Assembly: GCA_038316335.1 (NCBI GenBank)
Contig: JBBQAM010000001.1
Coordinates: forward strand, 82,247-146,246
DNA length: 64,000 nt
From: Flavobacteriales bacterium
GTDB taxonomy: Bacteria; Bacteroidota; Bacteroidia; Flavobacteriales; Flavobacteriaceae
Reading direction: 5' to 3'
Shown here: one piece after another, positions 1 through 64,000 of the stretch
Position numbering within the stretch: the first letter of the stretch is position 1
How the letters are laid out: every line of letters starts with the position of its first letter
Program-made: the position numbers and the translations under genes
Notes under the pieces: generated by a model
What the model was told of the DNA's origin: nothing
What the model saw: the letters and a program-made list of their open reading frames with translations, nothing else
Database searches by the model: none

Positions 1-792
1 GCCCTTACTAAATTTAGTAACGGAAAAGGCACCATGGTCGACGTAGTTCGCATTGATATTGGCATTAATGAAAGTCAAACGAACATCGAGGTGTTGAAAG
101 ACAGGGAAGTTCCGCTACAAGTTGCTTTCAACCGACTTTTGAATAGGAATTCAGATGAATTCATTTTGATTCCGGATAGTTTGCCTATCACCAAACAACG
201 TTTACAGATTGCCAATGATAGTTTTTTTGAAACAAATCCGAAAATTATACGGTTGGAGAAGCAAAAAGCATCGTATGCGGCACAACAAATAGTAGCAAGA
301 AAAGAAGGATATCCCATGATCGGCCTAGGGGTCGATTATTCGATTATTAGCGAACGTGACGTTCCCAACCTTGATATGAATGGGCAAGATGCCATAATGC
401 CTATGCTTTCATTGACCCTTCCTATTTATCGAAAAAAATACAAGGCTGCCCAAAATGAAGCTGAATTAATGGCGGAAGCGGTCGACTATGAAAAAGAAGG
501 CGTGAAAAATAATTTGTATTCTCAGTATTCTTTGGCTGGGTATGACTATAAAAAGGCGGAACAACTAATCAAATTATATCAGAAGCAAACCGAAAGCACG
601 AACCAGGCAATTAAATTATTGTTGGCCGGGTTAAGCAACGACACGGCCGATTTTGAGGAAATACTCAGCATGAACCAAAATTTGCTGCGGTATCAAACGG
701 AAACGATTTCGCAAACGAAAAATGAATTTGTGGCGCAATCAAAAATCGAATATTTACTTTCTAAATCCGATTACGATGAACGAGAAAACTAA
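1..792 (+). CDS. Outer-membrane efflux protein, TolC/CusC family (3' portion; true start upstream of window)
   Basis: Frame 1 is open from nt 1 through the ATG at 34 to TAA at 790-792. The translation is the helical Q/L/A-rich C-terminal half typical of TolC-like outer-membrane factors. It overlaps the start of a CusB-like adaptor gene by 17 nt. Confidence 0.7.
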   Translation, partial: ALTKFSNGKGTMVDVVRIDIGINESQTNIEVLKDREVPLQVAFNRLLNRNSDEFILIPDSLPITKQRLQIANDSFFETNPKIIRLEKQKASYAAQQIVARKEGYPMIGLGVDYSIISERDVPNLDMNGQDAIMPMLSLTLPIYRKKYKAAQNEAELMAEAVDYEKEGVKNNLYSQYSLAGYDYKKAEQLIKLYQKQTESTNQAIKLLLAGLSNDTADFEEILSMNQNLLRYQTETISQTKNEFVAQSKIEYLLSKSDYDEREN

Positions 793-2557
793 GAAAATAC
801 TAAAATCAGCGGGGATACTTTTCGTCGGACTCCTATTAGGTTGGGCGCTTTTTGGTGGGAACAAAGAAGTTATCGCAGACCATGATCATGCTACCGAAGT
901 ATTGGAGAACACAATTTGGACCTGTTCGATGCATCCACAGATCAGAAGTTCGGAACCTGGGAAATGTCCTATATGTGGGATGGAATTGATTCCTTTGGAA
1001 ACCGAGGATTCAGATGTGGCGCCCAATGCCATTCAAATGACAGAAAATGCTATGAAATTGGCGAATATCCAGACCATGCCGGTGGGGACAAAAGAAGCCA
1101 AAAAGGAACTTCGTCTCAATGGCAAGGTCCAGGTCGACGAACGAAAAACGTACCAGCAACCTACACATATTCCGGGTCGAATAGAACAATTGAACATTAA
1201 TTTTACCGGGGAGAAAATAAATCGGGGACAACTTTTGGCCATGATCTATTCTCCAGATCTGGTGACGGCACAGGAAGAGCTTCTGCAAGCCAATTCCATA
1301 AAAAATGAGCAACCCGACTTATTTATCGCAGCCAAGCAAAAATTGTCGAATTGGAAAATTGGCGATGCCACCATCAATAAAATACTTGTTTCGGGAACTG
1401 TAATTCAGCGATTTCCGATAACGGCAGACGTTTCTGGTATTGTATTGAGCAAAAAGGTCGAGGTAGGAGACTATGTAGAACGAGGAATGCCCTTATATGA
1501 AATTGCCGATCTTTCATCTGTATGGGTGCTTTTTGATATTTACGAGACCGATATACCTTGGGTGAAAATCGGAGATCGGGTTACCTATACCGTGCAATCG
1601 ATTCCAGGTGAAAACTTTGAAGGTAAAATACAATTTATAGACCCAATAATTAATCCTGAAACGAGAGTAGCTTCTGCACGCGTGGAAGTAAAGAACCCCA
1701 ATAACAGGTTAAAACCCGAAATGTTTGTAACGGGAATTCTCTTGAGTGATTTGAGCACTTCTGTCTCAGAAGAAATCGCGGTGCCGAAATCGGCCGTAAT
1801 GTGGACCGGGGAGCGGTCTATTGTCTATGTCCAGGAAGCTATTGGGAATAAGGTGAATTTTAGCATGCGTGAAGTGGTACTCGGGCCTTCATTAGGCGAA
1901 GCGTATATCATCAAATCAGGACTTGAAAACGGGGAAGAAATTGTCGTAAATGGTACCTTTACAATTGATGCTGCCTCCCAATTGGCCGGGAAACCAAGCA
2001 TGATGAATCCGAATGCAGGTAGTGAGCTAGCAGAGGTTGGTCATCAAGGTATAACAACACCTGCTTCAATGCAGCCTACAAAGAAGGCATTCTCAGACAT
2101 AGTGCCTATAAGCGGTGAAGCCAAGGATGTCCTCAAGCCCTTATTTACCTCCTATTTTGCAATACAAGATGCGCTCTCGAAAGATCAAAAAGAGGCTGCA
2201 GCCAATGCTGCTTCGAATTTTCTTAAGGATGTGGAAGGTGTCGATATGACTTTCTTTAAAGGGAAATCGCATGCCATATGGATGGATTTAAGTGTTTCGC
2301 TAAAAAATTCCCTGCAGCAACTAGGACATTCAAAAAACATTGCGGAAGTCCGCAAGGCATTTCAACTGCTTTCAAATGCAATGATCAGTTTGGAAAACGC
2401 TTTTCGTCCCTATGGAAAAACTACGTATGTTATACATTGCCCCATGGCCGATGGTAATAAAGGAGCGGATTGGCTAAGTACCTCAAAGGAAATTAGAAAT
2501 CCGTATTTCGGACCTTCGATGTTAAGTTGCGGGGAAGTAATAAAAGTAATAGAATAA
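776..2557 (+). CDS. Heavy-metal efflux RND periplasmic adaptor (CusB-like) with N-terminal Cys-rich metal-binding motif and C-terminal DUF3347-like extension
   Basis: ORF 722-2557. ATG at 776 (MNEKTKKILKSAGILFVGLLLGWALF, signal anchor) is preferred because 722-775 lies inside the upstream gene. Contains CSMHPQIRSSEPGKCPICGMEL, a CusB/HlyD-like core (LRLNGKVQVDERK...IYSPDLVTAQEELLQA), and a ~145-aa tail paralogous to the next gene (ends HCPMADGNKGADWLSTSKEIRNPYFGPSMLSCG). Confidence 0.85.
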   Translation: MNEKTKKILKSAGILFVGLLLGWALFGGNKEVIADHDHATEVLENTIWTCSMHPQIRSSEPGKCPICGMELIPLETEDSDVAPNAIQMTENAMKLANIQTMPVGTKEAKKELRLNGKVQVDERKTYQQPTHIPGRIEQLNINFTGEKINRGQLLAMIYSPDLVTAQEELLQANSIKNEQPDLFIAAKQKLSNWKIGDATINKILVSGTVIQRFPITADVSGIVLSKKVEVGDYVERGMPLYEIADLSSVWVLFDIYETDIPWVKIGDRVTYTVQSIPGENFEGKIQFIDPIINPETRVASARVEVKNPNNRLKPEMFVTGILLSDLSTSVSEEIAVPKSAVMWTGERSIVYVQEAIGNKVNFSMREVVLGPSLGEAYIIKSGLENGEEIVVNGTFTIDAASQLAGKPSMMNPNAGSELAEVGHQGITTPASMQPTKKAFSDIVPISGEAKDVLKPLFTSYFAIQDALSKDQKEAAANAASNFLKDVEGVDMTFFKGKSHAIWMDLSVSLKNSLQQLGHSKNIAEVRKAFQLLSNAMISLENAFRPYGKTTYVIHCPMADGNKGADWLSTSKEIRNPYFGPSMLSCGEVIKVIE

Positions 2558-2625
2558 CCCCTTAAACCAATAGGGATAGTAAGAAATTTAAATATTAAAT
2601 GGAATTAATTAGAAAATTGACTACA

Positions 2626-3222
2626 ATGATGAAATCAAAAATTACAACTTGGATTTTTACAATGACCATTTTAAGTATGACTGCATTGTCATGCAAGGAA
2701 AACAAAAATAATAGCCCCGTAACAGAGGAACCTCAGGCAGGGACGCTTGATGCATCAATGGACACCGCTTTAGAACCGGCGATTGGCGACCAGCAATCAT
2801 CAACCGCAACAACCCCGATAGTGAAAGCATATTTGCAACTGAAGGAAGAATTGGTGGCCGATGACGCCAAGAGCGCTTCAGAAACAGGAGAAGCGCTGGT
2901 TATTGCCCTAAAACAAATGGATGCGGCTAGTTTTTCGACCCCACAAAAATCCGAACTACGCGATATAATCGAAAATGCGACGAAGCATGCCACGGCTATC
3001 TCAAAAGCTACACTAGACCTCCAAAGGGTTCATTTTAAACTTCTTAGTGCAGACATGATGGATATGGTAGCCATTACTGGGTCGCCGGTTACCTTATACG
3101 AACAGTTTTGCCCCATGTATGACAATGGCAGCGCCTGGCTGAGTGCCAACAAGGAAATCAAAAACCCTTACTACGGCAGCAAAATGTTGAATTGTGGGGT
3201 AGTAAAAGCAACGATTGAATAG
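2626..3222 (+). CDS. DUF3347-like periplasmic lipoprotein, putative metal-binding
   Basis: ORF 2599-3222. ATG at 2626 gives MMKSKITTWIFTMTILSMTALSC, a lipoprotein-type signal. The C-terminus FCPMYDNGSAWLSANKEIKNPYYGSKMLNCG repeats the tail of the preceding adaptor. Confidence 0.65.
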   Translation: MMKSKITTWIFTMTILSMTALSCKENKNNSPVTEEPQAGTLDASMDTALEPAIGDQQSSTATTPIVKAYLQLKEELVADDAKSASETGEALVIALKQMDAASFSTPQKSELRDIIENATKHATAISKATLDLQRVHFKLLSADMMDMVAITGSPVTLYEQFCPMYDNGSAWLSANKEIKNPYYGSKMLNCGVVKATIE

Positions 3223-3351
3223 CAAACTTCCTGCTTTATAAAAGCGTAATTTAGCTATTAAAAATGATATGCCGTTCGTGTCCTAAGTCCGCATTATCTG
3301 ATTCGGCCACCATTGTGCGTATCGATTTTTCCAAGATTAAAACACAAAATT

Positions 3352-5865
3352 ATGCAGATGAAACATGTTTATCATATTCATGGAATGACTTGCAACGGGT
3401 GTCGTTCGCATGTTGAAAGCGTGCTTAACGCCGTCAATGGTGTAAAAAAGGCGACGGTAGATTTGGAACGGAAAGAGGCTGCAATAGAAATGGAATCCCA
3501 TATTCCGCTGTCGGTTTTTCAGGACGCCCTAAAAAAAGATGGCGGTACTTATAGTATTCACATGCCCGATGAACCCCAAGACCATGTTGAAAAAACCAAA
3601 TCCCAGAAAAATACCGGATCAAATCGAAAAGGTACTTTTTATTGTCCGATGCGGTGCGAAGGAGATAAAACGTACGACCATATGGGTGATTGCCCGGTAT
3701 GTGGGATGGATTTGGTTGAAGAGGTTGACCTGAAGGCAGCGTCGGAGACCCTGTATACGTGTCCTATGCATCCTGAAATAATTGAGGACGCCCCTGGATC
3801 ATGCCCCATCTGTGGCATGGACCTGGTCCCCATGCAGGGTGATCGTTCCGCCGAAGAGCGAAAGTATAACAAGCTTTTAAAAAAGTTTTGGATTGCAGTG
3901 GCCTTTACACTGCCTATTTTTCTTTTGGCTATGGGCGAGATGTGGCATGGAAATCCCTTGTACAAAATGTTGTCAATGAAAAACTGGAATTGGGTACAAT
4001 TCGTTCTGTCCTTGCCGGTTGTCTTTTATGCTGCGTGGATGTTCTTCGAAAGAGCCTATCGTTCTATTATTACCTGGAATCTCAACATGTTTACCCTTAT
4101 TGGTATTGGGGCCGGAGTGGCCTGGACCTTTAGTGTTTTCGGAATGCTTTTCCCTGATTTCTTTCCGCAGGAATTTAAGTCTGAATCGGGTACCGTACAT
4201 GTGTATTTTGAAGCTGCCACCGTAATTCTGACTTTGGTGCTTATGGGCCAAGTTCTTGAAGCCCGGGCACATAGCAAGACCAATTCGGCCATAAAGGAAC
4301 TTTTGAGATTGGCGCCTAATAAGGCGATTCGGGTTATTGATGGCAATGAGGAAGTAATCACCATTGACGCCATTAAGGTGGGGGATCTCCTAAGGGTAAA
4401 ACCCGGGGATAAAATCCCGGTAGACGGAACGATCAGAGAAGGGGAAACGACCGTAGATGAATCTATGATCACTGGTGAACCAATTCCAGTGACCAAATCG
4501 GTATCTGACACTGTAAATAGTGGCACCATTAATGGAAATCAATCTTTTTTGATGACAGCGGAAAAGATAGGAAGCGATACGCTACTCTCGCAAATTATAC
4601 ATATGGTGAATGAAGCGAGTCGCAGTAGGGCACCGATTCAGAATCTTGCCGATAAGGTATCAGGTTATTTTGTGCCGGTAGTTGTTTTAATCGCGATTAT
4701 CACCTTCGTAATCTGGGCGCTTTGGGGTCCTGAACCGTCTTATGTATATGCGCTCGTAAATTCAATTGCGGTATTGATTATCGCTTGTCCCTGCGCCTTG
4801 GGTTTGGCAACCCCTATGAGCGTGATGGTCGGTGTTGGCAAGGGCGCCCAAAATGGCATCCTGATCAAAAGTGCATCGGCCTTGGAGAAAATGAATAAAG
4901 TACAGACCCTGATCATAGATAAAACAGGTACCATCACTGAAGGAAAACCAAAAGTTGAAAAAATCGGAGTCCTGAAGGATTCATTTACAGAACAACAAGT
5001 ATTACAATACATCATTTCGGTAAACCAATTTAGTGAGCATCCATTGGCGGAGGCAAGCGTTGCATATGGTAAGGAAATAGGGGTGTCATTAATGAAGGCC
5101 GAGGAATTTAAGTCGGTGACCGGGAAAGGAGTGGAGGCCATTGTAAATAAGAAAAAAGTATCCTTAGGAAATAGTAAGATGATGGAGTTAGCTAAAACGT
5201 CGGTGACGGCCGATTTGAAGCAAGAGGCTGAATCTTTTCAAAAGCAGGGAAAAACCGTTTCCTATTTGTCGATCGATGGTTTGGCAGCCGGGTATATGGT
5301 CATTGGGGATGCCATCAAAAAAACTAGTATGCAAGCCATTAAGGAATTGCAGGCTATGGGGATCGATGTGATCATGTTGACAGGGGATAATAAGGAAACG
5401 GCCGCAGCGGTTGCCGAGGAATTACAGCTTGCAGGGTATCGGGCGGGGATGCTCCCCGAGGACAAAATGAAGGAAGTTGAAAAATTACAAAAACAGGGCA
5501 AGGTAGTAGCAATGGCAGGTGATGGAATAAATGATGCCCCTGCCTTGGCAAAAAGCGATGTTGGAATCGCCATGGGTACGGGTACCGATGTGGCAATCGA
5601 GAGCGCGGGTATTACGTTGGTGAAAGGCGATTTACAAGGTATTGTACGTGCTCGTAATCTTAGTGAGAAAGTTATGGGGAACATAAAGCAAAACCTATTT
5701 TTTGCCTTAGTCTATAATACCATCGGGATCCCAATCGCTGCAGGAGTACTTTTTCCTTTCTTTGGAGTGTTGCTATCACCTATGATTGCGGCAGCGGCTA
5801 TGAGTTTCAGTTCGGTTTCGGTAATTGGAAATGCACTTCGCTTACGGACTGTGAAACTATCTTAA
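3352..5865 (+). CDS. copA: Copper-translocating P1B-type ATPase
   Basis: ORF 3313-5865 starts at TTG; the in-frame ATG at 3352 is preferred. Motifs: HMA domain GMTCNGC, two CP(M)...CPxCGMDL motifs, transmembrane CPC, DKTGT phosphorylation site, GDGINDAP hinge. Confidence 0.92.
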   Translation: MQMKHVYHIHGMTCNGCRSHVESVLNAVNGVKKATVDLERKEAAIEMESHIPLSVFQDALKKDGGTYSIHMPDEPQDHVEKTKSQKNTGSNRKGTFYCPMRCEGDKTYDHMGDCPVCGMDLVEEVDLKAASETLYTCPMHPEIIEDAPGSCPICGMDLVPMQGDRSAEERKYNKLLKKFWIAVAFTLPIFLLAMGEMWHGNPLYKMLSMKNWNWVQFVLSLPVVFYAAWMFFERAYRSIITWNLNMFTLIGIGAGVAWTFSVFGMLFPDFFPQEFKSESGTVHVYFEAATVILTLVLMGQVLEARAHSKTNSAIKELLRLAPNKAIRVIDGNEEVITIDAIKVGDLLRVKPGDKIPVDGTIREGETTVDESMITGEPIPVTKSVSDTVNSGTINGNQSFLMTAEKIGSDTLLSQIIHMVNEASRSRAPIQNLADKVSGYFVPVVVLIAIITFVIWALWGPEPSYVYALVNSIAVLIIACPCALGLATPMSVMVGVGKGAQNGILIKSASALEKMNKVQTLIIDKTGTITEGKPKVEKIGVLKDSFTEQQVLQYIISVNQFSEHPLAEASVAYGKEIGVSLMKAEEFKSVTGKGVEAIVNKKKVSLGNSKMMELAKTSVTADLKQEAESFQKQGKTVSYLSIDGLAAGYMVIGDAIKKTSMQAIKELQAMGIDVIMLTGDNKETAAAVAEELQLAGYRAGMLPEDKMKEVEKLQKQGKVVAMAGDGINDAPALAKSDVGIAMGTGTDVAIESAGITLVKGDLQGIVRARNLSEKVMGNIKQNLFFALVYNTIGIPIAAGVLFPFFGVLLSPMIAAAAMSFSSVSVIGNALRLRTVKLS

Positions 5866-6145
5866 AATCGATGTAGAACGGCGTGCAGCATTATAAATAG
5901 TGATGCCAAAACAAATCACTGTTCGCCGAGTTTCCCCGGGTGATTTTATTGAAGTTAGTTGTACACTAAAAAACACAAAACCGCGTTCTACTTCAAATAA
6001 CCGATGTGTTTTGCGTTGTGGGCCCATCGGTCGGGTATTAGAATGTGTATAAACTTGTTAGAAACTCTGTTTATAAATAATCCCGTAAAAATAAAAACAC
6101 AGGAAAAAAAAAGTAGTTTTAATTGAAATTTTAATCATTTCAATC

Positions 6146-6235
6146 ATGGCAACAGCAAAGAAAGCAGCTCCAAAAGCCGCCGCCAAAAAAGCCGCTCCAA
6201 AGGCAGCTAAAAAGGCACCAGCGAAGAAGAAGTAA
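6146..6235 (+). CDS. Small Lys/Ala/Pro-rich histone H1-like basic protein (29 aa)
   Basis: ATG 6146 to TAA 6233-6235 translates to MATAKKAAPKAAAKKAAPKAAKKAPAKKK. It is below the 60-aa cutoff of the ORF track. TAGTTTTA (6114-6121) resembles a -7 box upstream, and a strong hairpin plus T-run terminator follows. Confidence 0.6.
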   Translation: MATAKKAAPKAAAKKAAPKAAKKAPAKKK

Positions 6236-6282
6236 TTCTTATATCGGGCCTATAAGATAGGCCCTATGTATCGGAAAATCAG

Positions 6283-6312
6283 ACCACCCGCAATACGGGT
6301 GGTTTTTATTTT
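6283..6312 (+). terminator. Rho-independent terminator after the histone-like ORF
   Basis: Stem ACCACCCG (6283-6290) / CGGGTGGT (6296-6303), loop CAATA, followed by TTTTATTTT. Confidence 0.7.
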
Positions 6313-6440
6313 AGTAGATAGCTATAGATTACGTACTTCCCTCCTTATCATAAACAAGTTGCTTTAAAAAAAGGTGATTATGAAGCGCATTGCATGGCGT
6401 TATAAAGATTCCGATGGAATCAAACCTGTATTTTCCTAAT

Positions 6441-6477
6441 AAAAAACCGCCCAAGCAATTTCGCTTGGGCGGTTTTC
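6441..6477 (-). terminator. Rho-independent terminator of groEL
   Basis: Stem CCGCCCAAGC (6447-6456) / GCTTGGGCGG (6463-6472). It is flanked by an A-run on the plus strand, which is a T-run on the minus strand, about 55 nt past the groEL stop. Confidence 0.75.
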
Positions 6478-6529
6478 GTATTGTAGGCAAAAAGGTATTC
6501 ACCTCATGCCAATCTAGTATATTGTCTGA

Positions 6530-8167
<1,638 letters not shown>

Positions 8168-8265
8168 TCAATTCTATTTTTAAATGCTCCTGTTACTACA
8201 GGAATTTGATTAATTATTTTATATCTTTTCGAAGAATCCCATCTTAATGGGACTGACTTTACTAT

Positions 8266-8544
8266 TTATATAATAGCTAAAATGTCACTTTCGCGCATCA
8301 TCAGGTAATCAACACCGCCAAGTTTTAACTCGGTGCCAGCGTATTTACCATAAAGAACAGTTTCTCCTACTTTTACGGTTACTTTTTCATCTTTGGTTCC
8401 AGGACCTACGGCCACTACTTTTCCTTTTTGTGGTTTTTCCTTTGCCGTATCTGGAATATAAATTCCAGACGCTGTCTTGGTCTCGGCAGCCATAGGCTCT
8501 ATAAGAACTCTGTCTGCCAATGGTTTAATGCTTACTTTAGCCAT
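8266..8544 (-). CDS. groES: Co-chaperonin GroES
   Basis: 92 aa, [17 protein letters not shown]...GKVVAVGPG..., located immediately upstream of groEL. Confidence 0.97.
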
Positions 8545-8627
8545 ATTGTTGAATTTTAAATTGATTTATTTCTTGTCTGTGGTGACACAAATTGTGCCAC
8601 AGGTCAGAAACTGACATTTTGTTAAAA

Positions 8628-8664
8628 CAAAAATGCCAGCTTGTCATTTTTGCTGGCATTTTCT
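8628..8664 (-). terminator. Rho-independent terminator of secG
   Basis: Stem AATGCCAGC (8632-8640) / GCTGGCATT (8652-8660). The minus strand continues with TTTTTGTTTT. Confidence 0.7.
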
Positions 8665-8681
8665 ATTCTTTTGTACGTTAT

Positions 8682-9050
8682 TTAAAGGCTATCTGTCGGG
8701 CTGCCTTGATTGTTGGCAGGTGCAGGTGTTTCTGGAACTGTCTCAGGAACCGTTTCAGGAACCGTCGTCTCAATGTCATCACCTTGAAGTAATTTCGAAT
8801 CACTAGTGCCAAAATTACCTTTTAAGGCAATGTTCGATGTCAAAATAAGAACTACCAACAAGATGGCTAGTGTCCAGGTGCTTTTGTCTAAAAAGTCACC
8901 GGTTTTTTTCACACCACCGATTATTTGGGTCCCTCCACCACCGAAAGAAGAAGACAATCCGCCTCCTTTTGGGTTTTGTACCATAATAACCAATACCAAT
9001 AAGAAACAGACGATTATAATAAGAATCAAGAAAATGGAAAATGTGCTCAT
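8682..9050 (-). CDS. secG: Preprotein translocase subunit SecG with extended C-terminal tail
   Basis: The N-terminus MSTFSIFLILIIIVCFLLVLVIMVQNPKGGGLSSSFGGGG is the SecG signature. A second TM helix follows, then a Pro/Glu/Thr-rich tail. Confidence 0.85.
   Translation of the reverse strand: MSTFSIFLILIIIVCFLLVLVIMVQNPKGGGLSSSFGGGGTQIIGGVKKTGDFLDKSTWTLAILLVVLILTSNIALKGNFGTSDSKLLQGDDIETTVPETVPETVPETPAPANNQGSPTDSL
8727..8762 (-). repeat. 12-nt x3 tandem repeat encoding VPET-VPET-VPET in the SecG tail
   Basis: Plus strand reads TGTTTCTGGAAC TGTCTCAGGAAC CGTTTCAGGAAC. The three units are synonymous variants. Confidence 0.9.
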
Positions 9051-9988
9051 TGCCCTACTGAATTATCTTTTTGAATTTTCTCTACCGATTTAATTCGGTC
9101 TGCAAAGAAACCACTTTTTTCCGGATATTTCAAACTTAAAATTTTGTAAGCCTGAATCGCTTTTTTGTACTTTTTTTGCTCTAAATAAACTCTGGCCAAC
9201 GTCTCGGTCATCAACTCGTTTTTATCAAAAGTGAGCGATTCGTTAATATCGATTGCCCCGGTTGATTGGGCATCGGGATCTATCCTCGGATTTTCGCTTA
9301 AAAAACGGTCAATCCGTTCAAACTTCCTTCTTTTTAAAGCGTCGTGTTTGATCTGATCTTGAACAATGTCAGTCCTTCCGGCATGATTGGCTGATCGACT
9401 TTCCGGGGTTCTATCGATGGCCTTCATAGAAGCCAATTGGAGCCATTCCCCAAAGGAATACTTTTCGTTTTTTGTAAATCGTAGGGGTTCCCCGATGACA
9501 AGTTGATCTTCAGACACATTTTTGGTCTGGGATACGGTACCTGATGTCTTACTATTCTTTGATTCAAAAAGTCTTGGGTCTAAAATCTGATCGGCATCCC
9601 GCATCGATTGCGGCAAAGGGTTATCCTCGGATGCTTCTATCATTTTAGGAGGTTCATTGATTTTTTCCGGTGCGGCCTTAACACGTTTTTCCGTGCCGTC
9701 TGTCGTTGCTGAAGTAGCTTCCATGGGAGCGTCTATCGCATTCCTCAAAAATTCATCGGAGGTAATGAAATCGAATAATACCTCCCTGTCGGCAGTATAT
9801 GCAGCCGTCACTTTAAGTGCCTTGTTGTATTTGAAACTATTGCCGTTTTTAAGGCCCTTTAAATGTACGGCCCTTGCCGCCTGAAAATAGGGATATTCCT
9901 TGATAATATCCTCCAATTCATTGGTCTGCTCCGCACGAACGACTTCCTCGGGATGCCTAAGAAGATATGTAAATTCCTTTACGTTCAT
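9047..9988 (-). CDS. Hypothetical protein with C-terminal TPR-like helix pair
   Basis: 313-aa ORF overlapping the secG start by 4 nt. The C-terminus LARVYLEQKKYKKAIQAYKILSLKYPEKSGFFADRI looks like a TPR. No other recognisable motif. Confidence 0.55.
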   Translation of the reverse strand: MNVKEFTYLLRHPEEVVRAEQTNELEDIIKEYPYFQAARAVHLKGLKNGNSFKYNKALKVTAAYTADREVLFDFITSDEFLRNAIDAPMEATSATTDGTEKRVKAAPEKINEPPKMIEASEDNPLPQSMRDADQILDPRLFESKNSKTSGTVSQTKNVSEDQLVIGEPLRFTKNEKYSFGEWLQLASMKAIDRTPESRSANHAGRTDIVQDQIKHDALKRRKFERIDRFLSENPRIDPDAQSTGAIDINESLTFDKNELMTETLARVYLEQKKYKKAIQAYKILSLKYPEKSGFFADRIKSVEKIQKDNSVGQ

Positions 9989-10099
9989 AATAGTGCGTTA
10001 GCTGCAGCCTGTTTTTAGACCATCTAAATCATGTCGATTTTTTTGGTAGCGTGATAGTATGTATTTTTTTTGATCCGTATTCTTTTATACTGACTATAA

Positions 10100-10663
10100 C
10101 TACCAATCGGCCAAAGACATATTGAATATATCTTGGGTAATGCGTTCAAAGATAACCTGATGGGCTTCGTCCTTGACCGACGAAAGTTGTGTTGCCGCTG
10201 GGAAATCATAAAAGAAGGAAAACCGTTGGTCAAAGTCGGCATCTTCCTTGGTATTATTATAAAATCGCACTTTGACGGCAATCGTCAATCTATTTTGTGC
10301 CGCGGTCTGCTGGGCCGTCGCGCTCATGGGTGATATGCGATATTCGATAATTTCACCTTCATACACCAGATCTCCGCCTGAATTTACCAAGTCGAGACTA
10401 GACTGATTCAGGATTCGTTCTTGCAGGGCCTGGGTAAAATCACGGTCCATGCCTGGTTCAAAAGTAGACCCCGGACTTTGGGTGGCATAGTTTTGAAAGT
10501 AATCGACCCGGAAGGTTTTGGCGGTACCGACATTGCCCCCGGTAAAATTATAGGCACCACAACCGAACAGGGCGAGTGCGCTGATGAAAGAAAGAACAAT
10601 TCGTTTTATTTTTCTCAAAAGACCAATACTATTTTTTTTTCGCACACCAATATCAGAGGTCAA
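10100..10663 (-). CDS. lptE: LptE-like LPS-assembly lipoprotein
   Basis: Lipoprotein signal ISALALFGCG. Size and position (between the sigma-54 activator and secG) match the conserved Flavobacteriia arrangement. The family call is by context and weak similarity only. Confidence 0.55.
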   Translation of the reverse strand: MTSDIGVRKKNSIGLLRKIKRIVLSFISALALFGCGAYNFTGGNVGTAKTFRVDYFQNYATQSPGSTFEPGMDRDFTQALQERILNQSSLDLVNSGGDLVYEGEIIEYRISPMSATAQQTAAQNRLTIAVKVRFYNNTKEDADFDQRFSFFYDFPAATQLSSVKDEAHQVIFERITQDIFNMSLADW

Positions 10664-11927
10664 ATTGCTTTATTTTCCTATAGAGCGTTCGTTCTGAAAT
10701 ACCCAATTCTGCAGCTGCAGCCTTTCTTTTTCCTCGGTTTCTTTCCAATGATTTTTTGATCAATTCGATTTCCTTTTCATGTAAAGATAGGGTTTCTTCT
10801 TCTTCGATTTCTTCGGCAAAATGGTATTTGTCTTCTTGGGGACTAAGATGCACCTGCTTTTCTATTGGGGTCGTTGGCAATCGCAATAGTCCATGCACAT
10901 CGGTTTCAGCAACTTCATCTTCCTCTTCTTGGCCATTGGCGCCATAAATTTTCCGTATCAAGGATTCATTATCTTCCTGTACTTTTTGTGTATCCTTGTT
11001 TTTTAGGAGTTCGAGGGTCAATTTTTTTAAATCGTTCAAATCGCCTTTCATATCAAAAAGTACTTTGTATAAAATTTCCCGTTCGTTGCTAAAGTCGCTT
11101 TCCCTTTTTTGTGGTTGTATTACCGCAGGTAAATTTGAACTGTTCACATCGGGAAGATAGCCACTAAGCGTCGTTTGCTTGATGATTCTTTCTTCTTCGA
11201 GTACCGATATTTGTTCGGCGATATTTCGAAGTTGGCGAATGTTCCCGGGCCAGCGATATTTTAGCAATAAATGTATGGCGTCATCCTCCAAACGAATCGT
11301 CGGCATTTTATATTTCTGACTGAAGTCAGAGGCGAATTTCCGGAACAAAAGGTGAATGTCCTCCTTTCGTTCTCGTAAAGGCGGAATATGTATTTCGACC
11401 GTACTGAGCCTATAGTAAAGATCTTCCCTGAATTTTTCACTTTTAATGGCGTCGAACATATTGATATTGGTCGCCGCAACGATCCGCACATTCGTTTTTT
11501 GTACTTGTGAGGAGCCTACTTTTAAAAATTCGCCATTTTCAAGAATGCGTAGTAATCTCACTTGGGTGGTGAGGGGTAGTTCACCTACCTCATCCAAAAA
11601 AATCGTCCCCCCGTCGGCAACCTCGAAATAACCGCTGCGGGTCTGGGTAGCACCGGTGAAGGAGCCTTTTTCATGCCCGAAGAGTTCGCTGTCGATAGTG
11701 CCTTCCGGGATTGCGCCACAGTTCACTGCAATATATTTTGCATGTTTTCTGTGGGAAAGCGCATGAATGATCTTTGGGATGGCCTCTTTTCCGACACCAC
11801 TTTCACCTGTGACCAAAACCGATATATCCGTAGGGGCGACTTGAATCGCTTTTTCGATGGCGCGATTCAATTTTGGGTCATTCCCGATAATCTCAAATCG
11901 TTGTTTTATTGCTTGAATTGATTCCAT
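10653..11927 (-). CDS. Sigma-54-dependent transcriptional activator (AAA+ plus Fis-type HTH, no N-terminal sensor domain)
   Basis: ORF 10653-11966. ATG at 11927 (MESIQAIKQRFEIIGN) avoids overlap with miaB. Motifs: Walker A GESGVGKE, GAFTGA-like GSFTGA, C-terminal HTH AAAELGISERTLYRKIKQ. Confidence 0.9.
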   Translation of the reverse strand: MESIQAIKQRFEIIGNDPKLNRAIEKAIQVAPTDISVLVTGESGVGKEAIPKIIHALSHRKHAKYIAVNCGAIPEGTIDSELFGHEKGSFTGATQTRSGYFEVADGGTIFLDEVGELPLTTQVRLLRILENGEFLKVGSSQVQKTNVRIVAATNINMFDAIKSEKFREDLYYRLSTVEIHIPPLRERKEDIHLLFRKFASDFSQKYKMPTIRLEDDAIHLLLKYRWPGNIRQLRNIAEQISVLEEERIIKQTTLSGYLPDVNSSNLPAVIQPQKRESDFSNEREILYKVLFDMKGDLNDLKKLTLELLKNKDTQKVQEDNESLIRKIYGANGQEEEDEVAETDVHGLLRLPTTPIEKQVHLSPQEDKYHFAEEIEEEETLSLHEKEIELIKKSLERNRGKRKAAAAELGISERTLYRKIKQFDL

Positions 11928-11934
11928 GTACCTT

Positions 11935-13380
11935 TCAATTATTGTTACTATACCCCACCGCTTCACCGATTAAGGTGGCAGAGGTACAGCGATCCATCCG
12001 AACCATCACAAAATCGCCCACTTTATAGTTTTCCTTTGGAAAAACGGCCACGGTATTCTGCGAATTGCGACCCATAAAATAGGCTTCCGATTTTTTGGAT
12101 ACACCTTCAATAAGAACTTCCTGAACGTGTCCTAGATGCTGTTCGGTGCGTTCTTGACAATGTTTTCGTTGTAAGGCGATGATCTCGGCCAACCTTCGCT
12201 GTTTGATTTCCTGTGGTATATCGTCATTCATTTTTCGGGCCGCCATTGTCCCGGGTCTTTCCGAATAGGCGAACATAAAACCATAATCATATTTCACATA
12301 GTGCATTAAAGACAAGGTATCCTTATGATCTTCTTCTGTCTCGGTAGGGAAGCCGGTAATCATATCTTGCGATATCGCACAATCAGGAATTATTTTTCGA
12401 ATGTTATCGATTAATTCAAAATATTCCTCTCGCGTGTGTAACCGGTTCATTGCTTTTAAGATGCGATTGCTGCCACTTTGAACGGGAAGGTGCACATAAT
12501 TGCAAATATTTTCATAGTTGGCCATGGTATGAATAACCTTCAAGGTCATGTCCTGCGGGTTTGATGTGGAAAAACGAATGCGCATTTTCGGTTGGGCTAC
12601 GGCCACTAACTCCAATAGATCCGAAAAATCGACCGCGGTTGCCTGCTGCATTTCTGATGCCGAAGTAAAATCCTTTTTAAGTCCGCCCCCATACCATAAA
12701 TAGCTATCGACATTCTGCCCAAGCAACGTTATTTCCTTAAATCCTTTCTCCCAAAGATCGCATACCTCGGCGACAATTGAATGAGGGTCACGACTACGTT
12801 CCCGTCCTCTTGTAAAAGGAACTACACAGAAGGTACACATGTTATCGCAGCCTCTTGTGATCGATACGAAGGCAGTTACCCCATTCGAGTTCAATCTAAC
12901 CGGGGCAATGTCGCCGTACGTTTCATCCTTCGAGAGAATCACGTTTACAGCATTGCGCCCTTCTTCGATTTCCCGTACAAGGTTCGGAAGGTCTTTATAG
13001 GCATCCGGTCCAACGACCATATCCACAATTTGTTCCTCTTCCAATAACTGACTCTTCAAACGTTCGGCCATGCATCCCAAAACCCCGACCTTGAGATGTG
13101 GTCGTTCTTTTTTTAGGGCGTTGAATTTTTCAAGGCGCTTGCGAACCGTAACTTCTGCCTTTTCGCGTATCGAACAGGTATTGACCAATACGAGATCGGC
13201 CTCCGCCAAGGAATCGGTCGTATTGAAGCCCTGGTCTGCTAAAATTGAAGCAACGATTTCGCTGTCAGAGAAATTCATCTGACACCCATAACTTTCAATA
13301 TAAAGTTTACGGGTATTTTCTTTCGTTTTTTCCCTAGTTAATGCGGTGCCCTGTAAAGATTCATCAATAATTTTATCCAT
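11935..13380 (-). CDS. miaB: tRNA-2-methylthio-N6-dimethylallyladenosine synthase MiaB
   Basis: 481 aa with [10 protein letters not shown] (UPF0004 Cys), radical-SAM CDNMCTFC and a C-terminal TRAM domain. Confidence 0.95.
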
Positions 13381-13517
13381 ATGGCTCGTTGACTTGCCTG
13401 TAAATTAGGTTTGCAAAGATAACATTATAATCAAAATCGTGACAAGATGACAGTATATTTTAGTACTATTTTAGGGATTCGAGCAATAAGTAGTACCTTA
13501 CCTTAAAAATCGCCCAG

Positions 13518-14234
13518 ATGAATTATAGCATCCTTTTTGAAAAAATCAAAAATAGTCACTCTTTAGAGTTTGGAAGCATCTTTAGCAGATCGATCGACTT
13601 ATTCAAAAAAGTTTGGTTGCAAGGTTTTATCACCCTTTTACTCACCTTTGTATCGATGCTTCCATTTTATATTATGCTCTATGCTCCTTTTTTAATGGCT
13701 GGGATTATAGATCCCAGTGTTCTCGAAGCCGATGGGTTGCCCCCCGCCATAATCCTCCCGATTATTATTATTTTCCCGATACTTATGATTGCGTCTATGG
13801 TAATTTCGCTATCCTTTAATGCCGCATTTCTAAGGATTTGCAAGCAAAAGGACTACAACGACATGATTGGCGATGACTATTTTTTTTACTTTAAAAAAAT
13901 TTACCTATCCAAAATGGTGTTGCTTTCCTTACTGATGTTCGGCTTGAGCCTCCTGGGAATGTTGGCATGTGGTATTGGTCTTGTCTATATGATAGTACCT
14001 TTGTCGCTCATGCCTGCTTTTTTAGCTTTTGATGAAGAACTGAGCGCCGGTGAAATTGTAAAGGCAAGTTTTGAGCTCGGGAATAAGAACTGGTTGGTAA
14101 TCTTCGGATTGGTATTTTTAATGGGCATCTTGGCCGAACTGGGCATTATACTGTGTCTTGTCGGCGTACTTTTCACGGCCATGCTGGCCAAAATACCGAC
14201 CTATTATGCCTTTAAGGATAGCATAGGATTTTAA
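13518..14234 (+). CDS. Multi-pass membrane protein, unknown function
   Basis: 238-aa ORF with about six hydrophobic segments. No catalytic motif recognised. Confidence 0.55.
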   Translation: MNYSILFEKIKNSHSLEFGSIFSRSIDLFKKVWLQGFITLLLTFVSMLPFYIMLYAPFLMAGIIDPSVLEADGLPPAIILPIIIIFPILMIASMVISLSFNAAFLRICKQKDYNDMIGDDYFFYFKKIYLSKMVLLSLLMFGLSLLGMLACGIGLVYMIVPLSLMPAFLAFDEELSAGEIVKASFELGNKNWLVIFGLVFLMGILAELGIILCLVGVLFTAMLAKIPTYYAFKDSIGF

Positions 14235-14331
14235 GTGGAGCGTTGATTGTTTTTTAACGAGTTTTTAGAATTTCAACGCAACGCTTTGATGTTGATTTCA
14301 TCTAATCAGTACAACAACGAAAAAACTGATT

Positions 14332-15588
14332 ATGAATCTGAAAAATGTTTTCCTAGTGCTATTAATAGCCAGTTCGGTGGGATTTTTATCCTGTGATAAA
14401 GGCGATGATAGTAAGTATGCCGATTATTTAGTGGCCAGGCCCCTTAAAATGTCAGTATCTGAATTTAAGAATGGCGTAGCAATTATCGACCCGGTACCGG
14501 TGCAAGTATCGGGCAAGATTTATACGTACAAGGACTTCATTTTCATAAATGATAAGAGTAGGGGGGTTCATGTGATCGATAATTCAAATGTTGCCTCCCC
14601 TAAAAAAATCGCCTTTATCAAGATACCTGGCAATGTTGATATTTCCGTCAAAGACGATTTTCTCTATGCCGATAGTCTAAACGATTTAGTGGTATTGGAC
14701 ATTTCCGATATCACCAACATTCATGAGGTCAATCGTTTGGAAAATGTTCTAAATGGCTATGTCGTATGGCCTTTTGATGCTGACATAATTGAATCGGGGA
14801 ATATCGATTATCAAAATGAAATGATTATTGGCTGGGAAACGGTGACCGAACGAAGGTTGATATCCGATTATGAAAATTACAAAGGAGTTGGTGGCATTGG
14901 GATATTTTTTGCCGAAGCTGCTGCGAACGACGTTTCAGTAGGTCAAGGCGGTTCTTTGGCTCGGTTCAAGATTGTAGACGATTTTTTATATGCGGTCGAT
15001 AGTCATACACTTAATGTCTTTGATATTCAAGATCTGGAGAACCCGAAGGATTTGGAGGATGTCTATGCAGGATTTGATATTGAGACTATTTTTAATCGTG
15101 GGCAGTATCTTTTTTTGGGTAGTATGAGCGGCATGTACATTTACGATATTTCATCGCCCGCCACCCCGGTCTTCGTCTCTGAGTTTCAACATGGAACGGC
15201 CTGTGATCCCGTAGTCGTTGATGGCGATTATGCGTATGTGACCCTACGAGGCGGAAATGAATGTGGCGCGACTGAAAGCGGCTTGTTCATTGTCGATATT
15301 TCAAATATCGAAAATCCTGTTTTAAAGACACAATACCCATTAGATGGGCCTTATGGCCTTGGCGTGAAAGATGAAAAACTTTTTGTTTGCGATGGTGCCT
15401 CCGGGTTAAAGGTGTATGACAAATCAGATGTTATGAACCTGATCGAATTAAGTCACTTCAAGGACATTCAAACTTTTGACGTGATTCCGTTAGAAAATAC
15501 ATTGCTCATGGTCGGTACCGAGACGCTATACCAATATGAATATTTGAACGATTCGATTCAACTAATTAGTACTTTGAAACTTGATTAG
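14332..15588 (+). CDS. LVIVD-repeat beta-propeller lipoprotein
   Basis: Lipoprotein signal SVGFLSC. Repeated LVVLDISD / LNVFDIQD / MYIYDISS / LFIVDISN / LKVYDKSD motifs are typical of LVIVD repeats. Confidence 0.7.
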   Translation: MNLKNVFLVLLIASSVGFLSCDKGDDSKYADYLVARPLKMSVSEFKNGVAIIDPVPVQVSGKIYTYKDFIFINDKSRGVHVIDNSNVASPKKIAFIKIPGNVDISVKDDFLYADSLNDLVVLDISDITNIHEVNRLENVLNGYVVWPFDADIIESGNIDYQNEMIIGWETVTERRLISDYENYKGVGGIGIFFAEAAANDVSVGQGGSLARFKIVDDFLYAVDSHTLNVFDIQDLENPKDLEDVYAGFDIETIFNRGQYLFLGSMSGMYIYDISSPATPVFVSEFQHGTACDPVVVDGDYAYVTLRGGNECGATESGLFIVDISNIENPVLKTQYPLDGPYGLGVKDEKLFVCDGASGLKVYDKSDVMNLIELSHFKDIQTFDVIPLENTLLMVGTETLYQYEYLNDSIQLISTLKLD

Positions 15589-15611
15589 ACACCTCATAAA
15601 ATAATACCGTA

Positions 15612-15639
15612 CGCCCCGAATTTCCGGGGCGTTTTTTTA
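15612..15639 (+). terminator. Rho-independent terminator
   Basis: Stem CGCCCCG (15612-15618) / CGGGGCG (15626-15632), followed by TTTTTTT. Confidence 0.8.
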
Positions 15640-15680
15640 TGACCATATATAAGGTATAGCTTCAAATTAAAAAATTCAAC

Positions 15681-15688
15681 TACTTTTG
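15681..15688 (+). promoter_or_regulatory. Candidate -7 promoter element of topA
   Basis: TACTTTTG matches the Bacteroidota TAnnTTTG consensus, 20 nt upstream of the topA ATG. Confidence 0.4.
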
Positions 15689-15707
15689 TCGCATCAAAAA
15701 CCCATGA

Positions 15708-18197
15708 ATGGCCAAAAATTTAGTTATTGTAGAGTCGCCTGCAAAGGCAAAGACAATTGAAAAGTTTTTAGGAAATGATTATAAGGTCGAGTCCAGTTAT
15801 GGGCATATTGCCGACCTGCCATCCAAGGAACTCGGTGTAGATGTAGCAAATAATTTTTTGCCCAGTTATATTGTAGACAAAGACAAAGAAGCACTGGTAA
15901 AAAAATTAAAGGACTTGGCCAAGAAGGCTGAGATAATATGGCTGGCCAGTGATGAGGATCGCGAAGGGGAAGCTATTTCGTGGCATTTGGTGGAGACCTT
16001 ACAATTAGACGTCAAAAAAACCAAACGTATTGTTTTTAATTCGATTACGAAAGCGGCGATTCAAAAGGCCATTGAAAATCCGAGGGAGATCGACTATAAT
16101 CTCGTCAACGCACAACAAGCCCGAAGGGTTTTAGATCGTTTGGTTGGCTACGAACTTTCGCCGGTTCTCTGGAAAAAAATAAAACCGGGATTATCGGCAG
16201 GTAGAGTTCAATCGGTTGCCGTGCGACTGATTGTTGAACGGGAGCGGGAAATCGAGGCCTTTGCCCCGGAAGCCTCCTTCAAGATAACCGCGGAATTTGT
16301 CACAAATGATAAGGGCGTTTTTACCGCAAGATTAAATAAGGCCTTTGACACCAAAAATCTTGCACAAGCATTCTTGAAACAAAATATCGGAGCGAATTTT
16401 TCGGTCTCGGAATTGGATAAAAAACCTGCGAAAAAGTCCCCCTCGGCACCTTTTACGACATCGACATTGCAACAGGAAGCCTCCAGAAAATTGTATTTTT
16501 CGGTTGGACGCACCATGCAGGTTGCACAACGTCTCTATGAAGCAGGATTGATAACCTACATGAGGACCGATAGCGTCAACCTTTCCGGGGAAGCCATCAA
16601 TGCAGCTAAGGATGCGATAACCAGCAATTATGGCAAGGCGTATAGTAAGGTTCGAAATTTTACCGGAAAATCGAAGGGGGCCCAGGAAGCCCACGAGGCC
16701 ATCCGCCCAACCGATATTACCAATCAATCCCCCTCCTTAGAACGGGACCAATCAAAATTATATGACCTCATTTGGAAACGAACCATAGCCTCCCAAATGA
16801 GCGATGCCGAATTGGAGCGCACCAATGTGAAGATTATGGCGAATACCCATGGCGAAGAATTTACGGCCAATGGGGAAGTAATCAAGTTCGATGGTTTCCT
16901 TAAAGTATATATGGAAGGTTTGGATGATGAGGACCAATCTGAGGAGCAAGAAGGCATGCTGCCCGCTATGCAGGTAGGAGAAGCCTTAACGAATACCTAT
17001 ATATTGGCAACTGAACGATTCAGTCGACCCCCGTATCGCTTTTCGGAAGCATCTTTGGTGAAAAAACTAGAAGAATTGGGAATTGGCAGGCCTTCAACCT
17101 ATGCCCCGACCATTTCCACGATAGTAAACCGTGGCTATGTTGAAAAAGGAACGGTCGAAGGAACTGAACGAAAATATGTACAGTTAATGCTCACGGCAGA
17201 CCAAGTAAAAGAAAAACAGTTATCGGAAAAGGTAGGGTCTGACAAAGGGAAAATGGTGCCCACAGATATTGGTATGATCGTCAACGATTTTTTAGTAAGC
17301 CATTTTGCCAGTATCTTGGACTATAATTTTACGGCGAAGGTAGAGGAAGATTTTGATGAGATTGCCGAGGGCCATGAAGATTGGCAAAAAGTAATGAGCA
17401 ATTTCTATAAAGATTTCCACCCTAAGGTATTAGACGTCGAGGAAAATGCCGATAGAGCGAGTGGTGAGCGTGTATTGGGGAAAGATCCCAAAACAGGCCG
17501 CCAGGTATCGGTTCGCTTGGGCAGATTTGGCCCGATGGTGCAAATAGGGACCGTCGAAGAAGAAGAAAAGCCATTGTTCGCTAGCCTATTGCCTGACCAA
17601 TCCTTGAATACGATCACCTATGAGGAGGCCATGGATCTTTTTAAATTGCCTAGAAATCTGGGGGTCTATGAGGGTGAGGAAATTGAGGCCAATGTTGGGC
17701 GCTTCGGACCCTATGTACGTTTTGGAAAAAAGTTCGTTTCCATGCATAAAGATGAAAATGCCATGGAAATAACCTTGGAACGTGCCATAGAATTGATCCA
17801 GGAAAAACAGAAGGCCGATGCCCCAATAGCTACCTATGAAGGGAAAGATGTAATAAAGGGAGTGGGTCGATTTGGTCCGTTTATAAAATGGGACAACATC
17901 TTTATCAATGTCAGCAAAAAATATGATTTTGATTCCCTATCTACCGATGATATCGCTGAACTGATCGAAGCTAAGAAACAAAAGGAAATTGAAAAGGTAG
18001 TGCAAGATTGGCCAGCAGAGGGTATTCGCATTGAAAAGGCCCGCTGGGGACGCCATACGATTATAAAGGGAAAGACCAAGGTTGAACTGGCAAAAACAGT
18101 TGATGCCGCCCAAATGTCATTGGAAGAGGCACAGGCCCTCCTTGAAAAAAAGGCACCCAAAAAGAAATCCAAGGTAAAACCAAAAGCTAAGAAGTAG
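15708..18197 (+). CDS. topA: DNA topoisomerase I
   Basis: 829 aa. TOPRIM start MAKNLVIVESPAKAKTIEKFLG, active-site region GLITYMRTDS, C-terminal repeats GRFGP(Y/M/F) and a Lys-rich tail. Confidence 0.97.
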   Translation: MAKNLVIVESPAKAKTIEKFLGNDYKVESSYGHIADLPSKELGVDVANNFLPSYIVDKDKEALVKKLKDLAKKAEIIWLASDEDREGEAISWHLVETLQLDVKKTKRIVFNSITKAAIQKAIENPREIDYNLVNAQQARRVLDRLVGYELSPVLWKKIKPGLSAGRVQSVAVRLIVEREREIEAFAPEASFKITAEFVTNDKGVFTARLNKAFDTKNLAQAFLKQNIGANFSVSELDKKPAKKSPSAPFTTSTLQQEASRKLYFSVGRTMQVAQRLYEAGLITYMRTDSVNLSGEAINAAKDAITSNYGKAYSKVRNFTGKSKGAQEAHEAIRPTDITNQSPSLERDQSKLYDLIWKRTIASQMSDAELERTNVKIMANTHGEEFTANGEVIKFDGFLKVYMEGLDDEDQSEEQEGMLPAMQVGEALTNTYILATERFSRPPYRFSEASLVKKLEELGIGRPSTYAPTISTIVNRGYVEKGTVEGTERKYVQLMLTADQVKEKQLSEKVGSDKGKMVPTDIGMIVNDFLVSHFASILDYNFTAKVEEDFDEIAEGHEDWQKVMSNFYKDFHPKVLDVEENADRASGERVLGKDPKTGRQVSVRLGRFGPMVQIGTVEEEEKPLFASLLPDQSLNTITYEEAMDLFKLPRNLGVYEGEEIEANVGRFGPYVRFGKKFVSMHKDENAMEITLERAIELIQEKQKADAPIATYEGKDVIKGVGRFGPFIKWDNIFINVSKKYDFDSLSTDDIAELIEAKKQKEIEKVVQDWPAEGIRIEKARWGRHTIIKGKTKVELAKTVDAAQMSLEEAQALLEKKAPKKKSKVKPKAKK

Positions 18198-18205
18198 TTC
18201 GTATT

Positions 18206-19363
18206 ATGGCATTTGATTTTTTAGTCCCCGTAGAAGATAAAATATTGGCCCATTGCGAATTGATGCCACCTCAGGCACTGGGAAAAAACATCCATATTCA
18301 TACTGTGAGGGATGGCCTTCCTGTACTTGCAATCGCTTCTATGGCTATTGTGGGGGTCAAAGAATCAAGAAATGCCTTCGAGAAAAAACCGGAGCAGCTC
18401 AATGTATCGGCCATCAGATTGCAACTTTATAGGTTGATGGTCGGTAATTGGAATACGACTGTGGTCGATTTAGGGGATATAGAGGAAGGCGAGAGCGTTG
18501 AGGACACCTATTTCGTAGTCAAGGAAATCGTTGCGGGGCTCTTGGAAGAAAATATCGTACCTATTATCATAGGGGCCACCCAGGACATAACCTATCCTAC
18601 CTACAGGGCATTCGACGGTATTGTCGAAATGATCAATTTAGTAGCTATCGATAGCCGGTTCGATTTTGGCATGGACGATGAACTGATTTCCTCTAATTCA
18701 TATATGAGTAAGATCATTACCGATAAGCCCAATAACCTATTCAATTTTTCAAATATGGGCTACCAAAGCTATTTCAACGCCCAGGAAGAAATTGATTTGA
18801 TGGATCGACTTTTTTTCGATGCCTACCGCTTAGGAGACATTGCCTCGGATCTACTACTCGCCGAACCCGTTCTTAGGAATGCGCATTTGGTAAGTCTCGA
18901 TGCACGGGCCATCCGGGCCAGTGAAATAGGGGGTAGTGATAATTTTTCGCCCAACGGGTTCACGGGGAGGGAAATCTGTACCATTGCCAGATATGCCGGA
19001 ATCAGCGATAATGTTCGTGTTTTTGGGATTTACGAAATGGAGAATACCGGGCAATCTTGCCAACTTATGGCACAGATAATCTGGTATTTCATCGAAGGAT
19101 TTAATTATAGGATCAGCGAATCCCCGAACGACAACAGCAATTACTTCACCAAATATATCGTACCTACCGACACCGAACAGTTGGTTTACTACAAAAGCCT
19201 CCTTACCGAACGATGGTGGGTCGAGGTACCTTCAATACTGACTTCCCATACGAAAGGAAAATCGATGGCGTTATTACCATGCACCGAAAAGGACTATTTG
19301 GACGCATGTGACCAGACGATTCCCGACCGTTGGTTTAAAGCCTATAAGAAAGGCTTTAACTGA
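18206..19363 (+). CDS. Arginase/formimidoylglutamase-family protein
   Basis: 385-aa ORF 8 nt after topA. It shows weak arginase-fold features (IIGATQDITYP, VSLDARAI). This position upstream of gldK is typical of Flavobacteriia. The family call is tentative. Confidence 0.6.
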   Translation: MAFDFLVPVEDKILAHCELMPPQALGKNIHIHTVRDGLPVLAIASMAIVGVKESRNAFEKKPEQLNVSAIRLQLYRLMVGNWNTTVVDLGDIEEGESVEDTYFVVKEIVAGLLEENIVPIIIGATQDITYPTYRAFDGIVEMINLVAIDSRFDFGMDDELISSNSYMSKIITDKPNNLFNFSNMGYQSYFNAQEEIDLMDRLFFDAYRLGDIASDLLLAEPVLRNAHLVSLDARAIRASEIGGSDNFSPNGFTGREICTIARYAGISDNVRVFGIYEMENTGQSCQLMAQIIWYFIEGFNYRISESPNDNSNYFTKYIVPTDTEQLVYYKSLLTERWWVEVPSILTSHTKGKSMALLPCTEKDYLDACDQTIPDRWFKAYKKGFN

Positions 19364-19485
19364 TAAAATTTTTTTTAAGGGATAATCTAGTCGAATACAA
19401 TAATTTGAGCAATTCGAAGTTTTAGAGAATAGAAATGCTAATTGTGTTTGTAGTTTATAACCATAATCGAAATTTAACCTAAAGT

Positions 19486-20841
19486 ATGAAGAAGCTATTG
19501 TTATCATCTATAGCGTTTGTTTTTTTACTCTCAAGTTGTGGGTCAAAAACAAAAGGAGAACTAGTCGGGGCCCAAGGTAAAAAGTGGTACCCCGAAAAGC
19601 CTTACGGCATGGAATTGATCCCTAGGGGAGCATATATCATGGGAAAGAGTGAGGAAGATGTGGCACAGGTTCTCAATGCCCCGACCAAAACCGTTACCGT
19701 ACGATCATTTTATATGGACGATACGGAAATAACAAATAGCGAATATCGCCAATTTGTAGAATGGGTGAAAGACTCTATTGCCAGAACGCGCCTGGCCATC
19801 CTCGCCGATGAATTGGGATTAGGACCAGAAGACGGAGGAATTGGTGACTTCGCATTCAAGGATGCCGACACCACAAAACTTTCTGTATATGACAAGTACA
19901 TGATCGACAATTACGCCGGTATGGGAGAAGATCTAACCGAAGGTCGTGCTTTGAACAGGGACGAAGATTTGGTATGGGATACTTCGGAATACCCAGATGA
20001 ATACTATGCAGAAGTGATGGATTCATTGTACATTCCAGAAGAGGAATCCTATAATGGGCAGCGTATCATCGATGTGACCAAATTGAAATATAAATACAAC
20101 TGGATGGACATTGAGGCCGCTGCACGGGCGAAGACCGGGAGAAGAAAAGACTTCATACGTCATGAGGAACTTGAAATTTATCCTGACACGACCGTTTGGA
20201 TAAAAGATTTTGAATATTCCTACAACGAACCGATGCACAATGATTATTTCTGGCATGATGCCTATAGTGATTATCCGGTAGTCGGTATTTCTTGGAAGCA
20301 AGCCAAAGCCTTTTGTAATTGGCGGACGAAATTCAAGAACGATGATCAAAAGAGCCGTGGAAAACAGTTCGTAAACCAGTTTAGGTTGCCTACCGAGGCC
20401 GAATGGGAGTACGCCGCACGAGGTGGTATTGAAAGTGGAACCTACCCTTGGGGTGGCCCGTATGTGATCAGTGATACGGGGTGTTTTATGGCCAACTTTA
20501 AGCCGCAACGAGGTGATTATGCAGCAGATCAGGCACTGTACACCGTAGAGGCCAAATCATACGAACCAAACGACTACAACCTGTATAACATGGCAGGGAA
20601 TGTATCAGAGTGGACAAATTCAAGCTATGATCCAAGTTCATATGACTACGTATCGACCATGAACCCCAACGGCGGCGATGAAAGTAACGCCAGAAAGGTA
20701 ATACGTGGAGGTTCCTGGAAAGATGTAGCCTACTTCCTTCAGGTAAGTACAAGAGATTACGAATATGCAGATTCTGCCCGCAGTTATGTAGGTTTCAGGA
20801 CCGTACAAGACTATATGGGGGAAGAAGATTCAACACGATAA
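19486..20841 (+). CDS. gldK: Gliding motility / T9SS lipoprotein GldK (FGE/SUMF1 fold)
   Basis: Lipoprotein signal LLSSCGS. Motifs FRLPTEAEWEYAARGG and RGGSWKD. First gene of the gldKLMN order. Confidence 0.9.
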   Translation: MKKLLLSSIAFVFLLSSCGSKTKGELVGAQGKKWYPEKPYGMELIPRGAYIMGKSEEDVAQVLNAPTKTVTVRSFYMDDTEITNSEYRQFVEWVKDSIARTRLAILADELGLGPEDGGIGDFAFKDADTTKLSVYDKYMIDNYAGMGEDLTEGRALNRDEDLVWDTSEYPDEYYAEVMDSLYIPEEESYNGQRIIDVTKLKYKYNWMDIEAAARAKTGRRKDFIRHEELEIYPDTTVWIKDFEYSYNEPMHNDYFWHDAYSDYPVVGISWKQAKAFCNWRTKFKNDDQKSRGKQFVNQFRLPTEAEWEYAARGGIESGTYPWGGPYVISDTGCFMANFKPQRGDYAADQALYTVEAKSYEPNDYNLYNMAGNVSEWTNSSYDPSSYDYVSTMNPNGGDESNARKVIRGGSWKDVAYFLQVSTRDYEYADSARSYVGFRTVQDYMGEEDSTR

Positions 20842-20948
20842 ACCAAATAAATACAAACCTCGGTCCCGATAAACGTCGGGTCGAAAAACCATCAAATTTT
20901 TAACCAAATACTTATTATTAATTAAACTTCAAATTAAATTTTAAAATT

Positions 20949-21596
20949 ATGGCACAGTCAAAATCAACAAAAAAATTATTTAACATGGCCTACGGCCTTG
21001 GAGCATCGGTAGTTATTATTGGTGCATTGTTTAAAATCCTACACTGGGAATTTGGACCACTTACCGGTGGACTTTTACTTGCAGTAGGACTTATTACCGA
21101 AGCACTTATTTTTGCTATCAGTGCATTTGAACCCGTAGATGACGAATATGATTGGTCATTGGTATATCCTGAATTGGCAGGTGGTATGACAAGTGGCAAG
21201 AACCAAGTTCAGGATGCTAAGGAGGCCGAAGGTCTTTTGTCCAGAAAATTGGATGAGTTGCTTAAGGAAGCTGGTGTTGATGCCAATCTTATGGAAAGCT
21301 TAGGATCAAGTATCCGAAATTTTGAAGGAGCCGCTAAAGGTATCGCCCCTACAGTCGATGCAATGCAGTCTACAAAGAAATATTCAGAAGAAATGACCCA
21401 AGCCGCCGCCCAAATGGAATCTTTGAACAGTTTATACAAAGTTCAATTGGAAAGCGCCAGCAAACAAGCTACAGTGAACGAAGAACAACTGCAAAATGCT
21501 GCTGCCCTTAAGGATCAAATGCAATCTTTAGCTACCAATCTTTCTTCGTTGAACGGAGTCTATGGTGGCATGTTATCTGCTATGAGCAGGAACTAA
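20949..21596 (+). CDS. gldL: Gliding motility / T9SS protein GldL
   Basis: 215 aa. N-terminus KKLFNMAYGLGASVVIIGALFKILHWEFGP with two TM helices, then a coiled-coil C-terminus. Confidence 0.9.
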   Translation: MAQSKSTKKLFNMAYGLGASVVIIGALFKILHWEFGPLTGGLLLAVGLITEALIFAISAFEPVDDEYDWSLVYPELAGGMTSGKNQVQDAKEAEGLLSRKLDELLKEAGVDANLMESLGSSIRNFEGAAKGIAPTVDAMQSTKKYSEEMTQAAAQMESLNSLYKVQLESASKQATVNEEQLQNAAALKDQMQSLATNLSSLNGVYGGMLSAMSRN

Positions 21597-21652
21597 TTAG
21601 AGCAATTAAACAAACCCAAATCAAATTAATTATTAAAATCTAATTAGAAAAA

Positions 21653-23209
21653 ATGGCATCAGGAAAAGCAACGCCAAGGCAGAAGATGATCAACTTAATG
21701 TATTTGATCTTCATCGCAATGTTGGCCTTAAATATGAGTAAGGAAGTGCTAGCGGCATTCGGTCTTATGAACGAAAAGCTAGAGACTTCGAATGAAAAGA
21801 CGTCAGAAAGTAACCTAGCTTTCTTGAGCGGTCTAGAGACAAAAGCATCGGAGAATGCCGAGAAATTCGGACCATTGTACCAGAATGCCCAGAAGATAAA
21901 GGAATTGTCCAAAGCGTATTATGATTATTTGGAAGGATTGAAGACTGAAATGGTAAAAGACGTCGAAGATCCCAAGGATTATGTGGTAATGGACAAATCA
22001 GACTATTTAGACGGTAAATTATTTCAAGGAGACAATCTAGCCGAAGGTGGCAAGGAATTCTTGAAAAGAATCACTGATTATCGCACCCAAGTGGCCGCCA
22101 TCGTACCGGCTGACATTAAAGAATCGGTACTTTCCCGATTTGAAACAGGGGATGCCAAAGGTAAAGTTGAAAATCGCAGTGGTGAAAAAGTGGATTGGAT
22201 CAATTATCATTACGAAGGATTTCCTTTAGTGGCTTCGTTGACCAAACTTACGGCAATTCAAGCTGATATCAAGGCAACCGAAGAAGATGCCTTAAAATCG
22301 ATGTTGGCCGGGCAATTGAACAGCGAAGTGTCGATGACCAATTATACCACCTTGTTGCAACAGGAAAAATCAGCCTTTTATGCTGGTGAGAAATTTTCCG
22401 GTAGCATTGTGTTGGGACGTACCGATAATTCTACAAAACCAGATAGGGCCGATTTGACCTTGGATGGTAGAAAATTATCCGACTCGGATTATAAATTCGA
22501 AGGCGGTGGTGTCAAGTTATTGGTAAGCGCTGGTAACCCTGGCGATCATAAAATAGAAGGTAAGCTGATTTTTAAGCAGGACGGTGAGGAAATAGAAGTT
22601 CCTGTATCTTCTACCTTTGCAACGATCAGTAAGCCAAATGCGGCCTTGATCGCTGCTGACAAGATGAACGTGGTGTATCGTGGGGTGGCAAACCCAATGT
22701 CGATATCGATTCCTGGAATCCCAAACAATAAGGTAAGCGCATCTGCACCTGGTTTAAAAGCCATAAGCGGTAGTCAATACGTTATGAATCCTGGAACAGG
22801 AAGAACCGTTACGATTACGGCCTCTGGAAAGTTGCCTGATGGACAAACGGTTTCCTCTAAATCCGAATTTAGGATCAAGGATATTCCAAGACCAGAAGGG
22901 TCGGTTAGCAAGCAGACGGGTAGTGTCAAAATGCCAAAGGCCAATCTGGAGATTGCCACCATTGGTGCCATGCTTGAAGATTTTGATTTTGACTTGAACC
23001 TTGCGGTAAGTGGATTCAAATTGAAGGTTCCTGGACAGCCTACAGTTGCCGTAAGCGGTGACAAGTTGGATTCCCGTGCGAAAGCAGCCTTGAAAAGGGC
23101 CGGAAGGGGTGATGCAGTTCAGATATTCGATGTCGAAGCCTATATTACCAACAATAAAACCTACAAGTTAAAAAAGGTATCTCCTGTAGTAGTGGAGATT
23201 ACAAACTAA
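21653..23209 (+). CDS. gldM: Gliding motility / T9SS protein GldM
   Basis: 518 aa. N-terminus PRQKMINLMYLIFIAMLALNMSKEVL is characteristic of GldM. It has a single TM helix and a long periplasmic part. Confidence 0.9.
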   Translation: MASGKATPRQKMINLMYLIFIAMLALNMSKEVLAAFGLMNEKLETSNEKTSESNLAFLSGLETKASENAEKFGPLYQNAQKIKELSKAYYDYLEGLKTEMVKDVEDPKDYVVMDKSDYLDGKLFQGDNLAEGGKEFLKRITDYRTQVAAIVPADIKESVLSRFETGDAKGKVENRSGEKVDWINYHYEGFPLVASLTKLTAIQADIKATEEDALKSMLAGQLNSEVSMTNYTTLLQQEKSAFYAGEKFSGSIVLGRTDNSTKPDRADLTLDGRKLSDSDYKFEGGGVKLLVSAGNPGDHKIEGKLIFKQDGEEIEVPVSSTFATISKPNAALIAADKMNVVYRGVANPMSISIPGIPNNKVSASAPGLKAISGSQYVMNPGTGRTVTITASGKLPDGQTVSSKSEFRIKDIPRPEGSVSKQTGSVKMPKANLEIATIGAMLEDFDFDLNLAVSGFKLKVPGQPTVAVSGDKLDSRAKAALKRAGRGDAVQIFDVEAYITNNKTYKLKKVSPVVVEITN

Positions 23210-23268
23210 ATACTAAATGTAAACCGGGTTGCCTTTTTGCAACCCGGTAATTTTAAATTGTAACAAAC

Positions 23269-24171
23269 ATGAATTGGAAGAATGTTTTAATAATCACGGC
23301 AGTTAGTGTGCTACCGGTATCCATATTGGCCCAGGCAAACATCTTGAATGCCAAAAAGCCCCAGGAAATCGGCATTAAGACCGAAGCGCAAATCGCGTTG
23401 GATAATGATGCCCCTTTGGAATATGGTTATGTTGATGATAGGGATATTTTGTGGTCCAAGACCGTGTGGGAAATCATCGATCTTGACGAACGCGTAAACT
23501 TCCCATTGTATTACCCAACTGATACGATCGATATCGGTCCCGATAGACGTTCCTTATATGATGTTTTAATAAAAAACATCAAAAATGGAAATTTAAAGGA
23601 TGTGTATGCAGATTCATATTTCACCGACAAAAGGGTATTTAGTGATTTGAGCGCCACCCTTCAAAAAATCGACACAACCGATTATGGGTATGAGCAGATA
23701 AATGCCGGGGAAGCACTTTCCCCTGAATATGTAATGCGAAGAGACCTTACTGCGGCCGACATCGAGGAATACCATATCAAAGGTATCTGGTATTTCGATA
23801 AGCGCCAAGGAGAACTTAAATACCGATTATTGGGTATCGCCCCAGTAGCTCCCGATGTGAACTTTATCGACGATGAATCAATCGATCAAGCTGAGAATAA
23901 AGTGGAACTTTTCTGGGTATGGTATCCCGATGTTCGTGACATCCTACACAAAGCAAAGGTTTTTAACCAACGCAATACGGCCCAGCCCATTTCATTTGAT
24001 ATGTTATTGAACGCCCGAAGATTCGGTGCCGTCATTTATCGTGAAGATAATATTCAGGGTGACCGCAATGTGGACGATTATATTGCAGATAATGCCTTGT
24101 TCCAGTTATTGGAGTCGAATCGCATCAAAGAGGTGATCCGCGATAGGGAACAGGATATGTGGGCCTATTAA
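23269..24171 (+). CDS. gldN: Gliding motility / T9SS protein GldN
   Basis: 300 aa with a signal peptide. Last gene of the gldKLMN order, followed by a strong terminator. Confidence 0.88.
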   Translation: MNWKNVLIITAVSVLPVSILAQANILNAKKPQEIGIKTEAQIALDNDAPLEYGYVDDRDILWSKTVWEIIDLDERVNFPLYYPTDTIDIGPDRRSLYDVLIKNIKNGNLKDVYADSYFTDKRVFSDLSATLQKIDTTDYGYEQINAGEALSPEYVMRRDLTAADIEEYHIKGIWYFDKRQGELKYRLLGIAPVAPDVNFIDDESIDQAENKVELFWVWYPDVRDILHKAKVFNQRNTAQPISFDMLLNARRFGAVIYREDNIQGDRNVDDYIADNALFQLLESNRIKEVIRDREQDMWAY

Positions 24172-24200
24172 AAGCAAGAGTATTCCAATTCAATATGATA

Positions 24201-24233
24201 AAAAACCCAGGCCGAAAGGTCTGGGTTTTTTTT
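24201..24233 (+). terminator. Rho-independent terminator after gldN
   Basis: AACCCAGGCC-GAAA-GGTCTGGGTT hairpin followed by TTTTTTTT. Confidence 0.85.
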
Positions 24234-24399
24234 ATGGTATCAAGGGGCATAACGCCCGCTCTTGCTAAATATAGGGTTCCTGAAATGAATGGAACGGCGA
24301 TCTTCAATTGGGCCGGTAGCCTTTGTTTTGGTCCTAATCAATTCGATGTGCGTTCTTAATACACCACGCAATGATGGTAACAATTCCTACCTTTGCACC

Positions 24400-25455
24400 A
24401 TGTATGATTATCTCATTGTAGGGCTCGGCCTTGGAGGTATTGCCTTTTGTGAGACCTTGGAAAGGAATGGGAAAACCTTCAAGGTTATTAGCGATGGCTC
24501 GCAGACCTCCTCTAAAGTAGCCGGAGGCATGTATAACCCGGTAATTCTTAAGCGTTTTACTTTGGCGTCGATGGCCGAGGAACAGTTAGGACGCGCGTTG
24601 CCCTTTTATCAGGAATTGGAGCGAAGGCATGCCATTAAAATTGATCATAAAGTTCCTGTACTTCGACGTTTTGCTTCGATAGGGGAACAGAATGCTTGGT
24701 TTGAGGCCGCCGATAGGCCAGGGCTCTCCAAATTTCTTTCTACAAAGATACTAGCCAATCGGAATGCTGCAATTAATGCTCCTTTTGGATATGGCCAGGT
24801 ATTGCACACAGGGAGGATCGATACCTTAAGATTATGTGATCTTTTCAACAAGGAACTTTTGGAAAAGGAGTTGCTCCAACAAGAGACCTTTGACTACACC
24901 CAATTAAAACATCATCCCGAAGGCATAGAATATGGGGGCATTCAAGCGAGGCACCTTGTTTTTGCAGAGGGGTTCGGACTGCGACAAAACCCGTATTTCA
25001 AATATCTTCCCTTGAGTGGGACAAAAGGCGAATTGTTAACCATCAAAGCTCCTGAACTTAGGGAAAGCAATGTCATTAAATCATCGGTGTTCATTATTCC
25101 TTTGGGCGAAGACCTGTATCGTGTCGGTGCTACCTACGGCTGGAATGATGCCACCAATACGCCCACAGGGCAAGCAAGACAGGAACTTTTGCAGAAATTG
25201 AATTCCTTCCTTGCATGTGATTATGAAGTAATAGACCATGTCGCCGGAATTCGGCCTACGGTTATAGATAGATCGCCCCTTGTAGGTAGGCATCCACAAG
25301 ACTACAATCTGTATGTCCTAAACGGATTCGGATCCAGAGGGGTAATGGTGGCTCCATTTGCGGCTGAGCAACTGTTTCAGTTCATCGAAAACAAAAAACC
25401 CATTTCCCTTTTGATCGATTGTAAACGATTTACAAAAAAGTACTATGGGATTTGA
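24400..25455 (+). CDS. FAD-dependent oxidoreductase (DAO family)
   Basis: ORF 24289-25455. ATG at 24400 puts the Rossmann motif YDYLIVGLGLGG at residues 2-13. TACCTTTG (24388-24395) lies 4 nt upstream of that ATG. Confidence 0.8.
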   Translation: MYDYLIVGLGLGGIAFCETLERNGKTFKVISDGSQTSSKVAGGMYNPVILKRFTLASMAEEQLGRALPFYQELERRHAIKIDHKVPVLRRFASIGEQNAWFEAADRPGLSKFLSTKILANRNAAINAPFGYGQVLHTGRIDTLRLCDLFNKELLEKELLQQETFDYTQLKHHPEGIEYGGIQARHLVFAEGFGLRQNPYFKYLPLSGTKGELLTIKAPELRESNVIKSSVFIIPLGEDLYRVGATYGWNDATNTPTGQARQELLQKLNSFLACDYEVIDHVAGIRPTVIDRSPLVGRHPQDYNLYVLNGFGSRGVMVAPFAAEQLFQFIENKKPISLLIDCKRFTKKYYGI

Positions 25456-25835
25456 TGCTGGGAGGCTTTAGGGTCAAAATGGACGAAAAAATTGATCCAG
25501 ATGTTTCTGGAAAGGCGAATGATAAAAGGTAAAAAAACCACCAAAGTCAGAACGATGGCGGTAAAGGTGACTTTCAATGAACTTCCAATGAACAAATAGG
25601 CAATGATAAAGGCCGCTACCGCGAAAGCAATGCCTACCCCATAACTAACATACATGGCCCCATAAAAAAAGGAGGGTTCAATTTTATATTTGGTATTACA
25701 ATGGGAACATCGCTCGTGCATTTTGAATAGATTGCCCAAATTATAGGGGTTTTTATCTAAATACATGCTCTCTTCATGGCATTTAGGACAAGTTCCTGTT
25801 AAAATGCTGTAGAGTTTGTTTCCTTTTTTTAACAT
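25443..25835 (-). CDS. DUF983-like small membrane zinc-ribbon protein
   Basis: Internal ATG (25835) of ORF 25443-26117 gives MLKKGNKLYSILTGTCPKCHEE...CSHCNTKY followed by two TM helices. The upstream part of the ORF is antisense to the ABC-F gene. Confidence 0.7.
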   Translation of the reverse strand: MLKKGNKLYSILTGTCPKCHEESMYLDKNPYNLGNLFKMHERCSHCNTKYKIEPSFFYGAMYVSYGVGIAFAVAAFIIAYLFIGSSLKVTFTAIVLTLVVFLPFIIRLSRNIWINFFVHFDPKASQHQIP

Positions 25836-25899
25836 TTGCAGATATTTTTCGCAAAAGTAGCCTTTTGCGCACGTACTGAATGTAACAATCATAACAAAA

Positions 25900-27816
25900 A
25901 TGCTGAATATCCACAACCTTTCCGTTTCTTTTGGAGGGGAATATTTGTTCGAGGAAATATCTTTTAGGTTGAATGGCGGGGACCGCGTCGGACTTATAGG
26001 CAAGAACGGGGCTGGGAAATCGACGCTGTTGAAACTTTTGTCGCGGGATATGCCCATAGACTCTGGGACCATTGCTACTGAAAAGGACCTAAAAATTGGA
26101 TTTCTTCGACAAGACATCGACTTTGAGCAAGGTAGGACCGTAGTCCAGGAAGCGCATCAAGCCTTTGAGGAAATCAAAGGACTGGAGTTGCGGCTTGACC
26201 ATATAAATCATCAGCTGGCAGAGCGCACCGATTACGAAAGCGAGGGGTACCATCAACTGATGGTTGACCTGAACGACGTCACCCATCATTATGAGATCCT
26301 TGGGGGCTATAACTACCAAGGTGAGACCGAAAAGATACTCTTGGGACTTGGCTTCAAAAGGACGGACTTCGATAAAAATACGGATACGTTTTCCGGGGGG
26401 TGGCGCATGCGGATCGAATTGGCCAAACTCTTACTTCAGAGCAATGATGTATTGCTTTTGGATGAGCCTACGAACCATCTTGATATTGAATCAATTATCT
26501 GGTTGGAGCAATTTCTTAAGAATTATTCAGGGGCTGTCGTAATCGTTTCACACGATAAAATGTTTTTAGACAATGTAACCAATAGAACCATAGAAATTTC
26601 CTTGGGCCGGATCTATGACTACAATAAGCCCTATTCACAGTTTTTGAAATTACGGGCAGAAATCAAGGGGCAACAACTAAATGCACAAAAAAACCAGGAA
26701 AAGGAGATTCAACAGGCAGAACGCCTCATTGAAAAATTCAGGGCGAAAAGCACCAAGGCATCTATGGCCCAGTCCTTGATCAAAAAGCTGGACAAAATTG
26801 AACGGATCGAAGTCGATGAAGATGATAATAGTGTAATGAATCTTCGCTTTCCTATATCGGTAAATCCCGGAAAAGTGGTTTGTGTAATAGAAGGGCTTTC
26901 AAAAAGTTATGGTGACAACCATGTTTTGGATGACATAGACCTCCTGATCGAACGTGAAAGTAAAATCGCATTTGTAGGTCAGAATGGCCAAGGGAAATCT
27001 ACCCTTGCAAAGATAACGGTAGGTGAATTGAACTACAAAGGGCATTTGAAGTTGGGCCATAATGTTCAGATTGGTTATTTTGCCCAAAATCAAGCGGAAT
27101 ATCTTGATGGTTCAAAGACCGTTTTAGATACCATGATCGATGCGGCCAACGAAAAAAACCGAAGTAAGGTTCGGGATATTTTAGGGTCTTTTCTCTTTCG
27201 GGGAGATGAGGTCGAAAAGTATGTAAAGGTGCTCTCGGGAGGTGAGCGAAACCGATTGGCCCTCGCCAAAATGTTACTTCAGCCATTTAATGTCCTCGTG
27301 ATGGACGAACCGACCAACCATCTCGATATCAAATCAAAAAATGTCTTGAAACAGGCACTGCAAAGCTTTGAGGGAACCTTGATCCTGGTATCGCATGACC
27401 GGGATTTCTTACAAGGCCTGACCAATAAAGTGTATGAGTTCAAGGATCAAAAGATCAAGGAATATCTTGGGGATATCGATTATTATCTTGAACAACGCAA
27501 GGTGACCGATTTCAGGGCAATTGAAAAAAAGGAGGACCGGCCTAAAACGAAAGTACAAGCTACGGCCGAAAAGGCTCCCCGACCAGATCAAAAAAAGGTA
27601 AAGACCCTCAAGAACCAACTCGGAACCCTTGAAAGTGAAATAGCCGGCCTTGAAAAACAACTGGCCGATATTGATCATAAGTTGCGAATAGAATACACTG
27701 CAACTATTGCCAAGCCAAATTTTTTTGATACCTATCAGGATAAGAAAAGAAATTTAGAGAAGTTGATGAAAAATTGGGAAGAAGTCACGATCGAACTTGA
27801 AAAACTTACAGGGTAG
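25900..27816 (+). CDS. ABC-F family ATPase (two ABC domains, C-terminal coiled coil)
   Basis: Walker A GKNGAGKST and GQNGQGKST, signatures FSGGWRMR and LSGGERNR. No TM domain. Confidence 0.92.
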   Translation: MLNIHNLSVSFGGEYLFEEISFRLNGGDRVGLIGKNGAGKSTLLKLLSRDMPIDSGTIATEKDLKIGFLRQDIDFEQGRTVVQEAHQAFEEIKGLELRLDHINHQLAERTDYESEGYHQLMVDLNDVTHHYEILGGYNYQGETEKILLGLGFKRTDFDKNTDTFSGGWRMRIELAKLLLQSNDVLLLDEPTNHLDIESIIWLEQFLKNYSGAVVIVSHDKMFLDNVTNRTIEISLGRIYDYNKPYSQFLKLRAEIKGQQLNAQKNQEKEIQQAERLIEKFRAKSTKASMAQSLIKKLDKIERIEVDEDDNSVMNLRFPISVNPGKVVCVIEGLSKSYGDNHVLDDIDLLIERESKIAFVGQNGQGKSTLAKITVGELNYKGHLKLGHNVQIGYFAQNQAEYLDGSKTVLDTMIDAANEKNRSKVRDILGSFLFRGDEVEKYVKVLSGGERNRLALAKMLLQPFNVLVMDEPTNHLDIKSKNVLKQALQSFEGTLILVSHDRDFLQGLTNKVYEFKDQKIKEYLGDIDYYLEQRKVTDFRAIEKKEDRPKTKVQATAEKAPRPDQKKVKTLKNQLGTLESEIAGLEKQLADIDHKLRIEYTATIAKPNFFDTYQDKKRNLEKLMKNWEEVTIELEKLTG

Positions 27817-27989
27817 TAACAAAAATTGAAATAAAATTCCTACACCACATAATTTTTATGTTTTACAACAAATATGGGCGTTTCATCGTAAATATTTGAA
27901 TATCACGGATAATATTACGTAATTTGTAGGGTAAATCTTAAAGAACTGGGTTTATTACAATCGAACGATTGAATTCTCAAAACATTTCT

Positions 27990-28883
27990 ATGAAAAAGGT
28001 GCGTTGTATTTTACTTTTATCTGTGATGGCCTTTGGCTTTCTTCAGGCAAAAGTTCCGAAGGCCGAAAGGCAAGCGTTGCTAGATTTATATACAAATACC
28101 AATGGGAATCATTGGATAAAAAAGTGGGACTTGACAACTCCCATCGCTACTTGGTATGGGGTTAAAGTGCAGAATGATCATGTAGTTGAGATCAATCTGT
28201 TCCGAAATAACCTAATGGGTCCTTTGCCCGAAAGCCTGAATAAATTGACCCATTTGACCGCCTTGAACCTCGCATTCAACAATCTGACCGGTGAGATTCC
28301 TGAAAGTATTGTACTGTTGGGCAACCTCAAGATCTTAAAATTGGAAATGAACCGTATAAAAGGGACGCTTCCTGCTAATATAGGTCAGATGGCTAGCCTT
28401 GAGGAAATGAGTTTGTTTAATAACTTTCTAACGGGGAATATTCCTGAAAGTATTGGGAATTTGACACATCTTAAAATATTGAATCTTTCGAGTAATACTA
28501 TTAAGGGCGAGATTCCAATCAGTCTTGGAAAACTAACCCAATTAGAAAGCCTTGGACTTTTCGAAAATGGGTTGGAAGGTGTTATTCCCTCCGAAATAGG
28601 AAATCTGGTGAAAATGAAGGAACTGGTCCTGGCGAATAATCAATTGGGAGGTGAAATTCCGGCCGAATTCGCGCAGTTGGCAAGTTTAAGGATTATGCAG
28701 ATCCAGAATAACAAGTTTGATTCCTTTAAAAATTTACAAATGATGGATTCAAGGGAGTTTCTGGTTTTTGATTATGATGACGGCAATCTTAAAAAGGACT
28801 TCAAGGATTTGAAGTTTAGTAAGACGCGAATGGCGGATACTAAATTTGAGGATGATGATACGAATGATAATGATAATGAGTAG
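27990..28883 (+). CDS. Secreted leucine-rich-repeat protein with plant-type 24-residue LRRs
   Basis: ORF 27969 starts at TTG; ATG at 27990 is preferred. After the signal peptide comes an LRRNT-like cap (ERQALLDLYTNTNGNHW...WYGV), then 7-8 repeats of LxxLxLxxNxLxGxIPxxIGxL, then an acidic tail DDDTNDNDNE. Confidence 0.85.
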   Translation: MKKVRCILLLSVMAFGFLQAKVPKAERQALLDLYTNTNGNHWIKKWDLTTPIATWYGVKVQNDHVVEINLFRNNLMGPLPESLNKLTHLTALNLAFNNLTGEIPESIVLLGNLKILKLEMNRIKGTLPANIGQMASLEEMSLFNNFLTGNIPESIGNLTHLKILNLSSNTIKGEIPISLGKLTQLESLGLFENGLEGVIPSEIGNLVKMKELVLANNQLGGEIPAEFAQLASLRIMQIQNNKFDSFKNLQMMDSREFLVFDYDDGNLKKDFKDLKFSKTRMADTKFEDDDTNDNDNE

Positions 28884-28920
28884 TTGATATAGTTGATCAT
28901 AATTTTAGTTAGTTTGGTTA

Positions 28921-28947
28921 AAGGGGATGCTAATTGCATCCCCTTTT
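28921..28947 (+). terminator. Rho-independent terminator after the LRR gene
   Basis: GGGGATGC (28923-28930) / GCATCCCC (28936-28943), then TTTT. Confidence 0.8.
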
Positions 28948-29024
28948 CTATAAATGCGATGAAATATCATTACAAATTTTAATGGCAACGACTAATTCAA
29001 TAATAATCGAATGGGTTATTTGCG

Positions 29025-29056
29025 ATTATCTTAATATGCATAACTTTTAAGATAAT
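29025..29056 (+). promoter_or_regulatory. Inverted repeat upstream of the RND efflux operon (candidate operator)
   Basis: ATTATCTTAA (29025-29034) and TTAAGATAAT (29047-29056) are perfect 10-bp inverted arms. The 12-nt spacer contains the palindrome TATGCATA. The repeat lies 74-105 nt upstream of ATG 29130. Confidence 0.35.
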
Positions 29057-29129
29057 TTTAACTATTGCCGCTTAAACTAAAGGATAATTTAGCCATCTAA
29101 CTTCGAGCCATTAATTCTATCCTTCCTAA

Positions 29130-30248
29130 ATGAATACTAGAAAAATAATCTTGTCAGTACTTGGCATTGTATTGATCATTGTCTCTATTTATGGGGCAAT
29201 TGCCATCGTAAATAGTAAGAACACCCCCAAGCCCAGACCCGAAAAAGTGATAAAGACCGTATTTGTCGAGACGGTTAAAAACGGCGTGGTGCCTATTGTT
29301 GTCCCAGCCAATGGCAACCTAATGGCCAAACAACGCGTGGAACTGTATTCGGAGGTTCAGGGAGTATTCAGAAACGGCACCAAATTGTTCAAGGCAGGAC
29401 AGCAATATAAGGCCGGCGAAGTTATTATACGTATTGATGCTTCAGAATATTCGGCCAGTGTTCAATCGGCCAAAAGCAACCTGTATAATCTATTGACCTC
29501 TATCATGCCTGACTTGCGATTAGACTACCCTGAGATCTTTGGGAAGTGGGAAGGCTATCTTAATGGCTTTGATATGGAAACCAGTACGCCTCCATTGCCT
29601 GAAATGACGTCAGAAAAGGAAAAATATTTTATATCTGGTCGCGGCATTCTGACGAGTTATTACAATTTAAGGAATTTAGAACAGCGACTTTCAAAGTACC
29701 GAATCTTAGCACCGTTTAGCGGGATTTTGACCGAGGCCTTGGTTACCGAGGGAACCTTGATACGATCGGGCCAAAAACTAGGTGAGTTTATAAATCCGGA
29801 TGTTTATGAACTCGAAGTGGCAATTAGTAAATCGTATAGTGATCTTTTAAAATTAGGCGAATCGGTCAAATTGACTAACCTGGACGACACGAAGACGTTT
29901 GAAGGCAAAGTTGCCCGAATCAATGGCAATGTGGATTTGGCCTCCCAAACAATCAAGGCATTTATTGAAGTAACGGATAAATCATTGAAAGAAGGCATGT
30001 ATTTAGAAGCACAACTCAATGCCAAACAAGAAACCGATGCGATCGAAGTAGATCGTGGGCTGCTATTAGAAAATGATAGGATCTTCGTAGTTCGTGATTC
30101 TATTTTAGACGTAATAGATGTGAAACCGGTGTATTTTTCGGATAAAAGAGTAGTGCTTAAAGATGTGCCTGAAGGGATAACCATTGTTTCCAAACCAATA
30201 GTTGGCGCCTACACGGGGATGCTGGTCAAGCAATATAAAGGTCAATAA
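29130..30248 (+). CDS. Efflux RND transporter periplasmic adaptor subunit (HlyD/MFP family)
   Basis: 372 aa with an N-terminal TM anchor and barrel-sandwich/lipoyl-like motifs. It lies directly upstream of an RND permease. Confidence 0.85.
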   Translation: MNTRKIILSVLGIVLIIVSIYGAIAIVNSKNTPKPRPEKVIKTVFVETVKNGVVPIVVPANGNLMAKQRVELYSEVQGVFRNGTKLFKAGQQYKAGEVIIRIDASEYSASVQSAKSNLYNLLTSIMPDLRLDYPEIFGKWEGYLNGFDMETSTPPLPEMTSEKEKYFISGRGILTSYYNLRNLEQRLSKYRILAPFSGILTEALVTEGTLIRSGQKLGEFINPDVYELEVAISKSYSDLLKLGESVKLTNLDDTKTFEGKVARINGNVDLASQTIKAFIEVTDKSLKEGMYLEAQLNAKQETDAIEVDRGLLLENDRIFVVRDSILDVIDVKPVYFSDKRVVLKDVPEGITIVSKPIVGAYTGMLVKQYKGQ

Positions 30249-30262
30249 TAAAGATACCAACC

Positions 30263-33200
30263 ATGCGCAAGATTATATCCTACTTTATTAAATATCACGT
30301 TGCTGTAGATGTGTTCATCCTGGCCTTCTTCGTTTTTGGTATCGTAGGCATGTTGTCATTAAAATCTTCTTTCTTCCCATTAGTCGAATCAAAGAATATT
30401 TCAATAAATATTACCTACCCGGGCGCTTCCCCTCAAGAGATTGAAGAGGGAATCGTATTAAAGATCGAGGACAATCTAAAAGGCCTACAAGGAGTTGACC
30501 GGGTTACTTCTATCGCACGTGAAAATAGCGGAACGATTAATGTCGAGATCGAAAAAGGTCGAAACATCGATTTTATGTTGTTGGAGGTTAAAAATGCGGT
30601 TGATAGGGTGCCTTCGTTTCCTACAGGAATGGAGCCATTGGTCGTTTCAAAACTAGAGGCCATTCGCCAAACGATCAGTTTCGCGATAAGTGGCGAAAAT
30701 GTTCCATTGGTGACATTGAAACAAATCGGACGTCAGATCGAGAATGAATTGCGCACAATCGATGGTATTTCTCAAATAAACATGACTGGATATCCCCAGG
30801 AGGAAATTGAGATTGCCGTAAACGAGAATAACCTACTGGCCTATAATATGTCTTTTAATGATGTTGCCCAGGCCGTGGCGAACGCAAACATCCTGGTAAC
30901 GGGAGGCAATATTAAGACCGATGCGGAGGAATACCTAATAAGGGCTAACAACCGATTGTATTATGGCGATGAACTATCAAATTTAATTATTCGTGCCGAT
31001 GCTTCCGGTCGTACAATTCGATTGAAAGATGTCGCAATTATACGAGATCGTTTTGCAGAATCCCCGAATGCCTCCTATTTTGATGGCAACCTTTCGGTAA
31101 ATGCTTCGGTAACAAGCACCAATTCAGAGGATTTATTGACTTCCGCCGAAAAAGTGAAGTCGTATATCGAGGATTTTAACCACAAGCATAATAATATCAA
31201 GCTGCACGTGGTCAGCGACCAATCGACCACACTGAATCAGCGTACCGAACTGCTGACCAAGAATGCGATTATGGGCATGCTATTGGTCTTACTGTTCCTA
31301 TCGCTGTTCCTGAACACACGACTAGCATTCTGGGTAGCATTCGGCCTGCCAATATCCTTTTTGGGAATGTTTGTTTTTGCCGGATATTTTGGGGTGACGA
31401 TCAATGTACTTTCTCTTTTTGGGATGATCATCGTTATTGGTATTTTGGTTGATGACGGAATCGTCATCGCCGAAAATATTTATCAGCATTATGAAAGGGG
31501 CAAATCACCCATACAAGCTGCCATCGATGGTACGGTCGAGGTAATACCCCCAGTAGTCTCTGCCATTATAACCACTTTATTGGCTTTCTCGGTATTTCTC
31601 TTCCTTGATAGTCGGATTGGGGAATTTTTCAGTGAGGTCTCAGTAATCGTTATGTTGACCTTGTTTATTTCCTTGATAGAGGCATTGATCATCTTGCCAG
31701 CGCATTTGGCCCATTCCAAAGCCTTGGCGCCCATCTCCGACATGCCGAAATCTAAGATAGGGCAGCTTTTTGCCAAATTACGGGTAATAAATAAGTTGGG
31801 GGATCGACTTATGGTTTGGATGCGCGATACTATCTATGGCCCAGCCTTACATTTTACCTTAAAGCATAAAATCTTGACGTTTGGCCTTTTTGTTTCTGCC
31901 ATTGTACTTACTTTGGGATCAATAGGAGGAGGGATTATCAGGACGGCATTTTTTCCACAGGTCGCCAGCGATAGGATACAGGTGCAATTATTGATGCCCA
32001 ACGGTACAAATGAAAAAGTTACCGATTCAATTATCAGCCTTATCGAGGAGAAGGCAGACATTGTAAATCAGGAGATGACCGATGAATATTTGAAGGGCAC
32101 CGGTAAAATACTCTTTGAGAATACAATCAAGAATCTAGGTCCCGGGACATCTGCCGCAAACCTTGAAATCAACTTACTTCCCGGAGAAGAAAGACCCGAT
32201 GCGATTGCCTCTGAAATGGTAACCAATAGATTGCGCGAACTGGTTGGCCCAGTGATCGGCGTTGAAAGCCTGATTTATGGATCGGGAGGAAATTTTGGAG
32301 GTAGCCCTGTTTCGGTATCCTTACTGGGTAATAATATACAAGAACTAAAGGCAGCTAAAAGAGAACTCAAAGATGCGTTGGAAAATAATGCGTTGTTAAA
32401 AGATGTGGCCGATAATGATCCTGCAGGCATCAAGGAAATACGCTTGGAATTAAAAGAAAACGCCTATTTATTGGGTCTTGATCTTCGCAATGTGATGAAC
32501 CAAGTGCGATCCGGTTTCTTTGGAGCCCAGGCCCAACGTTTTCAAAGAGGGCAGGATGAAATACGCGTCTGGGTCCGATATGATCGTGAAAATCGATCTT
32601 CGATAACCGACCTTGATGAAATGCGGATCACGACCCCTAGTGGTAGCAAGGTGCCGCTGAAGGAAATTGCGAATTATACCATTGAAAGAGGGGATGTTGC
32701 CATTAATCACCTCGAAGGACGTCGGGAAATACAAGTCTCAGCAGACATTAAGGACGTCAAAACGACCAGTCCGACCGACATTATGACGGATATTCGCACC
32801 ATCATCATGCCCGAAATACAATCAAAATATCCGACGGTTTCTGCCTCGTATGAAGGTCAAAACCGTGAAGCGAACAAACTATTCGATTCATTGCGATTCG
32901 TAGGTCTGTCGGTATTAATGTTGATTTATATTACCATCGCATTTACATTTCGTAGTTTTAGTCAGCCTCTGTTGCTGATACTTCTGGTTCCCTTTAGTTT
33001 AACGGCTGTTGCTTGGGGGCATTGGATTCACGATTTCCCGATTAATATTCTATCGCTTTTAGGAATCATTGCTCTTATTGGAGTCATGGTAAACGACGGT
33101 CTGGTTTTGATCGGCAAATTCAATAGCAACCTTCGGGACGGAATGATATTCGAGGATGCTATTTATGATGCCGGAAAATCGCGATTCAGAGCGATATTCT

Positions 33201-33544
33201 TAACGACCGCTACTACTATTGCCGGCCTCGCTCCCTTGTTGTTGGAAAAGAGCAGACAGGCACAATTTTTAAAACCTATGGCGATTTCAATTGCCTATGG
33301 TATTGCCTTTGCAACAGTCCTGACACTCTTACTTCTCCCTATATTTTTGTCGTTTAGCAATCGTACGAAGGTAACTACCAAATGGTTGGCCAGTGGAAAC
33401 AAGGTAACGAAGGAAGAGGTGGAACGGGCAATAAAGGAACAAAAAGAAGAACAGCATCACAGCCAAGGTTCTTCAACACAATCCTTAAACGGATTACCCA
33501 ATACGATCAAAGAAAACCCAAAAGAATTTGAAGGTAAAGAATAG
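30263..33544 (+). CDS. Efflux RND transporter permease (AcrB/CzcA superfamily)
   Basis: 1093 aa with 12 predicted TM segments in the 1+5 / 1+5 arrangement and two large periplasmic loops. Confidence 0.95.
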   Translation: MRKIISYFIKYHVAVDVFILAFFVFGIVGMLSLKSSFFPLVESKNISINITYPGASPQEIEEGIVLKIEDNLKGLQGVDRVTSIARENSGTINVEIEKGRNIDFMLLEVKNAVDRVPSFPTGMEPLVVSKLEAIRQTISFAISGENVPLVTLKQIGRQIENELRTIDGISQINMTGYPQEEIEIAVNENNLLAYNMSFNDVAQAVANANILVTGGNIKTDAEEYLIRANNRLYYGDELSNLIIRADASGRTIRLKDVAIIRDRFAESPNASYFDGNLSVNASVTSTNSEDLLTSAEKVKSYIEDFNHKHNNIKLHVVSDQSTTLNQRTELLTKNAIMGMLLVLLFLSLFLNTRLAFWVAFGLPISFLGMFVFAGYFGVTINVLSLFGMIIVIGILVDDGIVIAENIYQHYERGKSPIQAAIDGTVEVIPPVVSAIITTLLAFSVFLFLDSRIGEFFSEVSVIVMLTLFISLIEALIILPAHLAHSKALAPISDMPKSKIGQLFAKLRVINKLGDRLMVWMRDTIYGPALHFTLKHKILTFGLFVSAIVLTLGSIGGGIIRTAFFPQVASDRIQVQLLMPNGTNEKVTDSIISLIEEKADIVNQEMTDEYLKGTGKILFENTIKNLGPGTSAANLEINLLPGEERPDAIASEMVTNRLRELVGPVIGVESLIYGSGGNFGGSPVSVSLLGNNIQELKAAKRELKDALENNALLKDVADNDPAGIKEIRLELKENAYLLGLDLRNVMNQVRSGFFGAQAQRFQRGQDEIRVWVRYDRENRSSITDLDEMRITTPSGSKVPLKEIANYTIERGDVAINHLEGRREIQVSADIKDVKTTSPTDIMTDIRTIIMPEIQSKYPTVSASYEGQNREANKLFDSLRFVGLSVLMLIYITIAFTFRSFSQPLLLILLVPFSLTAVAWGHWIHDFPINILSLLGIIALIGVMVNDGLVLIGKFNSNLRDGMIFEDAIYDAGKSRFRAIFLTTATTIAGLAPLLLEKSRQAQFLKPMAISIAYGIAFATVLTLLLLPIFLSFSNRTKVTTKWLASGNKVTKEEVERAIKEQKEEQHHSQGSSTQSLNGLPNTIKENPKEFEGKE

Positions 33545-33554
33545 CGTTGTTAGC

Positions 33555-34919
33555 ATGAATAGAAAATATACTTTCGTTTGTTTTTTTCTAGTGTTTTCAG
33601 GGATACTCATGGGCCAAGAAAACTTGTTGTCGAAAGAGGAGGCCATTGAATTGGCTTTGGAGAACAATTTTGGCATAAAAGTAGCCCGAAACTTAGTTGA
33701 AATCTCCGATAACAATCGGGGCATCTTGAATTCTGGCTATTTGCCAAATGTTTCGGGAACTGCCGGTGCCAATTACAACGACCTTAATAGTACGACCTCG
33801 TATCCCGGGCAATTTGAAACAAATGGCGATCCAAGGGCGGATCTAGAAATAAAAGATGCCGAATCTCAGAGCTTCAATGCCGGAGTAGGCGTCAATTATA
33901 CCCTTTTTGATGGTCTTGGTCGCTTTTATAACTATAAGAAACTACAGGAGCAATATCAGTTAACAGAACTTCAGGCAAGGGAAACAATCGAGAACACTCT
34001 CTTACAATTGCTTAGTGTTTACTTTGAGGTGGCCCGTCTCACGGAAAACCAGAACGTGCTTCAACAAGCCTTGGAAATATCGACACAGCGAATCACAAGG
34101 GCAGAATATGCCTTTGAATATGGTCAAAATACCCAACTTGATATATTAAACGCACAGGTCGATGCTACGAATGATAGTATCAATTTATTGAATACACAGC
34201 AACAACTCGCGAATACCAGGCGCGATTTAAACGTTGTCTTGAATAGAAATTTAAAGGAGACCTATCAAGTTGATACCTTGGTTAATTTTTTGCCTCGTTT
34301 ACAACTTGATGGGCTGATAGATCAGGCCCAGAATAATAATGTGGCCATCTTACAGACCGAGCGAAATTTGGCGATCAATTCGTACGATATCAAGGTCAAT
34401 AAGTCGGGATACTTGCCAAATATCGGATTAAATGGATCTTATGGTTGGAACTTGAACCAAAGTGCGGCCTCCTCGTTTATTCCTGGTCAGATCATCCCTG
34501 GAAGCAACAGAAATTCCCTTAATTTTGCCTTGGGTGCAAGTCTAAGCTGGAACTTATTTGATGGTGGAGGTACCTCGGTTCGTGTAAAGAATTCAAGGAT
34601 TGCCTACCAAAATCAGGAATTATTGCAAAAACAAGTTGCATTAGAGGTTGATAGGGATATCGCGAACGCCTTGGCATTTTATGAAAATCGGGTAACGATT
34701 TATCAGATTCAGGAACAGAACGTGATTACCAATGAGAACAATTTTGAACGAAGCAAGGAACAGTTTCAATTGGGAAGGATTACTTCGATCGAATTTAGAC
34801 AGGCGCAGATCAATCTGCTTAATGCCCAGACCAATAAGAATCTGGCGAAATACAATGCCAAACTGGCGGAAATTCAACTTTTACAGTTAACGGGTCAATT
34901 ATTAAATGTAGCCCTATAA
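33555..34919 (+). CDS. TolC-family outer-membrane efflux protein
   Basis: ORF 33528-34919. ATG at 33555 (MNRKYTFVCFFLVFSGILMGQ, signal peptide) lies just after the RND stop. The body has a duplicated TolC-like helical repeat. Confidence 0.88.
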   Translation: MNRKYTFVCFFLVFSGILMGQENLLSKEEAIELALENNFGIKVARNLVEISDNNRGILNSGYLPNVSGTAGANYNDLNSTTSYPGQFETNGDPRADLEIKDAESQSFNAGVGVNYTLFDGLGRFYNYKKLQEQYQLTELQARETIENTLLQLLSVYFEVARLTENQNVLQQALEISTQRITRAEYAFEYGQNTQLDILNAQVDATNDSINLLNTQQQLANTRRDLNVVLNRNLKETYQVDTLVNFLPRLQLDGLIDQAQNNNVAILQTERNLAINSYDIKVNKSGYLPNIGLNGSYGWNLNQSAASSFIPGQIIPGSNRNSLNFALGASLSWNLFDGGGTSVRVKNSRIAYQNQELLQKQVALEVDRDIANALAFYENRVTIYQIQEQNVITNENNFERSKEQFQLGRITSIEFRQAQINLLNAQTNKNLAKYNAKLAEIQLLQLTGQLLNVAL

Positions 34920-34946
34920 AGTCACAGGCCTAAAAATTTTCAAGCC

Positions 34947-35126
34947 ATGTACGAACATTTTTTTCAATGTCCATATTGTTGGGAGGAGATATCCGTATTG
35001 CTTGATCCATCGATTTCGAAGCAAACCTATGTTGAAGATTGTGAGGTTTGTTGCAATCCCATTGAGCTAACCCCTGAATTTGCAGATACTGAGTTGGTCG
35101 GTCTCCAAGTAGGGACAATGGATTAG
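34947..35126 (+). CDS. CPXCG-type cysteine-rich small protein (59 aa)
   Basis: ATG 34947 to TAG 35124-35126 gives MYEHFFQCPYCWEEISVLLDPSISKQTYVEDCEVCCNPIELTPEF..., with a paired CPxC / CxVCCxP zinc-ribbon pattern. It is one residue below the ORF-track cutoff. Confidence 0.65.
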   Translation: MYEHFFQCPYCWEEISVLLDPSISKQTYVEDCEVCCNPIELTPEFADTELVGLQVGTMD

Positions 35127-35130
35127 ATCA

Positions 35131-35811
35131 TTAGTCTTTCACCGTAATACTTCCCCCAAATACCTTGTTTTTATCAACTTGCTTGGGGTTGCCAAATATA
35201 GTTATGTTTCCTCCCGCCCTAACTTTGGCAGTTACTTTTTCCGAGGCATTAATATCGGCTCTTCCGCCGGCATTGACCGTAACTACCGTTTCTTCAGTGA
35301 TTAATTTTTCATTATAGACTTTGCCGCCGGCATTGGCAAGGACTTCTTGGGTCTTGGCATTTCCACTCAAGTCTACCTCCCCACCTGAAGTCGATTTCAC
35401 ATCCAATGTATTGACTTTTATTTTTAGGGATATCTTGCCGGCCTCTTGCACGGCAACCCTTAATTCAGATGCGGTCACAATCTCATCTGACGTAATCCTA
35501 GCATCCTCATTTGAATCGATCAAGGTAAGCTCTTCAGTATAATAGACTTTGACCAAAATGTCGTCTCCATCAAAATTATTACCCAATTCCATTCGAATTT
35601 TGAGAAGGCCATTTTTGACGACAATCGACACTTCTTCTTGATCTTCGCCTGATATAACGACCTTATTTTGACTGCTTTTTAGGATTTGTACCTCAATACC
35701 GTCAAATGCCTTTATCTCGGTAAATTTTTCAAGTTCTTGGGTAATTTCCTTTTGGGCAAAAATCATCCCTGAAAATACCATGCATACTAAGAATCCGATA
35801 GTGTGTTTCAT
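35131..35811 (-). CDS. DUF2807 / head-GIN domain protein (putative beta-helical surface protein)
   Basis: ORF 35131-35853. ATG at 35811 gives the signal peptide MKHTIGFLVCMVFSGMIFAQ. Repeated GG(E/K/R)xD(L/I)xG/A units are seen near the C-terminus. Confidence 0.65.
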   Translation of the reverse strand: MKHTIGFLVCMVFSGMIFAQKEITQELEKFTEIKAFDGIEVQILKSSQNKVVISGEDQEEVSIVVKNGLLKIRMELGNNFDGDDILVKVYYTEELTLIDSNEDARITSDEIVTASELRVAVQEAGKISLKIKVNTLDVKSTSGGEVDLSGNAKTQEVLANAGGKVYNEKLITEETVVTVNAGGRADINASEKVTAKVRAGGNITIFGNPKQVDKNKVFGGSITVKD

Positions 35812-36036
35812 AAGGCCATAATTTGTACTAGTAGCATCGTTCAAAAATTTCATATGCCACTTTTCACACAGTTACGGTCAAATTTAGTATTATTCCTCAA
35901 GAAATATTGTTTCATCCTTAATTTTAAATAAATAGATTTTTAATTTAGGCAATTCGGTTTCTTATAAGTAAAATTGTTCGATGAAATAATTTCCTAATAA
36001 GGATCCTATCAATGTAACCCGTTTATATTACCTCTT

Positions 36037-37032
36037 ATGAAGCACGTGCTATTAATAGTTTTCTTCCTTTTTTTGTCATGTAAAGCGGTCAAGGTATCCG
36101 ACCCTAGTCCTGAGGGCGGGACAAAGGGGGCCGTTGCAGAAAGCCTTTCCCAAAAAATTCCTGCCACAAGTGTTGGTTTTGATTTGGTCAAAATACCTGC
36201 TGGAAGTTTCATGATGGGCAGTGACGTCGCCGAAACGGATCGAAGAACCGATGAAGGCCCACGTCACGAAGTAAAAGTCGATGCTTTTTGGATGGGTAAA
36301 TATGAGGTTACCTGGGACGTTTTTCAACTTTTTTTTAAACAGAACCAACAACTTTTTAACACGCTTGAAGCTGAAACCCTAAAGGATATCGATGCAATAT
36401 CAAGACCAAGTCCGCCCTATGAGGATCCTTCCTATGGAATGGGAAAGGATGGCTACCCGGCAGTAAGTATGAGTGCCTATTCAGCTTTGGTATTCTGCAA
36501 ATGGTTGAGTAATTTGACCGGACGCTTTTATAGATTGCCCACCGAAGCCGAATGGGAATATGCCGCCAGAGCGGGAACGGAAACGGCTTATTCCTTTGGA
36601 AACTCTGCGGATGATATGGACGATTATGCGATATATCATAAAAATTCGAATAATAAGTATGCCAAGGTGGGCAGTAAATTACCCAACCCATGGGGGCTTT
36701 ATGACATGCATGGCAATGTAGCCGAGTGGACACTGGACGAATACAAGGAAAATGCGTATGAAAGTAATGGGGACGATAATCCATGGGTAGTGCCGACCGT
36801 TATTCATCCCAGGGTATACCGAGGGGGGTCTTGGGACGACGACGCCCCAAAACTTCGTTCTGCAGCAAGAACGGCATCAAATTTAAAACAGCAGAAGCGC
36901 GACCCGCAAATACCGAAGAGTTTTTGGTGGTTTACCGATTCGAACTTTGTTGGTTTTCGTTTGGTAAGTCCGTTAGAGCAACCTAGTCTAGAGGACCAAA
37001 AAAAGTTCTGGCAAACCGTATTGGATGAGTAA
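36037..37032 (+). CDS. Formylglycine-generating-enzyme (SUMF1) family lipoprotein
   Basis: Lipoprotein signal FFLFLSC. Motifs YRLPTEAEWEYAARAG and YRGGSWDD. Confidence 0.85.
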   Translation: MKHVLLIVFFLFLSCKAVKVSDPSPEGGTKGAVAESLSQKIPATSVGFDLVKIPAGSFMMGSDVAETDRRTDEGPRHEVKVDAFWMGKYEVTWDVFQLFFKQNQQLFNTLEAETLKDIDAISRPSPPYEDPSYGMGKDGYPAVSMSAYSALVFCKWLSNLTGRFYRLPTEAEWEYAARAGTETAYSFGNSADDMDDYAIYHKNSNNKYAKVGSKLPNPWGLYDMHGNVAEWTLDEYKENAYESNGDDNPWVVPTVIHPRVYRGGSWDDDAPKLRSAARTASNLKQQKRDPQIPKSFWWFTDSNFVGFRLVSPLEQPSLEDQKKFWQTVLDE

Positions 37033-37050
37033 TCTAAAAAATAGTGAAAA

Positions 37051-37587
37051 ATGGTTAGACTAATAATCGTATTGCTGGCACTTACATGTTCTGTCGGGGT
37101 AATGGCCCAGGAATCATTTACCTTGGCCCCTGAAAGCAAATTAGCAATAAGCGGCACCTCAACTGTTCATGATTGGACCGTTACGGCCAGTACGATGCAG
37201 GGCACACTAAAGAAGGAAGGACCAAACATAACGGGAGTTGATTTTAAAGTGGATGTCGCAGGCATCAAAAGTGAGCGAGGGGCTACCATGGATAATAAAA
37301 TGTATGATGCCTTAAAAAAGGATGCGTACCCCAACGTGCTATTTTCCGGGTCTGAAATAAAAAATGGTGCCATCTTGGTAGGTACGTTGACCATTGCGGG
37401 CAAGGAACAAAACGTAGAAATTGATGCCGCGTTCGTCACTGCTCCTAAATCGATAAGGATTACGGGAGAAAAGAAACTAGCCCTAATTGATTATGGTATA
37501 GAACCCCCAACCGCCATGTTCGGACAAGTAATCGTCGGGGCGGATGTAGTCGTAAAATTTGACCTGGTCTTTGAAAGCAATCCCTAG
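37051..37587 (+). CDS. YceI-family periplasmic protein
   Basis: 178 aa with a signal peptide. SGTSTVHDWT and the lipocalin-like YceI pattern are present. Confidence 0.8.
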   Translation: MVRLIIVLLALTCSVGVMAQESFTLAPESKLAISGTSTVHDWTVTASTMQGTLKKEGPNITGVDFKVDVAGIKSERGATMDNKMYDALKKDAYPNVLFSGSEIKNGAILVGTLTIAGKEQNVEIDAAFVTAPKSIRITGEKKLALIDYGIEPPTAMFGQVIVGADVVVKFDLVFESNP

Positions 37588-38584
37588 GCACTTTTTCCCG
37601 TTTTATGCCGTACTTGCGGTTTTTTGTATTTCGCGAATGTACGGCCAGAACCGCTATGAATTTCAATATCGGCAGATGGGTACCGAAATTCGTTTGATTT
37701 TATATACTTCCGATCAGCCCAGGGCAGATTCAATTGCTCAATTGGCATTCAATAGAATCGATGAACTTAATGCCATCTTCAGTGATTACCTAAGTGGTAG
37801 TGAATTAAATGAATTAAGTGCAAGACCCAATAAGGATATTCCGGTAAGTGACGACCTATTTGCAATAATAAGGACTTCCTTGGCAGTTTCTGAACAGACC
37901 CAAGGCGCTTTTGATATTACCGCAGGCCCAATCGTAGGATTGTGGCGCATGGCCCGTAAAACAAAAACCATGCCCACCTACGATGAAATACGCCATGCAA
38001 GGAAAACAGTAGGGTTTAAAAACATTGTCCTTTCCGTTAAGAAGACCGTCAGACTCAAGAAAAAAGGTATGCAGCTTGATCTAGGTGGTATCGGCAAAGG
38101 GTATGCCGCCGATGAAGTTCTCAAGGTTCTCGAGGCGAATGATATCCATGCGGCCCTAATCGATATGGGCGGGGATATACTGGTCAGTAATCCCCCACCA
38201 AAAAGTCCCTATTGGGTTTTGGCAATTTCCTATACAAATTCATTGGGCGAAAAAATTATTCAAAAATTGCATCTTAAAAATCAGGCAATTGCAACTTCCG
38301 GTGATTTGTATCAGTTTGTTGATTTTGATGGGAAACGGTACTCCCACATTGTAGATCCCATTACTGGGTGGGCGCTCAGTTCAGGTGTTCAAGTAACGAC
38401 CATAGCTTCAAGTGCGACCTTGGCCGATGCCTATGCTTCTGCATTGAGTGTATGGGGCATAAATACTTCAAAAGTCAATATGGCAAAAGTGCCTGCTGTC
38501 GAGGCCTTTATGGTCGAGCAAGCACTGTCTGGGAACCGCCCTTGGTCTACCGACGGCTTTAAAAAGTATTTGGCCAGCGAATGA
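37559..38584 (+). CDS. apbE: FAD:protein FMN transferase (ApbE family)
   Basis: Motifs GAFDIT and DLGGIGKGYAADE. The start is uncertain: TTG at 37559 overlaps yceI by 29 nt, and the next in-frame ATG is at 37637. Confidence 0.82.
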   Translation: MTWSLKAIPRHFFPFYAVLAVFCISRMYGQNRYEFQYRQMGTEIRLILYTSDQPRADSIAQLAFNRIDELNAIFSDYLSGSELNELSARPNKDIPVSDDLFAIIRTSLAVSEQTQGAFDITAGPIVGLWRMARKTKTMPTYDEIRHARKTVGFKNIVLSVKKTVRLKKKGMQLDLGGIGKGYAADEVLKVLEANDIHAALIDMGGDILVSNPPPKSPYWVLAISYTNSLGEKIIQKLHLKNQAIATSGDLYQFVDFDGKRYSHIVDPITGWALSSGVQVTTIASSATLADAYASALSVWGINTSKVNMAKVPAVEAFMVEQALSGNRPWSTDGFKKYLASE

Positions 38585-38733
38585 GTTTTCGCTCCAAAAA
38601 ATAGTTTAGGGCCTACCTTTAGGAACTGATGAAAGCGTCACCTGAGAAATCACAATCCGGGCTTCTAAGAATAAAGGGGTATTTTGTTTAATTCGCTATC
38701 TTTAGGAGATATAATGGGGTGTCAAGAATTGGA

Positions 38734-41076
38734 ATGAAACAGAAAATAATACTTTTTGCGACGCTTGCAGGGCTGATTGGGCTACTTTTTGCTTTTAAAA
38801 AAGGCATTTTTACCACATCGAATGATTCGTATGTATCTCTGCGGATGCCGGAAGTGGTTGATTATAACTTTCATATTAAGCCTTTACTTTCAGACCGATG
38901 TTATAAATGTCATGGACCTGATGCAAACAAACGAAAGGCAGGACTGCGTTTGGATCTGGAGACTTCCGCCTATGAGGAATTACCTGAAAATCCGGGTAAA
39001 TTTGCCATCGTACGAGGCCATCCAGAACAAAGTCAATTGTATCGGCATATTATTTCAGAGGACCCTGACATTATGATGCCACCACCAGATTCTAAGTTAG
39101 GGCTGAACACCTATGAAAAGGATCTTATTAAAAAGTGGATTGAACAAGGGGGCAAATATCAAAAGCATTGGGCCTTTATAGCTCCTGTTAAAAGTGACAT
39201 CCCGAAGGTAGCCGGCGATAATTGGTCTCAAAATGAGATCGATGATTTTGTACTAGAAAAATTGGTCGCGAACAACTTGCATCCATCTTCGAAGGCGCAA
39301 ACCGAAACATTGATTCGAAGAATAAGTTTAGATCTAACCGGACTTCCACCAGACAAACAAGTCGTAAAACGACTCATGGAGCATCCTTCGGAAGAAATGT
39401 TGGATAAAGTCATCGATGCATTTTTGGCTTCCCCGGCCTATGGGGAGCGCATGACACAAGCATGGCTCGATGTTGCACGCTATGCCGATTCACATGGATA
39501 TCAGGATGATAGCTATCGGACCATGTGGCCTTGGCGCGATTGGGTTATCCATGCCTTCAATGAAAATTTGCCATATGATACGTTTTTGACCTGGCAACTG
39601 GCGGGTGATTTATTGCCCAATGCAACGAAAGAACAGATTCTCGCTACGGGATTTAATCGAAATCATCCGATTACGCAGGAAGGCGGTGTGATCCAAGAAG
39701 AATATCGCACGAACTATGTTCTTGATCGCACAAACACCCTGGGAAAGGGAATTTTAGGAATAACACTTGAATGTGCGCGGTGCCATGACCATAAGTATGA
39801 CCCGATTTCCCAAAAGGAATATTATGGCATTTTTTCCTTTTTTAATCAAGTAAATGAAAAGGGACTTCAGATGGATGCCGTTCAGGCAAAAGATCAGAAG
39901 TATTACGCCGATGCCCCTTTTATGTCGATTAGCGATACCGAGACCCGTGATGTGTTGTCATTTGTAAAACTGCAAAAGGGCGAACATATCAATGTTATGA
40001 TTATGAACGATTCGGCCCCTAAAGCTACCTTTCGTTTGAATCGCGGAAATTATGATGAACCGACCGACACAGTTTGGGCAAGTACCCCTAAGGCGATATA
40101 TCCATTTTCTGAATCCTTGCCAAAAAACCGAATGGGCCTGGCCCAATGGGTGACCGACACCAAAAATCCACTTACTTCCAGAGTATTTGTAAACCGAATC
40201 TGGGGAATGCTATTCGGGCGCGGCCTTGTGGAGACCGTTGAAGATTTTGGTGTGCAAGGAAGTCTCCCGACACATCCTGAACTATTGGATTGGCTGGCCG
40301 TTGATTTTATGGAACACGAATGGGATATCAAATATTTATTAAAAAAAATAATGCAATCGGCCACCTATCAACAGCGTTCGGAAGCAACGCCCGAATTAAA
40401 AAAGGCCGACCCCGAGAATAAATTCTTGGCCCGGGCTCCGCGTTTCAGAATGTCTGGGGAAATGATTCGCGATTACATCTTAGCGACAAGTGGATTATTA
40501 AATAGAGACATCGGAGGACCCAGTGTTAAACCCTATCAACCACCCGGGCTTTGGGAGGAGACGAATGCCGGTGGCAATCGAGGCGTGTTGACTACCTATG
40601 TTCCCGATGAGGGTAAAAAATTATATCGGAGATCGTTATATACTTTCTGGAAACGTACCTTACCTCCCGCTAGTTTGACCATATTCGATGCCCCTACCCG
40701 GGATTTTTGCGAAGTGCGAAGACAAAAGACCAATACACCGCTCCAGGCCTTGGCACTTCAAAACGATGTACAGGTGTTGGAAGCCGCCCGTGTTTTGGCC
40801 CAAAATACGGTCGCGAAAAAAGAAGATGTTACCACAATGGTGAACGAAGTTTTTCAAACAATTCTCTTTCGTGCACCCAAGCCCGAGGAATTACGGTTGT
40901 TAGAAGACTATTATGACCATGCCTTAGTAGAATTCAATGCCCATAAAAGTGATGCGAACGCATTGATTGCCCAAGGTAGTTATAAAGCTTCGGAAGCTGA
41001 TCCCGTAAAGACCGCAGCATTGATGCTTACGGCGCAGGTGGTTTATAATACCGACGAAACAATTACAAAAGAATAA
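38734..41076 (+). CDS. Planctomycete-type cytochrome c domain protein (PSCyt1 + DUF1549 + DUF1553 architecture)
   Basis: ORF starts at GTG 38719; ATG at 38734 is preferred. TM/signal anchor, CYKCHGPDANKRKAGLRLD heme-c motif, and a long conserved body (RCHDHKYDP motif). Confidence 0.8.
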   Translation: MKQKIILFATLAGLIGLLFAFKKGIFTTSNDSYVSLRMPEVVDYNFHIKPLLSDRCYKCHGPDANKRKAGLRLDLETSAYEELPENPGKFAIVRGHPEQSQLYRHIISEDPDIMMPPPDSKLGLNTYEKDLIKKWIEQGGKYQKHWAFIAPVKSDIPKVAGDNWSQNEIDDFVLEKLVANNLHPSSKAQTETLIRRISLDLTGLPPDKQVVKRLMEHPSEEMLDKVIDAFLASPAYGERMTQAWLDVARYADSHGYQDDSYRTMWPWRDWVIHAFNENLPYDTFLTWQLAGDLLPNATKEQILATGFNRNHPITQEGGVIQEEYRTNYVLDRTNTLGKGILGITLECARCHDHKYDPISQKEYYGIFSFFNQVNEKGLQMDAVQAKDQKYYADAPFMSISDTETRDVLSFVKLQKGEHINVMIMNDSAPKATFRLNRGNYDEPTDTVWASTPKAIYPFSESLPKNRMGLAQWVTDTKNPLTSRVFVNRIWGMLFGRGLVETVEDFGVQGSLPTHPELLDWLAVDFMEHEWDIKYLLKKIMQSATYQQRSEATPELKKADPENKFLARAPRFRMSGEMIRDYILATSGLLNRDIGGPSVKPYQPPGLWEETNAGGNRGVLTTYVPDEGKKLYRRSLYTFWKRTLPPASLTIFDAPTRDFCEVRRQKTNTPLQALALQNDVQVLEAARVLAQNTVAKKEDVTTMVNEVFQTILFRAPKPEELRLLEDYYDHALVEFNAHKSDANALIAQGSYKASEADPVKTAALMLTAQVVYNTDETITKE

Positions 41077-41080
41077 GACC

Positions 41081-42541
41081 ATGGGAAACGATAAACACCA
41101 AAAAGAAAATCCGTTAAAGGTCAACCGACGTCATTTCTTCTCCCAATTAAGCGTTGGCATCGGGTCATTGGCCTTAGGCTCCTTATTGATTCCGGACCTC
41201 TTTAAGAATGACCAGCGCGAAACCATCGGGCAGACATTGGGAATACCAAATTTTGCACCAAGTGCCAAGCGTGTCATTTATTTGTTTCAAGCAGGAGCAC
41301 CTTCACAGTTAGAGACTTTTGACCATAAACCTACCCTGCGGAAACGCATGGGAGAGGATTTGCCCGAATCGATTCGCAATGGGCAACGGTTAACAGGAAT
41401 GACGTCGGATCAAAAGACGTTCCCGTTGATGCCTCCGGCAGTCGGTTTTCAACAGCATGGTAAGAGTGGTGCCTGGGTCAGTGATTTTTTCCCCCATATT
41501 GCTAAAATTGCCGATGAAATTTGCATTGTAAAAAGTATGCATACCGAAGCCATAAACCATGATCCCGCCATCACTTTTTTTCAGACGGGAAGCCAAATAT
41601 CAGGCCGGCCAAGTATGGGCTCATGGATGAGTTATGGCTTGGGGAGTGAAAATAAGAACTTGCCATCGTTTGTTGTGCTGACGTCGAGGGGAAAAGGCAA
41701 TAGTCAGGGCCTTTATTCAAAATTGTGGTCAAGTGGTTTCTTAGATTCCAAACATCAAGGGGTATTATTGCGCTCAGGGAAAGATCCAGTGTTATACTTG
41801 AACGATCCCGAAGGTATTTCCCGTTCCGATAAACGTCATTTGTTAAATCAGGTGGCTTCGCTAAACAAGTTACACCATATTGAAACCGGGGATGACGAAA
41901 TCGAATCGCGTATTGCACAATATGAAATGGCCTATAGAATGCAAATGTCGGTGCCCGATGTTATGGATATTTCGAAAGAACCTGCCTCGATCATCAAATT
42001 ATATGGAGAGGATTGTCAAGTGCCCGGAACCTATGCTGCCAATGCGCTCCAGGCCAGAAGGCTTGCTGAAAATGGCGTGCGCTTCGTTCAATTATATCAT
42101 CAAGGATGGGACCAGCACGGCAATTTACCAAATGAAATGGCCGGCCAGGCAAAAGATGTCGACCAAGCCTCTGCCGCATTGATCCTCGATTTGAAACAAC
42201 GGGGCATGCTTGAAGATACCTTGGTCATATGGGGTGGTGAGTTTGGCCGTACCAATTATTGTCAAGGAAACTTCGATCCCAAAAATTACGGTCGCGACCA
42301 TCATCCGAGGGCCTTTAGTATTTGGATGGCCGGAGGGGGGATTAAACCGGGATTGTCTTATGGGCAAACCGATGAATTTGGCTATAATATTGTCGAGGAT
42401 CCTGTACATATCAATGATTTTCATGCCACATTGATGTATGCGATGGGTTTAGACCATGAACAAATGACCTATAAATATCAAGGTCGGCGTTTTCGATTGA
42501 CCGATGTTGCCGGTAACGTCATAAAAGACATCTTACTATAA
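41081..42541 (+). CDS. DUF1501 protein (Tat-exported, sulfatase/alkaline-phosphatase-like fold)
   Basis: Twin-arginine signal NRRHFFSQLSVGIGSLALG. 486 aa with a typical DUF1501 C-terminus (GGEFGRT...GRDHHP). Confidence 0.82.
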   Translation: MGNDKHQKENPLKVNRRHFFSQLSVGIGSLALGSLLIPDLFKNDQRETIGQTLGIPNFAPSAKRVIYLFQAGAPSQLETFDHKPTLRKRMGEDLPESIRNGQRLTGMTSDQKTFPLMPPAVGFQQHGKSGAWVSDFFPHIAKIADEICIVKSMHTEAINHDPAITFFQTGSQISGRPSMGSWMSYGLGSENKNLPSFVVLTSRGKGNSQGLYSKLWSSGFLDSKHQGVLLRSGKDPVLYLNDPEGISRSDKRHLLNQVASLNKLHHIETGDDEIESRIAQYEMAYRMQMSVPDVMDISKEPASIIKLYGEDCQVPGTYAANALQARRLAENGVRFVQLYHQGWDQHGNLPNEMAGQAKDVDQASAALILDLKQRGMLEDTLVIWGGEFGRTNYCQGNFDPKNYGRDHHPRAFSIWMAGGGIKPGLSYGQTDEFGYNIVEDPVHINDFHATLMYAMGLDHEQMTYKYQGRRFRLTDVAGNVIKDILL

Positions 42542-42544
42542 TTT

Positions 42545-43978
42545 ATGGTAAAGACGGTCAAAAATACTTGGGTCGATTCTACTGTTATGGCCCTTTCCGT
42601 TTTCCTTATATTTTGTTTGCTCTTCGAAAGCTATATCGAACTACCTCCTTTGGTTGCATGGATTGGTCGTTGGCACCCACTTGTGCTGCACTTTCCGATT
42701 GTACTTTTGCTTATTTGTATTTTTCTGGGACTTACTGGCCAGAAAATTTCGCGAAAGTTGCTTGCACTGGCCGTTATGGCAAGCTTAATAACCGCCATTT
42801 CAGGTTTTCTTCTTGGTAAGGCAACCGAAGTCAAGGGAGATCTGCTAATTTGGCATCAGTATCTTGGAGCGGCCGTTGCAATCGTTTCGGCTATTTGGTA
42901 TGGGCTATTTGAAAGTTCATTTGGGAAGACACTATACATTAAAGGTCTTCAGATAGTATTGCTTGGGCTGATCCTTATGACGGGCCATTATGGCGGAATG
43001 GTCACTCATGGCGAGAATTTTCTGGCATTACCTGTTGATAAATCCCTGGAGCCGATTCCCGAAAACCCTTTAATCTACCAGGATGTCGTGGTGCGCATTC
43101 TAGATGATAATTGCATCTCCTGCCACAATCCCAATAAGCGAAAAGGCAAATTGCTTATGACCAGTTTTCAAGACCTGCTAAAAGGGGGGAAGAGCGGTCT
43201 TGCTATAAGCCCAGGAGATCCTGGGAAAAGTGAACTTATGCGTAGGTTGCGCTTGCAAGAGGACGATGAAGAACATATGCCCCCTGACGGAAAAAAATCA
43301 TTGGCCCCTAATGAAATACAAATTTTGAATCGATGGATCTCATTAGGCGCTTCCGACTCGGTACGCTTGGCTGATTTGAAGGATACCGAGCCCTTAGTTG
43401 GATTTATTAAACAATTAATGGAACCTGATAGGGTCGAAAAATGGTCAAAATTACCGGTGGTTGCAGACAGTACCCTTCAGAGTCTATCTTCCGATTATTT
43501 GACCATTGGCCGAATTGCTAACAATTCGAATGCCTTAAGCGTATCGGCCTTTATGCCACCAGTATATGAAGCAAAATCGATCTTAGATCTTAATAGAATT
43601 GCCAACAATATCGTTGAATTCGATTTGAGTGGTATCCCTATCGGTCAAAAAGAAATGGTCTTGGTGGCAAGCTGTATGAACCTCGAAAGGCTTGAAATAG
43701 ATGGTACGTCTGTCAACGATTCCGATTTGATGAGGCTACAGGATCTTACGGAACTAGCATCATTAAAAGTGTTTAACACGAATATAAGTGATAAAAGTTT
43801 GCCAGTATTCGAGCATTTAAAAAACCTTAAACATCTCTATCTATGGGAAACGAAAGTGACTCAAAATGCCATTGAAAATCTTAAAGCCTTAAGACCCGAC
43901 CTTCAGGTAGATGATGGCATGGACGAGGAGGGAGTAAAATCATTCTTAGTCGTTCCCGATTCATTACAGCATGAATAG
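42545..43978 (+). CDS. Membrane-anchored c-type cytochrome domain protein with C-terminal LRRs
   Basis: The N-terminal ~150 aa has several TM helices with conserved His (HPLVLHFP, HQYLG, HYGGMVTHG; DUF2231-like). These are followed by CISCHNPNKRKGKL (PSCyt1-like) and leucine-rich repeats (LERLEIDGTSVNDSDL...LKHLYLWETKVT). Confidence 0.7.
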   Translation: MVKTVKNTWVDSTVMALSVFLIFCLLFESYIELPPLVAWIGRWHPLVLHFPIVLLLICIFLGLTGQKISRKLLALAVMASLITAISGFLLGKATEVKGDLLIWHQYLGAAVAIVSAIWYGLFESSFGKTLYIKGLQIVLLGLILMTGHYGGMVTHGENFLALPVDKSLEPIPENPLIYQDVVVRILDDNCISCHNPNKRKGKLLMTSFQDLLKGGKSGLAISPGDPGKSELMRRLRLQEDDEEHMPPDGKKSLAPNEIQILNRWISLGASDSVRLADLKDTEPLVGFIKQLMEPDRVEKWSKLPVVADSTLQSLSSDYLTIGRIANNSNALSVSAFMPPVYEAKSILDLNRIANNIVEFDLSGIPIGQKEMVLVASCMNLERLEIDGTSVNDSDLMRLQDLTELASLKVFNTNISDKSLPVFEHLKNLKHLYLWETKVTQNAIENLKALRPDLQVDDGMDEEGVKSFLVVPDSLQHE

Positions 43979-44201
43979 GTTTTGATGAATGACTTTCTAA
44001 AAAATGATAACTGACAATTGGGCATTTAGGAGTATACGATATTGAAGTACTTCGAACACTACCGACGTCATTATTGATTAAGGCCCATGACAAGACGAAC
44101 GTTTTCCACTTTCAATGATATTGAAAATAAAAACACCGTTTGGCCTTTTTAATTGGCATGCTACGGTCAGGGCCTTTCAATTTACTATTGTAAAAGACTA
44201 G

Positions 44202-44846
44202 CTACTTCGTCTTACTTTTTTTTCTGAAGATGAGGTCTTGTTCTTCCATTGCCATAACCACAAGTTTTACATAGTCGTCGATCGTTTTTTGAGTATCCTC
44301 GGGATCCAAAATGTCGATGTTGCCTCTCCATATCATCGACCTATCTTTACCCTCACAAATGCAATACAGCGATGTTTCTGCGTGATACACCGTATATTTT
44401 TCGTAGTAATCAGAGTCGTAATAAACGTCCTGATGTTGCCTATAATCTTCTTTAAAGCCCCCTTTGTAATTATTTAGTTCGTTTAAGGTTTGACGAAATG
44501 ATTCCCGAGTCTCGGAACCGATTATTTTAGTTACCAAAATGGCGTCAAAATCCTTTTCCAACAATTGTGATTCGACGGCATCAAGTTCTTTTTCAGTACG
44601 TGCCGAACGGGTAAAATCAACATCAAAGAGATCTAAGCTTCGCATGGCCTCGACACCCCGGTCATCGAATTCTTTTTTCAACTTGCTCTCAAACTCCGTT
44701 CTGGCTTTCTCATTATGGGTCATTCCTACGATCAGGACTTTATTGGCGTTGAAAATAACGATATCCGGGTTTTTCCAGTTGTCGACCATTTCGGCCGAGG
44801 TACACGCTAGTAAGGTGAGCGCAGTTATAAGCAATAGTTTTTTCAT
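44202..44846 (-). CDS. Lipoprotein, unknown function
   Basis: Signal MKKLLLITALTLLACTS. 214 aa. It lies 11 nt downstream of 44858-45301, so it is probably in the same operon. Confidence 0.6.
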   Translation of the reverse strand: MKKLLLITALTLLACTSAEMVDNWKNPDIVIFNANKVLIVGMTHNEKARTEFESKLKKEFDDRGVEAMRSLDLFDVDFTRSARTEKELDAVESQLLEKDFDAILVTKIIGSETRESFRQTLNELNNYKGGFKEDYRQHQDVYYDSDYYEKYTVYHAETSLYCICEGKDRSMIWRGNIDILDPEDTQKTIDDYVKLVVMAMEEQDLIFRKKSKTK

Positions 44847-44857
44847 TGGGTTGGAAT

Positions 44858-45301
44858 TTAATTCAGTAGTCTTTTCTGCTTTTGCTTTTTCAGCACTTTA
44901 GATATTAATTTAAATAGCCGGGTCTTTATATTTTGATAGTCGGTCATGTATTGCTGAATTTCAGTATCCAATTCCCAATGCGTCTTGGTGTAGGCCCTTT
45001 CCTTTGCTATTTGATCAACATTGTTCACCATGATTTCCAAGCGATTTTCGTGTGCTTGTACTTTTTTCATAAGCCAGATAACCTTTTCTTCCTCATATAA
45101 AATGGTGTTTACGATTTTTTTGCTTTCATCAAATACGGTACCATCGGTAAGTTCAATTGTATATGATTTTACCAGGTCGTTCAGGAATAATTGTTCATCC
45201 CGTGTGAATTTTAAAGCTGACATCCATCGTTTACTGGCTTCATGCATTTCTTCTGCATGTATCCATTCGGTATACCTGCGTTTTTTTTTCGTTGCTTCCA
45301 T
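44858..45301 (-). CDS. Helical hypothetical protein (paralogue of 45439-45870)
   Basis: 147 aa. It shares W-x-S/T-x-L-(K/R)F-x2-(D/Q)E-x2-F-x3-L-x2-SY and the overall length and helical pattern with the next gene. The C-terminal tail is basic. Confidence 0.6.
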   Translation of the reverse strand: MEATKKKRRYTEWIHAEEMHEASKRWMSALKFTRDEQLFLNDLVKSYTIELTDGTVFDESKKIVNTILYEEEKVIWLMKKVQAHENRLEIMVNNVDQIAKERAYTKTHWELDTEIQQYMTDYQNIKTRLFKLISKVLKKQKQKRLLN

Positions 45302-45342
45302 TGTTCTACTTTTTTAGGGTGCATGTGGAGAAAATATCCGTA

Positions 45343-45386
45343 CGAATTTATGAATCAGGAAGGTCGTTTGAAATGATTTATGTCAT
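45343..45386 (-). promoter_or_regulatory. Candidate Crp/Fnr-type operator plus -7 box; promoter of 44858-45301 (and lipoprotein 44202-44846)
   Basis: The plus strand reads ATGATTTATGTCAT at 45373-45386. After a 22-nt gap toward the gene, the minus strand reads TAAATTCG (45350-45343), one mismatch to TAnnTTTG. Confidence 0.55.
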
Positions 45387-45438
45387 GTTCCGGGTAGGGA
45401 GTCTGAACGTATTTAGAAGAGGTTTCAAGGCCAGGAAT

Positions 45439-45870
45439 TCATTCGTCTGTTTTTGGTTTGCGCCGTTTTAAGATACCGCCGGCATAATTGAATATTTCTG
45501 ATTTCAATTGTTGAAAGTCTTCCATGCACCCCACCACTTCTGCCTTTAGAATAGCGTGCTTTTGATAAAAACCCAGATCGCATGCTTCGTCCTTGCATTC
45601 GAGCATACCTCCTAGATCTTTTTCGTGGTTTATAATTTGCTGGATTACCTGTGTTTTTCTACTCTTTGCCTTTTTCAATCGTTCGATATAGTCCTGAAGG
45701 CGTTCGAACAAATTCGGTGTATTGGGTTCGAAAACATAGGACTGCAACAAATTATCTATAAAGCTGATTTCATCTTGCATAAAGCGCAAGGTCGATTTCC
45801 AATGTCGGGTGTCCCAATGCAATTCCTCGACTTTTTTTGACTGGTCTTTATTTGTATTTTGTGTCTCCAT
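45439..45870 (-). CDS. Helical hypothetical protein (paralogue of 44858-45301)
   Basis: 143 aa. HWDTRHWKSTLRFMQDEISFIDNLLQSYVFE aligns with EMHEASKRWMSALKFTRDEQLFLNDLVKSYTIE of the neighbouring gene. Confidence 0.6.
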   Translation of the reverse strand: METQNTNKDQSKKVEELHWDTRHWKSTLRFMQDEISFIDNLLQSYVFEPNTPNLFERLQDYIERLKKAKSRKTQVIQQIINHEKDLGGMLECKDEACDLGFYQKHAILKAEVVGCMEDFQQLKSEIFNYAGGILKRRKPKTDE

Positions 45871-45887
45871 GGAAATTTATATACCTA

Positions 45888-45931
45888 TAAAACTAAGGGT
45901 TCACTTAATTTTTTGAAATGATTTTGGTCAT
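45888..45931 (-). promoter_or_regulatory. Candidate Crp/Fnr-type operator plus -7 box; promoter of 45439-45870
   Basis: The plus strand reads ATGATTTTGGTCAT at 45918-45931. After a 22-nt gap, the minus strand reads TAGTTTTA (45895-45888). The palindrome ends 5 nt downstream of the stop codon (45936-45938) of the upstream MBL gene. Confidence 0.6.
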
Positions 45932-45935
45932 ATTT

Positions 45936-47306
45936 CTAAATCGCTATTTCTACTATCTCATTTAGCTTCGGTAGCATACTATGCCAATTAAAGACGGATG
46001 CAAGTTTTACGCGAAGGGCATCTAACGCAGTTGGTTCCCCATGCACGAGAAATACGCGCTCCGGAATATTTTTTATGTTACTTGCCCAGTGGATCAGTTC
46101 GTCCTGATCGGCGTGCGCGGAAAGGCTTTCCAGATGCGCTATGTTGGCTTTAACGGGGACAAATTTTCCGAATAGTTTAATCTCATGTGCTCCTTCGAGT
46201 AATTGCCTTCCCCTTGTGCCTTCGGCTTGATACCCTACCAATAGTACATTGGTGGAAGCACTGTCGATCAATTGTTTCAAGTAGGTGAGCACACGGCCGC
46301 CTGTGACCATTCCGCTCCCCGCAATGACTATTTTAGGCCTGGGGTCATCGATTGTTTTCCACGTATCGGCATACGAGGTTATTATTTCAAAATGATTGCA
46401 CATTGCATGACATTCGTCGCTTGACAGGGTATGCCATTTCGGAAAATTTTCAAATACCGTTAATACATTGTTGCCCATCGGACTGTCAATAAAAAGCGGA
46501 ATGTTGGGGATGCGATTCTTTTTGTATAAGTCCCATAAAAGATACATCAGCGATTGTAAACGTTCGACCGCGAAGGAAGGTATGATCAAATTGCCCCTTT
46601 CGGTAAGTGTTTTGTTGATGAGCTGTATCAATATTTCTTCTACGGGTTCCTGAGGATGCAATTTATTGCCATAGGTACTTTCCATAAATAAATAATCTGC
46701 CCACTTGGGTCTTTCCGGGGTGCCTAACAGGAGATCGTGGATGCGTCCGATATCCCCAGAAAAAACGAATATCTTTTCGAAAATCTCAAGTTCAATAAAT
46801 GTGGCACCAAGGATATGGCCATTATACCTGAATCTAAATCTTATATGTTCGGCAAGCTGGATCCAAACGTCTTTTTCCTCAGAATGAAACAGTTTCGTGG
46901 TGCTTTCGACCTCTTCAACGGTATAAAACGGCAATGCGGGGTGATGCTTTGAATACCCTTCCTCATTTGCGCGCTTTGCTTCTTCTTCATGGATCTTCGC
47001 ACTATCCCGCAGTATAATCGTCGTTATGGCCAATGTGGGTGCTGTCCCGATGATTTTCCCCGAAAAGCCTTCTTTGACCAAGCGGGGTAAATAGCCAGTA
47101 TGATCTAAATGACCGTGTGTAAGCAACACTACATCAATTTTGGTACAATCTATGGGCAAAGGTTTCCAGTTGAGTTCCCTAAGCTCCTTCAGACCTTGGA
47201 ACATACCACAGTCGACCATGATATTTATTTCCGGAGTTTCAAGATAATGTTTCGAGCCGGTGACGGTTCCAGCAGCCCCGAGAAAATGGATCCTGACTTT
47301 ATTCAT
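45936..47306 (-). CDS. MBL-fold metallo-hydrolase of the beta-CASP (RNA/DNA-processing) type
   Basis: ORF 45936-47345. ATG at 47306 (MNKVRIHFLGAAGTVTGS) overlaps the upstream gene by 8 nt. Motifs: LLTHGHLDHTG, a beta-CASP region, and C-terminal SAHADQDEL. Confidence 0.85.
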   Translation of the reverse strand: MNKVRIHFLGAAGTVTGSKHYLETPEINIMVDCGMFQGLKELRELNWKPLPIDCTKIDVVLLTHGHLDHTGYLPRLVKEGFSGKIIGTAPTLAITTIILRDSAKIHEEEAKRANEEGYSKHHPALPFYTVEEVESTTKLFHSEEKDVWIQLAEHIRFRFRYNGHILGATFIELEIFEKIFVFSGDIGRIHDLLLGTPERPKWADYLFMESTYGNKLHPQEPVEEILIQLINKTLTERGNLIIPSFAVERLQSLMYLLWDLYKKNRIPNIPLFIDSPMGNNVLTVFENFPKWHTLSSDECHAMCNHFEIITSYADTWKTIDDPRPKIVIAGSGMVTGGRVLTYLKQLIDSASTNVLLVGYQAEGTRGRQLLEGAHEIKLFGKFVPVKANIAHLESLSAHADQDELIHWASNIKNIPERVFLVHGEPTALDALRVKLASVFNWHSMLPKLNEIVEIAI

Positions 47307-48159
47307 CGTAGACATATTTGATATTACATAGTTGACTGGCTTCATCGAGAATTTTTTTCTTTCTGACCTCTGAAATTCCCAAATGATCTAATAGGAATTT
47401 ATTTTTCTGAAGTTGCCTGTATAGAACGATATCCCGGCCTAATAAAAATGACTTTTCATGAACGGTTAATAAGCGGGTTACCGTTATTGGGTAAAGCCCC
47501 AAACGATCGATACGGTCTTTTAGGCCGTCGTTTTTCGGAAAATCCCAACTCAAAAGATGAAGTCCGACACAGGTGCCATAAATAATCGCATCTTGGGTAA
47601 AACGGGTATTTGTAACAACCATTCCATAGGCCATGTTTTTTGATTTATCGGTACCTCGTTCCCATTGCTTTTTTACATCCTGATATCTTGAATGAATATA
47701 TAATGGCACCTTTACATCACAATTTCGGCCTTCCTCGCTATGAAATTTACATTCCATGATGCTTACCTGGCCGTTTTTTTCTGCAAAGACATCTATTTCG
47801 TGCTTGACACATGCGCCGTGCATTATTTTTCCTACTTGGGTTTGATAGCCGGAATATTCAAATATGGCAGCAATGAATTTTTCAAAGGGAAAGCCGGTCG
47901 GACCTAGTTCGTAGAGGGCCTTTTTTAATTTATATTTCGAAGCGGCTACTGATCTTTTTGCTTTTAATAAGGCGAAGGCGCGATTATAGATTTCCTTAGT
48001 GGTAATGCCCTGATAAAGTTCGTCACCAATTGTATTGGTTATCTGCTTGACCAAATCTTCGTCAGCTCCACTACGTTTAAGGGACGTTCGAAGTTTATTC
48101 ATAGAGAATTTGACTTTTTCCCCTGAGGTTTTAATGATATCATAATGCGATGTTTCCAT
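47299..48159 (-). CDS. ATP-cone domain fused to a PD-(D/E)xK (Mrr-like) nuclease-fold domain
   Basis: The N-terminal ~90 aa resembles an ATP-cone (KVKFSMNKLRTSLKRSG...TTKEIYNRAFALLK). The central part HEIDVFAEKNGQVSIMECKFH fits a D...ExK nuclease core. Confidence 0.65.
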   Translation of the reverse strand: METSHYDIIKTSGEKVKFSMNKLRTSLKRSGADEDLVKQITNTIGDELYQGITTKEIYNRAFALLKAKRSVAASKYKLKKALYELGPTGFPFEKFIAAIFEYSGYQTQVGKIMHGACVKHEIDVFAEKNGQVSIMECKFHSEEGRNCDVKVPLYIHSRYQDVKKQWERGTDKSKNMAYGMVVTNTRFTQDAIIYGTCVGLHLLSWDFPKNDGLKDRIDRLGLYPITVTRLLTVHEKSFLLGRDIVLYRQLQKNKFLLDHLGISEVRKKKILDEASQLCNIKYVYDE

Positions 48160-48239
48160 AGTGGTTCTTTAAGTTGGCCCGAAAAGTTAAAGATGCATGT
48201 TCGGAAATGGCAACAAGTAGGATGCTCGCACGAATTTTT

Positions 48240-49094
48240 TCATTGGGTTAAATCGTGCATCACCAGAACTGGGATTTTTGAATGGTATCCCATTTCCTTT
48301 ACCAAAGGTTTTGATAGCATGCTGTTGAAGAAATTGTGTTTTTTAGTGATAAACGCAATCATATCACTTTCCCTACTTTCAATAAAAGCACTGATTCCCG
48401 CAGGCACCTTAAGTTCGCTAATGTTATGGTACGTATGGGAGGTGTCTTTCAAAATTTCTTCCAACAGGTCCTTGTTCGCCTGTTGTTCATGACTTAGTTC
48501 AGACTCGCGTACAATATGTAATACTCTGATGAACGCACCATGATATTTGGTAATTTCGATTAGATAATTCAGTTCTTTTCGTTTAAAGGCAGTTTTATAA
48601 TCAGTCGGAAAAACGATTTCCTTTGGTTTGATAAATCGGACTATATCGGGAATCGCCAAGACGGCACATTCAGTAACTTTTTCCATGATGTTCACGGTAT
48701 TCGTTCCAAAAACGACACTGGCAGCACCCGTCTCACCTTTGGTGCCCATGACGACGATATCGATGTCATTTTTGGCAATGGTGTCCTTTATGGCAAATAA
48801 CAGGGAGTTGAATGTTGAAATGGTATGGAAGGTATGTTTTGGATTATCATTGTGTAGTTCAAGGATATCCATTAATTTTTCAAAGTTCTCCTCTGAGGTT
48901 TTTTTTGCAGCTTCATAGGCCGGTTCCCCTGGCTCGGGAAACATCATCATGGTGTCAATCGAATAACCGTTGACTTGATACGCATGCAAATAGTAGAATT
49001 CACACACCTGATCATGGAATAGATCTAAGGCATACCGAATTGCATTCAAGGCATTCTTCGAAAAATCAGTGGGTAATAATACTCTTTTGTCCAT
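48240..49094 (-). CDS. Universal stress protein, tandem-domain type (paralogue 1)
   Basis: 284 aa. N-terminus VLLPTDFSKNALNAIRYA and ATP-loop VVMGTKGETGAASVVFGTNT, followed by a second Usp domain. Confidence 0.88.
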   Translation of the reverse strand: MDKRVLLPTDFSKNALNAIRYALDLFHDQVCEFYYLHAYQVNGYSIDTMMMFPEPGEPAYEAAKKTSEENFEKLMDILELHNDNPKHTFHTISTFNSLLFAIKDTIAKNDIDIVVMGTKGETGAASVVFGTNTVNIMEKVTECAVLAIPDIVRFIKPKEIVFPTDYKTAFKRKELNYLIEITKYHGAFIRVLHIVRESELSHEQQANKDLLEEILKDTSHTYHNISELKVPAGISAFIESRESDMIAFITKKHNFFNSMLSKPLVKEMGYHSKIPVLVMHDLTQ

Positions 49095-49118
49095 AACGAA
49101 CCATTTAGGGTTATGGGA

Positions 49119-49162
49119 TAAAATTACTTCCTGGACCGCCCGTTTACTATGACAAATATCAG
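49119..49162 (-). promoter_or_regulatory. Candidate Crp/Fnr-type operator plus -7 box; promoter of usp 48240-49094 (probably continuing into 47299-48159 and 45936-47306)
   Basis: The plus strand reads ATGACAAATATCAG at 49149-49162, which is CTGATATTTGTCAT on the minus strand. After a 22-nt gap the minus strand reads TAATTTTA (49126-49119). The palindrome overlaps the stop codon of the upstream usp. Confidence 0.6.
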
Positions 49163-49995
49163 TCTGTGGTAGGAATGATCAAAAAGGGAATATCAAGGTC
49201 AAATGCCATTCTTTTTACAACGGGCTCCCTACTAACCTTTTTTAAAAAACTATGTTCATAATTCACCATTGCGAGCATATCGATATTCAGTTCATCCAAA
49301 AATGTGTGGATCGAATTGGCCTTTGTCTTAAAAAGAGGCATCCAGTACATTTTATACTCAAAAGGCAAGAGGTATTTCAATAGGATGCTTTTATTCATTT
49401 CTTGTGTAGCATCCAATACTTCTTCTTCGTGGATGTGCATTAAACTTATTTTAGAGCGATATTGCTTGGCAAGAAAAAGTAACGGCTGTAATAATTCGGC
49501 ATCGTACGAATGATGATAGTCAGTAACAAAGGCAATTTCGCTGGGAGGTTTAAAATCAATTTCTTTTGGAATGGTCAAAATAGGGCATTTTTTTATACTG
49601 GATATAGTATCCAAGGCATTGCTTCCTAAAAAAATAGCTGCGAGCTCTGAACCGCCACTGTTACCCATTACCACTAAATCAATCTGCCGGTCTTCGACCT
49701 CTTTAATCAAAATCGACTGCAGTTCTCCGAAATGCGAGATGTACTCAAAAGTGTGTTTGGTTTTGGGAAAATCCAATTTAATTCGGTGTACAAGATTTTG
49801 GAGTCCTTCAAGTGACTCCAGCTTTAGTTGATCGACCCTGTCTTTTTCTACTAGGATTTCCTTTAAGGCAGTATTTGCGTCATAGGCATTCAATAAGAAA
49901 AAGTTGGTAGCTTTTCCTTTCAACAATTTTACGGCATAAAAAAGAGCGCTATAGGCATTGTTGGAAAAATCTGTGGGCACAAGTATATTTTTCAT
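49159..49995 (-). CDS. Universal stress protein, tandem-domain type (paralogue 2)
   Basis: 278 aa. ILVPTDFSNNAYSALFYA and VVMGNSGGSELAAIFLGSNA. Confidence 0.88.
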   Translation of the reverse strand: MKNILVPTDFSNNAYSALFYAVKLLKGKATNFFLLNAYDANTALKEILVEKDRVDQLKLESLEGLQNLVHRIKLDFPKTKHTFEYISHFGELQSILIKEVEDRQIDLVVMGNSGGSELAAIFLGSNALDTISSIKKCPILTIPKEIDFKPPSEIAFVTDYHHSYDAELLQPLLFLAKQYRSKISLMHIHEEEVLDATQEMNKSILLKYLLPFEYKMYWMPLFKTKANSIHTFLDELNIDMLAMVNYEHSFLKKVSREPVVKRMAFDLDIPFLIIPTTD

Positions 49996-50006
49996 GTGGC
50001 AAAGTA

Positions 50007-50846
50007 TTATTGATGTTGTACGATCATAAATGGTATGGTAACATGGAAGCCTAATTTCTGAATGACCGGCTCTAAAAACAAGCGCTCTAAAAAAGTGTGT
50101 TTATGCTGCACCATCACCAATAGATTTATTCGATCCTTCACAAGGAAACCATCGATAGCTTCGATAATTTCCTGATCCGGCAGCATCTGTAATGAATGAG
50201 AAGTCATGTCGAGCATCCGTTCTAATTTTTTCTTATTCTTTTCTTGTTGTTCACTTAATTTATAACCCGATGAAACATGCAGGATTTCGATATGTGATAA
50301 GTGGCTCTTGGCAATGGTGATTAATTCGTTAAAAGATGCTGTCCTGTAGTCAATTTCATAGTCAGTCGGGAAAAGTATTCTTTTGGGGTTTTCATATTTA
50401 AAAGTCGCAGGTACCGCTATGACCGGACAATTCACCTTTTTAATGACATGAACGGTATTGGTGCCCATCAGGATTTCTTTTGCCCCGGTTGCCCCATGTG
50501 TTCCCATAATTACGATATCCGCTTTTTCGTTTATTAAGGTGTTTGAAATTTCATCGACCAACATATTGAAAGCCGCATGCAGCAAAAAGGTATGCTTCGG
50601 ATTTTTGAACTGCTTTTTTATTTTAGCCTTTAGTTTTTGCAATTTTGAAAGACTGTCCTCCCGGTATATATCTCCAAGACCGATTTGACCGGGGCTGTGT
50701 AGTACATATTCGGCCTTATAAATGGCAGGGGTAAAGGTATGCAGCAGGTAAAATGTTGAAGTCTCCTTCTTGTATAGTTCTAAGGCATACACAATAGCGT
50801 TATAGGCGTTTTCGGAAAAATCGGTAGGAAGTATTATTCTTTTCAT
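50007..50846 (-). CDS. Universal stress protein, tandem-domain type (paralogue 3)
   Basis: 279 aa. IILPTDFSENAYNAIVYA and VIMGTHGATGAKEILMGTNT. Its stop is 11 nt upstream of the start of paralogue 2. Confidence 0.88.
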   Translation of the reverse strand: MKRIILPTDFSENAYNAIVYALELYKKETSTFYLLHTFTPAIYKAEYVLHSPGQIGLGDIYREDSLSKLQKLKAKIKKQFKNPKHTFLLHAAFNMLVDEISNTLINEKADIVIMGTHGATGAKEILMGTNTVHVIKKVNCPVIAVPATFKYENPKRILFPTDYEIDYRTASFNELITIAKSHLSHIEILHVSSGYKLSEQQEKNKKKLERMLDMTSHSLQMLPDQEIIEAIDGFLVKDRINLLVMVQHKHTFLERLFLEPVIQKLGFHVTIPFMIVQHQ

Positions 50847-50913
50847 CGCAAAAAACAGTTAGTTTATAAGACGGTCTTATTAGGAAGGTGGCATTATTAT
50901 AGTTTGGAAAGTG

Positions 50914-51759
50914 TCATCTTGCTACATTTTGTAATACTAAAAATGGGATCTTGATATGAAGGCCGATCTTGTCAATGGTCGATTTGTAAAGCATATCCTC
51001 CATATAGGAGTGCCTAGAATTAACGATAATGAGCATATCGATTTGGTTGTGTAAAATATACTTCGTTATCGCAATCGTCTTATCTTTTTCCTCTGAGGTC
51101 TCAAAACGCAATTTTTGTTTTTGCAGACATTCCTCCAAAAAGTATTTATTATCTTCTTGACGATGTGAGAGGTGTTCGAGGGGATCAATGTACAATAAAT
51201 GTATATTCGATCGAAAAGAACCGGTCAATTCACCCAATAATTTTAGTTCCCGTCGATTATATGGTACCATATAATTGGTAGGGAAGAGGATTTCCCGTGG
51301 GGCATTATATTCATAATTCTCCGGAATTGCTAGAACAGGGCAATGAACATATTTTAGCACTTGTAAGGTATTGCTGCCAAACGTAATTTTTCGGTCATTG
51401 GTGCTACCTCGAGTTCCCATGACCACAACATCGACATTCCTTTCATTGACTAAATCGTTTAATTCATCGATTAATAGGCCAAAGGCTGGAATGATTTCAA
51501 ATGTATGATGGGGATTTGGTGAATAGGACACGATTTCCGAATGTAACCTTAAAAGATTCTCTTCAGATTTTTTAAAAGTGGCTTCCTTAAGTAATTCGTG
51601 CTTATTTCGCTGCAGAGAGGTATCCTGCTGATATACTTCATCAGCATAAGCGTGCAGAATGGTAAATTGGCTTTTCTCATACTTAAATACCTGACATGCA
51701 TATTTTAGTGCATTAAAGGCATTCTCGGAAAAATCGGTGGGCACCAAAATCTTGCGCAT
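50914..51759 (-). CDS. Universal stress protein, tandem-domain type (paralogue 4)
   Basis: 281 aa. ILVPTDFSENAFNALKYA and VVMGTRGSTNDRKITFGSNT. Confidence 0.88.
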   Translation of the reverse strand: MRKILVPTDFSENAFNALKYACQVFKYEKSQFTILHAYADEVYQQDTSLQRNKHELLKEATFKKSEENLLRLHSEIVSYSPNPHHTFEIIPAFGLLIDELNDLVNERNVDVVVMGTRGSTNDRKITFGSNTLQVLKYVHCPVLAIPENYEYNAPREILFPTNYMVPYNRRELKLLGELTGSFRSNIHLLYIDPLEHLSHRQEDNKYFLEECLQKQKLRFETSEEKDKTIAITKYILHNQIDMLIIVNSRHSYMEDMLYKSTIDKIGLHIKIPFLVLQNVAR

Positions 51760-51784
51760 GTTTGTTACTATTTTTGAAATATTT

Positions 51785-51857
51785 CAAAATTACCGGCAAT
51801 GGACTTATAAAACCATGACATTCGTCAGTTGCATTCTTCAACCTTTTTATAAATTTG
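51785..51857. promoter_or_regulatory. Shared operator with two divergent -7 boxes (usp 50914-51759 on the minus strand, trxA on the plus strand)
   Basis: The palindrome ATGACATTCGTCAG lies at 51815-51828. On the minus strand TAATTTTG (51792-51785) follows after a 22-nt gap. On the plus strand TAAATTTG (51850-51857) follows after a 21-nt gap. Confidence 0.6.
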
Positions 51858-51876
51858 TACTGTAATTTATAGTCAG

Positions 51877-52176
51877 ATGAAAAGTAGTTTCCAAGAGATA
51901 ATTTCCTCCAAAAACCTTGTTCTAGTTGATTTTTCTGCAGAATGGTGTGGGCCCTGTAAAACATTGGGGCCTATTTTGATCCAAGTGAAGGACGAATTGA
52001 AGGATCGTCTGAAAATCGTAAAGATCGATGTAGACAAGAATCGTTCCTTATCCGAGAAATATGAAGTTAGGGGCGTGCCTACAATGGTCCTTTTCAAGGA
52101 GGGCAGACAAATTTGGAGGCAATCGGGCGTTGTACAAAAAAATGACATCGTCAACATCGTGAAATCCCATCTTTAA
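51877..52176 (+). CDS. trxA: Thioredoxin
   Basis: 99 aa with the WCGPC active site. Confidence 0.92.
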   Translation: MKSSFQEIISSKNLVLVDFSAEWCGPCKTLGPILIQVKDELKDRLKIVKIDVDKNRSLSEKYEVRGVPTMVLFKEGRQIWRQSGVVQKNDIVNIVKSHL

Positions 52177-52245
52177 GGGTTCATGATTCTAAGTTCGGGT
52201 TCGAAAGTATTGAGCTCAAGCTTGTAAGGGGCCAATTCGCCCAAT

Positions 52246-53094
52246 TCACTCATGCAATACTAGAAACGGAACCTTTGTATGGTAGCTTATTTTCTCAATG
52301 GTCGGTCGAAACAGGATGCGCTGAAAAAAATTGAGGTTCTTTGCGACCATAGCGATCATATCGATTTCCCTGCTCTCTGTGAAGCTTTGAACAGCCGCAT
52401 CGAGGTCATTACCTCCAATCGAATGAAAACTATGATCGATATCAATCAGATAGTCGTTTAAAAAATCCTTGTTTTTTTGTTGCTCATCAAGGAGCTCCGC
52501 TTTTTGAGTAGTGAGATGTAAAATGCGTACGGTCGCATTGTGAAGCAATGCCATGCTAATTAGGGTATTCAATAGGCGAATATCATAACTGATATGATAA
52601 TCGGTCGGAAAGGCTATTTCCTTGAGACCCAAATAAATCGCCTCACTGGGTATGGCCAAAAGCGGGCATTTAATTTTTGTAATCGTATCGCCGGTATTAC
52701 TACCGACTATTGCCTTTTTGAGACCGCCGGCACCTTTCGTTCCCATGATGATCATGTCGATCTTTTTTTCGGTTGATACCCTTTTTATGGTGTCTATAAA
52801 ATAATCGTGTACCGCAATAGTTTCAAAAGAGTGTTTTGTGTTGAAGGGGAGTTTTTCGATTTTTCCTAGCAACTTTTGAAGATTTTCCTTGCTTTCCTTT
52901 AAGAGGGACTCCCGATAAATTTCCGATGCCTCCCGGACGGCAGTACCGGGACCTGAATATGGGGAAATGGGGTCTACATGTAGTAGGTAAAATGTGCAAC
53001 TTGATTTTTTAAATAGTTCAAGGCCGTATTTTAGGGCATTCCAGGCATTTTCTGAAAAGTCTGTGGGAACGAGTATGCGTTGCATCTTGGTCAT
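52246..53094 (-). CDS. Universal stress protein, tandem-domain type (paralogue 5)
   Basis: 282 aa. ILVPTDFSENAWNALKYG and IIMGTKGAGGLKKAIVGSNT. Confidence 0.88.
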   Translation of the reverse strand: MTKMQRILVPTDFSENAWNALKYGLELFKKSSCTFYLLHVDPISPYSGPGTAVREASEIYRESLLKESKENLQKLLGKIEKLPFNTKHSFETIAVHDYFIDTIKRVSTEKKIDMIIMGTKGAGGLKKAIVGSNTGDTITKIKCPLLAIPSEAIYLGLKEIAFPTDYHISYDIRLLNTLISMALLHNATVRILHLTTQKAELLDEQQKNKDFLNDYLIDIDHSFHSIGGNDLDAAVQSFTESREIDMIAMVAKNLNFFQRILFRPTIEKISYHTKVPFLVLHE

Positions 53095-53110
53095 AATTTT
53101 GAATAATGCC

Positions 53111-53154
53111 CAATATTAAGCAACCTAATCGCAACATAAAATGATGATTGTCAT
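53111..53154 (-). promoter_or_regulatory. Candidate Crp/Fnr-type operator plus -7 box; promoter of usp 52246-53094
   Basis: The plus strand reads ATGATGATTGTCAT at 53141-53154. After a 22-nt gap the minus strand reads TAATATTG (53118-53111), one mismatch to TAnnTTTG. Confidence 0.55.
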
Positions 53155-53182
53155 AATTGAAAATAGACGGCATCGGAACGCT

Positions 53183-54238
53183 TTACTGAAAGATATGCTC
53201 GAGTTTGTCGCTGTCCAGTATTTTGATGTTCCTGTCCTTGATGTCGATAAGTCCTTCTTTTTTGAAGGCAGAGAGGGTGCGAATCAAAGTTTCAGTTGCC
53301 ATTCCGGCAACATTGGCCAAATCGCTTCGCAAAACGTGCAGGTTGCCTTCGGGATCTTTTTGAAGGCTTTGGGCAAATTTCAGCAGGGTACTAGCCGTTT
53401 TCTGGCGAACGGTGCCATAGGCCATCTGCAATAATTGCTCTTTTGCCTCTAAAAGATTTTCAGAAAATATTTTCATCAATTCCATGCTCAGTTGGTGGTT
53501 TTCTTGGAGAAGCAGACACAGTTTCTCGTTAGGAATTCCCACCAATTTAGTAAGTTCAATGGCCGAGGCAGATTCGCTATACGAAAGTCGTCGTGCGAAT
53601 GAGGAAAAACCAAAAAAGTCATCTGGTTTATAAATGCCGGTAATGAGTTCCTTGCCGGTTTCATCTAATTTGTGGGTTTTCACAAGGCCCTTAAGCACGA
53701 GATATACAGTAGTGGCATTCATGCCCTCCTGATAGATGTTCTCACCCGATTCATAGGTATATGACTTACCATTGTCATCAATGAAATTTTTCATTTCATC
53801 AATAGTATGCATGCTTTTTAGCGCATTATTTGTTTTCGTATTGAAATTGATATGGGGTACCTTATAAAGTTTGATTTTGGCCAAACGGCTCTTTATGGCC
53901 CCAATTAATTCGTGTTCGTCAAAAGGTTTGGTCAAATAATCATCTGCGCCTAGTTCCATACCTTTCCGAATGTCTTTATACTCGTTTTTCGCGGAAAGAA
54001 AAATAAAAGGAATATGTTGGGTATCTTGTGTTTGGGCAAGGGCTTCCAAGACGCCATAACCATCTAATTCGGGCATCAAAATATCACAAAGAATGATGTC
54101 GGGTCGATGCTGTTTGGCCGCTTCAATTCCTTTTTTGCCATCCGCGGAGGCAATAACCCTATAATTCGAAAGCTCTAATAACTCCTGGATATTCTCCCTT
54201 AAAATCGAGTCGTCCTCTATCAGCAATACGGTGCACAT
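53183..54238 (-). CDS. Hybrid response regulator: CheY-like receiver + cNMP-binding-like domain + Crp/Fnr-type HTH
   Basis: Receiver features: E8-D9-D10, D52 in IILCDILMPELDG, K104 in LTKPF. These are followed by a Crp-like beta-barrel (VYLVLKGLVKTHKLDETGKELITGIY) and the HTH SDLANVAGMATETLIRTLSAFKKEG. Confidence 0.88.
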   Translation of the reverse strand: MCTVLLIEDDSILRENIQELLELSNYRVIASADGKKGIEAAKQHRPDIILCDILMPELDGYGVLEALAQTQDTQHIPFIFLSAKNEYKDIRKGMELGADDYLTKPFDEHELIGAIKSRLAKIKLYKVPHINFNTKTNNALKSMHTIDEMKNFIDDNGKSYTYESGENIYQEGMNATTVYLVLKGLVKTHKLDETGKELITGIYKPDDFFGFSSFARRLSYSESASAIELTKLVGIPNEKLCLLLQENHQLSMELMKIFSENLLEAKEQLLQMAYGTVRQKTASTLLKFAQSLQKDPEGNLHVLRSDLANVAGMATETLIRTLSAFKKEGLIDIKDRNIKILDSDKLEHIFQ

Positions 54239-54479
54239 ATTCCATATTTTAAGTTATTGGGAAGTCAACACTTTCGTTGCATGCCAACAATGCTCAATTG
54301 GGTACATTGATTTCGAAAGAGAGACTCGCCTAATAGTACATTTTAAAAATTTACACTGCCTTTGAGGCTGTTGGAAATTATAGTAATTTAAGGATTTTAT
54401 TGCCTCTGTTTGACATTTTATGACACACTTAACATACCTCAGTCTTCTTACGACTTAATTTGGTCGAAAAGTCATGTAC

Positions 54480-54523
54480 ATGATAAAGGTCATTTTTCAA
54501 TTCACGCCCAGCCGATATTTTTG
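54480..54523 (+). promoter_or_regulatory. Candidate Crp/Fnr-type operator plus -7 box; promoter of cbpA-cbpM
   Basis: ATGATAAAGGTCAT at 54480-54493, a 22-nt gap, then a perfect TATTTTTG at 54516-54523. The cbpA ATG is at 54588. Confidence 0.6.
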
Positions 54524-54587
54524 AGCCCCAAGCCAGAATTTGAAGTTGGTCGAACCAAAACCTTTTAAGCAAGAGTACGATTAGAAA

Positions 54588-55481
54588 ATGGAATATATAG
54601 ATTATTATAAAATACTTGGCGTACCAAAAAATGCCACTGGGCAGGATATCAAAAAGGCCTATCGAAAAATGGCCCGCAAATATCATCCCGATATAAATCC
54701 CAATAACGCTGAGGCCGAACAAAAATTCAAGGAAATCAATGAGGCCAATGAAGTATTATCCGATCCTGAAAAGCGCAAAAAATATGACCAGTATGGCAAG
54801 GATTGGCAACATGCCGAGGAATTTGAAAAGGCACGTAGCCAACAAAGTTCGCGTAGGGCCTCAAATCAACAGTATTCCGGGGATTTCGGAGGGAATGATT
54901 TTTCCGATTTCTTCGAAACCATGTTCGGTGGTGCACGTGGTGGATATTCCGGGGGTAGTCAGGTGAAATTCCGGGGTCAGGATTTTAATGCGGAGCTTAA
55001 GTTACAACTACGCGATGTTTATACGTCCCATAAACAGACGTTGACCGTGAATGGCAAGAACATCCGGATTACGATACCAGCTGGCATCGAAAATGGCCAG
55101 ACCATTAAAATAAACGGACATGGTGGGCCAGGTCGTAACAATGGACCTAATGGGGACCTTTTTATAACCTTTTCGATCGAGAACACGACCCCGTTTAAGA
55201 GAGATGGCATCAATCTTTATAAAAATGTAGATCTTGATCTGTATACCGCGGTATTGGGTGGGGAACTAATGGTAGATACATTTGATGGTAAAGCCAAATT
55301 AAAAATCAATCCCGAAACGCAAAATGGTACCACCGTCAAATTGAAGGGAAAGGGCTTTCCAATCTATAAGCGGGAAGGTCAGTTTGGGGATCTTTTTATC
55401 ACCTATACCGTCAAAACGCCAACAAATTTATCCCCTAAGGAGATCGAACTTTTTAAGGAACTTGCCGCTATCAAAAAATAA
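54588..55481 (+). CDS. cbpA: DnaJ-class co-chaperone without zinc finger (CbpA-like curved-DNA-binding protein)
   Basis: J domain DYYKILGV...KYHPDINP, a G/F-rich linker, and two DnaJ C-terminal beta domains. No CxxCxGxG repeats. Confidence 0.85.
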
Positions 55482-55488
55482 TGGAATT

Positions 55489-55779
55489 ATGAAGCGTACC
55501 GATTTTATAGCCGTAACCGATTTTTGTGCCAGCCATAATATATCACATGCTTTTATCGTCGAACTTAAGGAATATGGTCTTGTCGAGGTCGTTGAGAGCG
55601 GAAGCCTATTGTATCTGCCGTTGGATGAACTTCCAAAAACAGAAAAAATAATTCGTATGTTTTCGGATCTGGATATTAACTTGGAGGGTATTGAGGTCAT
55701 TACGCGTCTTTTGACGCATCTTGAAGAACTTCGAAACGAAATGAGACACCTTCGGAATCGACTCGGTTTATATGAGTAG
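55489..55779 (+). CDS. cbpM: Chaperone modulator CbpM-like (MerR-type HTH) protein
   Basis: ATG at 55489, internal to ORF 55384-55779, gives a 96-aa protein MKRTDFIAVTDFCASHNISHAFIVELKEYGLV. It starts 8 nt after the cbpA stop. Confidence 0.7.
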   Translation: MKRTDFIAVTDFCASHNISHAFIVELKEYGLVEVVESGSLLYLPLDELPKTEKIIRMFSDLDINLEGIEVITRLLTHLEELRNEMRHLRNRLGLYE

Positions 55780-55959
55780 TTGCCACTACAAAAGCACTCC
55801 CAGAAACAATCTCTTTAGGTGTTGTCAGTTTTCTTTATGTTACGGAATATTGAATGCTTGTTTCGATCAAGGTGGCCCAAATCATTTCCCAGTGTATGAT
55901 GGAAGATTTCCGAAGCGTGTGCCAGCGAATAACCTCTGATCTTCCTGAAAATTTCCTTC

Positions 55960-56003
55960 ATGACTTAGGTCATTTCGAAGCCTATAATATTGCTTTACCT
56001 TTA
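55960..56003 (+). promoter_or_regulatory. Candidate Crp/Fnr-type operator plus -7 box; promoter of 56029-56241 (and probably 56307-56720)
   Basis: Perfect palindrome ATGACTTAGGTCAT at 55960-55973, a 22-nt gap, then TACCTTTA at 55996-56003. The ATG is at 56029. Confidence 0.6.
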
Positions 56004-56028
56004 GGGGACTAACCCAAAATCAATCCTA

Positions 56029-56241
56029 ATGAAGGTAGTTGCCAAAGTACAGGACCTAACGAAAGACCTTAGCAAAAATGTTATCAGTAGAAATCTTAGT
56101 CGCATTTTGGATATTCGCATTTTAGAGATCGATACCGAAAATAGTACCATTACTTTTCTATATGACAGTGGTCTGGCCTTTGAAAAGGCAAAGCGCGAGC
56201 TGTGGCGTATCGGATATCCCATTCTGCAATGTATTACCTAG
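56029..56241 (+). CDS. Small ferredoxin-fold (HMA-like) protein lacking the CxxC motif
   Basis: 70 aa. The beta-alpha-beta-beta-alpha-beta periodicity and the C-terminal ...AKRELWRIGYPI align with the HMA protein at 60619-60891 (...VKRQLKDLGYPS). The position of CGGC is occupied by TKDL. Confidence 0.45.
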   Translation: MKVVAKVQDLTKDLSKNVISRNLSRILDIRILEIDTENSTITFLYDSGLAFEKAKRELWRIGYPILQCIT

Positions 56242-56306
56242 GCGCCCAATAGGATATCAAGTACATTCAACCCGGAAAACAGTTTGGCCCTTTAATTGCT
56301 TATTCT

Positions 56307-56720
56307 ATGAAATCATCACAAAAAGTTGGGAACGCATTTTATCAAAATCTTGGTAAACTTTTCTATGCAGTTGCATCGGTTGATAAAAAAGTAGCTCCCA
56401 AAGAGATAGAAAAGCTCAAAGCCGATGTACGCAAATACTGGCTTCCAATTGATGCTGATGAGGACGAATTTGGCACTGATGCGGCACATCAAATTGAAAT
56501 CGTCTTCGATTGGCTACTGCATGAAGAGAAGGATAGTGCGCGATGTTTTGACGATTTTATGGAGTTTTATTTTGACCATCCCCATAAATTCAGTACTGAA
56601 ATTAAACAACTTACCTGGGAGACTGCCAATGGTATTGCCGCCTCTTTTGCGGGCAAGAATAAATCAGAAGTGATCGTACTCGCTAAATTAAAGAAAGCTT
56701 TAAAAAATACTGAGGTCTAA
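56307..56720 (+). CDS. TerB-like helical protein (tentative)
   Basis: 137 aa. FYQNLGKLFYAVASVDKKVAPKEIEKLKADV resembles the TerB/co-chaperone DjlA N-terminal fold pattern. No search was performed. Confidence 0.45.
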   Translation: MKSSQKVGNAFYQNLGKLFYAVASVDKKVAPKEIEKLKADVRKYWLPIDADEDEFGTDAAHQIEIVFDWLLHEEKDSARCFDDFMEFYFDHPHKFSTEIKQLTWETANGIAASFAGKNKSEVIVLAKLKKALKNTEV

Positions 56721-56764
56721 TTAGATACGGTCGATAAGTACCTAGACGGCCCATAGTCTCTTTT

Positions 56765-56808
56765 GTAACCATTGTTACGGGGCAAAGATTTCCTTCCCGC
56801 TACCTTTG
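56765..56808 (+). promoter_or_regulatory. GTAAC-N4-GTTAC operator plus -7 box; promoter of the TauE-family gene
   Basis: GTAACCATTGTTAC at 56765-56778, a 22-nt gap, then a perfect TACCTTTG at 56801-56808. The ATG is at 56829. Confidence 0.6.
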
Positions 56809-56828
56809 GGTCTTAATTTCATGACCGT

Positions 56829-57647
56829 ATGGATTTCCTTCAGATATTAGGGTATATAGGTGCATTAATGATCGGAATCACTCTTGGCCTCATCGGAGGT
56901 GGAGGTTCTATTTTGACGGTTCCTATCTTTGTCTACCTTCTTTCGATCAATCCTGTTGTGGCGACTGGTTATTCGCTCTTTGTAGTTGGCATGACCTCGA
57001 TGGTAGGGACGGTACAAAATATTCGAAAAGGGCTGGTCGATTTCAAAATGGCCTTTGTTTTTGCGATTCCTGCATTCATTGCGGTCTATATCAACCGAAG
57101 GTATGTCGTACCCCTGATTCCGGAAAACCTATTTAGTTTTAATGGGTTACTAGTTACAAAAGATATCGGAATCATGGTATTTTTCGCACTCCTTATGCTA
57201 GCGGCTTCCATTTCAATGATACGCGGAAAGGGCCAAGTGCTTGATAAAGAACGTGCAAATCGGCGCTCAAATATGATGACGATAATGGCCGAAGGATTTC
57301 TAATTGGCGCAATAACCGGACTCGTAGGTGCGGGAGGCGGATTTTTGATTATTCCTGTTTTGGTAGTCATGGCAAAATTGCCCATGAAAAATGCAGTTGC
57401 CACGTCACTGCTGATCATTGCTATCAATTCACTGATCGGCTTTATAGGCGATATTGAAACCATGACCATTGATTGGCCATTTTTATTGGGTTTCATTGCT
57501 ATTTCGATTTCTGGAATTTTTATGGGGATGTGGATTGGTAAGTCAATCGATGGCGATAAGCTTAAAAAGGGTTTCGGATGGTTTGTACTGGTAATGGGTA
57601 TTTATATCATTTATAAGGAGCTTTTTATTTTGTTTGCAAATGGCTGA
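56829..57647 (+). CDS. Sulfite exporter TauE/SafE family membrane protein
   Basis: 272 aa with about 8 TM segments and duplicated G-rich motifs GLIGGGGSILTVP and GLVGAGGGFLIIP. Confidence 0.85.
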   Translation: MDFLQILGYIGALMIGITLGLIGGGGSILTVPIFVYLLSINPVVATGYSLFVVGMTSMVGTVQNIRKGLVDFKMAFVFAIPAFIAVYINRRYVVPLIPENLFSFNGLLVTKDIGIMVFFALLMLAASISMIRGKGQVLDKERANRRSNMMTIMAEGFLIGAITGLVGAGGGFLIIPVLVVMAKLPMKNAVATSLLIIAINSLIGFIGDIETMTIDWPFLLGFIAISISGIFMGMWIGKSIDGDKLKKGFGWFVLVMGIYIIYKELFILFANG

Positions 57648-57686
57648 TATAAATCATACGCTATCACACCATAAAATGTAAGCTTT

Positions 57687-57730
57687 GTAACCTAAGTTAC
57701 CTTCAAAAACTTGAATACATCGTAATTTTA
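57687..57730 (+). promoter_or_regulatory. GTAAC-N4-GTTAC operator plus -7 box; promoter of the persulfide dioxygenase-rhodanese gene
   Basis: GTAACCTAAGTTAC at 57687-57700, a 22-nt gap, then TAATTTTA at 57723-57730. The ATG is at 57759. Confidence 0.6.
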
Positions 57731-57758
57731 AATCAGAAATATTTAATCATAAGGTGTT

Positions 57759-59174
57759 ATGCATGTAGAACAGATTTATACCGGATGCTTGGCACACGCT
57801 GCCTATTATTTGGAAAGTAAAGGTGAGGCGGCCATTTTTGACCCGCTTCGAGAAGTAGAACCTTACATTGCTAGGGCGGCAAAGGACAAGGCCAAAATAA
57901 AATATGTGTTCGAGACCCATTTTCACGCCGATTTTGTGAGTGGTCATTTGGATCTTAAGAAAAAAACAGGTGCAGAGATTGTTTTTGGCCCAACTGCAAG
58001 ACCTGGGTATGACGCCATAGTTGCGAAGGATAACCAGATTTTCAAAGTAGGGGATTATCAGGTAAAAGTGATCCATACCCCTGGGCATACCATGGAAAGT
58101 ACGACGTATCTTTTAATCGATGAAAACCAAAAAGAACATGGTATTATTACGGGAGACACCTTGTTTATTGGGGATGTAGGTCGACCAGACCTTGCACAGC
58201 ACGTGGTTTCGGAACTTACCGAGGAGAAATTGGCAGGTTACTTGTTCGATTCCTTAAGAAATAGGATCATGCCATTGCCAGATGACCTTATAGTGTATCC
58301 CAACCATGGTGCCGGTTCTGCGTGTGGAAAAATGATGAGCAAGGAAACGACCGATACGCTGGGCCATCAGAAAAAAGTAAACTATGCCCTTCGGCCCGAC
58401 ATGACCAAAGATGAATTCATTAAAGAGTTGCTTACCGGATTGACCAGGCCCCCTGGTTATTTTCCGCAAAACGTTTTAATGAATATAAAGGGGTATGACA
58501 GCTTGGATACCGTCATGGATCGGGCCAAAACCCCGTTATCTGTTGACGCCTTTGAGGCCGCTGCCAACGAAACGGGAGCCTTGATGCTGGATACCCGTGA
58601 GGCCGTTGATTTCGCCAAAGGCTTTATCCCGAATAGCATCAACATTGCTCTTGATGGTAATTTTGCACAATGGGTAGGCGAAATGATTCCCGATGTGAAG
58701 CAGGAAATACTATTAATTACCTATCCAGATCAACAGGAAGAAACGATTACCCGACTTTCGAGAGTTGGGTATGATCATGCCGTGGGTTACTTGAAGGGAG
58801 GTTTTGAGGCCTGGCAAAAGTCAGGAAAGGAATTTGAGACCATTAATAGGATTACGGCCAAGGAATTCGAAGCAGTTTATTCGGCCGAAAAGCCCTTGAT
58901 CATTGATGTCCGAAAGAAAAGCGAATTCGATTCCGAACATGTGATAGGCGCCATAAACGTGCCATTGAACGAAATCAATCGGCACTTATCACAATTTCCA
59001 AAAGATAGGTCCTTTATACTCCACTGTGCAGGGGGATATCGCAGTATGATTGCGGCATCTATACTAAAGCAGCGTGGCTGGGTGAACTTGGTTGATGTGA
59101 TAGGGGGTTTTGATGAAATTAAAAAGACGGGCATAGCAAAGACAGCCTATGTATGCCCGACCACACTTCTATAA
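57759..59174 (+). CDS. MBL-fold persulfide dioxygenase fused to two rhodanese domains
   Basis: ETHFHADFVSGH and HTPGHT metal ligands of the ETHE1/glyoxalase-II type. These are followed by rhodanese modules, the last with the active-site loop HCAGGYRS. Confidence 0.85.
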   Translation: MHVEQIYTGCLAHAAYYLESKGEAAIFDPLREVEPYIARAAKDKAKIKYVFETHFHADFVSGHLDLKKKTGAEIVFGPTARPGYDAIVAKDNQIFKVGDYQVKVIHTPGHTMESTTYLLIDENQKEHGIITGDTLFIGDVGRPDLAQHVVSELTEEKLAGYLFDSLRNRIMPLPDDLIVYPNHGAGSACGKMMSKETTDTLGHQKKVNYALRPDMTKDEFIKELLTGLTRPPGYFPQNVLMNIKGYDSLDTVMDRAKTPLSVDAFEAAANETGALMLDTREAVDFAKGFIPNSINIALDGNFAQWVGEMIPDVKQEILLITYPDQQEETITRLSRVGYDHAVGYLKGGFEAWQKSGKEFETINRITAKEFEAVYSAEKPLIIDVRKKSEFDSEHVIGAINVPLNEINRHLSQFPKDRSFILHCAGGYRSMIAASILKQRGWVNLVDVIGGFDEIKKTGIAKTAYVCPTTLL

Positions 59175-59332
59175 AAACGATAAATGCCATCTTAGAATTT
59201 AAGAATTCGAAAGTATAGACAATGAATTGAAATAAGGAATATCCTTAATGGGATCGTATTTAAGATACCTGCTAAAATGCATGAGGGTACTTTCTTGTAA
59301 ACGATGCTAATAAGATAATAAATAAATGAATC

Positions 59333-59998
59333 ATGGAAACAACAGACGTAAAACCAACAATAATGCCCCGAATCGGGGATATCGCGCCCGATTTTGAGGC
59401 CGTGACTACAAAAGGTAAAATTAAATTATCAGAATATGCCAAAGACAAATGGTTGGTCATGTTCTCGCATCCCGCTGACTTTACGCCCGTTTGTACGACC
59501 GAAATGAGTGGCTTTGCCTTGCGGAAAAAAGAGTTCGATGCCTTGAAAACAGAACTTCTGGGACTTAGTATCGATAGTATTCATGCCCACCTTGGGTGGG
59601 TCAATAATGTGCGTGAGAAAACCGGAGTGTATTTTGACTTTCCCATAATAGCAGATATCGACATGAAGGTGTCTAAACTCTATGGGATGTTGCAGCCGAA
59701 CGAAAGTGAGACTGCCGCCGTACGTGCCGTTTTCTTTATTGATCCTTTGAAAAAAATTCGCCTGATCATGTATTACCCTTTGAATGTGGGTAGGAATATG
59801 AATGAAATTTTAAGGGTCTTGGAAGCCTTGCAGACTTCCGATAAATATAAGGTCGCCATGCCCTTGGATTGGAAAAAAGGAGATAAAGTGATCGTGCCAC
59901 CGCCAAAAACCTTGGATGAGATGAATACCAGGATGCAAGACAAGTCGATCGAATTGGTAGATTTTTATCTGGCCAAGAAGGAACTGAATTATAATTGA
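59333..59998 (+). CDS. Peroxiredoxin, 1-Cys (Prx6) type
   Basis: FSHPADFTPVCTTE peroxidatic-Cys motif; 221 aa. Confidence 0.92.
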   Translation: METTDVKPTIMPRIGDIAPDFEAVTTKGKIKLSEYAKDKWLVMFSHPADFTPVCTTEMSGFALRKKEFDALKTELLGLSIDSIHAHLGWVNNVREKTGVYFDFPIIADIDMKVSKLYGMLQPNESETAAVRAVFFIDPLKKIRLIMYYPLNVGRNMNEILRVLEALQTSDKYKVAMPLDWKKGDKVIVPPPKTLDEMNTRMQDKSIELVDFYLAKKELNYN

Positions 59999-60019
59999 TT
60001 TTTAGTTGGTTGTTGTAGG

Positions 60020-60052
60020 AAACGGTCATAGACTCTTTTGGCCGTTTTCTTT
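60020..60052 (+). terminator. Probable terminator after the peroxiredoxin gene
   Basis: AAACGGTCA (60020-60028) pairs with TGGCCGTTT (60039-60047) with one G-U pair, followed by the T-rich TCTTT. Confidence 0.5.
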
Positions 60053-60084
60053 AGTTGCGCCACAAATCCTTAAAACAAAAAAAT

Positions 60085-60429
60085 ATGTCATTCTTAAGTA
60101 ATTTATTTGGAACGGTAAACAACACGTCTGATAAAATAGAAATATTGGACACGGTAGCCTATGGTAAGGCTATTTCAGAAAAGAAAGTGCAATTGGTAGA
60201 TGTGCGAACTGTTGCTGAATATCGCAGTGGCCATATAAAAAATGCCATCAACATCGATTTTTTTAATTCGGCCGATTTTGTAAGGAATTTTGAAAAATTG
60301 GATAAAGAAAAGCCTGTCTACGTCTATTGTCGTTCAGGCGCAAGGAGTCAAAAGGCCGCCCGAAAATTAGTGGGATTGGGTTTTTCACAGATTTACGACT
60401 TGGCAGGAGGCTTTATACGTTGGAAGTAA
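60085..60429 (+). CDS. Single-domain rhodanese (sulfurtransferase)
   Basis: ORF 60055-60429; ATG at 60085 (MSFLSNLF) is preferred. Active-site loop YCRSGARS. Confidence 0.85.
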   Translation: MSFLSNLFGTVNNTSDKIEILDTVAYGKAISEKKVQLVDVRTVAEYRSGHIKNAINIDFFNSADFVRNFEKLDKEKPVYVYCRSGARSQKAARKLVGLGFSQIYDLAGGFIRWK

Positions 60430-60618
60430 GGACAAAACCAAAGCAGGCATCAATTTGAATTGTTCACAGTATCCCTGTACCCATTGAATTTGTGGTATTC
60501 AAGTGGTGTATCTAATGGCAAGTGTACTAAAGAAAAAGGCTTTTGGGAGTACTGTTAAGAGATTTTATGCCTTTCGAAAGTCAGCGTAACATTTTAAATA
60601 ATGAATAAATAGGTACCA

Positions 60619-60891
60619 ATGAAGACATCTATCAGAGTGCAGAATTTGAAATGTGGCGGTTGTGCCACGTCCATTCGTTCCAAGCTCACTGAATTGGAGT
60701 ATGTGTCGGAGGTAACCGTTAGCGTCGAATCGGCAATGGTTTCCTTTGTTCATAATGATATCGATGATGCCCTTAGGGTGAAGCGCCAATTGAAAGATTT
60801 GGGATATCCGTCTATCGATACCAAGAAAACCAGGTCCGCCAAGATGATTTCTTTCTTCAGTTGCACCAAAGGGAAAATAGCAAGCTTATGA
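60619..60891 (+). CDS. Heavy-metal-associated (HMA) domain protein with CGGC motif
   Basis: MKTSIRVQNLKCGGCATSIRSKL... is a ferredoxin-like HMA fold. Its stop codon overlaps the next gene's start (ATGA at 60888-60891). Confidence 0.75.
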   Translation: MKTSIRVQNLKCGGCATSIRSKLTELEYVSEVTVSVESAMVSFVHNDIDDALRVKRQLKDLGYPSIDTKKTRSAKMISFFSCTKGKIASL

Positions 60892-61901
60892 AACATATAC
60901 TCCTCGTTACATTGATTTTTGTAGTATCAGGCTGTAAAGACGCCACTAAATCAGTAGCCATACCTGAACCTACTGAAAGTAGAACGAACGAAGTCACAGA
61001 GATCGACCGGCTCTATCCCGGAAAGAAAATTTTGGAGAACGAATGCTATATCTGCCATAACCCGAAGGCATCGCAATCGAATATGATCGGGCCGCCTATG
61101 ACGGCCATTAAATTGCATTATATTGACGCTACCACAACAAAAGAACAATTTGCAGAGGCACTTTTACAATGGATAAATGACCCGGAACAAGCAGGGAAAA
61201 TTCCAGGGGCCCATAAAAGGTTTGGAAGCATGCCGTATATGCCGAAGCCTGATACCATGATCCGTCAGGTGGCAGATTACCTATATGATAATGATGTCGA
61301 ACGACCCGTTTGGTTCGACAAGGAGTTTGAGGCCCGCTATATAAAGGGCAATGGCCAAGGGATGGGTATGGGTGTGTTCAAAGAATGGACCGCTCCCGAT
61401 TCTGAAACAGAATATGCTCAAAGAGGGCTTGAATATGTCAAGAAGACCCAAGCGGTTTTGGGAAAAAATTTAGTCAAGGCGATCCAGGAAAACGGCACGG
61501 CAGGTGCCTTACGATACTGTAATATCCAGGCCATAAAATTAACGGATAGTATTTCTGTGATGCACAATGCCATTATTAAACGGGTTAGCGATAAGCCTAG
61601 AAATGCCAATAATTGGGCAAATGCAGATGAATTGAGCTATATAGAGGCCTTTAAGGAGCTGGTTTCTGCCAAAGTTGAGGTACAACCGATCATAAAAAAT
61701 GATAATGGGGACGTTTATTTCTATTATCCCATCACAACCAATACCATGTGTCTGCAGTGTCATGGCAAACCCAATGATCAAATCGCTCCGGCGGTTATGA
61801 CGGCATTAAGTACCATCTATCCAAATGACAAGGCGACCGGGTATGATGTAAATGAAGTACGCGGTATGTGGAGCATTGTTTTCGATGACAGCAATGAATA
61901 G
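60888..61901 (+). CDS. Lipoprotein with N-terminal c-type cytochrome motif and C-terminal DUF3365-like heme domain
   Basis: ATG at 60888 gives the lipoprotein signal MKHILLVTLIFVVSGC. There are two CxxCH motifs: CYICH, with a downstream Met candidate, and CLQCH in the C-terminal DUF3365-like part. Confidence 0.65.
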   Translation: MKHILLVTLIFVVSGCKDATKSVAIPEPTESRTNEVTEIDRLYPGKKILENECYICHNPKASQSNMIGPPMTAIKLHYIDATTTKEQFAEALLQWINDPEQAGKIPGAHKRFGSMPYMPKPDTMIRQVADYLYDNDVERPVWFDKEFEARYIKGNGQGMGMGVFKEWTAPDSETEYAQRGLEYVKKTQAVLGKNLVKAIQENGTAGALRYCNIQAIKLTDSISVMHNAIIKRVSDKPRNANNWANADELSYIEAFKELVSAKVEVQPIIKNDNGDVYFYYPITTNTMCLQCHGKPNDQIAPAVMTALSTIYPNDKATGYDVNEVRGMWSIVFDDSNE

Positions 61902-61922
61902 CGTAGCCAATAACAAAATCAT

Positions 61923-62612
61923 ATGAAAACCCTAGGGCTTATCGGAGGTACTTCCTGGCATTCCACCATTGTTTACTATAAACTTATCAATGAATTGGTC
62001 GGCACGAAAATAGGCGCCCAGGCAAATCCCGAATTGTTGTTATACAGCATTAATATTGAAATTATGCGCGAGCAGGATCCGCAAAAAATTAATGCCAAAT
62101 ATGAAAAAGTAGCCCATATCCTTGAGAAAGCGGGAGCCGAGGCCATAGTTATTTGTGCCAATACACCGCATATGGCCTATGAGTTTGTTCAGCCGAAAAT
62201 AAAGATTCCCATACTTCATATCGCCGATGCCGTTGGGCGAGAAGCCTTAAAATTGAATCAAAAAAGGATCGGCCTTCTGGGCAATAGGCCGACGATGACG
62301 AAAGGCTTTATACAATCCCGATTAAAAAATAAATTTGGCATTGAGGTCCTAATTCCAAAGGAGAAGTACATTACAGAATGCCATCATTATGTCTCAGATG
62401 AATTGACCCAGGGCCAATTTACCGAAAATGCGAGGCAATTTTTCATACGACAAATGGCGGAATTGAAAAGTAGCGGGGCCGAAGGCATTATTCTAGGGTG
62501 TACCGAATTGCCGATGCTGCTCTCCAAAAAAGACTTTGACCTTCCTTTGTTCGCAACTACACGGCTTCATGCCCAAATGGCTTCTGATTTTATTCTATCG
62601 GACACCAAATAG
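61923..62612 (+). CDS. Aspartate/glutamate racemase family protein
   Basis: 229 aa. LIGGTSW, and two catalytic Cys regions VICANTPH and ILGCTELP. Confidence 0.85.
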   Translation: MKTLGLIGGTSWHSTIVYYKLINELVGTKIGAQANPELLLYSINIEIMREQDPQKINAKYEKVAHILEKAGAEAIVICANTPHMAYEFVQPKIKIPILHIADAVGREALKLNQKRIGLLGNRPTMTKGFIQSRLKNKFGIEVLIPKEKYITECHHYVSDELTQGQFTENARQFFIRQMAELKSSGAEGIILGCTELPMLLSKKDFDLPLFATTRLHAQMASDFILSDTK

Positions 62613-62666
62613 CTTTTAAGGCTCTAAGCACTTAGGGCATTTTTAATTAGGACAGCGCGATGTAAT

Positions 62667-62710
62667 GTAACAAAAGTTACAGCATAGGTAATAACGGATC
62701 CATACTTTTA
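62667..62710 (+). promoter_or_regulatory. GTAAC-N4-GTTAC operator plus -7 box; promoter of sqr
   Basis: GTAACAAAAGTTAC at 62667-62680, extended to the 16-bp TGTAAC-N4-GTTACA at 62666-62681. A 22-nt gap follows, then TACTTTTA at 62703-62710. The ATG is at 62735. Confidence 0.6.
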
Positions 62711-62734
62711 AGGATCAACCCAAATATTGATACA

Positions 62735-64000
62735 ATGAAAACACATCATAAAATATTGATTATCGGTGGCGGCACCGCCGGCATTATGACGGCCGCTCAA
62801 CTTTTAAAGAAAGATAAAAGTCTTGACATTGGGCTAATAGAACCATCGGATACCCACTACTACCAACCCGCTTGGACATTGGTAGGTGCAGGAACTTACG
62901 ATTATGATAAAACGGCTCGCCCAATGGCATCGGTTATGCCCAAGGGAGTAACTTGGATTCAGGACTTCGCCACTGGATTTGTACCCGAGAACAATTCGGT
63001 CACGACTAAATCAAATGGTACTATTTCGTATGATTATTTAGTAGTTGCTCCCGGATTGGCCTATGATTTTAGTCTGGTTCCTGGGCTTGGTGAGGCAATC
63101 GACAAAGGGGTGGTATGCAGTAATTATACCGATCCAAAACACACTTGGGAGGTGATTAAGAATTTCAAAGGAGGTACGGCCTTGTTTACTCAGCCAACCA
63201 CCCCGATCAAGTGCGGTGGCGCCCCACAGAAAATCATGTATTTGGCAGCATCATATTTCAGAAAGAGCGATGTTCGCAAAAAGACGGATATTGTCTTTGC
63301 AACATCTGGCTCAGTAATCTTTGGCGTTAAGGAAATTGCAAAAACCTTGATGGAGGTGGTTGATAGAAAAGACATCAACTTACGGTTTCATCACAAATTG
63401 GTTGCAATAGATTCCAAGAAGCAGATCGCTTGGTACGAATTGGGAAAAGATATCTCTGCCGGAGGCTGCGTGGTTATGGCGGGTGATGATGACAATCGGC
63501 TGTTGGATGCGTCATTTCAATATAACTACAAAGCCGTAAAGGTAACGATTGAGGGTGCCAGATATGGCATACACTATGATATGCTGCATACCGCACCCCC
63601 TTCAGTGGCGCCAAAATTCGTAAAGGAATCATCCTTGGTAAATGCTGCAGGATGGGTCGATGTTGACCAACAGACCATGCAGCATAAAAAATTCCCGAAT
63701 ATCTTTAGCTTGGGGGATGTTGCCGCCTTGCCGACCGCCAAAACAGGTGCCGCCATTCGGAAACAGGTGCCTATTGTCGTCGATAATATCGTTTTGTTGA
63801 TCGAACAGCATAAACTTGGTAGTAAATCCTATAATGGCTATTCTTCCTGTCCGCTTGTAACCGAATACGGAAAGATGGTTTTGGCGGAGTTTGATTATCA
63901 GAACAACTTTATTCCTGACCCTAAATTAAAGCAAATGCTTGTTTTTGATAGTTCAAAGGAACATTGGCGTCTGTGGATCCTTAAAAAATACGGCTTACCC
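62735..64000 (+). CDS. sqr: Sulfide:quinone oxidoreductase (type II / SQRDL-like), 3' end beyond the window
   Basis: Open frame from ATG 62735 to the window end (422 codons); it is absent from the ORF track because no stop codon is reached. Motifs: MKTHHKILIIGGGTAG Rossmann fold, redox Cys in PIKCGGAPQK and SSCPLVTEYG, and GDVAALPT. Confidence 0.85.
   Translation, partial: MKTHHKILIIGGGTAGIMTAAQLLKKDKSLDIGLIEPSDTHYYQPAWTLVGAGTYDYDKTARPMASVMPKGVTWIQDFATGFVPENNSVTTKSNGTISYDYLVVAPGLAYDFSLVPGLGEAIDKGVVCSNYTDPKHTWEVIKNFKGGTALFTQPTTPIKCGGAPQKIMYLAASYFRKSDVRKKTDIVFATSGSVIFGVKEIAKTLMEVVDRKDINLRFHHKLVAIDSKKQIAWYELGKDISAGGCVVMAGDDDNRLLDASFQYNYKAVKVTIEGARYGIHYDMLHTAPPSVAPKFVKESSLVNAAGWVDVDQQTMQHKKFPNIFSLGDVAALPTAKTGAAIRKQVPIVVDNIVLLIEQHKLGSKSYNGYSSCPLVTEYGKMVLAEFDYQNNFIPDPKLKQMLVFDSSKEHWRLWILKKYGLP

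Follow-up and report, generated by a model that had tools for sequence, protein, structure and literature searches.

A sequence-only reading of a 64,000-nucleotide stretch of DNA (the window) had noted seven 14-bp palindromes at a fixed distance from promoter elements, and had taken them for the operators of an undescribed stress regulon. The locus therefore raises the questions of whether these sites exceed chance, what kind of box they represent and which protein reads them. The host is a Maribacter-like marine bacterium.

Palindromic boxes in the window

All seven palindromes were found at the positions reported, and their clustering is well beyond chance: in the 64-kb window, TGATNNNNGTCAT has 5 matches against 0.60 expected (at least 5 in 0 of 100 shuffles) and TGAYNNNNGTCAK has 13 strand matches against 1.55 expected (at least 13 in 0 of 100 shuffles). 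A symmetrised PWM built from the window's seven sites was run over all 64 kb, including the coding sequence that the reading had left unscanned. The seven boxes score 16.5–18.8, with a clean gap to the remaining matches in the window, the best of which are an intergenic site at 57644-57657 (14.7) and, ranking after it, 49510-49523 within the usp2 coding sequence (14.2). At a threshold of PWM>=14, the window contains 9 sites, compared with a mean of 0.35 and a maximum of 3 in 200 dinucleotide shuffles; the composite of box and spacing described below occurs in none of these shuffles, and 1.04 Mb of control DNA from unrelated loci contains 6 PWM matches and 1 composite. The motif is thus essentially absent from coding and shuffled DNA, and, with the PWM trained on the window's own sites, the independent test is provided by other loci only. 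The count of seven stands with one addition, the site at 57644-57657, which the reading had missed, and the placement of the boxes in intergenic DNA fails for site 3, which overlaps the usp2 stop codon. The eight boxes, their predicted targets and their counterparts in related loci (L numbers), together with the candidate regulator, are as follows.

45373..45386, minus strand: box 1, ATGACATAAATCAT read gene-ward, -7 box TAAATTCG (45343-45350); predicted targets, helical 147-aa gene 44858-45301 and probably lipoprotein gene 44202-44846; orthologous sites in L081, L086 and L208
45918..45931, minus strand: box 2, ATGACCAAAATCAT, -7 box TAGTTTTA (45888-45895); predicted target, helical 143-aa gene 45439-45870; kept in L081, L086 and L208
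49149..49162, minus strand: box 3, CTGATATTTGTCAT, -7 box TAATTTTA (49119-49126); predicted target, usp1 48240-49094, and possibly also ATP-cone/Mrr nuclease gene 47299-48159 and beta-CASP RNase gene 45936-47345, an operon drawn solely from adjacency on the same strand; kept in L081, L082 and L208
51815..51828, either strand: box 4, common to two divergent promoters; on the minus strand 22 nt to TAATTTTG (51785-51792), predicted targets usp4-usp3-usp2 (51759 down to 49159); on the plus strand 21 nt to TAAATTTG (51850-51857), predicted target trxA 51877-52176; divergent 22/21 arrangement kept in L081, L082, L086 and L208
53141..53154, minus strand: box 5, ATGACAATCATCAT, -7 box TAATATTG (53111-53118); predicted target, usp5 52246-53094; located just 3' of the regulator gene, as is a box in L081-L087, L208 and L001-L004
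53183..54238, minus strand: candidate regulator, REC + degenerate cNMP-type sensor fold + Crp-type HTH, 351 aa
54480..54493, plus strand: box 6, ATGATAAAGGTCAT, -7 box TATTTTTG (54516-54523); predicted targets, cbpA 54588-55481 and cbpM 55489-55779; kept in L081 and L208
55960..55973, plus strand: box 7, ATGACTTAGGTCAT, -7 box TACCTTTA (55996-56003); predicted targets, small gene 56029-56241 and 137-aa gene 56307-56720, possibly TauE 56829-57647; orthologous sites in L081, L082 and L001
57644..57657, plus strand: box 8 (new), CTGATATAAATCAT, 22 nt to AAGCTTTG (57680-57687); predicted target, MBL-fold + two-rhodanese gene 57759-59174; arrangement identical in L081

The predicted regulon in the window comprises five tandem-USP genes, thioredoxin, CbpA/CbpM, the MBL-rhodanese protein, the ATP-cone nuclease with the beta-CASP RNase, and small conserved proteins. 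The proposal that the sites mark out a stress gene set, whose members would be co-regulated, is supported. The labels 'HMA-like' and 'TerB-like' given to one predicted pair find no Pfam support, the sole hint being a weak NCBIfam match to CsoZ (E=0.002). The consensus of the eight boxes, aTGAy-wwww-rTCAT, is of the FNR/FixK type, TGA-N6-TCA with A/T outer positions, and does not represent a novel kind of operator.

A 23-nt block is common to sites 1 and 2, which are not independent because they were copied along with the paralogous genes that they precede, and the five usp genes are likewise paralogous, as would be expected if the sites were a product of chance or of genes copied with their upstream DNA. 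The remaining promoters, however, share no more than box and -7 element, boxes also precede non-paralogous genes (trxA, cbpA, the MBL-rhodanese gene and those of small proteins), and the composite is kept across genera and classes and is absent from shuffles and, the single occurrence above apart, from controls. An artefact of this sort is contradicted by these data and retains a negligible probability.

Promoter geometry

The distance from the box to an octamer resembling TAnnTTTG (0-1 mismatch) is 22 nt at eight promoters and 21 nt at trxA, the octamers at the seven sites of the reading being those that it had listed. In mapped promoters of F. psychrophilum, TAnnTTTG lies at -12 to -5 (PMC9723704), which places the box centre at -41.5, in agreement with the proposed position near -41. 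When the window and six orthologous loci are considered together, a -7-like box is found at offset 22 for 39 of the 43 sites with PWM>=14 and at offset 21 for the other 4, over a background of about 1 per offset. A Crp/Fnr-type palindrome does keep a constant phase to the Bacteroidota -7 box. CRP and FNR canonically activate class II promoters from a centre at -41.5; at these predicted Bacteroidota sigma-A promoters the box would abut the position of the -33 element.

The same geometry could be read in the opposite sense, with a Crp-family protein occluding the -33 region and keeping the stress genes off until its release. The end of the box at about -35 overlaps the place where sigma region 4 binds, the -7 boxes are near-consensus, so that transcription might not need an activator, and a depletion of the -33 TTG at box promoters was looked for and is not demonstrable. 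Conversely, a -33 TTG spaced by 19 nt would have its G at position 17, and only 6 of 44 promoters have a G there; a single box is also shared by divergent promoters, lying 22 nt from the -7 box of one and 21 nt from that of the other. Precision to a single base in spacing is typical of activators that touch RNA polymerase and not of occlusion, and the centre coincides with the established class II position. On balance, repression appears improbable, and we favor activation.

Conservation in other Bacteroidota

In seven other Flavobacteriaceae loci, including those of Maribacter, Arenibacter and Cerina, whose regulators are 60-66% identical to that of the window, and L208 (82%), the composite again precedes orthologous genes; both site and 22-nt spacing are therefore conserved in other genera. 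The orthologues preceded by it include genes for Usp, the divergent trx/usp pair, HPF, the helical 143/147-aa proteins, a small 88-aa protein, cbpA, HSP20 and radical-SAM proteins. A looser version extends to other classes of the phylum: in loci from Chitinophagia, Sphingobacteriia and Cytophagia, the spacing between nTGA-N6-TCAn and a -7 box is 22 in 17 of 23 cases, and the genes that follow include those for LDH-like, CBS, PNPOx-like and FixI-type proteins and for the kinase considered below. The relatives thus add to the predicted regulon the hibernation factor HPF, HSP20, a HemN-like radical SAM protein, a PNPOx-like protein, an LDH-like dehydrogenase and a FixI-type ATPase.

When metagenome contigs were scanned blindly for the exact composite, box and spacing also turned up elsewhere in Bacteroidota, upstream of ccoS (FixS/CcoS), hemN-like and pta genes as well as cytochrome c and NirK-like genes. 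Because the composite precedes ccoS, hemN and pta near genes for stand-alone Fnr-like proteins, the box is a general Bacteroidota design; it is therefore not unique to the USP regulon or to the fused regulator, and its assignment to the latter rests on co-localisation. The boxes could accordingly be phylum-wide FNR boxes whose main reader is a stand-alone Fnr-like regulator of the Cys-bearing (Fe-S) type, encoded at another place in the genome, with the REC-Crp protein as a co-regulator of overlapping specificity or one with other targets. At a distance of 2-3 kb from ccoS sites there are Fnr-like genes whose 225-228-aa products have an N-terminal CxxC and a recognition helix, TATESAIR, that almost matches that of the fused regulator, and in L128 the promoter of a stand-alone Crp/Fnr gene itself contains the composite; such a paralogue could bind the boxes instead of, or besides, the fused protein, and a precedent for two regulators sharing one box exists in FnrN and FixK (PMC4999443). 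The uncharacterised stand-alone regulators near ccoS/cbb3 genes (L094, L113, L138) share with the fused regulator the helix TATESxIR and an identical box with 22-nt spacing to the -7 element, but are about 225 aa long, contain an N-terminal CxxC and further Cys, have no receiver and are partnered with respiratory rather than USP genes. Against their reading the boxes considered here, no stand-alone Fnr-like gene is present in the window or in the 18 REC-Crp loci, the REC-Crp gene is the centre of the highest box density, with its immediate downstream gene always boxed, and only 2 of 80 blind-scan matches are USP genes, which indicates that the USP subset goes with the fused regulator. We regard a mainly stand-alone reader as rather unlikely, and the fused REC-Crp protein as most likely the reader of the boxes.

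The candidate regulator and the kinase linked to it in relatives

The protein encoded at 53183-54238, which had been proposed as the regulator, is indeed of the Crp family, and neither the window nor any of the related loci has a second gene of that family; in all Flavobacteriales loci examined a box lies immediately downstream of the regulator gene, whose own promoter in the window has none. It consists of REC, cNMP_binding and HTH_Crp_2 domains (Pfam). The REC residues D9/D10/D52/S82/K104 are invariant, the recognition helix ETLIR aligns to ETISR of FNR, and the closest solved structures are 2gau and A. fischeri FNR; its sequence has neither a Cys cluster nor the cNMP-pocket arginine. No description of such a regulator or regulon was found in the searchable full-text literature, and to that extent the regulon is undescribed, although its box is not new.

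In 16 of 18 related loci, a PAS kinase is encoded directly 5' of the regulator. The strong PDB matches of its PAS domain are nearly all haem-PAS O2 sensors (DosP, 6.5e-12; RmFixL, 2.4e-11; EcDOS; BjFixL), the sole exception being 10jx, an uncharacterised multi-sensor kinase, and the proximal His is conserved, as are the two Arg residues of the pocket. The 64-kb window itself encodes no histidine kinase at all, there is no adjacent kinase in the two closest relatives (L081, L208), and among the kinase homologues that a protein search found, none could be assigned to the L081 contig.

Proposed mechanism and relation to known systems

On the basis of these data, we consider it fairly probable that a fused "FixJ+FixK" regulator activates a USP-rich regulon of low-oxygen or dormancy type. 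The boxes would be bound by a dimeric activator of the Crp family, each box being centred at about -41.5 of a Bacteroidota sigma-A promoter, and this activator is most likely the protein encoded inside the cluster. Phosphorylation of Asp52 would shift the Crp module to a form that binds DNA and contacts RNA polymerase. Because the soluble histidine kinase upstream in most relatives has a FixL/DosP-like PAS, presumably a haem-based O2 sensor, a shortage of oxygen is the most probable signal. What takes FixJ and FixK two steps, the fused protein would accomplish in one.

The oxygen-responsive FixLJ-FixK cascade of Alphaproteobacteria (rhizobia, Caulobacter) is similar in its haem-PAS kinase, a homologue of which is linked to the regulator in the relatives, in its output through a Crp/Fnr-family activator without an Fe-S cluster, in the box core TGAT-N4-ATCA and in hemN- and fixI/fixS-type targets, found here in relatives. 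It differs in that receiver and FixK-like module are here one polypeptide, with consequently no FixJ (LuxR-type HTH) and no transcriptional relay step, in the outer box positions (A/T here, T/A there), and in the Bacteroidota -7 type promoters, USP-dominated regulon and lack of a kinase in the window. DosS/DosT-DosR (DevR) of M. tuberculosis is likewise a two-component system with haem-based kinases that controls many USPs, and its dormancy regulon also includes alpha-crystallin-type HSP20, PNPOx-like proteins and ribosome hibernation, functions shared with the regulon proposed here; a counterpart, OsdR of Streptomyces, is described in PMC5069765. However, DosR is of the NarL/LuxR type with a different box, the DNA-binding modules are not homologous, and its sensors are GAF-haem proteins, as opposed to PAS-haem in the kinases of the relatives.

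Proteobacteria already offer examples of USP-rich low-oxygen loci with TGA-N6-TCA boxes: the lxa locus of B. cenocepacia encodes 6 USPs, an alpha-crystallin and a metal-dependent RNase, with TGA-N6-TCA at 17 intergenic points (PMC3721108). The proposed regulon resembles this locus and FNR in the many intergenic boxes of a USP-rich island, in small HSP and metal-dependent RNase members, in class II geometry and in a recognition helix of the E--(S/I)R type, and differs in phylum, in the sigma-factor promoter type and in a regulator with no N-terminal Cys cluster, sensing being presumably delegated to a phospho-receiver domain. In F. psychrophilum, cbb3 oxidase and haem synthesis are induced by O2 limitation (PMC9723704), and ccoS and hemN carry the identical composite in the metagenome contigs.

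A palindromic box at a fixed distance from the promoter

The seven 14-bp palindromes of the FNR/FixK type that a sequence-only reading had proposed upstream of stress genes were all recovered, each where that reading had placed it, and their clustering, as it had claimed, goes beyond chance: TGATNNNNGTCAT occurs five times in the window against 0.60 expected and 13 strand matches were counted for TGAYNNNNGTCAK, where 1.55 would be expected, with no shuffle equalling either count. Gene-ward of each site, exactly 22 nt beyond it, lies an octamer with at most one mismatch to the -7 element TAnnTTTG, the exception being trxA, a second promoter on the fourth site, where the spacing is 21 nt. This composite of box plus spacing was absent from 200 dinucleotide shuffles of the window, the control on which the motif had been made to depend. 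A symmetrised weight matrix built from the seven sites was run across the entire 64 kb, coding sequence included; the seven score 16.5–18.8, and just two other matches exceed 12, one intergenic (14.7) and one within usp2. The box-bearing genes and the additional candidates are listed below.

Box-bearing promoters and further candidate sites in the window
44858-45301 and 45439-45870: two helical paralogues of 147 and 143 aa, in no Pfam family, box-bearing; a lipoprotein gene after the first
usp1: box-bearing; then, on the same strand, an ATP-cone/Mrr-type nuclease and a beta-CASP metallo-RNase
usp4-usp3-usp2: box-bearing promoter
trxA: box-bearing promoter, sharing its site with usp4-usp3-usp2
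usp5: box-bearing promoter
cbpA-cbpM: box-bearing promoter
two small conserved proteins: box-bearing promoter
MBL-rhodanese gene, from 57759: box-bearing promoter
57644-57687: eighth box, CTGATATAAATCAT (57644-57657), then AAGCTTTG after a 22-nt gap, before the MBL-fold plus double-rhodanese gene 57759-59174
49510-49523: ATGATGATAGTCAG, matrix score 14.2, inside the usp2 coding sequence
28864-28877: ATGATAATGATAAT, 22 nt, TAATTTTA; weak composite, intergenic, far from the cluster, right half-site broken

The intergenic match is counted as an eighth site since it has the same architecture as the others and is conserved in the closest relative, L081, in which genes for rhodanese, HMA, Pyr_redox_2 and cytochrome bd proteins come after it. 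The match inside usp2 is probably due to chance, as it has no -7 box at 21–23 nt and no counterpart in L081, and so is the weak composite far from the cluster. Sites 1 and 2, in the promoters of the helical paralogues, lie in a common 23-nt block of 87% identity that runs past the box (45367-45389 and 45912-45934); gene and promoter were evidently duplicated as a unit, and the two sites are therefore not independent. A sigma-70 promoter scan gave 43 promoter-like sites against 45.5 expected, the Rfam search matched no known RNAs, and a terminator scan found none delimiting operons.

Conservation of the composite in relatives

The window belongs to a Maribacter-like flavobacterium (Flavobacteriaceae). 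The 351-aa candidate regulator encoded in it (53183-54238, minus strand) shares 94% of its residues with a protein on a metagenome contig and 82% with a protein of a Maribacter sp. MAG. Homologues of the regulator at 94, 82 and 60–66% identity, from Maribacter, Arenibacter and Cerina, define a set of close loci (L081-L087 and L208). A profile search of genome contigs gave 11 full-length relatives of the regulator among mostly generic receiver-domain matches; the distant loci (L001-L011, n = 11, 40–53% identity) belong to a Flavobacteriaceae MAG, Flavobacteriales, Mucilaginibacter, Chitinophagaceae, Larkinella and Jiulongibacter.

The Flavobacteriaceae loci contain 5–10 matrix sites per 21 kb, nearly all intergenic and nearly all 22 nt from a -7-like box. 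For sites scoring at least 14 in the window and six loci (n = 43), this box stands at offset 22 in 39 cases and at offset 21 in the other four, over a background of about one per offset, and the divergent trx/usp pair keeps its 21/22 spacing in relatives. By comparison, 1.04 Mb of unrelated control loci yielded six matrix matches and a single composite. Box-bearing genes in the Flavobacteriaceae loci, orthologous to those of the window or related to them in function, include many Usp genes, cbpA, HSP20 and the ribosome hibernation factor HPF, the genes for the helical 143/147-aa proteins and the small 88-aa protein, and further a HemN-like radical-SAM enzyme, PPDK, a Pyr_redox_2-DsrC-DsrE set, DUF302 and a PNPOx-like protein. 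The composite thus passes the phylogenetic footprinting that the sequence-only reading had called for, being kept at orthologous promoters; the window, L081 and L208 are themselves too alike for fine footprinting (90% in the alignment of the cbpA-regulator intergenic region). We hold the existence of a box-defined regulon with high confidence.

The distant loci keep a recognition helix T[AS]TE[ST]LIRT, and when the box was relaxed to nTGA-N6-TCAn with a -7 box, 17 of 23 occurrences in them had a spacing of 22. The genes behind this relaxed composite encode Usp, thioredoxin, an LDH-like dehydrogenase, a CBS protein, a PNPOx-like protein, an ATPase of the FixI/CcoI type, and the sensor kinase itself.

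Position of the box and mode of action

CRP and FNR occupy -41.5 at class II promoters. In the alignment of 44 promoters the TGA-N6-TCA inverted repeat is complete, T2, G3, A4 and T11, C12, A13 being invariant, which is partly forced by the matrix threshold used for selection. The box centre lies 29 nt upstream of the T of TAnnTTTG, an element that genome-wide mapping of transcription starts in F. psychrophilum places at -12 to -5 (PMC9723704); if this numbering applies, the palindrome would occupy -48 to -35 and be centred at -41.5, in keeping with the position near -41 originally suggested. The class II geometry of Crp/FNR activation would, if this is true, have been preserved on the divergent sigma-A promoters of Bacteroidota.

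The promoter-proximal half-site is the tighter one, with T14 in 44 of 44 promoters as against A1 in 73%, and position 17, where a -33 TTG spaced 19 nt from the -7 box would have its G, is G in just six of 44. Together with the spacing fixed to a single base and the site common to two divergent promoters, these features argue for a putative activator that touches RNA polymerase rather than a repressor. TTG frequency 14–25 nt upstream of the -7 box was also compared between regulon and other promoters, and the control set of just 17 promoters has no -33 signal either.

A receiver domain fused to a Crp-type module

The gene at 53183-54238, already suggested as the regulator, indeed encodes a Crp-family protein and is the only such gene in the window, as is its counterpart in every related locus. 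Pfam recognizes a Response_reg domain (2.1e-29, residues 4–115) followed by cNMP_binding and HTH_Crp_2 (3e-14). The receiver has the acidic pocket, Asp, Ser/Thr and Lys of two-component response regulators, and this phospho-acceptor set (D9, D10, D52, S82, K104-P105) is invariant in 15 sequences. The C-terminal 210 residues are nearest to a Crp/Fnr-family structure from Porphyromonas (2gau) and to Aliivibrio FNR, and ETLIR of the recognition helix aligns with ETISR of FNR, a helix of the E--SR/RE--R type. We found no solved structure that combines a receiver, a cNMP fold and HTH_Crp_2.

The protein differs from FNR proper, an Fe-S oxygen sensor, in that its N-terminus is the receiver and the regulator alignment has no N-terminal Cys cluster for [4Fe-4S]. 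In E. coli CRP the phosphate-binding cassette for cyclic nucleotides includes Glu72, Arg82 and Ser83. In our reading of the alignment, an invariant E222-x-A-x-A appears to replace the R-S/T-A motif of this cassette; the stretch aligns with the ligand-free segment 'psfaqale' of FNR, and the pairwise BLAST alignment with CRP is gapped here. With the phospho-acceptors intact and both the Cys cluster and, on this reading, the cyclic-nucleotide arginine missing, the most plausible input is phosphorylation and neither a nucleotide nor an Fe-S cluster.

Only in L083 and L006 does a box with its -7 element stand ahead of the operon of kinase and regulator; the other loci are ambiguous, and no FNR-type box was found at the regulator's own promoter in the window. 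The region 54340-54445 upstream of it contains conserved blocks, including TGACATTTTATGACA (TGACA-N5-TGACA), that are strong even in L208, where the regulator is 82% identical; the FNR-type box is absent from these blocks, which may mark either the promoter of the regulator gene itself or a place where some other factor binds.

A probable second reader of the same box

Metagenome contigs were also scanned blind with the exact composite ATGAY-N4-RTCAT-N22-TAnnTTTG; 80 of the matching loci were read, and they bear on which protein reads the boxes. Among the matches listed, FixS/CcoS, HemN-like, Pta, MlaE and cytochrome c lipoprotein genes recur; a NirK-like gene, a hemerythrin-HHE protein, an Rrf2 regulator and, on the unrelated contig L156, a helical 135-aa protein similar to those of the window occur singly, and two Usp genes and one stand-alone Crp/Fnr gene were also among them. 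On three contigs (L094, L113 and L138) the ccoS gene carries an identical box with the 22-nt spacing, and 2–3 kb away lies a gene for an Fnr-like protein of 225–228 aa with an N-terminal CxxC and a helix, TATESAIR, nearly identical to the recognition helix of the fused regulator. Judged from sequence, these proteins look like an uncharacterised Bacteroidota FNR controlling cbb3 oxidase, and a stand-alone paralogue of this kind probably reads the boxes alongside the fused regulator, giving at least two paralogues per box, much as FnrN and FixK use one common box in Alphaproteobacteria (PMC4999443). Box plus 22 nt appears to be the general working design of Crp/Fnr-family activators on Bacteroidota promoters. 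For the sites of the window, however, co-localisation with the fused regulator is strong: the gene directly downstream of it is box-bearing in every Flavobacteriales locus examined. We therefore assign the window sites to the fused regulator with good confidence, co-localisation being strong evidence yet no proof. Flanks and central bases gave no usable difference between the boxes of the two proteins.

The kinase and a probable low-oxygen signal

Of 18 related loci, 16 encode a PAS-HisKA-HATPase protein, its gene directly preceding that of the regulator and read in the same direction. Compared with solved structures, the PAS domain of this protein has strong matches that are nearly all haem-based oxygen sensors: E. 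coli DosP (6.5e-12), Rhizobium FixL (2.4e-11), EcDOS and Bradyrhizobium FixL. The exception is an uncharacterised multi-sensor kinase (10jx, 2.4e-9), and the next PAS structure follows at 5e-4. The proximal His and two pocket Arg are conserved in the PAS family alignment, which marks the kinase of the relatives as a putative haem-PAS kinase of the FixL type. The window itself contains no histidine kinase, a tblastn search with the kinases of two relatives giving not even a generic HATPase match. The closest relatives, L081 and L208, have no kinase adjoining the regulator, and none of the best 120 kinase matches in a large protein database falls on L081's 1,406,181-bp contig. In all three, the regulator gene and cbpA point away from each other, and this kinase-less arrangement reflects either a rearrangement or an orphaned regulator.

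With a haem-PAS-like kinase next to a receiver fused to an FNR-like module, the system resembles FixL-FixJ-FixK. There, FixJ is a separate receiver-LuxR-type regulator that activates a separate fixK gene, whereas here the receiver is fused to the Crp-type module, and we found no second Crp gene near the regulator; if this holds, the two-step relay from FixJ to FixK could collapse into one protein. The likeness to DosR/DevR is functional only: that system has a NarL/LuxR-type regulator and GAF-haem kinases, in contrast to the HTH_Crp_2 output and the PAS kinase of the relatives, but both are rich in USPs, with five tandem USP genes in the window, and HPF and HSP20 are box-bearing in relatives. 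The low-oxygen lxa locus of B. cenocepacia comprises six USPs, an alpha-crystallin and a metal-dependent RNase, with TGA-N6-TCA at 17 intergenic points (PMC3721108); its metal-dependent RNase is induced, and the USP cluster of the window includes a beta-CASP metallo-RNase. There is ample precedent, in FNR/Anr, FixLJ-FixK, DosR and lxa, for a USP-rich low-oxygen island under an FNR/FixK-type box at -41.5. On the basis of the target list (hemN, fixI, LDH-like, HPF, HSP20, USPs) and the analogy with lxa, we favour oxygen limitation as the signal with moderate confidence.

In the mechanism we propose, a FixL-like haem-PAS kinase would phosphorylate the fused regulator, and this single protein would activate, from -41.5 of sigma-A promoters of the -7/-33 type, a dormancy regulon of USPs, ribosome hibernation factor, HSP20, RNases, thioredoxin and chaperones, while its box would also serve a stand-alone Fe-S Fnr paralogue controlling respiration. 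That this is a phylum-wide oxygen-sensing two-component system of Bacteroidota, in which a haem-PAS kinase and a FixJ/FixK fusion drive a DosR-like regulon through a box common with the Fe-S paralogue, we regard as evenly balanced between right and wrong. The searchable full-text literature describes no such fused regulator or regulon in Bacteroidota and no FNR-type box in Flavobacteriia, so that to this extent the regulon is, as had been claimed, undescribed.

Among the major degraders of algal and particulate organic matter are the marine Flavobacteriaceae, which live in the micro-oxic interiors of particles and whose oxygen sensing and entry into quiescence are little described in the searchable literature. 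The locus offers a complete regulatory model, with a defined box, eight promoters with predicted starts, a candidate phospho-switch regulator and, in relatives, a candidate haem sensor, and the pattern of box plus spacing can be used to annotate low-oxygen regulons in Bacteroidota genomes and metagenomes.

Accessory genes of the regulon

The regulon consistently includes helical proteins of about 140 aa that Pfam places in no family. The gene for the ATP-cone and Mrr-type nuclease overlaps that for the beta-CASP metallo-RNase (45936-48159), which has a below-cutoff NCBIfam similarity to Cas14/aCPSF1, and the pair accompanies the USP cluster in several genera (L081, L086, L087, L208). The eighth box heads a sulfur/redox cluster with TauE, a 1-Cys peroxiredoxin and a Tll0287-like cytochrome c. 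The labels 'HMA-like' and 'TerB-like', which the sequence-only reading had given to a pair of predicted members, find no support in Pfam at E ≤ 1. The small gene behind box 7 (56029-56241) stops at a TAG where the 97%-identical sequence of L081 has TCG, and its product is 18 residues shorter in the window, 70 as against 88 aa in L081.

Follow-up and report, generated by a model that had tools for sequence, protein, structure and literature searches.

The FixL-FixJ-FixK cascade of rhizobia and Caulobacter relies on a haem-PAS sensor kinase with a conserved proximal His, FixL, and on FixJ, a regulator with a LuxR-type HTH that activates a separate gene, fixK, whose product has no sensor of its own. 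In Mycobacterium tuberculosis, the haem sensor kinases DosS and DosT, in which sensing employs GAF rather than PAS domains, act on the response regulator DosR, which has an HTH of the LuxR/NarL type and induces many Usp genes, alpha-crystallin/HSP20 and stasis functions. A further described solution is FNR of E. coli and Aliivibrio, a Crp/Fnr protein with an N-terminal Cys cluster. Aerobic Bacteroidota include Flavobacteriia, Cytophagia and Sphingobacteriia that are abundant in the sea and in soil, and little is understood of how these aerobes perceive oxygen depletion and live through it. In Flavobacterium psychrophilum, a transcriptome study reported that the cbb3 oxidase is induced under oxygen limitation, the regulator being unnamed (PMC9723704).

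Here, a 64-kb stretch of flavobacterial DNA (the window) was analysed around a gene coding for a fusion of a receiver domain with a Crp/Fnr module. This regulator, in combination with the FixL-like kinase encoded beside it in relatives, appears to be a hitherto unstudied low-oxygen switch within the Bacteroidota phylum. The candidate switch would consist of a haem kinase, the fusion regulator and a well-defined operator of 14 bp whose place in the promoter is fixed; the candidate regulon is compact, with Usp, chaperone and ribosome-hibernation genes. If true, the regulator would be a clean natural example of a Crp/Fnr protein in which a receiver domain has taken the place of the Fe-S or cAMP switch. 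A full-text literature search brought up no account of receiver-Crp/Fnr regulators, nor of a FixL-like system in Bacteroidota, and no solved structure with the fused architecture was found among the structures searched.

Architecture of the fusion regulator

The regulator gene (53183..54238, minus strand) is an ORF of 351 aa with an ATG start. A first-pass annotation, made from the sequence alone, had proposed that it fuses a receiver to a cNMP-like barrel and a Crp/Fnr HTH, and a Pfam domain search bears this out. Specifically, a Response_reg (REC) domain covers residues 4-115 (53894..54229, minus strand; E=2e-29) and includes the phospho-acceptor D52; it is followed by a cNMP_binding-like beta-barrel at residues 161-246 (53501..53758, minus strand; E=1e-14), in which no cAMP phosphate-binding Arg is conserved, and by a Crp-type winged HTH (HTH_Crp_2) at residues 279-348 (53195..53404, minus strand; E=3e-14), the last two domains exceeding the Pfam gathering scores. 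The residues E8-D9-D10, D52 and K104 are where the annotation had placed them, S82 and Y101 are also present, and the receiver has the acidic pocket, phospho-acceptor Asp, Thr/Ser and Lys of its fold. In the family alignment (n=19 sequences) D9, D10, D52 and K104 are invariant; all 31 orthologues keep D9, D52, S/T82 and K104, and the distant ones among them have N, S or H in place of D10. In the AF2 model the receiver adopts a (beta-alpha)5 fold with a pLDDT of ~90 or higher across most of the domain, and a helix at 263-291 precedes the HTH, as expected of the Crp/Fnr fold; the whole model (pTM 0.48) has a disordered linker at 127-140 and no defined REC-Crp interface. By its domains, the gene product belongs to the two-component response regulators and has, as output module, a complete dimeric DNA-binding unit of the Crp/Fnr type. 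Homologues with the same architecture number in the thousands and are annotated merely as 'response regulator'.

Within the Crp/Fnr superfamily, the best 50 Foldseek matches are Crp/Fnr proteins throughout, and barrel, dimerisation helix and HTH fold are shared with E. coli and Aliivibrio FNR (Foldseek E ~1e-13; phmmer E=1e-15). The best PDB sequence match to the C-terminal 200 residues is a Crp/Fnr regulator of Porphyromonas gingivalis (PDB 2gau, E=4e-17); like other single-module Bacteroidota Crp/Fnr proteins, however, it has no receiver, and its recognition helix differs (NMTVSNAIRTLS). The recognition helix of the window regulator reads ATETLIRTLS (A-T-E316-T-L-I319-R320), with E316 and R320, the E...R contacts typical of FNR and CRP, invariant across the 31 orthologues. 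In HMMER its counterpart is the helix VETISRLL of Aliivibrio fischeri FNR, in agreement with the proposal that ETLIR corresponds to the ETISR of FNR, an Ile occupying the position of FNR S212; in BLASTP the counterpart is RETVGRIL of E. coli CRP.

The regulator does not fall into any of the classical types. FNR proper carries an N-terminal Cys cluster and a central Cys; here the N-terminus is the receiver, followed by a ~20-residue disordered linker, so that the annotated absence of an FNR-type cluster is correct and [4Fe-4S] sensing by the regulator is not expected. CRP proper is recognized by the cAMP contacts E72, R82 and S83 (E. coli numbering), which are not conserved here: the E72 equivalent is an alignment gap or F211, and, in the BLASTP alignment, R216/R217 fall at or near the phosphate-binding position R82, which is occupied by K/N/D/E and others in the family. 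Given this lack of conservation of the phosphate-binding Arg across the family, control by cAMP was discarded. The NCBIfam models for Fnr (E=3e-20, score 72.6, cut-off 228) and FixK (E=2e-18, score 66.6, cut-off 300) both match below their cut-offs. Moreover, FixK-type proteins have no sensor of their own and are controlled by FixLJ, whereas this protein possesses its own receiver input. Its likeness to FixK is confined to the output domain.

Operators and promoters of the Usp island

When the regulator-family profile was run against all stop-to-stop ORFs of the window, the sole match was the 53183..54238 ORF, consistent with the earlier statement that this is the only Crp/Fnr gene present and that it lies among the operators; it is also the window's only receiver gene. 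The surrounding island was confirmed to contain five tandem-Usp genes, trx and cbpA/cbpM; NCBIfam searches with the island genes of unknown function gave nothing useful. The motif TGAY-N4-GTCA occurs 14 times in the window against 3.07 expected. In particular, seven distinct intergenic sites of the form (A/C)TGAY-N4-RTCAT lie between 45374 and 55972, all less than 8 kb from the regulator. Each is followed, 22-23 nt downstream, by a TAnnTTT[G/A] '-7' box of the Bacteroidota type (TAnnTTTG) and, 16-64 nt further, by an ATG, while the remaining 53 kb of the window contain no such composite of operator and -7 box.

Closest to the regulator gene, 29 nt past its stop codon, the site 53141..53154 (minus strand; ATGACAATCATCAT, 23 nt, TAATATTG) forms the predicted promoter of usp5 (52246-53094), and a terminator scan around the regulator gene found none between it and usp5. 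On its other side, the site 54480..54493 (plus strand; ATGATAAAGGTCAT, 23 nt, TATTTTTG), conserved in the related locus L081, forms the predicted promoter of cbpA-cbpM (54588-55779). This site is 243 bp upstream of the regulator, in a shared divergent intergenic region, and its -7 box faces cbpA; the earlier observation that the operator architecture is missing upstream of the regulator's own start therefore holds. A palindromic operator at 51815..51828, with -7 boxes on both sides, is shared by trx (51877-52176, plus strand) and usp4-usp3-usp2 (51759 down to 49159, minus strand), a divergent arrangement also seen in L081, L084 and L087. Further down, the predicted promoter of usp1 (48240-49094) combines the operator 49149..49162 (minus strand) with TAATTTTA, and probably serves in addition the genes for an ATP-cone/Mrr-like protein (47299-48159) and a beta-CASP RNase (45936-47345). 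The remaining sites precede genes of unknown function: 45918..45931 (minus strand, with TAGTTTTA) a 143-aa gene (45439-45870) with homologues in the L005 and L021 islands; 45373..45386 (minus strand, with TAAATTCG) a pair of 147-aa and 214-aa genes (44202-45301) with homologues in the L002 and L005 islands; and 55960..55973 (plus strand, with TACCTTTA) a small ORF (56029-56241) and a 137-aa gene (56307-56720), the latter with homologues adjoining the kinase and regulator genes of L001 and L002. A scan for sigma-70 type promoters around the regulator returned nothing beyond chance, the E. coli consensus being unsuited to Bacteroidota.

The location of the operators, about 41 bp upstream of the predicted start and thus centred near -41, fits the class II activator position, as in FNR. 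A role as repressor was dropped: the sites abut an imperfect -33 element on the upstream side of the -7 box, and leave that box as well as the start site uncovered.

The same composite promoter recurs in relatives, with 63 copies in 586 kb of regulator-containing orthologous loci, against none in the reversed sequence and a mean of 2.05 in block shuffles. The base following TCA, left free in the search pattern, is T in 60/60 sites. The predicted target has the TGA-N6-TCA core palindrome of the FixK/FNR type, the outermost base being A/C rather than the T of FixK sites. An attempt to ascribe the A-for-T change to Ile319, in place of Ser212 of FNR, failed, as 3 Sphingobacteriales orthologues with ET[VI]SR keep TCAT sites. 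In the related loci, the first genes downstream are predicted to encode 14 Usp, 3 HSP20, 2 thioredoxin, 2 S30AE/HPF, 2 P-type ATPase, 1 FixG-like and 1 radical SAM protein of HemN size. The strict motif is rarer near the regulator gene in distant orders, and the operator or its spacing may therefore differ there.

These data also bear on the question of which protein reads the operators. Several Crp/Fnr paralogues are usual in flavobacteria and the window covers just 64 kb of this genome, so that another regulator encoded outside the window, for instance an FNR- or FixK-like paralogue, could bind the sites, leaving the fusion to regulate other genes or to fine-tune the island. The half-site core TGA is indeed common to many Crp/Fnr proteins, and the regulator's own promoter is devoid of the operator architecture. 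We nevertheless consider this unlikely, given that the window has no Crp/Fnr gene besides that of the regulator and that composite promoters co-localise with the regulator in every Flavobacteriaceae locus examined. In nine loci of two orders, Flavobacteriales and Sphingobacteriales (L001-L005, L007, L009, L011 and L029), an operator directly follows the regulator stop codon, and in a tenth, L026, it lies within about 120 bp. In addition, T is the outermost base in just 2/60 sites, whereas the canonical FNR box is TTGAT, a difference that argues against a standard FNR as the reader.

The partner kinase and the orphan state

The first-pass annotation described the regulator as an orphan, with no histidine kinase gene in the window. 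The second part stands: a histidine kinase profile run against all stop-to-stop ORFs of the 64-kb window gave no match at E<=10. The orphan state, however, appears to be a derived, local condition, since an adjacent FixL-type kinase is normal in the family. Specifically, a gene for a soluble PAS-HisKA-HATPase_c kinase lies directly upstream of the regulator in 24/29 orthologous loci from four Bacteroidota orders. The PAS domain of this kinase matches the haem domain of Bradyrhizobium japonicum FixL with E=2e-32 in a Cytophagales representative (L008) and ~2e-9 in a Flavobacteriaceae one (L087). The proximal His of FixL is conserved in 27/27 kinases, and the equivalent of FixL R220 in 15/27, the other 12 having M, L or I. 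On the basis of PAS homology and of the proximal His, the partner in relatives is assigned as a FixL-type haem-PAS sensor kinase.

In the syntenic locus L087 the kinase gene sits exactly between cbpA and the regulator, and L087, L085 and L084 all have a PAS-HisKA-HATPase_c gene of 406-411 aa at this position. In the window the place is taken by a 349-bp intergenic gap (54239..54587), and tblastn with the relatives' kinase detected no remnant in the gap or elsewhere in the window. The kinase-less gap is common to four genomes (the window, L081, L088 and L089), and among the best 120 kinase homologues there is no entry from the contig of the 94%-identical relative. From this comparison of loci, the kinase appears to have been lost from the locus in the clade of the window.

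Such a loss might have stranded the regulator as an unphosphorylated relic, inactive or constitutively weak, as the missing gene in the four genomes and the lack of any kinase in the 64-kb window would allow. This outcome is very improbable. The dN/dS of the regulator between the two closest kinase-less genomes is 0.196, inside the range of neighbouring genes (0.06-0.22), and the regulator is hence under purifying selection in the kinase-less clade. D9, D10, D52, S82, K104 and the recognition helix are intact, the arrangement persists over regulators just 80-94% identical to one another, and the operators of the window are all conserved in L081. As the regulator has been kept under purifying selection after the loss, it is presumably fed, in this organism, by a kinase encoded elsewhere.

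A candidate low-oxygen pathway

Taken together, these findings favour, with a confidence somewhat better than even, a phosphorylation-controlled activator of the Crp/Fnr type that governs the Usp island as part of a low-oxygen pathway, in which a FixL-type kinase would act on a fusion of a FixJ-like receiver with a FixK-like module and induce a DosR-like stasis regulon. By analogy, phosphorylation of D52 would promote the active dimer, which would bind the 14-bp palindromes (A/C)TGAY-N4-RTCAT centred ~41 bp upstream of the transcription start. There, the operator would stand in for a good -33 element and the regulator would thus recruit RNA polymerase as a class II activator. In the window, eight units would be switched on: usp5; usp4-usp3-usp2; usp1 with its probable partners; trx; cbpA-cbpM; and the three small-gene units. 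Across Bacteroidota, the usual phospho-donor would be the soluble kinase encoded immediately upstream, with its FixL-type oxygen-sensing PAS domain.

With such a kinase as the normal partner, the most apt reading of the pathway is a one-step version of the rhizobial FixL-FixJ-FixK cascade, which would induce a regulon for survival and stasis at low oxygen. As in the rhizobial cascade, predicted targets include FixG-, FixI- and HemN-like genes. At variance with it, receiver and FixK-like module are here joined in a single protein, so that one phosphotransfer step would replace the transcriptional cascade, and the kinase is missing in the window.

An adjacent FixL-type kinase as the family's normal partner makes low oxygen the likely signal. 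The regulator might control the island in response to something else, for example NO, CO or redox state through the haem-PAS kinase, a ligand of the barrel, or acetyl phosphate as a measure of energy state. NO and CO are also ligands of haem PAS domains of the FixL and DosP types, 12/27 kinases have another residue in place of R220, the barrel is kept and conserved despite its non-conserved cAMP-contact residues, and a sulfide-oxidation cluster is always adjacent. This is nonetheless a rather improbable alternative, as the targets in relatives include low-oxygen genes (FixG/CcoG-like, a radical SAM protein of HemN size and a FixI-like P-type ATPase), and one related locus adjoins fixG-fixH.

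If low oxygen is the signal, the functional parallel with DosR, which had been offered as an analogy only, becomes closer than claimed: in both cases a haem sensor kinase would act through a response regulator on Usp genes, and HSP20, a ribosome hibernation factor, HemN-like and FixG-like genes are among the predicted targets elsewhere. The output domains are not homologous, however, and the DNA motifs differ.

A broader version of the low-oxygen reading can be put forward tentatively, at a little less than an even chance. It would hold that a one-step oxygen pathway of haem kinase and fusion regulator, with a DosR-like hypoxic stasis regulon, extends throughout the Bacteroidota, and that the Maribacter-like clade of the window lost the kinase at the locus and switched its regulator to a different input, of which the clade-specific A18Q in receiver helix alpha-1 would be the mark. 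The hypoxic stasis regulon of this phylum-wide pathway would comprise Usp arrays, HSP20, a ribosome hibernation factor and HemN/FixG/FixI.

Domain organization and recognition helix of the regulator

The 351-aa product of ORF 53183-54238 (minus strand) is a bona fide member of the receiver and Crp/Fnr superfamilies. The three-domain architecture proposed in the first-pass annotation is borne out by Pfam, which places Response_reg at residues 4-115 (E=2e-29), cNMP_binding at residues 161-246 (E=1e-14) and HTH_Crp_2 at residues 279-348 (E=3e-14), all well above the gathering score. The receiver residues E8, D9, D10, D52 and K104 lie at the positions assigned to them in that annotation, with S82 and Y101 filling out the usual set, and D9, D10, D52, K104, T315, E316, T317, I319 and R320 are invariant across a 19-sequence alignment. 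Matches to NCBIfam models are all sub-threshold, both at the N-terminus (receiver-containing regulators) and over residues 144-349 (Fnr, 72.6 bits with a cut-off of 228; FixK, 66.6 bits with a cut-off of 300), so that the protein has no NCBI equivalog model. Cys51 (54086-54088), located right before the phospho-acceptor Asp52, is also invariant in the alignment and is kept in 30 of 31 orthologues from four orders; a redox role for this residue is conceivable.

In an AlphaFold2 model built with the 19-sequence alignment, the receiver is predicted confidently (pLDDT about 90 or higher over most of the domain), the linker at residues 127-140 is disordered (pLDDT below 50) and the Crp/Fnr body mostly scores 70-90, while a pTM of 0.48 leaves interdomain packing undefined. 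The top 50 PDB matches by Foldseek are Crp/Fnr proteins of ~200-230 residues aligned to the C-terminal part only, and no PDB chain spanning both halves was retrieved among them or by sequence search. The architecture itself is very common: the best 120 homologues, found in Maribacter, Arenibacter, Pricia, Cerina and relatives, all share the three domains and are named merely "response regulator"; the domain combination is already catalogued in sequence databases, and neither a functional description of it in the full-text literature nor published experiments on any family member were found.

The recognition helix GMATETLIRTLSAF aligns with GLTVETISRLLGRF of Aliivibrio fischeri FNR (HMMER) and with GCSRETVGRILKML of E. 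coli CRP (BLASTP), and from these alignments the base-contacting Glu and Arg of FNR and CRP are retained. A Thr occupies the position of CRP R180 and an Ile that of FNR S212. The pattern [ST]-E-[ST]-x-I-R is found in nearly all orthologues, and the three from Sphingobacteriales carry ETVSR or ETISR, as FNR does. Arg216/217 falls near the phosphate-binding Arg of CRP; since this position is variable across the family, control by cAMP is unlikely.

Composite promoters of the Usp island

The genes surrounding the regulator correspond to those previously described, and a family profile run against all stop-to-stop ORFs matched the regulator alone, in agreement with its description as the only Crp/Fnr gene in the window. 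Five two-domain Usp genes, all of them on the minus strand (48240-49094, 49159-49995, 50007-50846, 50914-51759 and 52246-53094), are accompanied by a thioredoxin gene (51877-52176), a CbpA-like DnaJ gene (54588-55481) with a CbpM-like MerR_2 protein gene alongside, an ATP-cone/Mrr-like and a beta-CASP RNase gene (45936-48159), and several small genes with no family assignment.

With 14 occurrences in the window, the motif TGAY-N4-GTCA exceeds the expected number of 3.07; seven distinct sites are intergenic, and all of these fall within 45374-55972. Each of the seven is followed, 22-23 nt downstream toward the gene, by TAnnTTT[G/A], the Bacteroidota "-7" element known from Bacteroides sigma-A promoters, with an ATG 16-64 nt further. 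The palindrome at 51815-51828 has a correctly spaced -7 box on each side, serving trx and the divergent usp4 operon, and the seven sites give eight predicted promoters; in the remaining 53 kb of the window this composite promoter does not occur. The divergent trx/usp4 arrangement around one palindrome is kept in the related loci L081, L084 and L087. An extra match at 49511-49522, inside usp2 and lacking a suitably spaced -7 box, is probably due to chance.

With its centre 29.5 nt ahead of the -7 box (counted to the first base of the box), the palindrome falls at about -41, where CRP and FNR activators classically sit at class II promoters. From 60 promoters of 11 Flavobacteriaceae loci the consensus (A/C)TGAY-N4-RTCAT was derived, the T after TCA being present in 60/60 even though the search did not require it. 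After the TCAT these promoters have T-rich bases, without the G that belongs to the -33 TTTG element; such a poor -33 element would be expected if the promoter depended on an activator. Only 2 of the 60 sites have T as their outer base on the distal side, so that the operator is not a canonical FNR TTGAT box.

Some features of the island are worth recording. The ATP-cone/Mrr_cat-like gene overlaps the beta-CASP RNase gene, and L002, L005, L085 and L088 likewise have this pair with their Usp islands; against the NCBIfam Cas14 (type VII CRISPR) model the RNase scores 367 bits, far below the 800-bit cut-off. A small ORF at 56029-56241, behind the operator at 55961, weakly resembles the CsoZ copper chaperone (E=0.002); it is annotated as 88 aa in relatives, a start that would overlap the operator, and the 70-aa ATG start thus fits the promoter better. 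To the right of the island lies the sulfide-oxidation cluster (56829-62612), encoding TauE, a persulfide-dioxygenase-like MBL-rhodanese, a 1-Cys peroxiredoxin, a rhodanese and a Tll0287-like cytochrome, with no composite promoter at any of its genes. This cluster consistently adjoins the island in the clade (L081, 1-7408; L087, 1-3955; L089, 1-3391), and in L081 it extends to a sulfide:quinone-reductase-like gene and a cytochrome bd oxidase.

Regulator, operators and probable partner kinase in related genomes

When one genome per species was scanned, 29 loci encoding a relative of the regulator were identified in Flavobacteriales, Sphingobacteriales, Cytophagales and Chitinophagales, and in 28 of them this relative is full-length; matches outside Bacteroidota covered the receiver only in all cases. 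In Flavobacteriales the content of the island beside the regulator is conserved, including Usp, trx, cbpA/cbpM, ATP-cone, beta-CASP and three unknown genes (143, 147 and 137 aa). In 586 kb of related loci the composite promoter was counted 63 times, compared with none in the reversed sequence and a mean of 2.05 in 100-nt block shuffles. A site directly follows the regulator stop codon in L001-L005, L007, L009, L011 and L029, as at position 53142 of the window, and L026 has two no more than about 120 bp away from it. Across the related loci, 52 first genes were predicted, which include 14 Usp, 3 HSP20, 2 thioredoxins, 2 S30AE ribosome hibernation factors, 2 P-type ATPases, 2 PAS kinases, 1 FixG-like Fer4_18 and 1 HemN-size radical-SAM protein, and fixG-fixH borders the island in the Maribacter locus L084. 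The evidence tying the protein to the operator is circumstantial yet mutually consistent. The earlier observation is confirmed, and its interpretation of the regulator as the likely controller of the Usp island is supported. In the Sphingobacteriales loci L007 (11042-12991), L009 (11033-13509) and L029 (11059-12972), the post-stop site precedes 2-hydroxyacid dehydrogenase and HemN-size radical-SAM genes rather than Usp.

The regulator gene is directly preceded by a co-oriented gene of about 400 aa in 24 of the 29 loci, and the two often overlap at the regulator start. This gene encodes a PAS-HisKA-HATPase_c kinase (Pfam) in which no membrane segments were found. The PAS domain of the Cytophagales kinase matches the Bradyrhizobium FixL haem domain with E=2e-32, including LMPEPDRSxHDxYI, and for that of Flavobacteriaceae the sole PAS-only PDB matches are the FixL and DosP haem domains (E about 2e-9). 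The proximal His is present in 27/27 kinases and the R220 equivalent in 15/27. The order in L087 (sulfide cluster, cbpM, cbpA, then divergent kinase, regulator, usp, trx and four usp) is nearly that of the window, and its kinase (7772-9272) occupies the exact place of the window's 349-bp gap, as do those of L085 (7769-9301) and L084. The L087 regulator (9272-10129) is called as 285 aa with no HTH in a long-contig assembly and as 350 aa in a short-read copy of the locus; the shorter call is probably an assembly frameshift.

The kinase is absent from the window (gap at 54239-54587) and from L081, L088 and L089, whose regulators are 94%, 82% and 80% identical, respectively. The first-pass annotation had called the regulator an orphan: a 24-histidine-kinase profile indeed gave no match in the window at E<=10, and tblastn found no kinase remnant there. 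The orphan state is not ancestral, though; as relatives retain the kinase, it is derived, by secondary loss in one clade. The regulator itself is not decaying in this clade. Between window and L081 its dN/dS is 0.196 (0.06-0.22 for neighbouring genes), none of 20 substitutions affects catalytic residues or the recognition helix, and all eight promoters are kept. Compared with 117 other members of the family, the four kinase-less regulators stand apart by A18Q in helix alpha-1, where 97% of the others have A, and by E107D after beta-5. The receiver regions concerned generally set kinase-regulator pairing, and the two replacements weakly suggest a possible switch of partner.

A putative low-oxygen circuit

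Beyond the first-pass annotation, a likely kinase and signal can be proposed. By homology with FixL, the haem-PAS kinase would be turned on when O2 leaves the haem and would phosphorylate D52 of the regulator. Receiver dimerisation may then promote formation of the DNA-binding dimer, by analogy with the role of [4Fe-4S] acquisition in FNR, and the dimer would bind the 14-bp palindromes at about -41, a geometry seen in the sequence, and activate promoters that lack a good -33 element. The predicted outcome is a stasis programme under low oxygen that comprises Usp proteins, chaperones, thioredoxin and RNases, to which relatives would add HSP20, a ribosome hibernation factor and accessory genes for haem and the cbb3 oxidase. 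Taken as a whole, this scheme is considered moderately probable.

The pathway would be akin to FixL-FixJ-FixK, with a FixJ-type receiver here fused to a FixK-like module, and the predicted regulon resembles that of DosR. The regulator differs from FNR in lacking its Cys cluster, from CRP in having no conserved cAMP site, and from FixK in possessing its own receiver. In the Arenibacter loci L082 and L083 (7955-9829), the adjacent kinase is a multi-PAS protein of 613-624 aa, instead of the single-PAS form of ~410 aa, and is preceded by a composite promoter, so that the kinase-regulator operon may be autoregulated in this genus.

Follow-up and report, generated by a model that had tools for sequence, protein, structure and literature searches.

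The window (the whole stretch of DNA analysed, 64 kb) ends in a cluster of sulfide-oxidation genes that runs from tauE through the pdo operon to sqr (Table 1). The Tll0287-like gene likely starts at the ATG at 60888, as read from the sequence. The SQR is an FAD oxidoreductase that NCBIfam matches best to type III SQR, though below cutoff (E 4e-65). In the closest relative (locus L002) the complete sqr gene codes for 435 aa, with cydAB next to it downstream. A terminator-like candidate hairpin parts the pdo operon from the sqr promoter; it is a pattern match only, and the total of such matches in the window is not above that in shuffles.

Table 1. Features of the sulfide-oxidation cluster and neighbouring elements (positions in the window)
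Feature	Position	Strand	Basis or remark
REC-cNMP-HTH_Crp fusion gene	53183-54238	-	Pfam
ATGAC-type site	55960-55973		Read base by base; 22 nt, then TACCTTTA
Predicted operator 1, GTAACCATTGTTAC	56765-56778	none	5' of tauE; perfect palindrome
-7 box 1, TACCTTTG	56801-56808	+	22 nt past operator 1; read from sequence
TauE/SafE-family sulfite exporter gene (tauE), 272 aa	56829-57647	+	Pfam PF01925, E 3e-43
Predicted operator 2, GTAACCTAAGTTAC	57687-57700	none	5' of PDO-rhodanese gene; perfect palindrome
-7 box 2, TAATTTTA	57723-57730	+	22 nt past operator 2; read from sequence
Persulfide dioxygenase-rhodanese (PDO) fusion gene, 471 aa	57759-59174	+	Pfam Lactamase_B (metallo-beta-lactamase) and 2 Rhodanese
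1-Cys peroxiredoxin gene	59333-59998	+	Pfam AhpC-TSA and 1-cysPrx_C; NCBIfam NF009668 above cutoff
Single-domain rhodanese gene, internal in operon	60085-60429	+	Pfam PF00581
HMA-domain protein gene, 90 aa	60619-60891	+	Pfam PF00403
Tll0287-like gene, N-terminal CXXCH haem motif	60861-61901	+	Pfam PF11845 and weak cytochrome c matches
Asp/Glu/hydantoin racemase-family gene, last before sqr	61923-62612	+	Pfam PF01177
Terminator-like hairpin, then T-run	62621-62638	+	Consensus scan, pattern match only
Predicted operator 3, GTAACAAAAGTTAC	62667-62680	none	5' of sqr; perfect palindrome
-7 box 3, TACTTTTA	62703-62710	+	22 nt past operator 3; read from sequence
Sulfide:quinone oxidoreductase gene (sqr), cut by window end	62735-64000	+	Pfam Pyr_redox_2

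Palindromes and promoter geometry in the window

A pattern search for GTAAC-N4-GTTAC (GTAACNNNNGTTAC) found three perfect copies in the window where 0.01 are expected, and none of 100 shuffles contained three. They are exactly the palindromes that an earlier note on this DNA had placed before tauE, the PDO-rhodanese gene and sqr. Crp/Fnr-type operators have this layout, a 14-bp core in which two inverted 5-bp half-sites flank 4 bp. A search allowing two mismatches returned 21 matches against 16.7 expected by chance; since this is not above chance, within the window we count perfect sites only. The 1-Cys peroxiredoxin gene of the window has no GTAAC site of its own and so probably shares a transcript with pdo, while in other loci it carries its own perfect site in 13 of 22 cases.

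All three sites are followed by Bacteroidetes-type -7 boxes, and the fixed spacing of 22 nt described earlier is exact at each promoter. The -33 element after the site is only partial (xTG). If the -7 box spans roughly -12 to -5, the site is predicted to be centred at about -41. The same geometry had been ascribed to a neighbouring operator family, and this holds as well: ATGAC-N4-GTCAT with up to one mismatch has 6 matches in the window (1.64 expected), all within 45.3-56.0 kb, and the spacing is identical in the one site that was read base by base (Table 1).

Conservation of the sites and their spacing

For comparison we used 80 related Flavobacteriaceae loci (L002-L081), all of which contain GTAAC sites. 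There are 301 perfect sites in the 1.47 Mb of loci L001-L081, and among the 303 counted in L002-L081 plus the window only 18 have no ORF start within 250 nt. The spacer of the palindrome is freely variable, and a T is favoured before each arm. An unbiased gene-by-gene count, allowing one mismatch within 150 nt upstream, found a site 5' of SQR in 43/45 cases, PDO in 91/109, TauE in 30/41 with a perfect site, TsdA-like in 20/21, DsrE in 16/17, FCSD-like in 10/10, SulP in 6/6, DUF983 in 16/16 and CydA in 5/7. Genes for sulfite-oxidase-like proteins and peroxiredoxins in the relatives are also preceded by sites. Internal operon genes, which served as controls in the same count, had none (rhodanese 0/71, Tll0287-like 0/64, racemase 0/25). 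The comparison of sqr and pdo promoters that the note had called for thus shows the palindrome to be kept there and before tauE, and the note's proposal of an operator family dedicated to sulfide-oxidation genes stands across these loci.

The spacing is conserved along with the site. In the relatives TAnnTTTn starts exactly 22 nt past the site in 200 of 283 site-gene pairs, the next commonest offset accounting for only 9, so that in these pairs, and in all three window promoters, the -7 box begins 29.5 bp past the site centre. Broken down by gene, the box is at +22 in 36/36 cases for SQR, 62/67 for PDO, 28/30 for TauE and 15/15 for DUF983.

Could the palindromes be RNA or DNA hairpins, serving as terminators of upstream genes or belonging to repeated extragenic elements, and not protein sites at all? 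Sites 2 and 3 do lie shortly past the stop codons of the upstream genes. However, such a hairpin would be weak, having a stem of 5 bp with two G-C pairs and a loop of 4 nt, and it is not followed by a T-run. The arms are kept as sequence and not just as pairing, with no compensatory variants among about 300 copies, and the position is set by the -7 box that follows and not by the stop codon that precedes. We regard hairpins as barely credible here.

The candidate regulator

Pfam scans of candidate ORFs and tblastn with the regulator of the relatives (below) did not find a cognate regulator in the window, in agreement with the earlier reading. CsoR-like, ArsR-type and sigma-54-activator genes were likewise absent from the annotated ORFs of 44.8-64 kb and from selected ORFs of 178-240 aa elsewhere. 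The only Crp/Fnr-type gene that these scans found in the window is the REC-cNMP-HTH_Crp fusion, and, as both operator families have the 5-N4-5 and N22 geometry in common, this response-regulator/Crp fusion might be imagined to bind both, with no need for a further regulator. Its recognition helix, ATETLIRTL, which we take to be FNR-like (Glu...Arg, as in E. coli FNR), fits the TGAC-type ATGAC-N4-GTCAT sites around the fusion gene, however, and not GTAAC. Moreover, the fusion is present in 6 of the 80 related loci against 80 of 80 for the GTAAC sites, and it is another protein that co-localises with them. A double role for the fusion is therefore very improbable.

That other protein is a Crp/Fnr protein of 209-211 aa (Pfam cNMP_binding, PF00027, and HTH_Crp_2, PF13545), which in an iterated profile search over the loci adjoins the cluster in 46 of the 80. 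Its gene is often found directly 5' of the tauE site or between sqr and cydAB, and has its own GTAAC site upstream where it is placed after the DUF983 gene. A relative with 59% identity, from an ocean metagenome, is likewise a neighbour of tauE, pdo and a fatty-acid-hydroxylase gene, and a perfect site is present there too. This arrangement of operators and regulator is conserved across marine Flavobacteriaceae. In L002, the PDO of which is 97% identical to that of the window, there is no regulator within 10 kb either side of pdo, and the slot between sqr and cydAB that holds it in other relatives has none, so that it probably does not lie just beyond nt 64000, as had been considered. Because perfect sites are retained, we assume that the regulator is encoded elsewhere in this genome.

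The AlphaFold model of the 210-aa regulator has the Crp fold (mean pLDDT 89). A PDB sequence search returned 3dv8 first (E 8e-14) and then NtcA 2xgx (E 3e-11), aligning the recognition helix TSRVVVSRLL to STRVTVTRLL of NtcA. Within this helix R182 is invariant, the orthologues have V183, and conservation of R187 reaches at least 90%, so at the positions of CRP 180, 181 and 185 the pattern is that of NtcA and consistent with a GTAAC half-site. Residues 180/181 set the bases contacted in the half-site (PMC1274295), and the resemblance of R-V-x-x-x-R to NtcA fits the GTA-N8-TAC core. The suggestion of a Crp/Fnr-family, NtcA-like regulator is thus borne out by the protein that adjoins the cluster. 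Among the orthologues (154 distinct sequences) C77 never varies, and conservation of C83/C84 is 99%; these cysteines belong to the strand-to-helix segment of the beta-roll in the effector-binding domain (residues 77-86, block mean pLDDT 73-77). C77 is kept far beyond the GTAAC-type subfamily (133/135 representatives), and since in the wider family the triad accompanies Val as well as Glu at the specificity position, the cysteines are a feature of that wider family.

NtcA, the cyanobacterial global nitrogen regulator, is the nearest characterised sequence relative (PDB 2xgx). It has the helix R-V-x-V-x-R in common with the 210-aa regulator, and its site GTA-N8-TAC is contained within GTAAC-N4-GTTAC. 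Orthology was rejected, as NCBIfam TIGR03697 gives 44 bits against a cutoff of 245. NtcA comes from another phylum and controls a nitrogen regulon, in contrast to the sulfur regulon here, and its effector is 2-oxoglutarate (PMC3898017; PDB 2xhk), whereas the 210-aa regulator has a cysteine triad in the effector domain. The best PDB match, 3dv8 (EUBREC_1222 of Eubacterium rectale, from structural genomics), is functionally uncharacterised; its DMCLLSASCIM shares with GDTCAMTLSCCVG of the regulator the first of the three cysteines and a member of the pair. Unlike the latter it has Glu at the specificity position (SHREVITR), and hence probably a different operator.

As to novelty, full-text literature searches found no published description of the regulator, but the operator consensus has a precedent: GTAACnnnnGTTAC goes back to a prediction of 2005 for the Crp/Fnr branch HcpR2, Bacteroides included (Rodionov et al. 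2005, PMC1274295). The consensus is the same as that of the window sites, and both proteins lack Glu-181 in the recognition helix, which explains the HcpR2 operator (PMC1274295). The 210-aa regulator was nevertheless rejected as HcpR2, position 181 being Pro in HcpR2 and Val here. The HcpR2 regulons comprise hcp (hybrid cluster protein) and serve nitrosative stress (PMC1274295); such a regulon was also rejected, with no hcp among the Pfam-annotated site-associated clusters, which hold sulfur-oxidation, transport and respiratory genes.

The main known sulfide regulators, CstR (CsoR family), the ArsR-type SqrR/BigR and the Fis-type FisR (PMC13467558), control the same kinds of gene (sqr, pdo, rhodaneses, TauE-type exporters) but differ in fold from the 210-aa Crp/Fnr protein, which belongs to none of their three families, just as the note had maintained. 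FisR, in addition, needs sigma-54, while the geometry here points to a Crp-type activator of class II that uses the primary sigma factor of Bacteroidetes.

FNR and FLP, as the 210-aa regulator, belong to the Crp/Fnr family. E. coli FNR has a 5-N4-5 operator, activates as class II at about -41.5 and senses through cysteines; FLP, FNR-like and from lactobacilli, is reported to act as a thiol-disulfide switch. The half-site of FNR is TTGAT, not GTAAC, and its [4Fe-4S] ligands are three N-terminal and one internal Cys. Identity with FNR was rejected, since an N-terminal Cys cluster is lacking and the NCBIfam Fnr score is 19.7, the cutoff being 228.

Proposed mechanism and signal

We propose, with a probability of about 0.68, that the palindromes are the predicted operators of the ~210-aa protein, a Crp/Fnr class-II-type activator of a sulfide/sulfane-sulfur detoxification regulon. 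The regulator would bind GTAAC-N4-GTTAC as a dimer, through the core GTA-N8-TAC, with a recognition helix that keeps both CRP arginines (equivalents of R180 and R185) and has Val in place of E181, as in NtcA. From its site at about -41, over the weak -33 element, it would recruit RNA polymerase. In the window its regulon would comprise SQR, PDO-rhodanese and the TauE sulfite exporter. In the relatives, by Pfam annotation of the target clusters, it would take in also sulfite-oxidase-like, TsdA-like, DsrE/DsrC-like and FCSD-like proteins and a SulP transporter, as well as peroxiredoxin, cytochrome bd, an RND efflux system and the operon of DUF983 and the regulator itself.

Why an activator and not a repressor? 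The site overlaps the -33 region at each promoter and could therefore be a repressor operator released by the signal, as for CstR and SqrR/BigR, which are repressors, FisR being an activator (PMC13467558). Repression, however, needs overlap and not a rigid distance, while 200 of 283 sites keep exactly 22 nt, and a partial -33 element is what would be expected of activator-dependent promoters. In promoters activated by NtcA the centre of GTA-N8-TAC lies about 41.5 nt before the transcription start (PMC3898017). The repressor explanation appears improbable, and the fixed distance between site and box, at about -41 over a weak -33 element, makes class-II-type activation the most likely mode.

Given the sulfur-detoxification content of the regulon, the signal is most likely sulfide or a derived sulfane-sulfur species. 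A rival explanation keeps the same regulator and class-II geometry but makes the signal oxygen limitation or the general thiol redox state, the cysteines being metal or iron-sulfur ligands as in FNR or a thiol-disulfide switch, and the sulfur genes being turned on in micro-oxic, sulfidic habitats and not by sulfide itself. Cytochrome bd genes with sites or in the same operons, the essentially invariant three cysteines and the annotation of orthologues as 'anaerobic regulatory protein' in some sources would all agree with it, as would a HemN-like gene divergent to the DUF983-regulator operon. That gene, though, departs from the 22-nt spacing in 7 of 9 cases, and cytochrome bd, known from the E. 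coli literature as a sulfide-resistant oxidase, is compatible with a sulfide regulon as well. PDO, moreover, is a dioxygenase that consumes oxygen, and the regulon is overwhelmingly sulfur-specific (SQR, PDO, TauE, the sulfite-oxidase-like to SulP proteins listed above, and rhodaneses). The FNR-type N-terminal cluster is lacking, as noted, and only three Cys are conserved, one of them near-universal in the wider family. We consider oxygen or redox control unlikely, and sulfide or sulfane sulfur remains our preferred signal.

How would this signal be sensed? Most known sulfide/persulfide regulators sense sulfane sulfur with a cysteine pair (PMC13467558). In the 210-aa regulator the most likely sensor is the C77/C83/C84 triad, which, when placed by eye against the sequence of E. 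coli CRP, would be near the segment of the beta-roll that holds the cAMP phosphate in CRP. We tentatively suggest, at somewhat less than even odds, that the protein is itself a direct sulfane-sulfur sensor, in which persulfide or polysulfide modifies or bridges these cysteines and so turns the dimer to a state that binds DNA.

The sites and the protein adjoining them point, at the level of sequence, to a so far undescribed family of sulfide-responsive regulators. If direct sensing is true, the protein would add another structural class to the bacterial persulfide sensors, and an activator; it would represent the main sulfide switch of marine Flavobacteriaceae, and relatives that have the cysteines but a different DNA specificity would be widespread.

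Predicted operators and promoters of the sulfide-oxidation genes

The earlier note's three perfect palindromes before tauE, the persulfide dioxygenase-rhodanese gene (pdo) and sqr were borne out: a pattern search for GTAACNNNNGTTAC returned exactly three perfect copies in the 64-kb window, against a chance expectation of 0.01, and none of 100 shuffles reached three. Allowing two mismatches gave no extra sites in the window beyond chance. Each operator is followed after exactly 22 nt, the fixed spacing also claimed in that note, by a Bacteroidetes-type -7 box (TACCTTTG, TAATTTTA and TACTTTTA, by sequence reading), with start codons 20 to 28 nt downstream of the boxes; a sigma-70 promoter scan was disregarded as not applicable to Bacteroidetes promoters. 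No gene between pdo and sqr in the window has its own GTAAC-N4-GTTAC site, and a consensus scan matched a terminator-like hairpin upstream of the sqr operator. The HMA (CxxC metal-binding) protein and the Tll0287-like protein, with its N-terminal CXXCH, are kept in the pdo operon of most related loci (clusters of 48 and at least 64 members, respectively).

Coordinates of the operators, genes and related features
Feature	Locus	Position	Remarks
Operator 1	window	56765	before gene for TauE/SafE exporter
Operator 2	window	57687	before gene for metallo-beta-lactamase/rhodanese fusion, the persulfide dioxygenase-rhodanese
Operator 3	window	62667	before gene for FAD oxidoreductase; best named match, type III sulfide:quinone reductase
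Genes between pdo and sqr	window		1-Cys peroxiredoxin, rhodanese, HMA-domain protein, Tll0287-like haem protein, racemase-family gene
HMA and Tll0287-like genes	window	60619-61901	inside pdo operon
Gene for 137-aa protein	window	56307-56720	
ATGAC-N4-GTCAT sites	window	45373, 45918, 51815, 53141, 54480, 55960	span 45373-55973
Receiver-Crp fusion gene	window	53183-54238(-)	
Paired sites before OEP/RND operon	L010	19464/19487	
Paired sites before OEP/RND operon	L012	19477/19500	
Paired sites before OEP/RND operon	L025	17444/17467	
Paired sites before OEP/RND operon	L031	19539/19562	
Paired sites before OEP/RND operon	L039	20270/20293	
Paired sites before OEP/RND operon	L064	16760/16783	
DUF983-regulator pair (example)	L011	8594-9676	
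DUF983-regulator pair (example)	L024	7961-9051	
DUF983-regulator pair (example)	L089	7601-8633	
Spacer between sqr and cydA	L002	16288-16406	119 nt, no regulator
Slot between sqr and cydA	L087/L088	9878-10720	holds regulator gene

The comparison of sqr and pdo promoters called for earlier was made on 80 related loci fetched with the PDO-rhodanese protein, all from Flavobacteriaceae or related Bacteroidia except L080, labelled Alteromonas; in the closest, L002, PDO is 97% identical to that of the window. These 1.47 Mb hold about 300 perfect sites where one or two are expected, and an ORF start is absent within 250 nt for only 18 of 303. The spacer of the palindrome varies freely, while an upstream flanking T is favoured (81%), so that this side reads TGTAAC. 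In a count that did not preselect for sites (at most one mismatch, at most 150 nt upstream of the gene), the operator is kept before sqr (43/45), pdo (91/109) and tauE (30/41), and it precedes genes for a TsdA/SoxA-like cytochrome (20/21), DsrE (16/17), an FCSD-like flavoprotein (10/10), SulP (6/6) and cydA (5/7). Internal operon genes, taken as negative controls, have no site within 150 nt upstream (rhodanese 0/71, Tll0287-like 0/64, racemase 0/25). Further operon members encode a sulfite-oxidase-like molybdoenzyme and what may be its haem-binding partner (a weak Pfam match), a double rhodanese, DsrC/TusE-like and DsrE-like proteins, a TPMT-type methyltransferase, an OprD-like porin and an RND-type efflux system. 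Together the site-associated genes make up a coherent predicted sulfide/sulfane-sulfur regulon. A HemN-like gene, divergent to the operon of a DUF983 gene and the regulator described below, does not show the 22-nt spacing in 7/9 cases and is therefore probably a bystander. In Eudoraea-like genomes, an outer-membrane efflux (OEP/RND) operon is preceded by a pair of perfect sites whose starts lie exactly 23 bp apart; the proximal one has the usual spacing to the gene.

The promoter geometry is equally rigid in the relatives. Of 283 site-gene pairs, 200 have TAnnTTTn beginning exactly 22 nt past the site, every other offset accounting for nine or fewer, and by gene the box stands at +22 for SQR in 36/36, PDO in 62/67, TauE in 28/30 and DUF983 in 15/15; the -33 element directly after the site is only partial (xTG). 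The spacing puts the site centre 29.5 bp in front of the -7 box, hence at about -41 if the box is placed as its name implies, which is where class-II Crp/Fnr/NtcA activators sit. An activator would be expected to show this rigidity, since it must touch RNA polymerase, while a repressor needs only to overlap the promoter. We regard this cis-regulatory part as solid.

A Crp/Fnr-family protein in related loci

When all ORFs of the loci were searched with an iterated profile, a protein of 209–211 aa with cNMP_binding and HTH_Crp_2 domains emerged, adjoining the cluster in 46 of the 80 loci, so that the second Crp/Fnr-type paralogue suggested earlier does exist in relatives. Its gene lies immediately before the tauE operator, between sqr and cydAB, or, often, second in order after that of a 129-aa DUF983 membrane protein. 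The DUF983 promoter carries a perfect site in 16/16 cases, which implies autoregulation of the regulator. The DUF983 protein, whose site is at the standard distance from the gene, has two CxxC motifs and may be a partner or co-sensor. Among the 120 best matches (from genera such as Maribacter, Zobellia, Polaribacter, Cellulophaga and Tamlana) the regulator is 73–100% identical, and a homologue of 59% identity from an ocean metagenome has tauE, a fatty-acid-hydroxylase gene and pdo as neighbours, again together with a perfect site. The homologues carry generic annotation only, and no NCBIfam model reaches its cutoff for the regulator.

Does this protein fit the site? Its AlphaFold model has a Crp fold (mean pLDDT 89). 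Among solved structures, the uncharacterised 3dv8 is closest to it in sequence, followed by NtcA. The regulator's recognition helix, TSRVVVSRLL, can be aligned with STRVTVTRLL of NtcA; the residues corresponding to CRP R180 and R185 are retained and E181 is replaced by Val, as it is in NtcA. Positions 180/181 set the contacted bases (Rodionov et al. 2005, PMC1274295), and NtcA binds GTA-N8-TAC (PMC3898017). The same consensus, GTAACnnnnGTTAC, was predicted for the HcpR2 branch of the family (Rodionov et al. 2005, PMC1274295); however, HcpR2 has Pro at position 181 and hcp is absent from the annotated site-associated gene clusters, so the regulator is not HcpR2. The Pro-type family member P0201 could not be linked to hcp, its gene context being without hcp and uninformative.

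Where is the regulator in this genome, then? As the earlier note had it, no cognate regulator lies in the visible cluster: tblastn with the regulator finds nothing in the window. The one Crp/Fnr-type gene there, a receiver-domain fusion, is an unlikely candidate for the GTAAC sites, with an ETLIR helix that fits ATGAC-N4-GTCAT and a presence in only six related loci. This second operator family has six matches in the window at up to one mismatch (1.64 expected), in a block with five tandem-Usp genes, a thioredoxin gene, a dnaJ/MerR_2 pair and the fusion gene, which is likely its regulator because the helix resembles that of E. coli FNR. The identical geometry claimed for this stress regulon was found at the one site read base by base, 55960, where 22 nt are followed by a -7-type box.

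The gene order is sqr-regulator-(cydAB)-second sqr-like gene in L085 and L087/L088/L090, and sqr-regulator in L003 and L004. L002 has sqr-cydAB-second sqr, and no remnant of the regulator was found by tblastn in it or in the window; the regulator is therefore assumed to be encoded elsewhere in this lineage, moved or replaced. Six close homologues (P0002, P0004, P0005, P0006, P0007, P0025) and the more distant P0047 are all in other organisms or samples. All L002 operators are perfect despite the empty slot, and these five sites together with the three of the window argue that a regulator exists in the lineage. Of the earlier idea of an unseen gene, a location outside the window is thus assumed, while the sqr-cydA slot of L002 turned out to be empty. 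Directly upstream of the tauE operator, in the place of the regulator gene in many relatives, the window encodes a 137-aa protein for which neither Pfam nor NCBIfam has a matching family; L002, L003, L004, L015, L045, L048 and L059 share it, and in L090 its counterpart matches TerB weakly.

Cysteine triad and signal

In 154 distinct orthologue sequences of the regulator C77 never varies and C83/C84 reach 99% conservation, within a GDTCAMTxxCC motif in a strand-to-helix segment of the modelled beta-roll; from its place in the sequence, compared by eye with E. coli CRP, this would be about where CRP holds the cAMP phosphate. For signal and mechanism, which we infer, a thiol-based sulfane-sulfur switch is our guess as the most economical reading, because most of the known persulfide sensors rely on a pair of cysteines (PMC13467558). 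The main rival signal is oxygen or redox, as the presence of cytochrome bd within the regulon might suggest, but the regulon content is sulfur-specific, PDO activity itself depends on oxygen, and the regulator lacks the FNR-type cysteine set.

The guess is tempered by the wider family, in which the first cysteine is conserved in 133 of 135 representatives (at 50% identity). Nor does the triad track the Val-type recognition helix, being found in 23/46 Val-type and 28/84 Glu-type representatives. This large Crp/Fnr subfamily (P0121-P0270; 214 clusters at 50% identity, E <= 1e-30) has a near-universal cysteine in G-[DE]-[TS]-C, with the full C...CC triad in 53/135 representatives, and includes PDB 3dv8 from Eubacterium rectale; we know of no characterised member.

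Proposed place among sulfide regulators

The operator type, protein family and promoter logic are of already known kinds, while the regulator subfamily and its link to sulfide oxidation appear undescribed. According to a 2026 review (PMC13467558), the major sensor classes for sulfide-derived sulfur species are the CsoR, ArsR and Fis families, in agreement with the earlier statement that known sulfide regulators belong to other families. In the full-text literature, with subscription journals mostly outside the search, we found no Crp/Fnr regulator of sqr/pdo, and a Halomonas paper among the hits concerns denitrification only; nor did the literature searched describe a flavobacterial switch for sulfide detoxification.

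Sulfide is common in coastal sediments and on particles, habitats in which Flavobacteriaceae play a major part in breaking down organic matter. With its 10 invariant bases and constant 22-nt distance to the -7 box, the palindrome is a clean cis-element, from which sulfide regulons should therefore be predictable in hundreds of genomes, and the operator-promoter unit is a ready-made candidate sulfide-inducible promoter for Bacteroidota genetics. If our reading is true, a Crp/Fnr type would be added to the few families of sulfide/persulfide-responsive regulators (CsoR, ArsR and Fis types), and it would be an activator, in contrast to the CsoR- and ArsR-type repressors.
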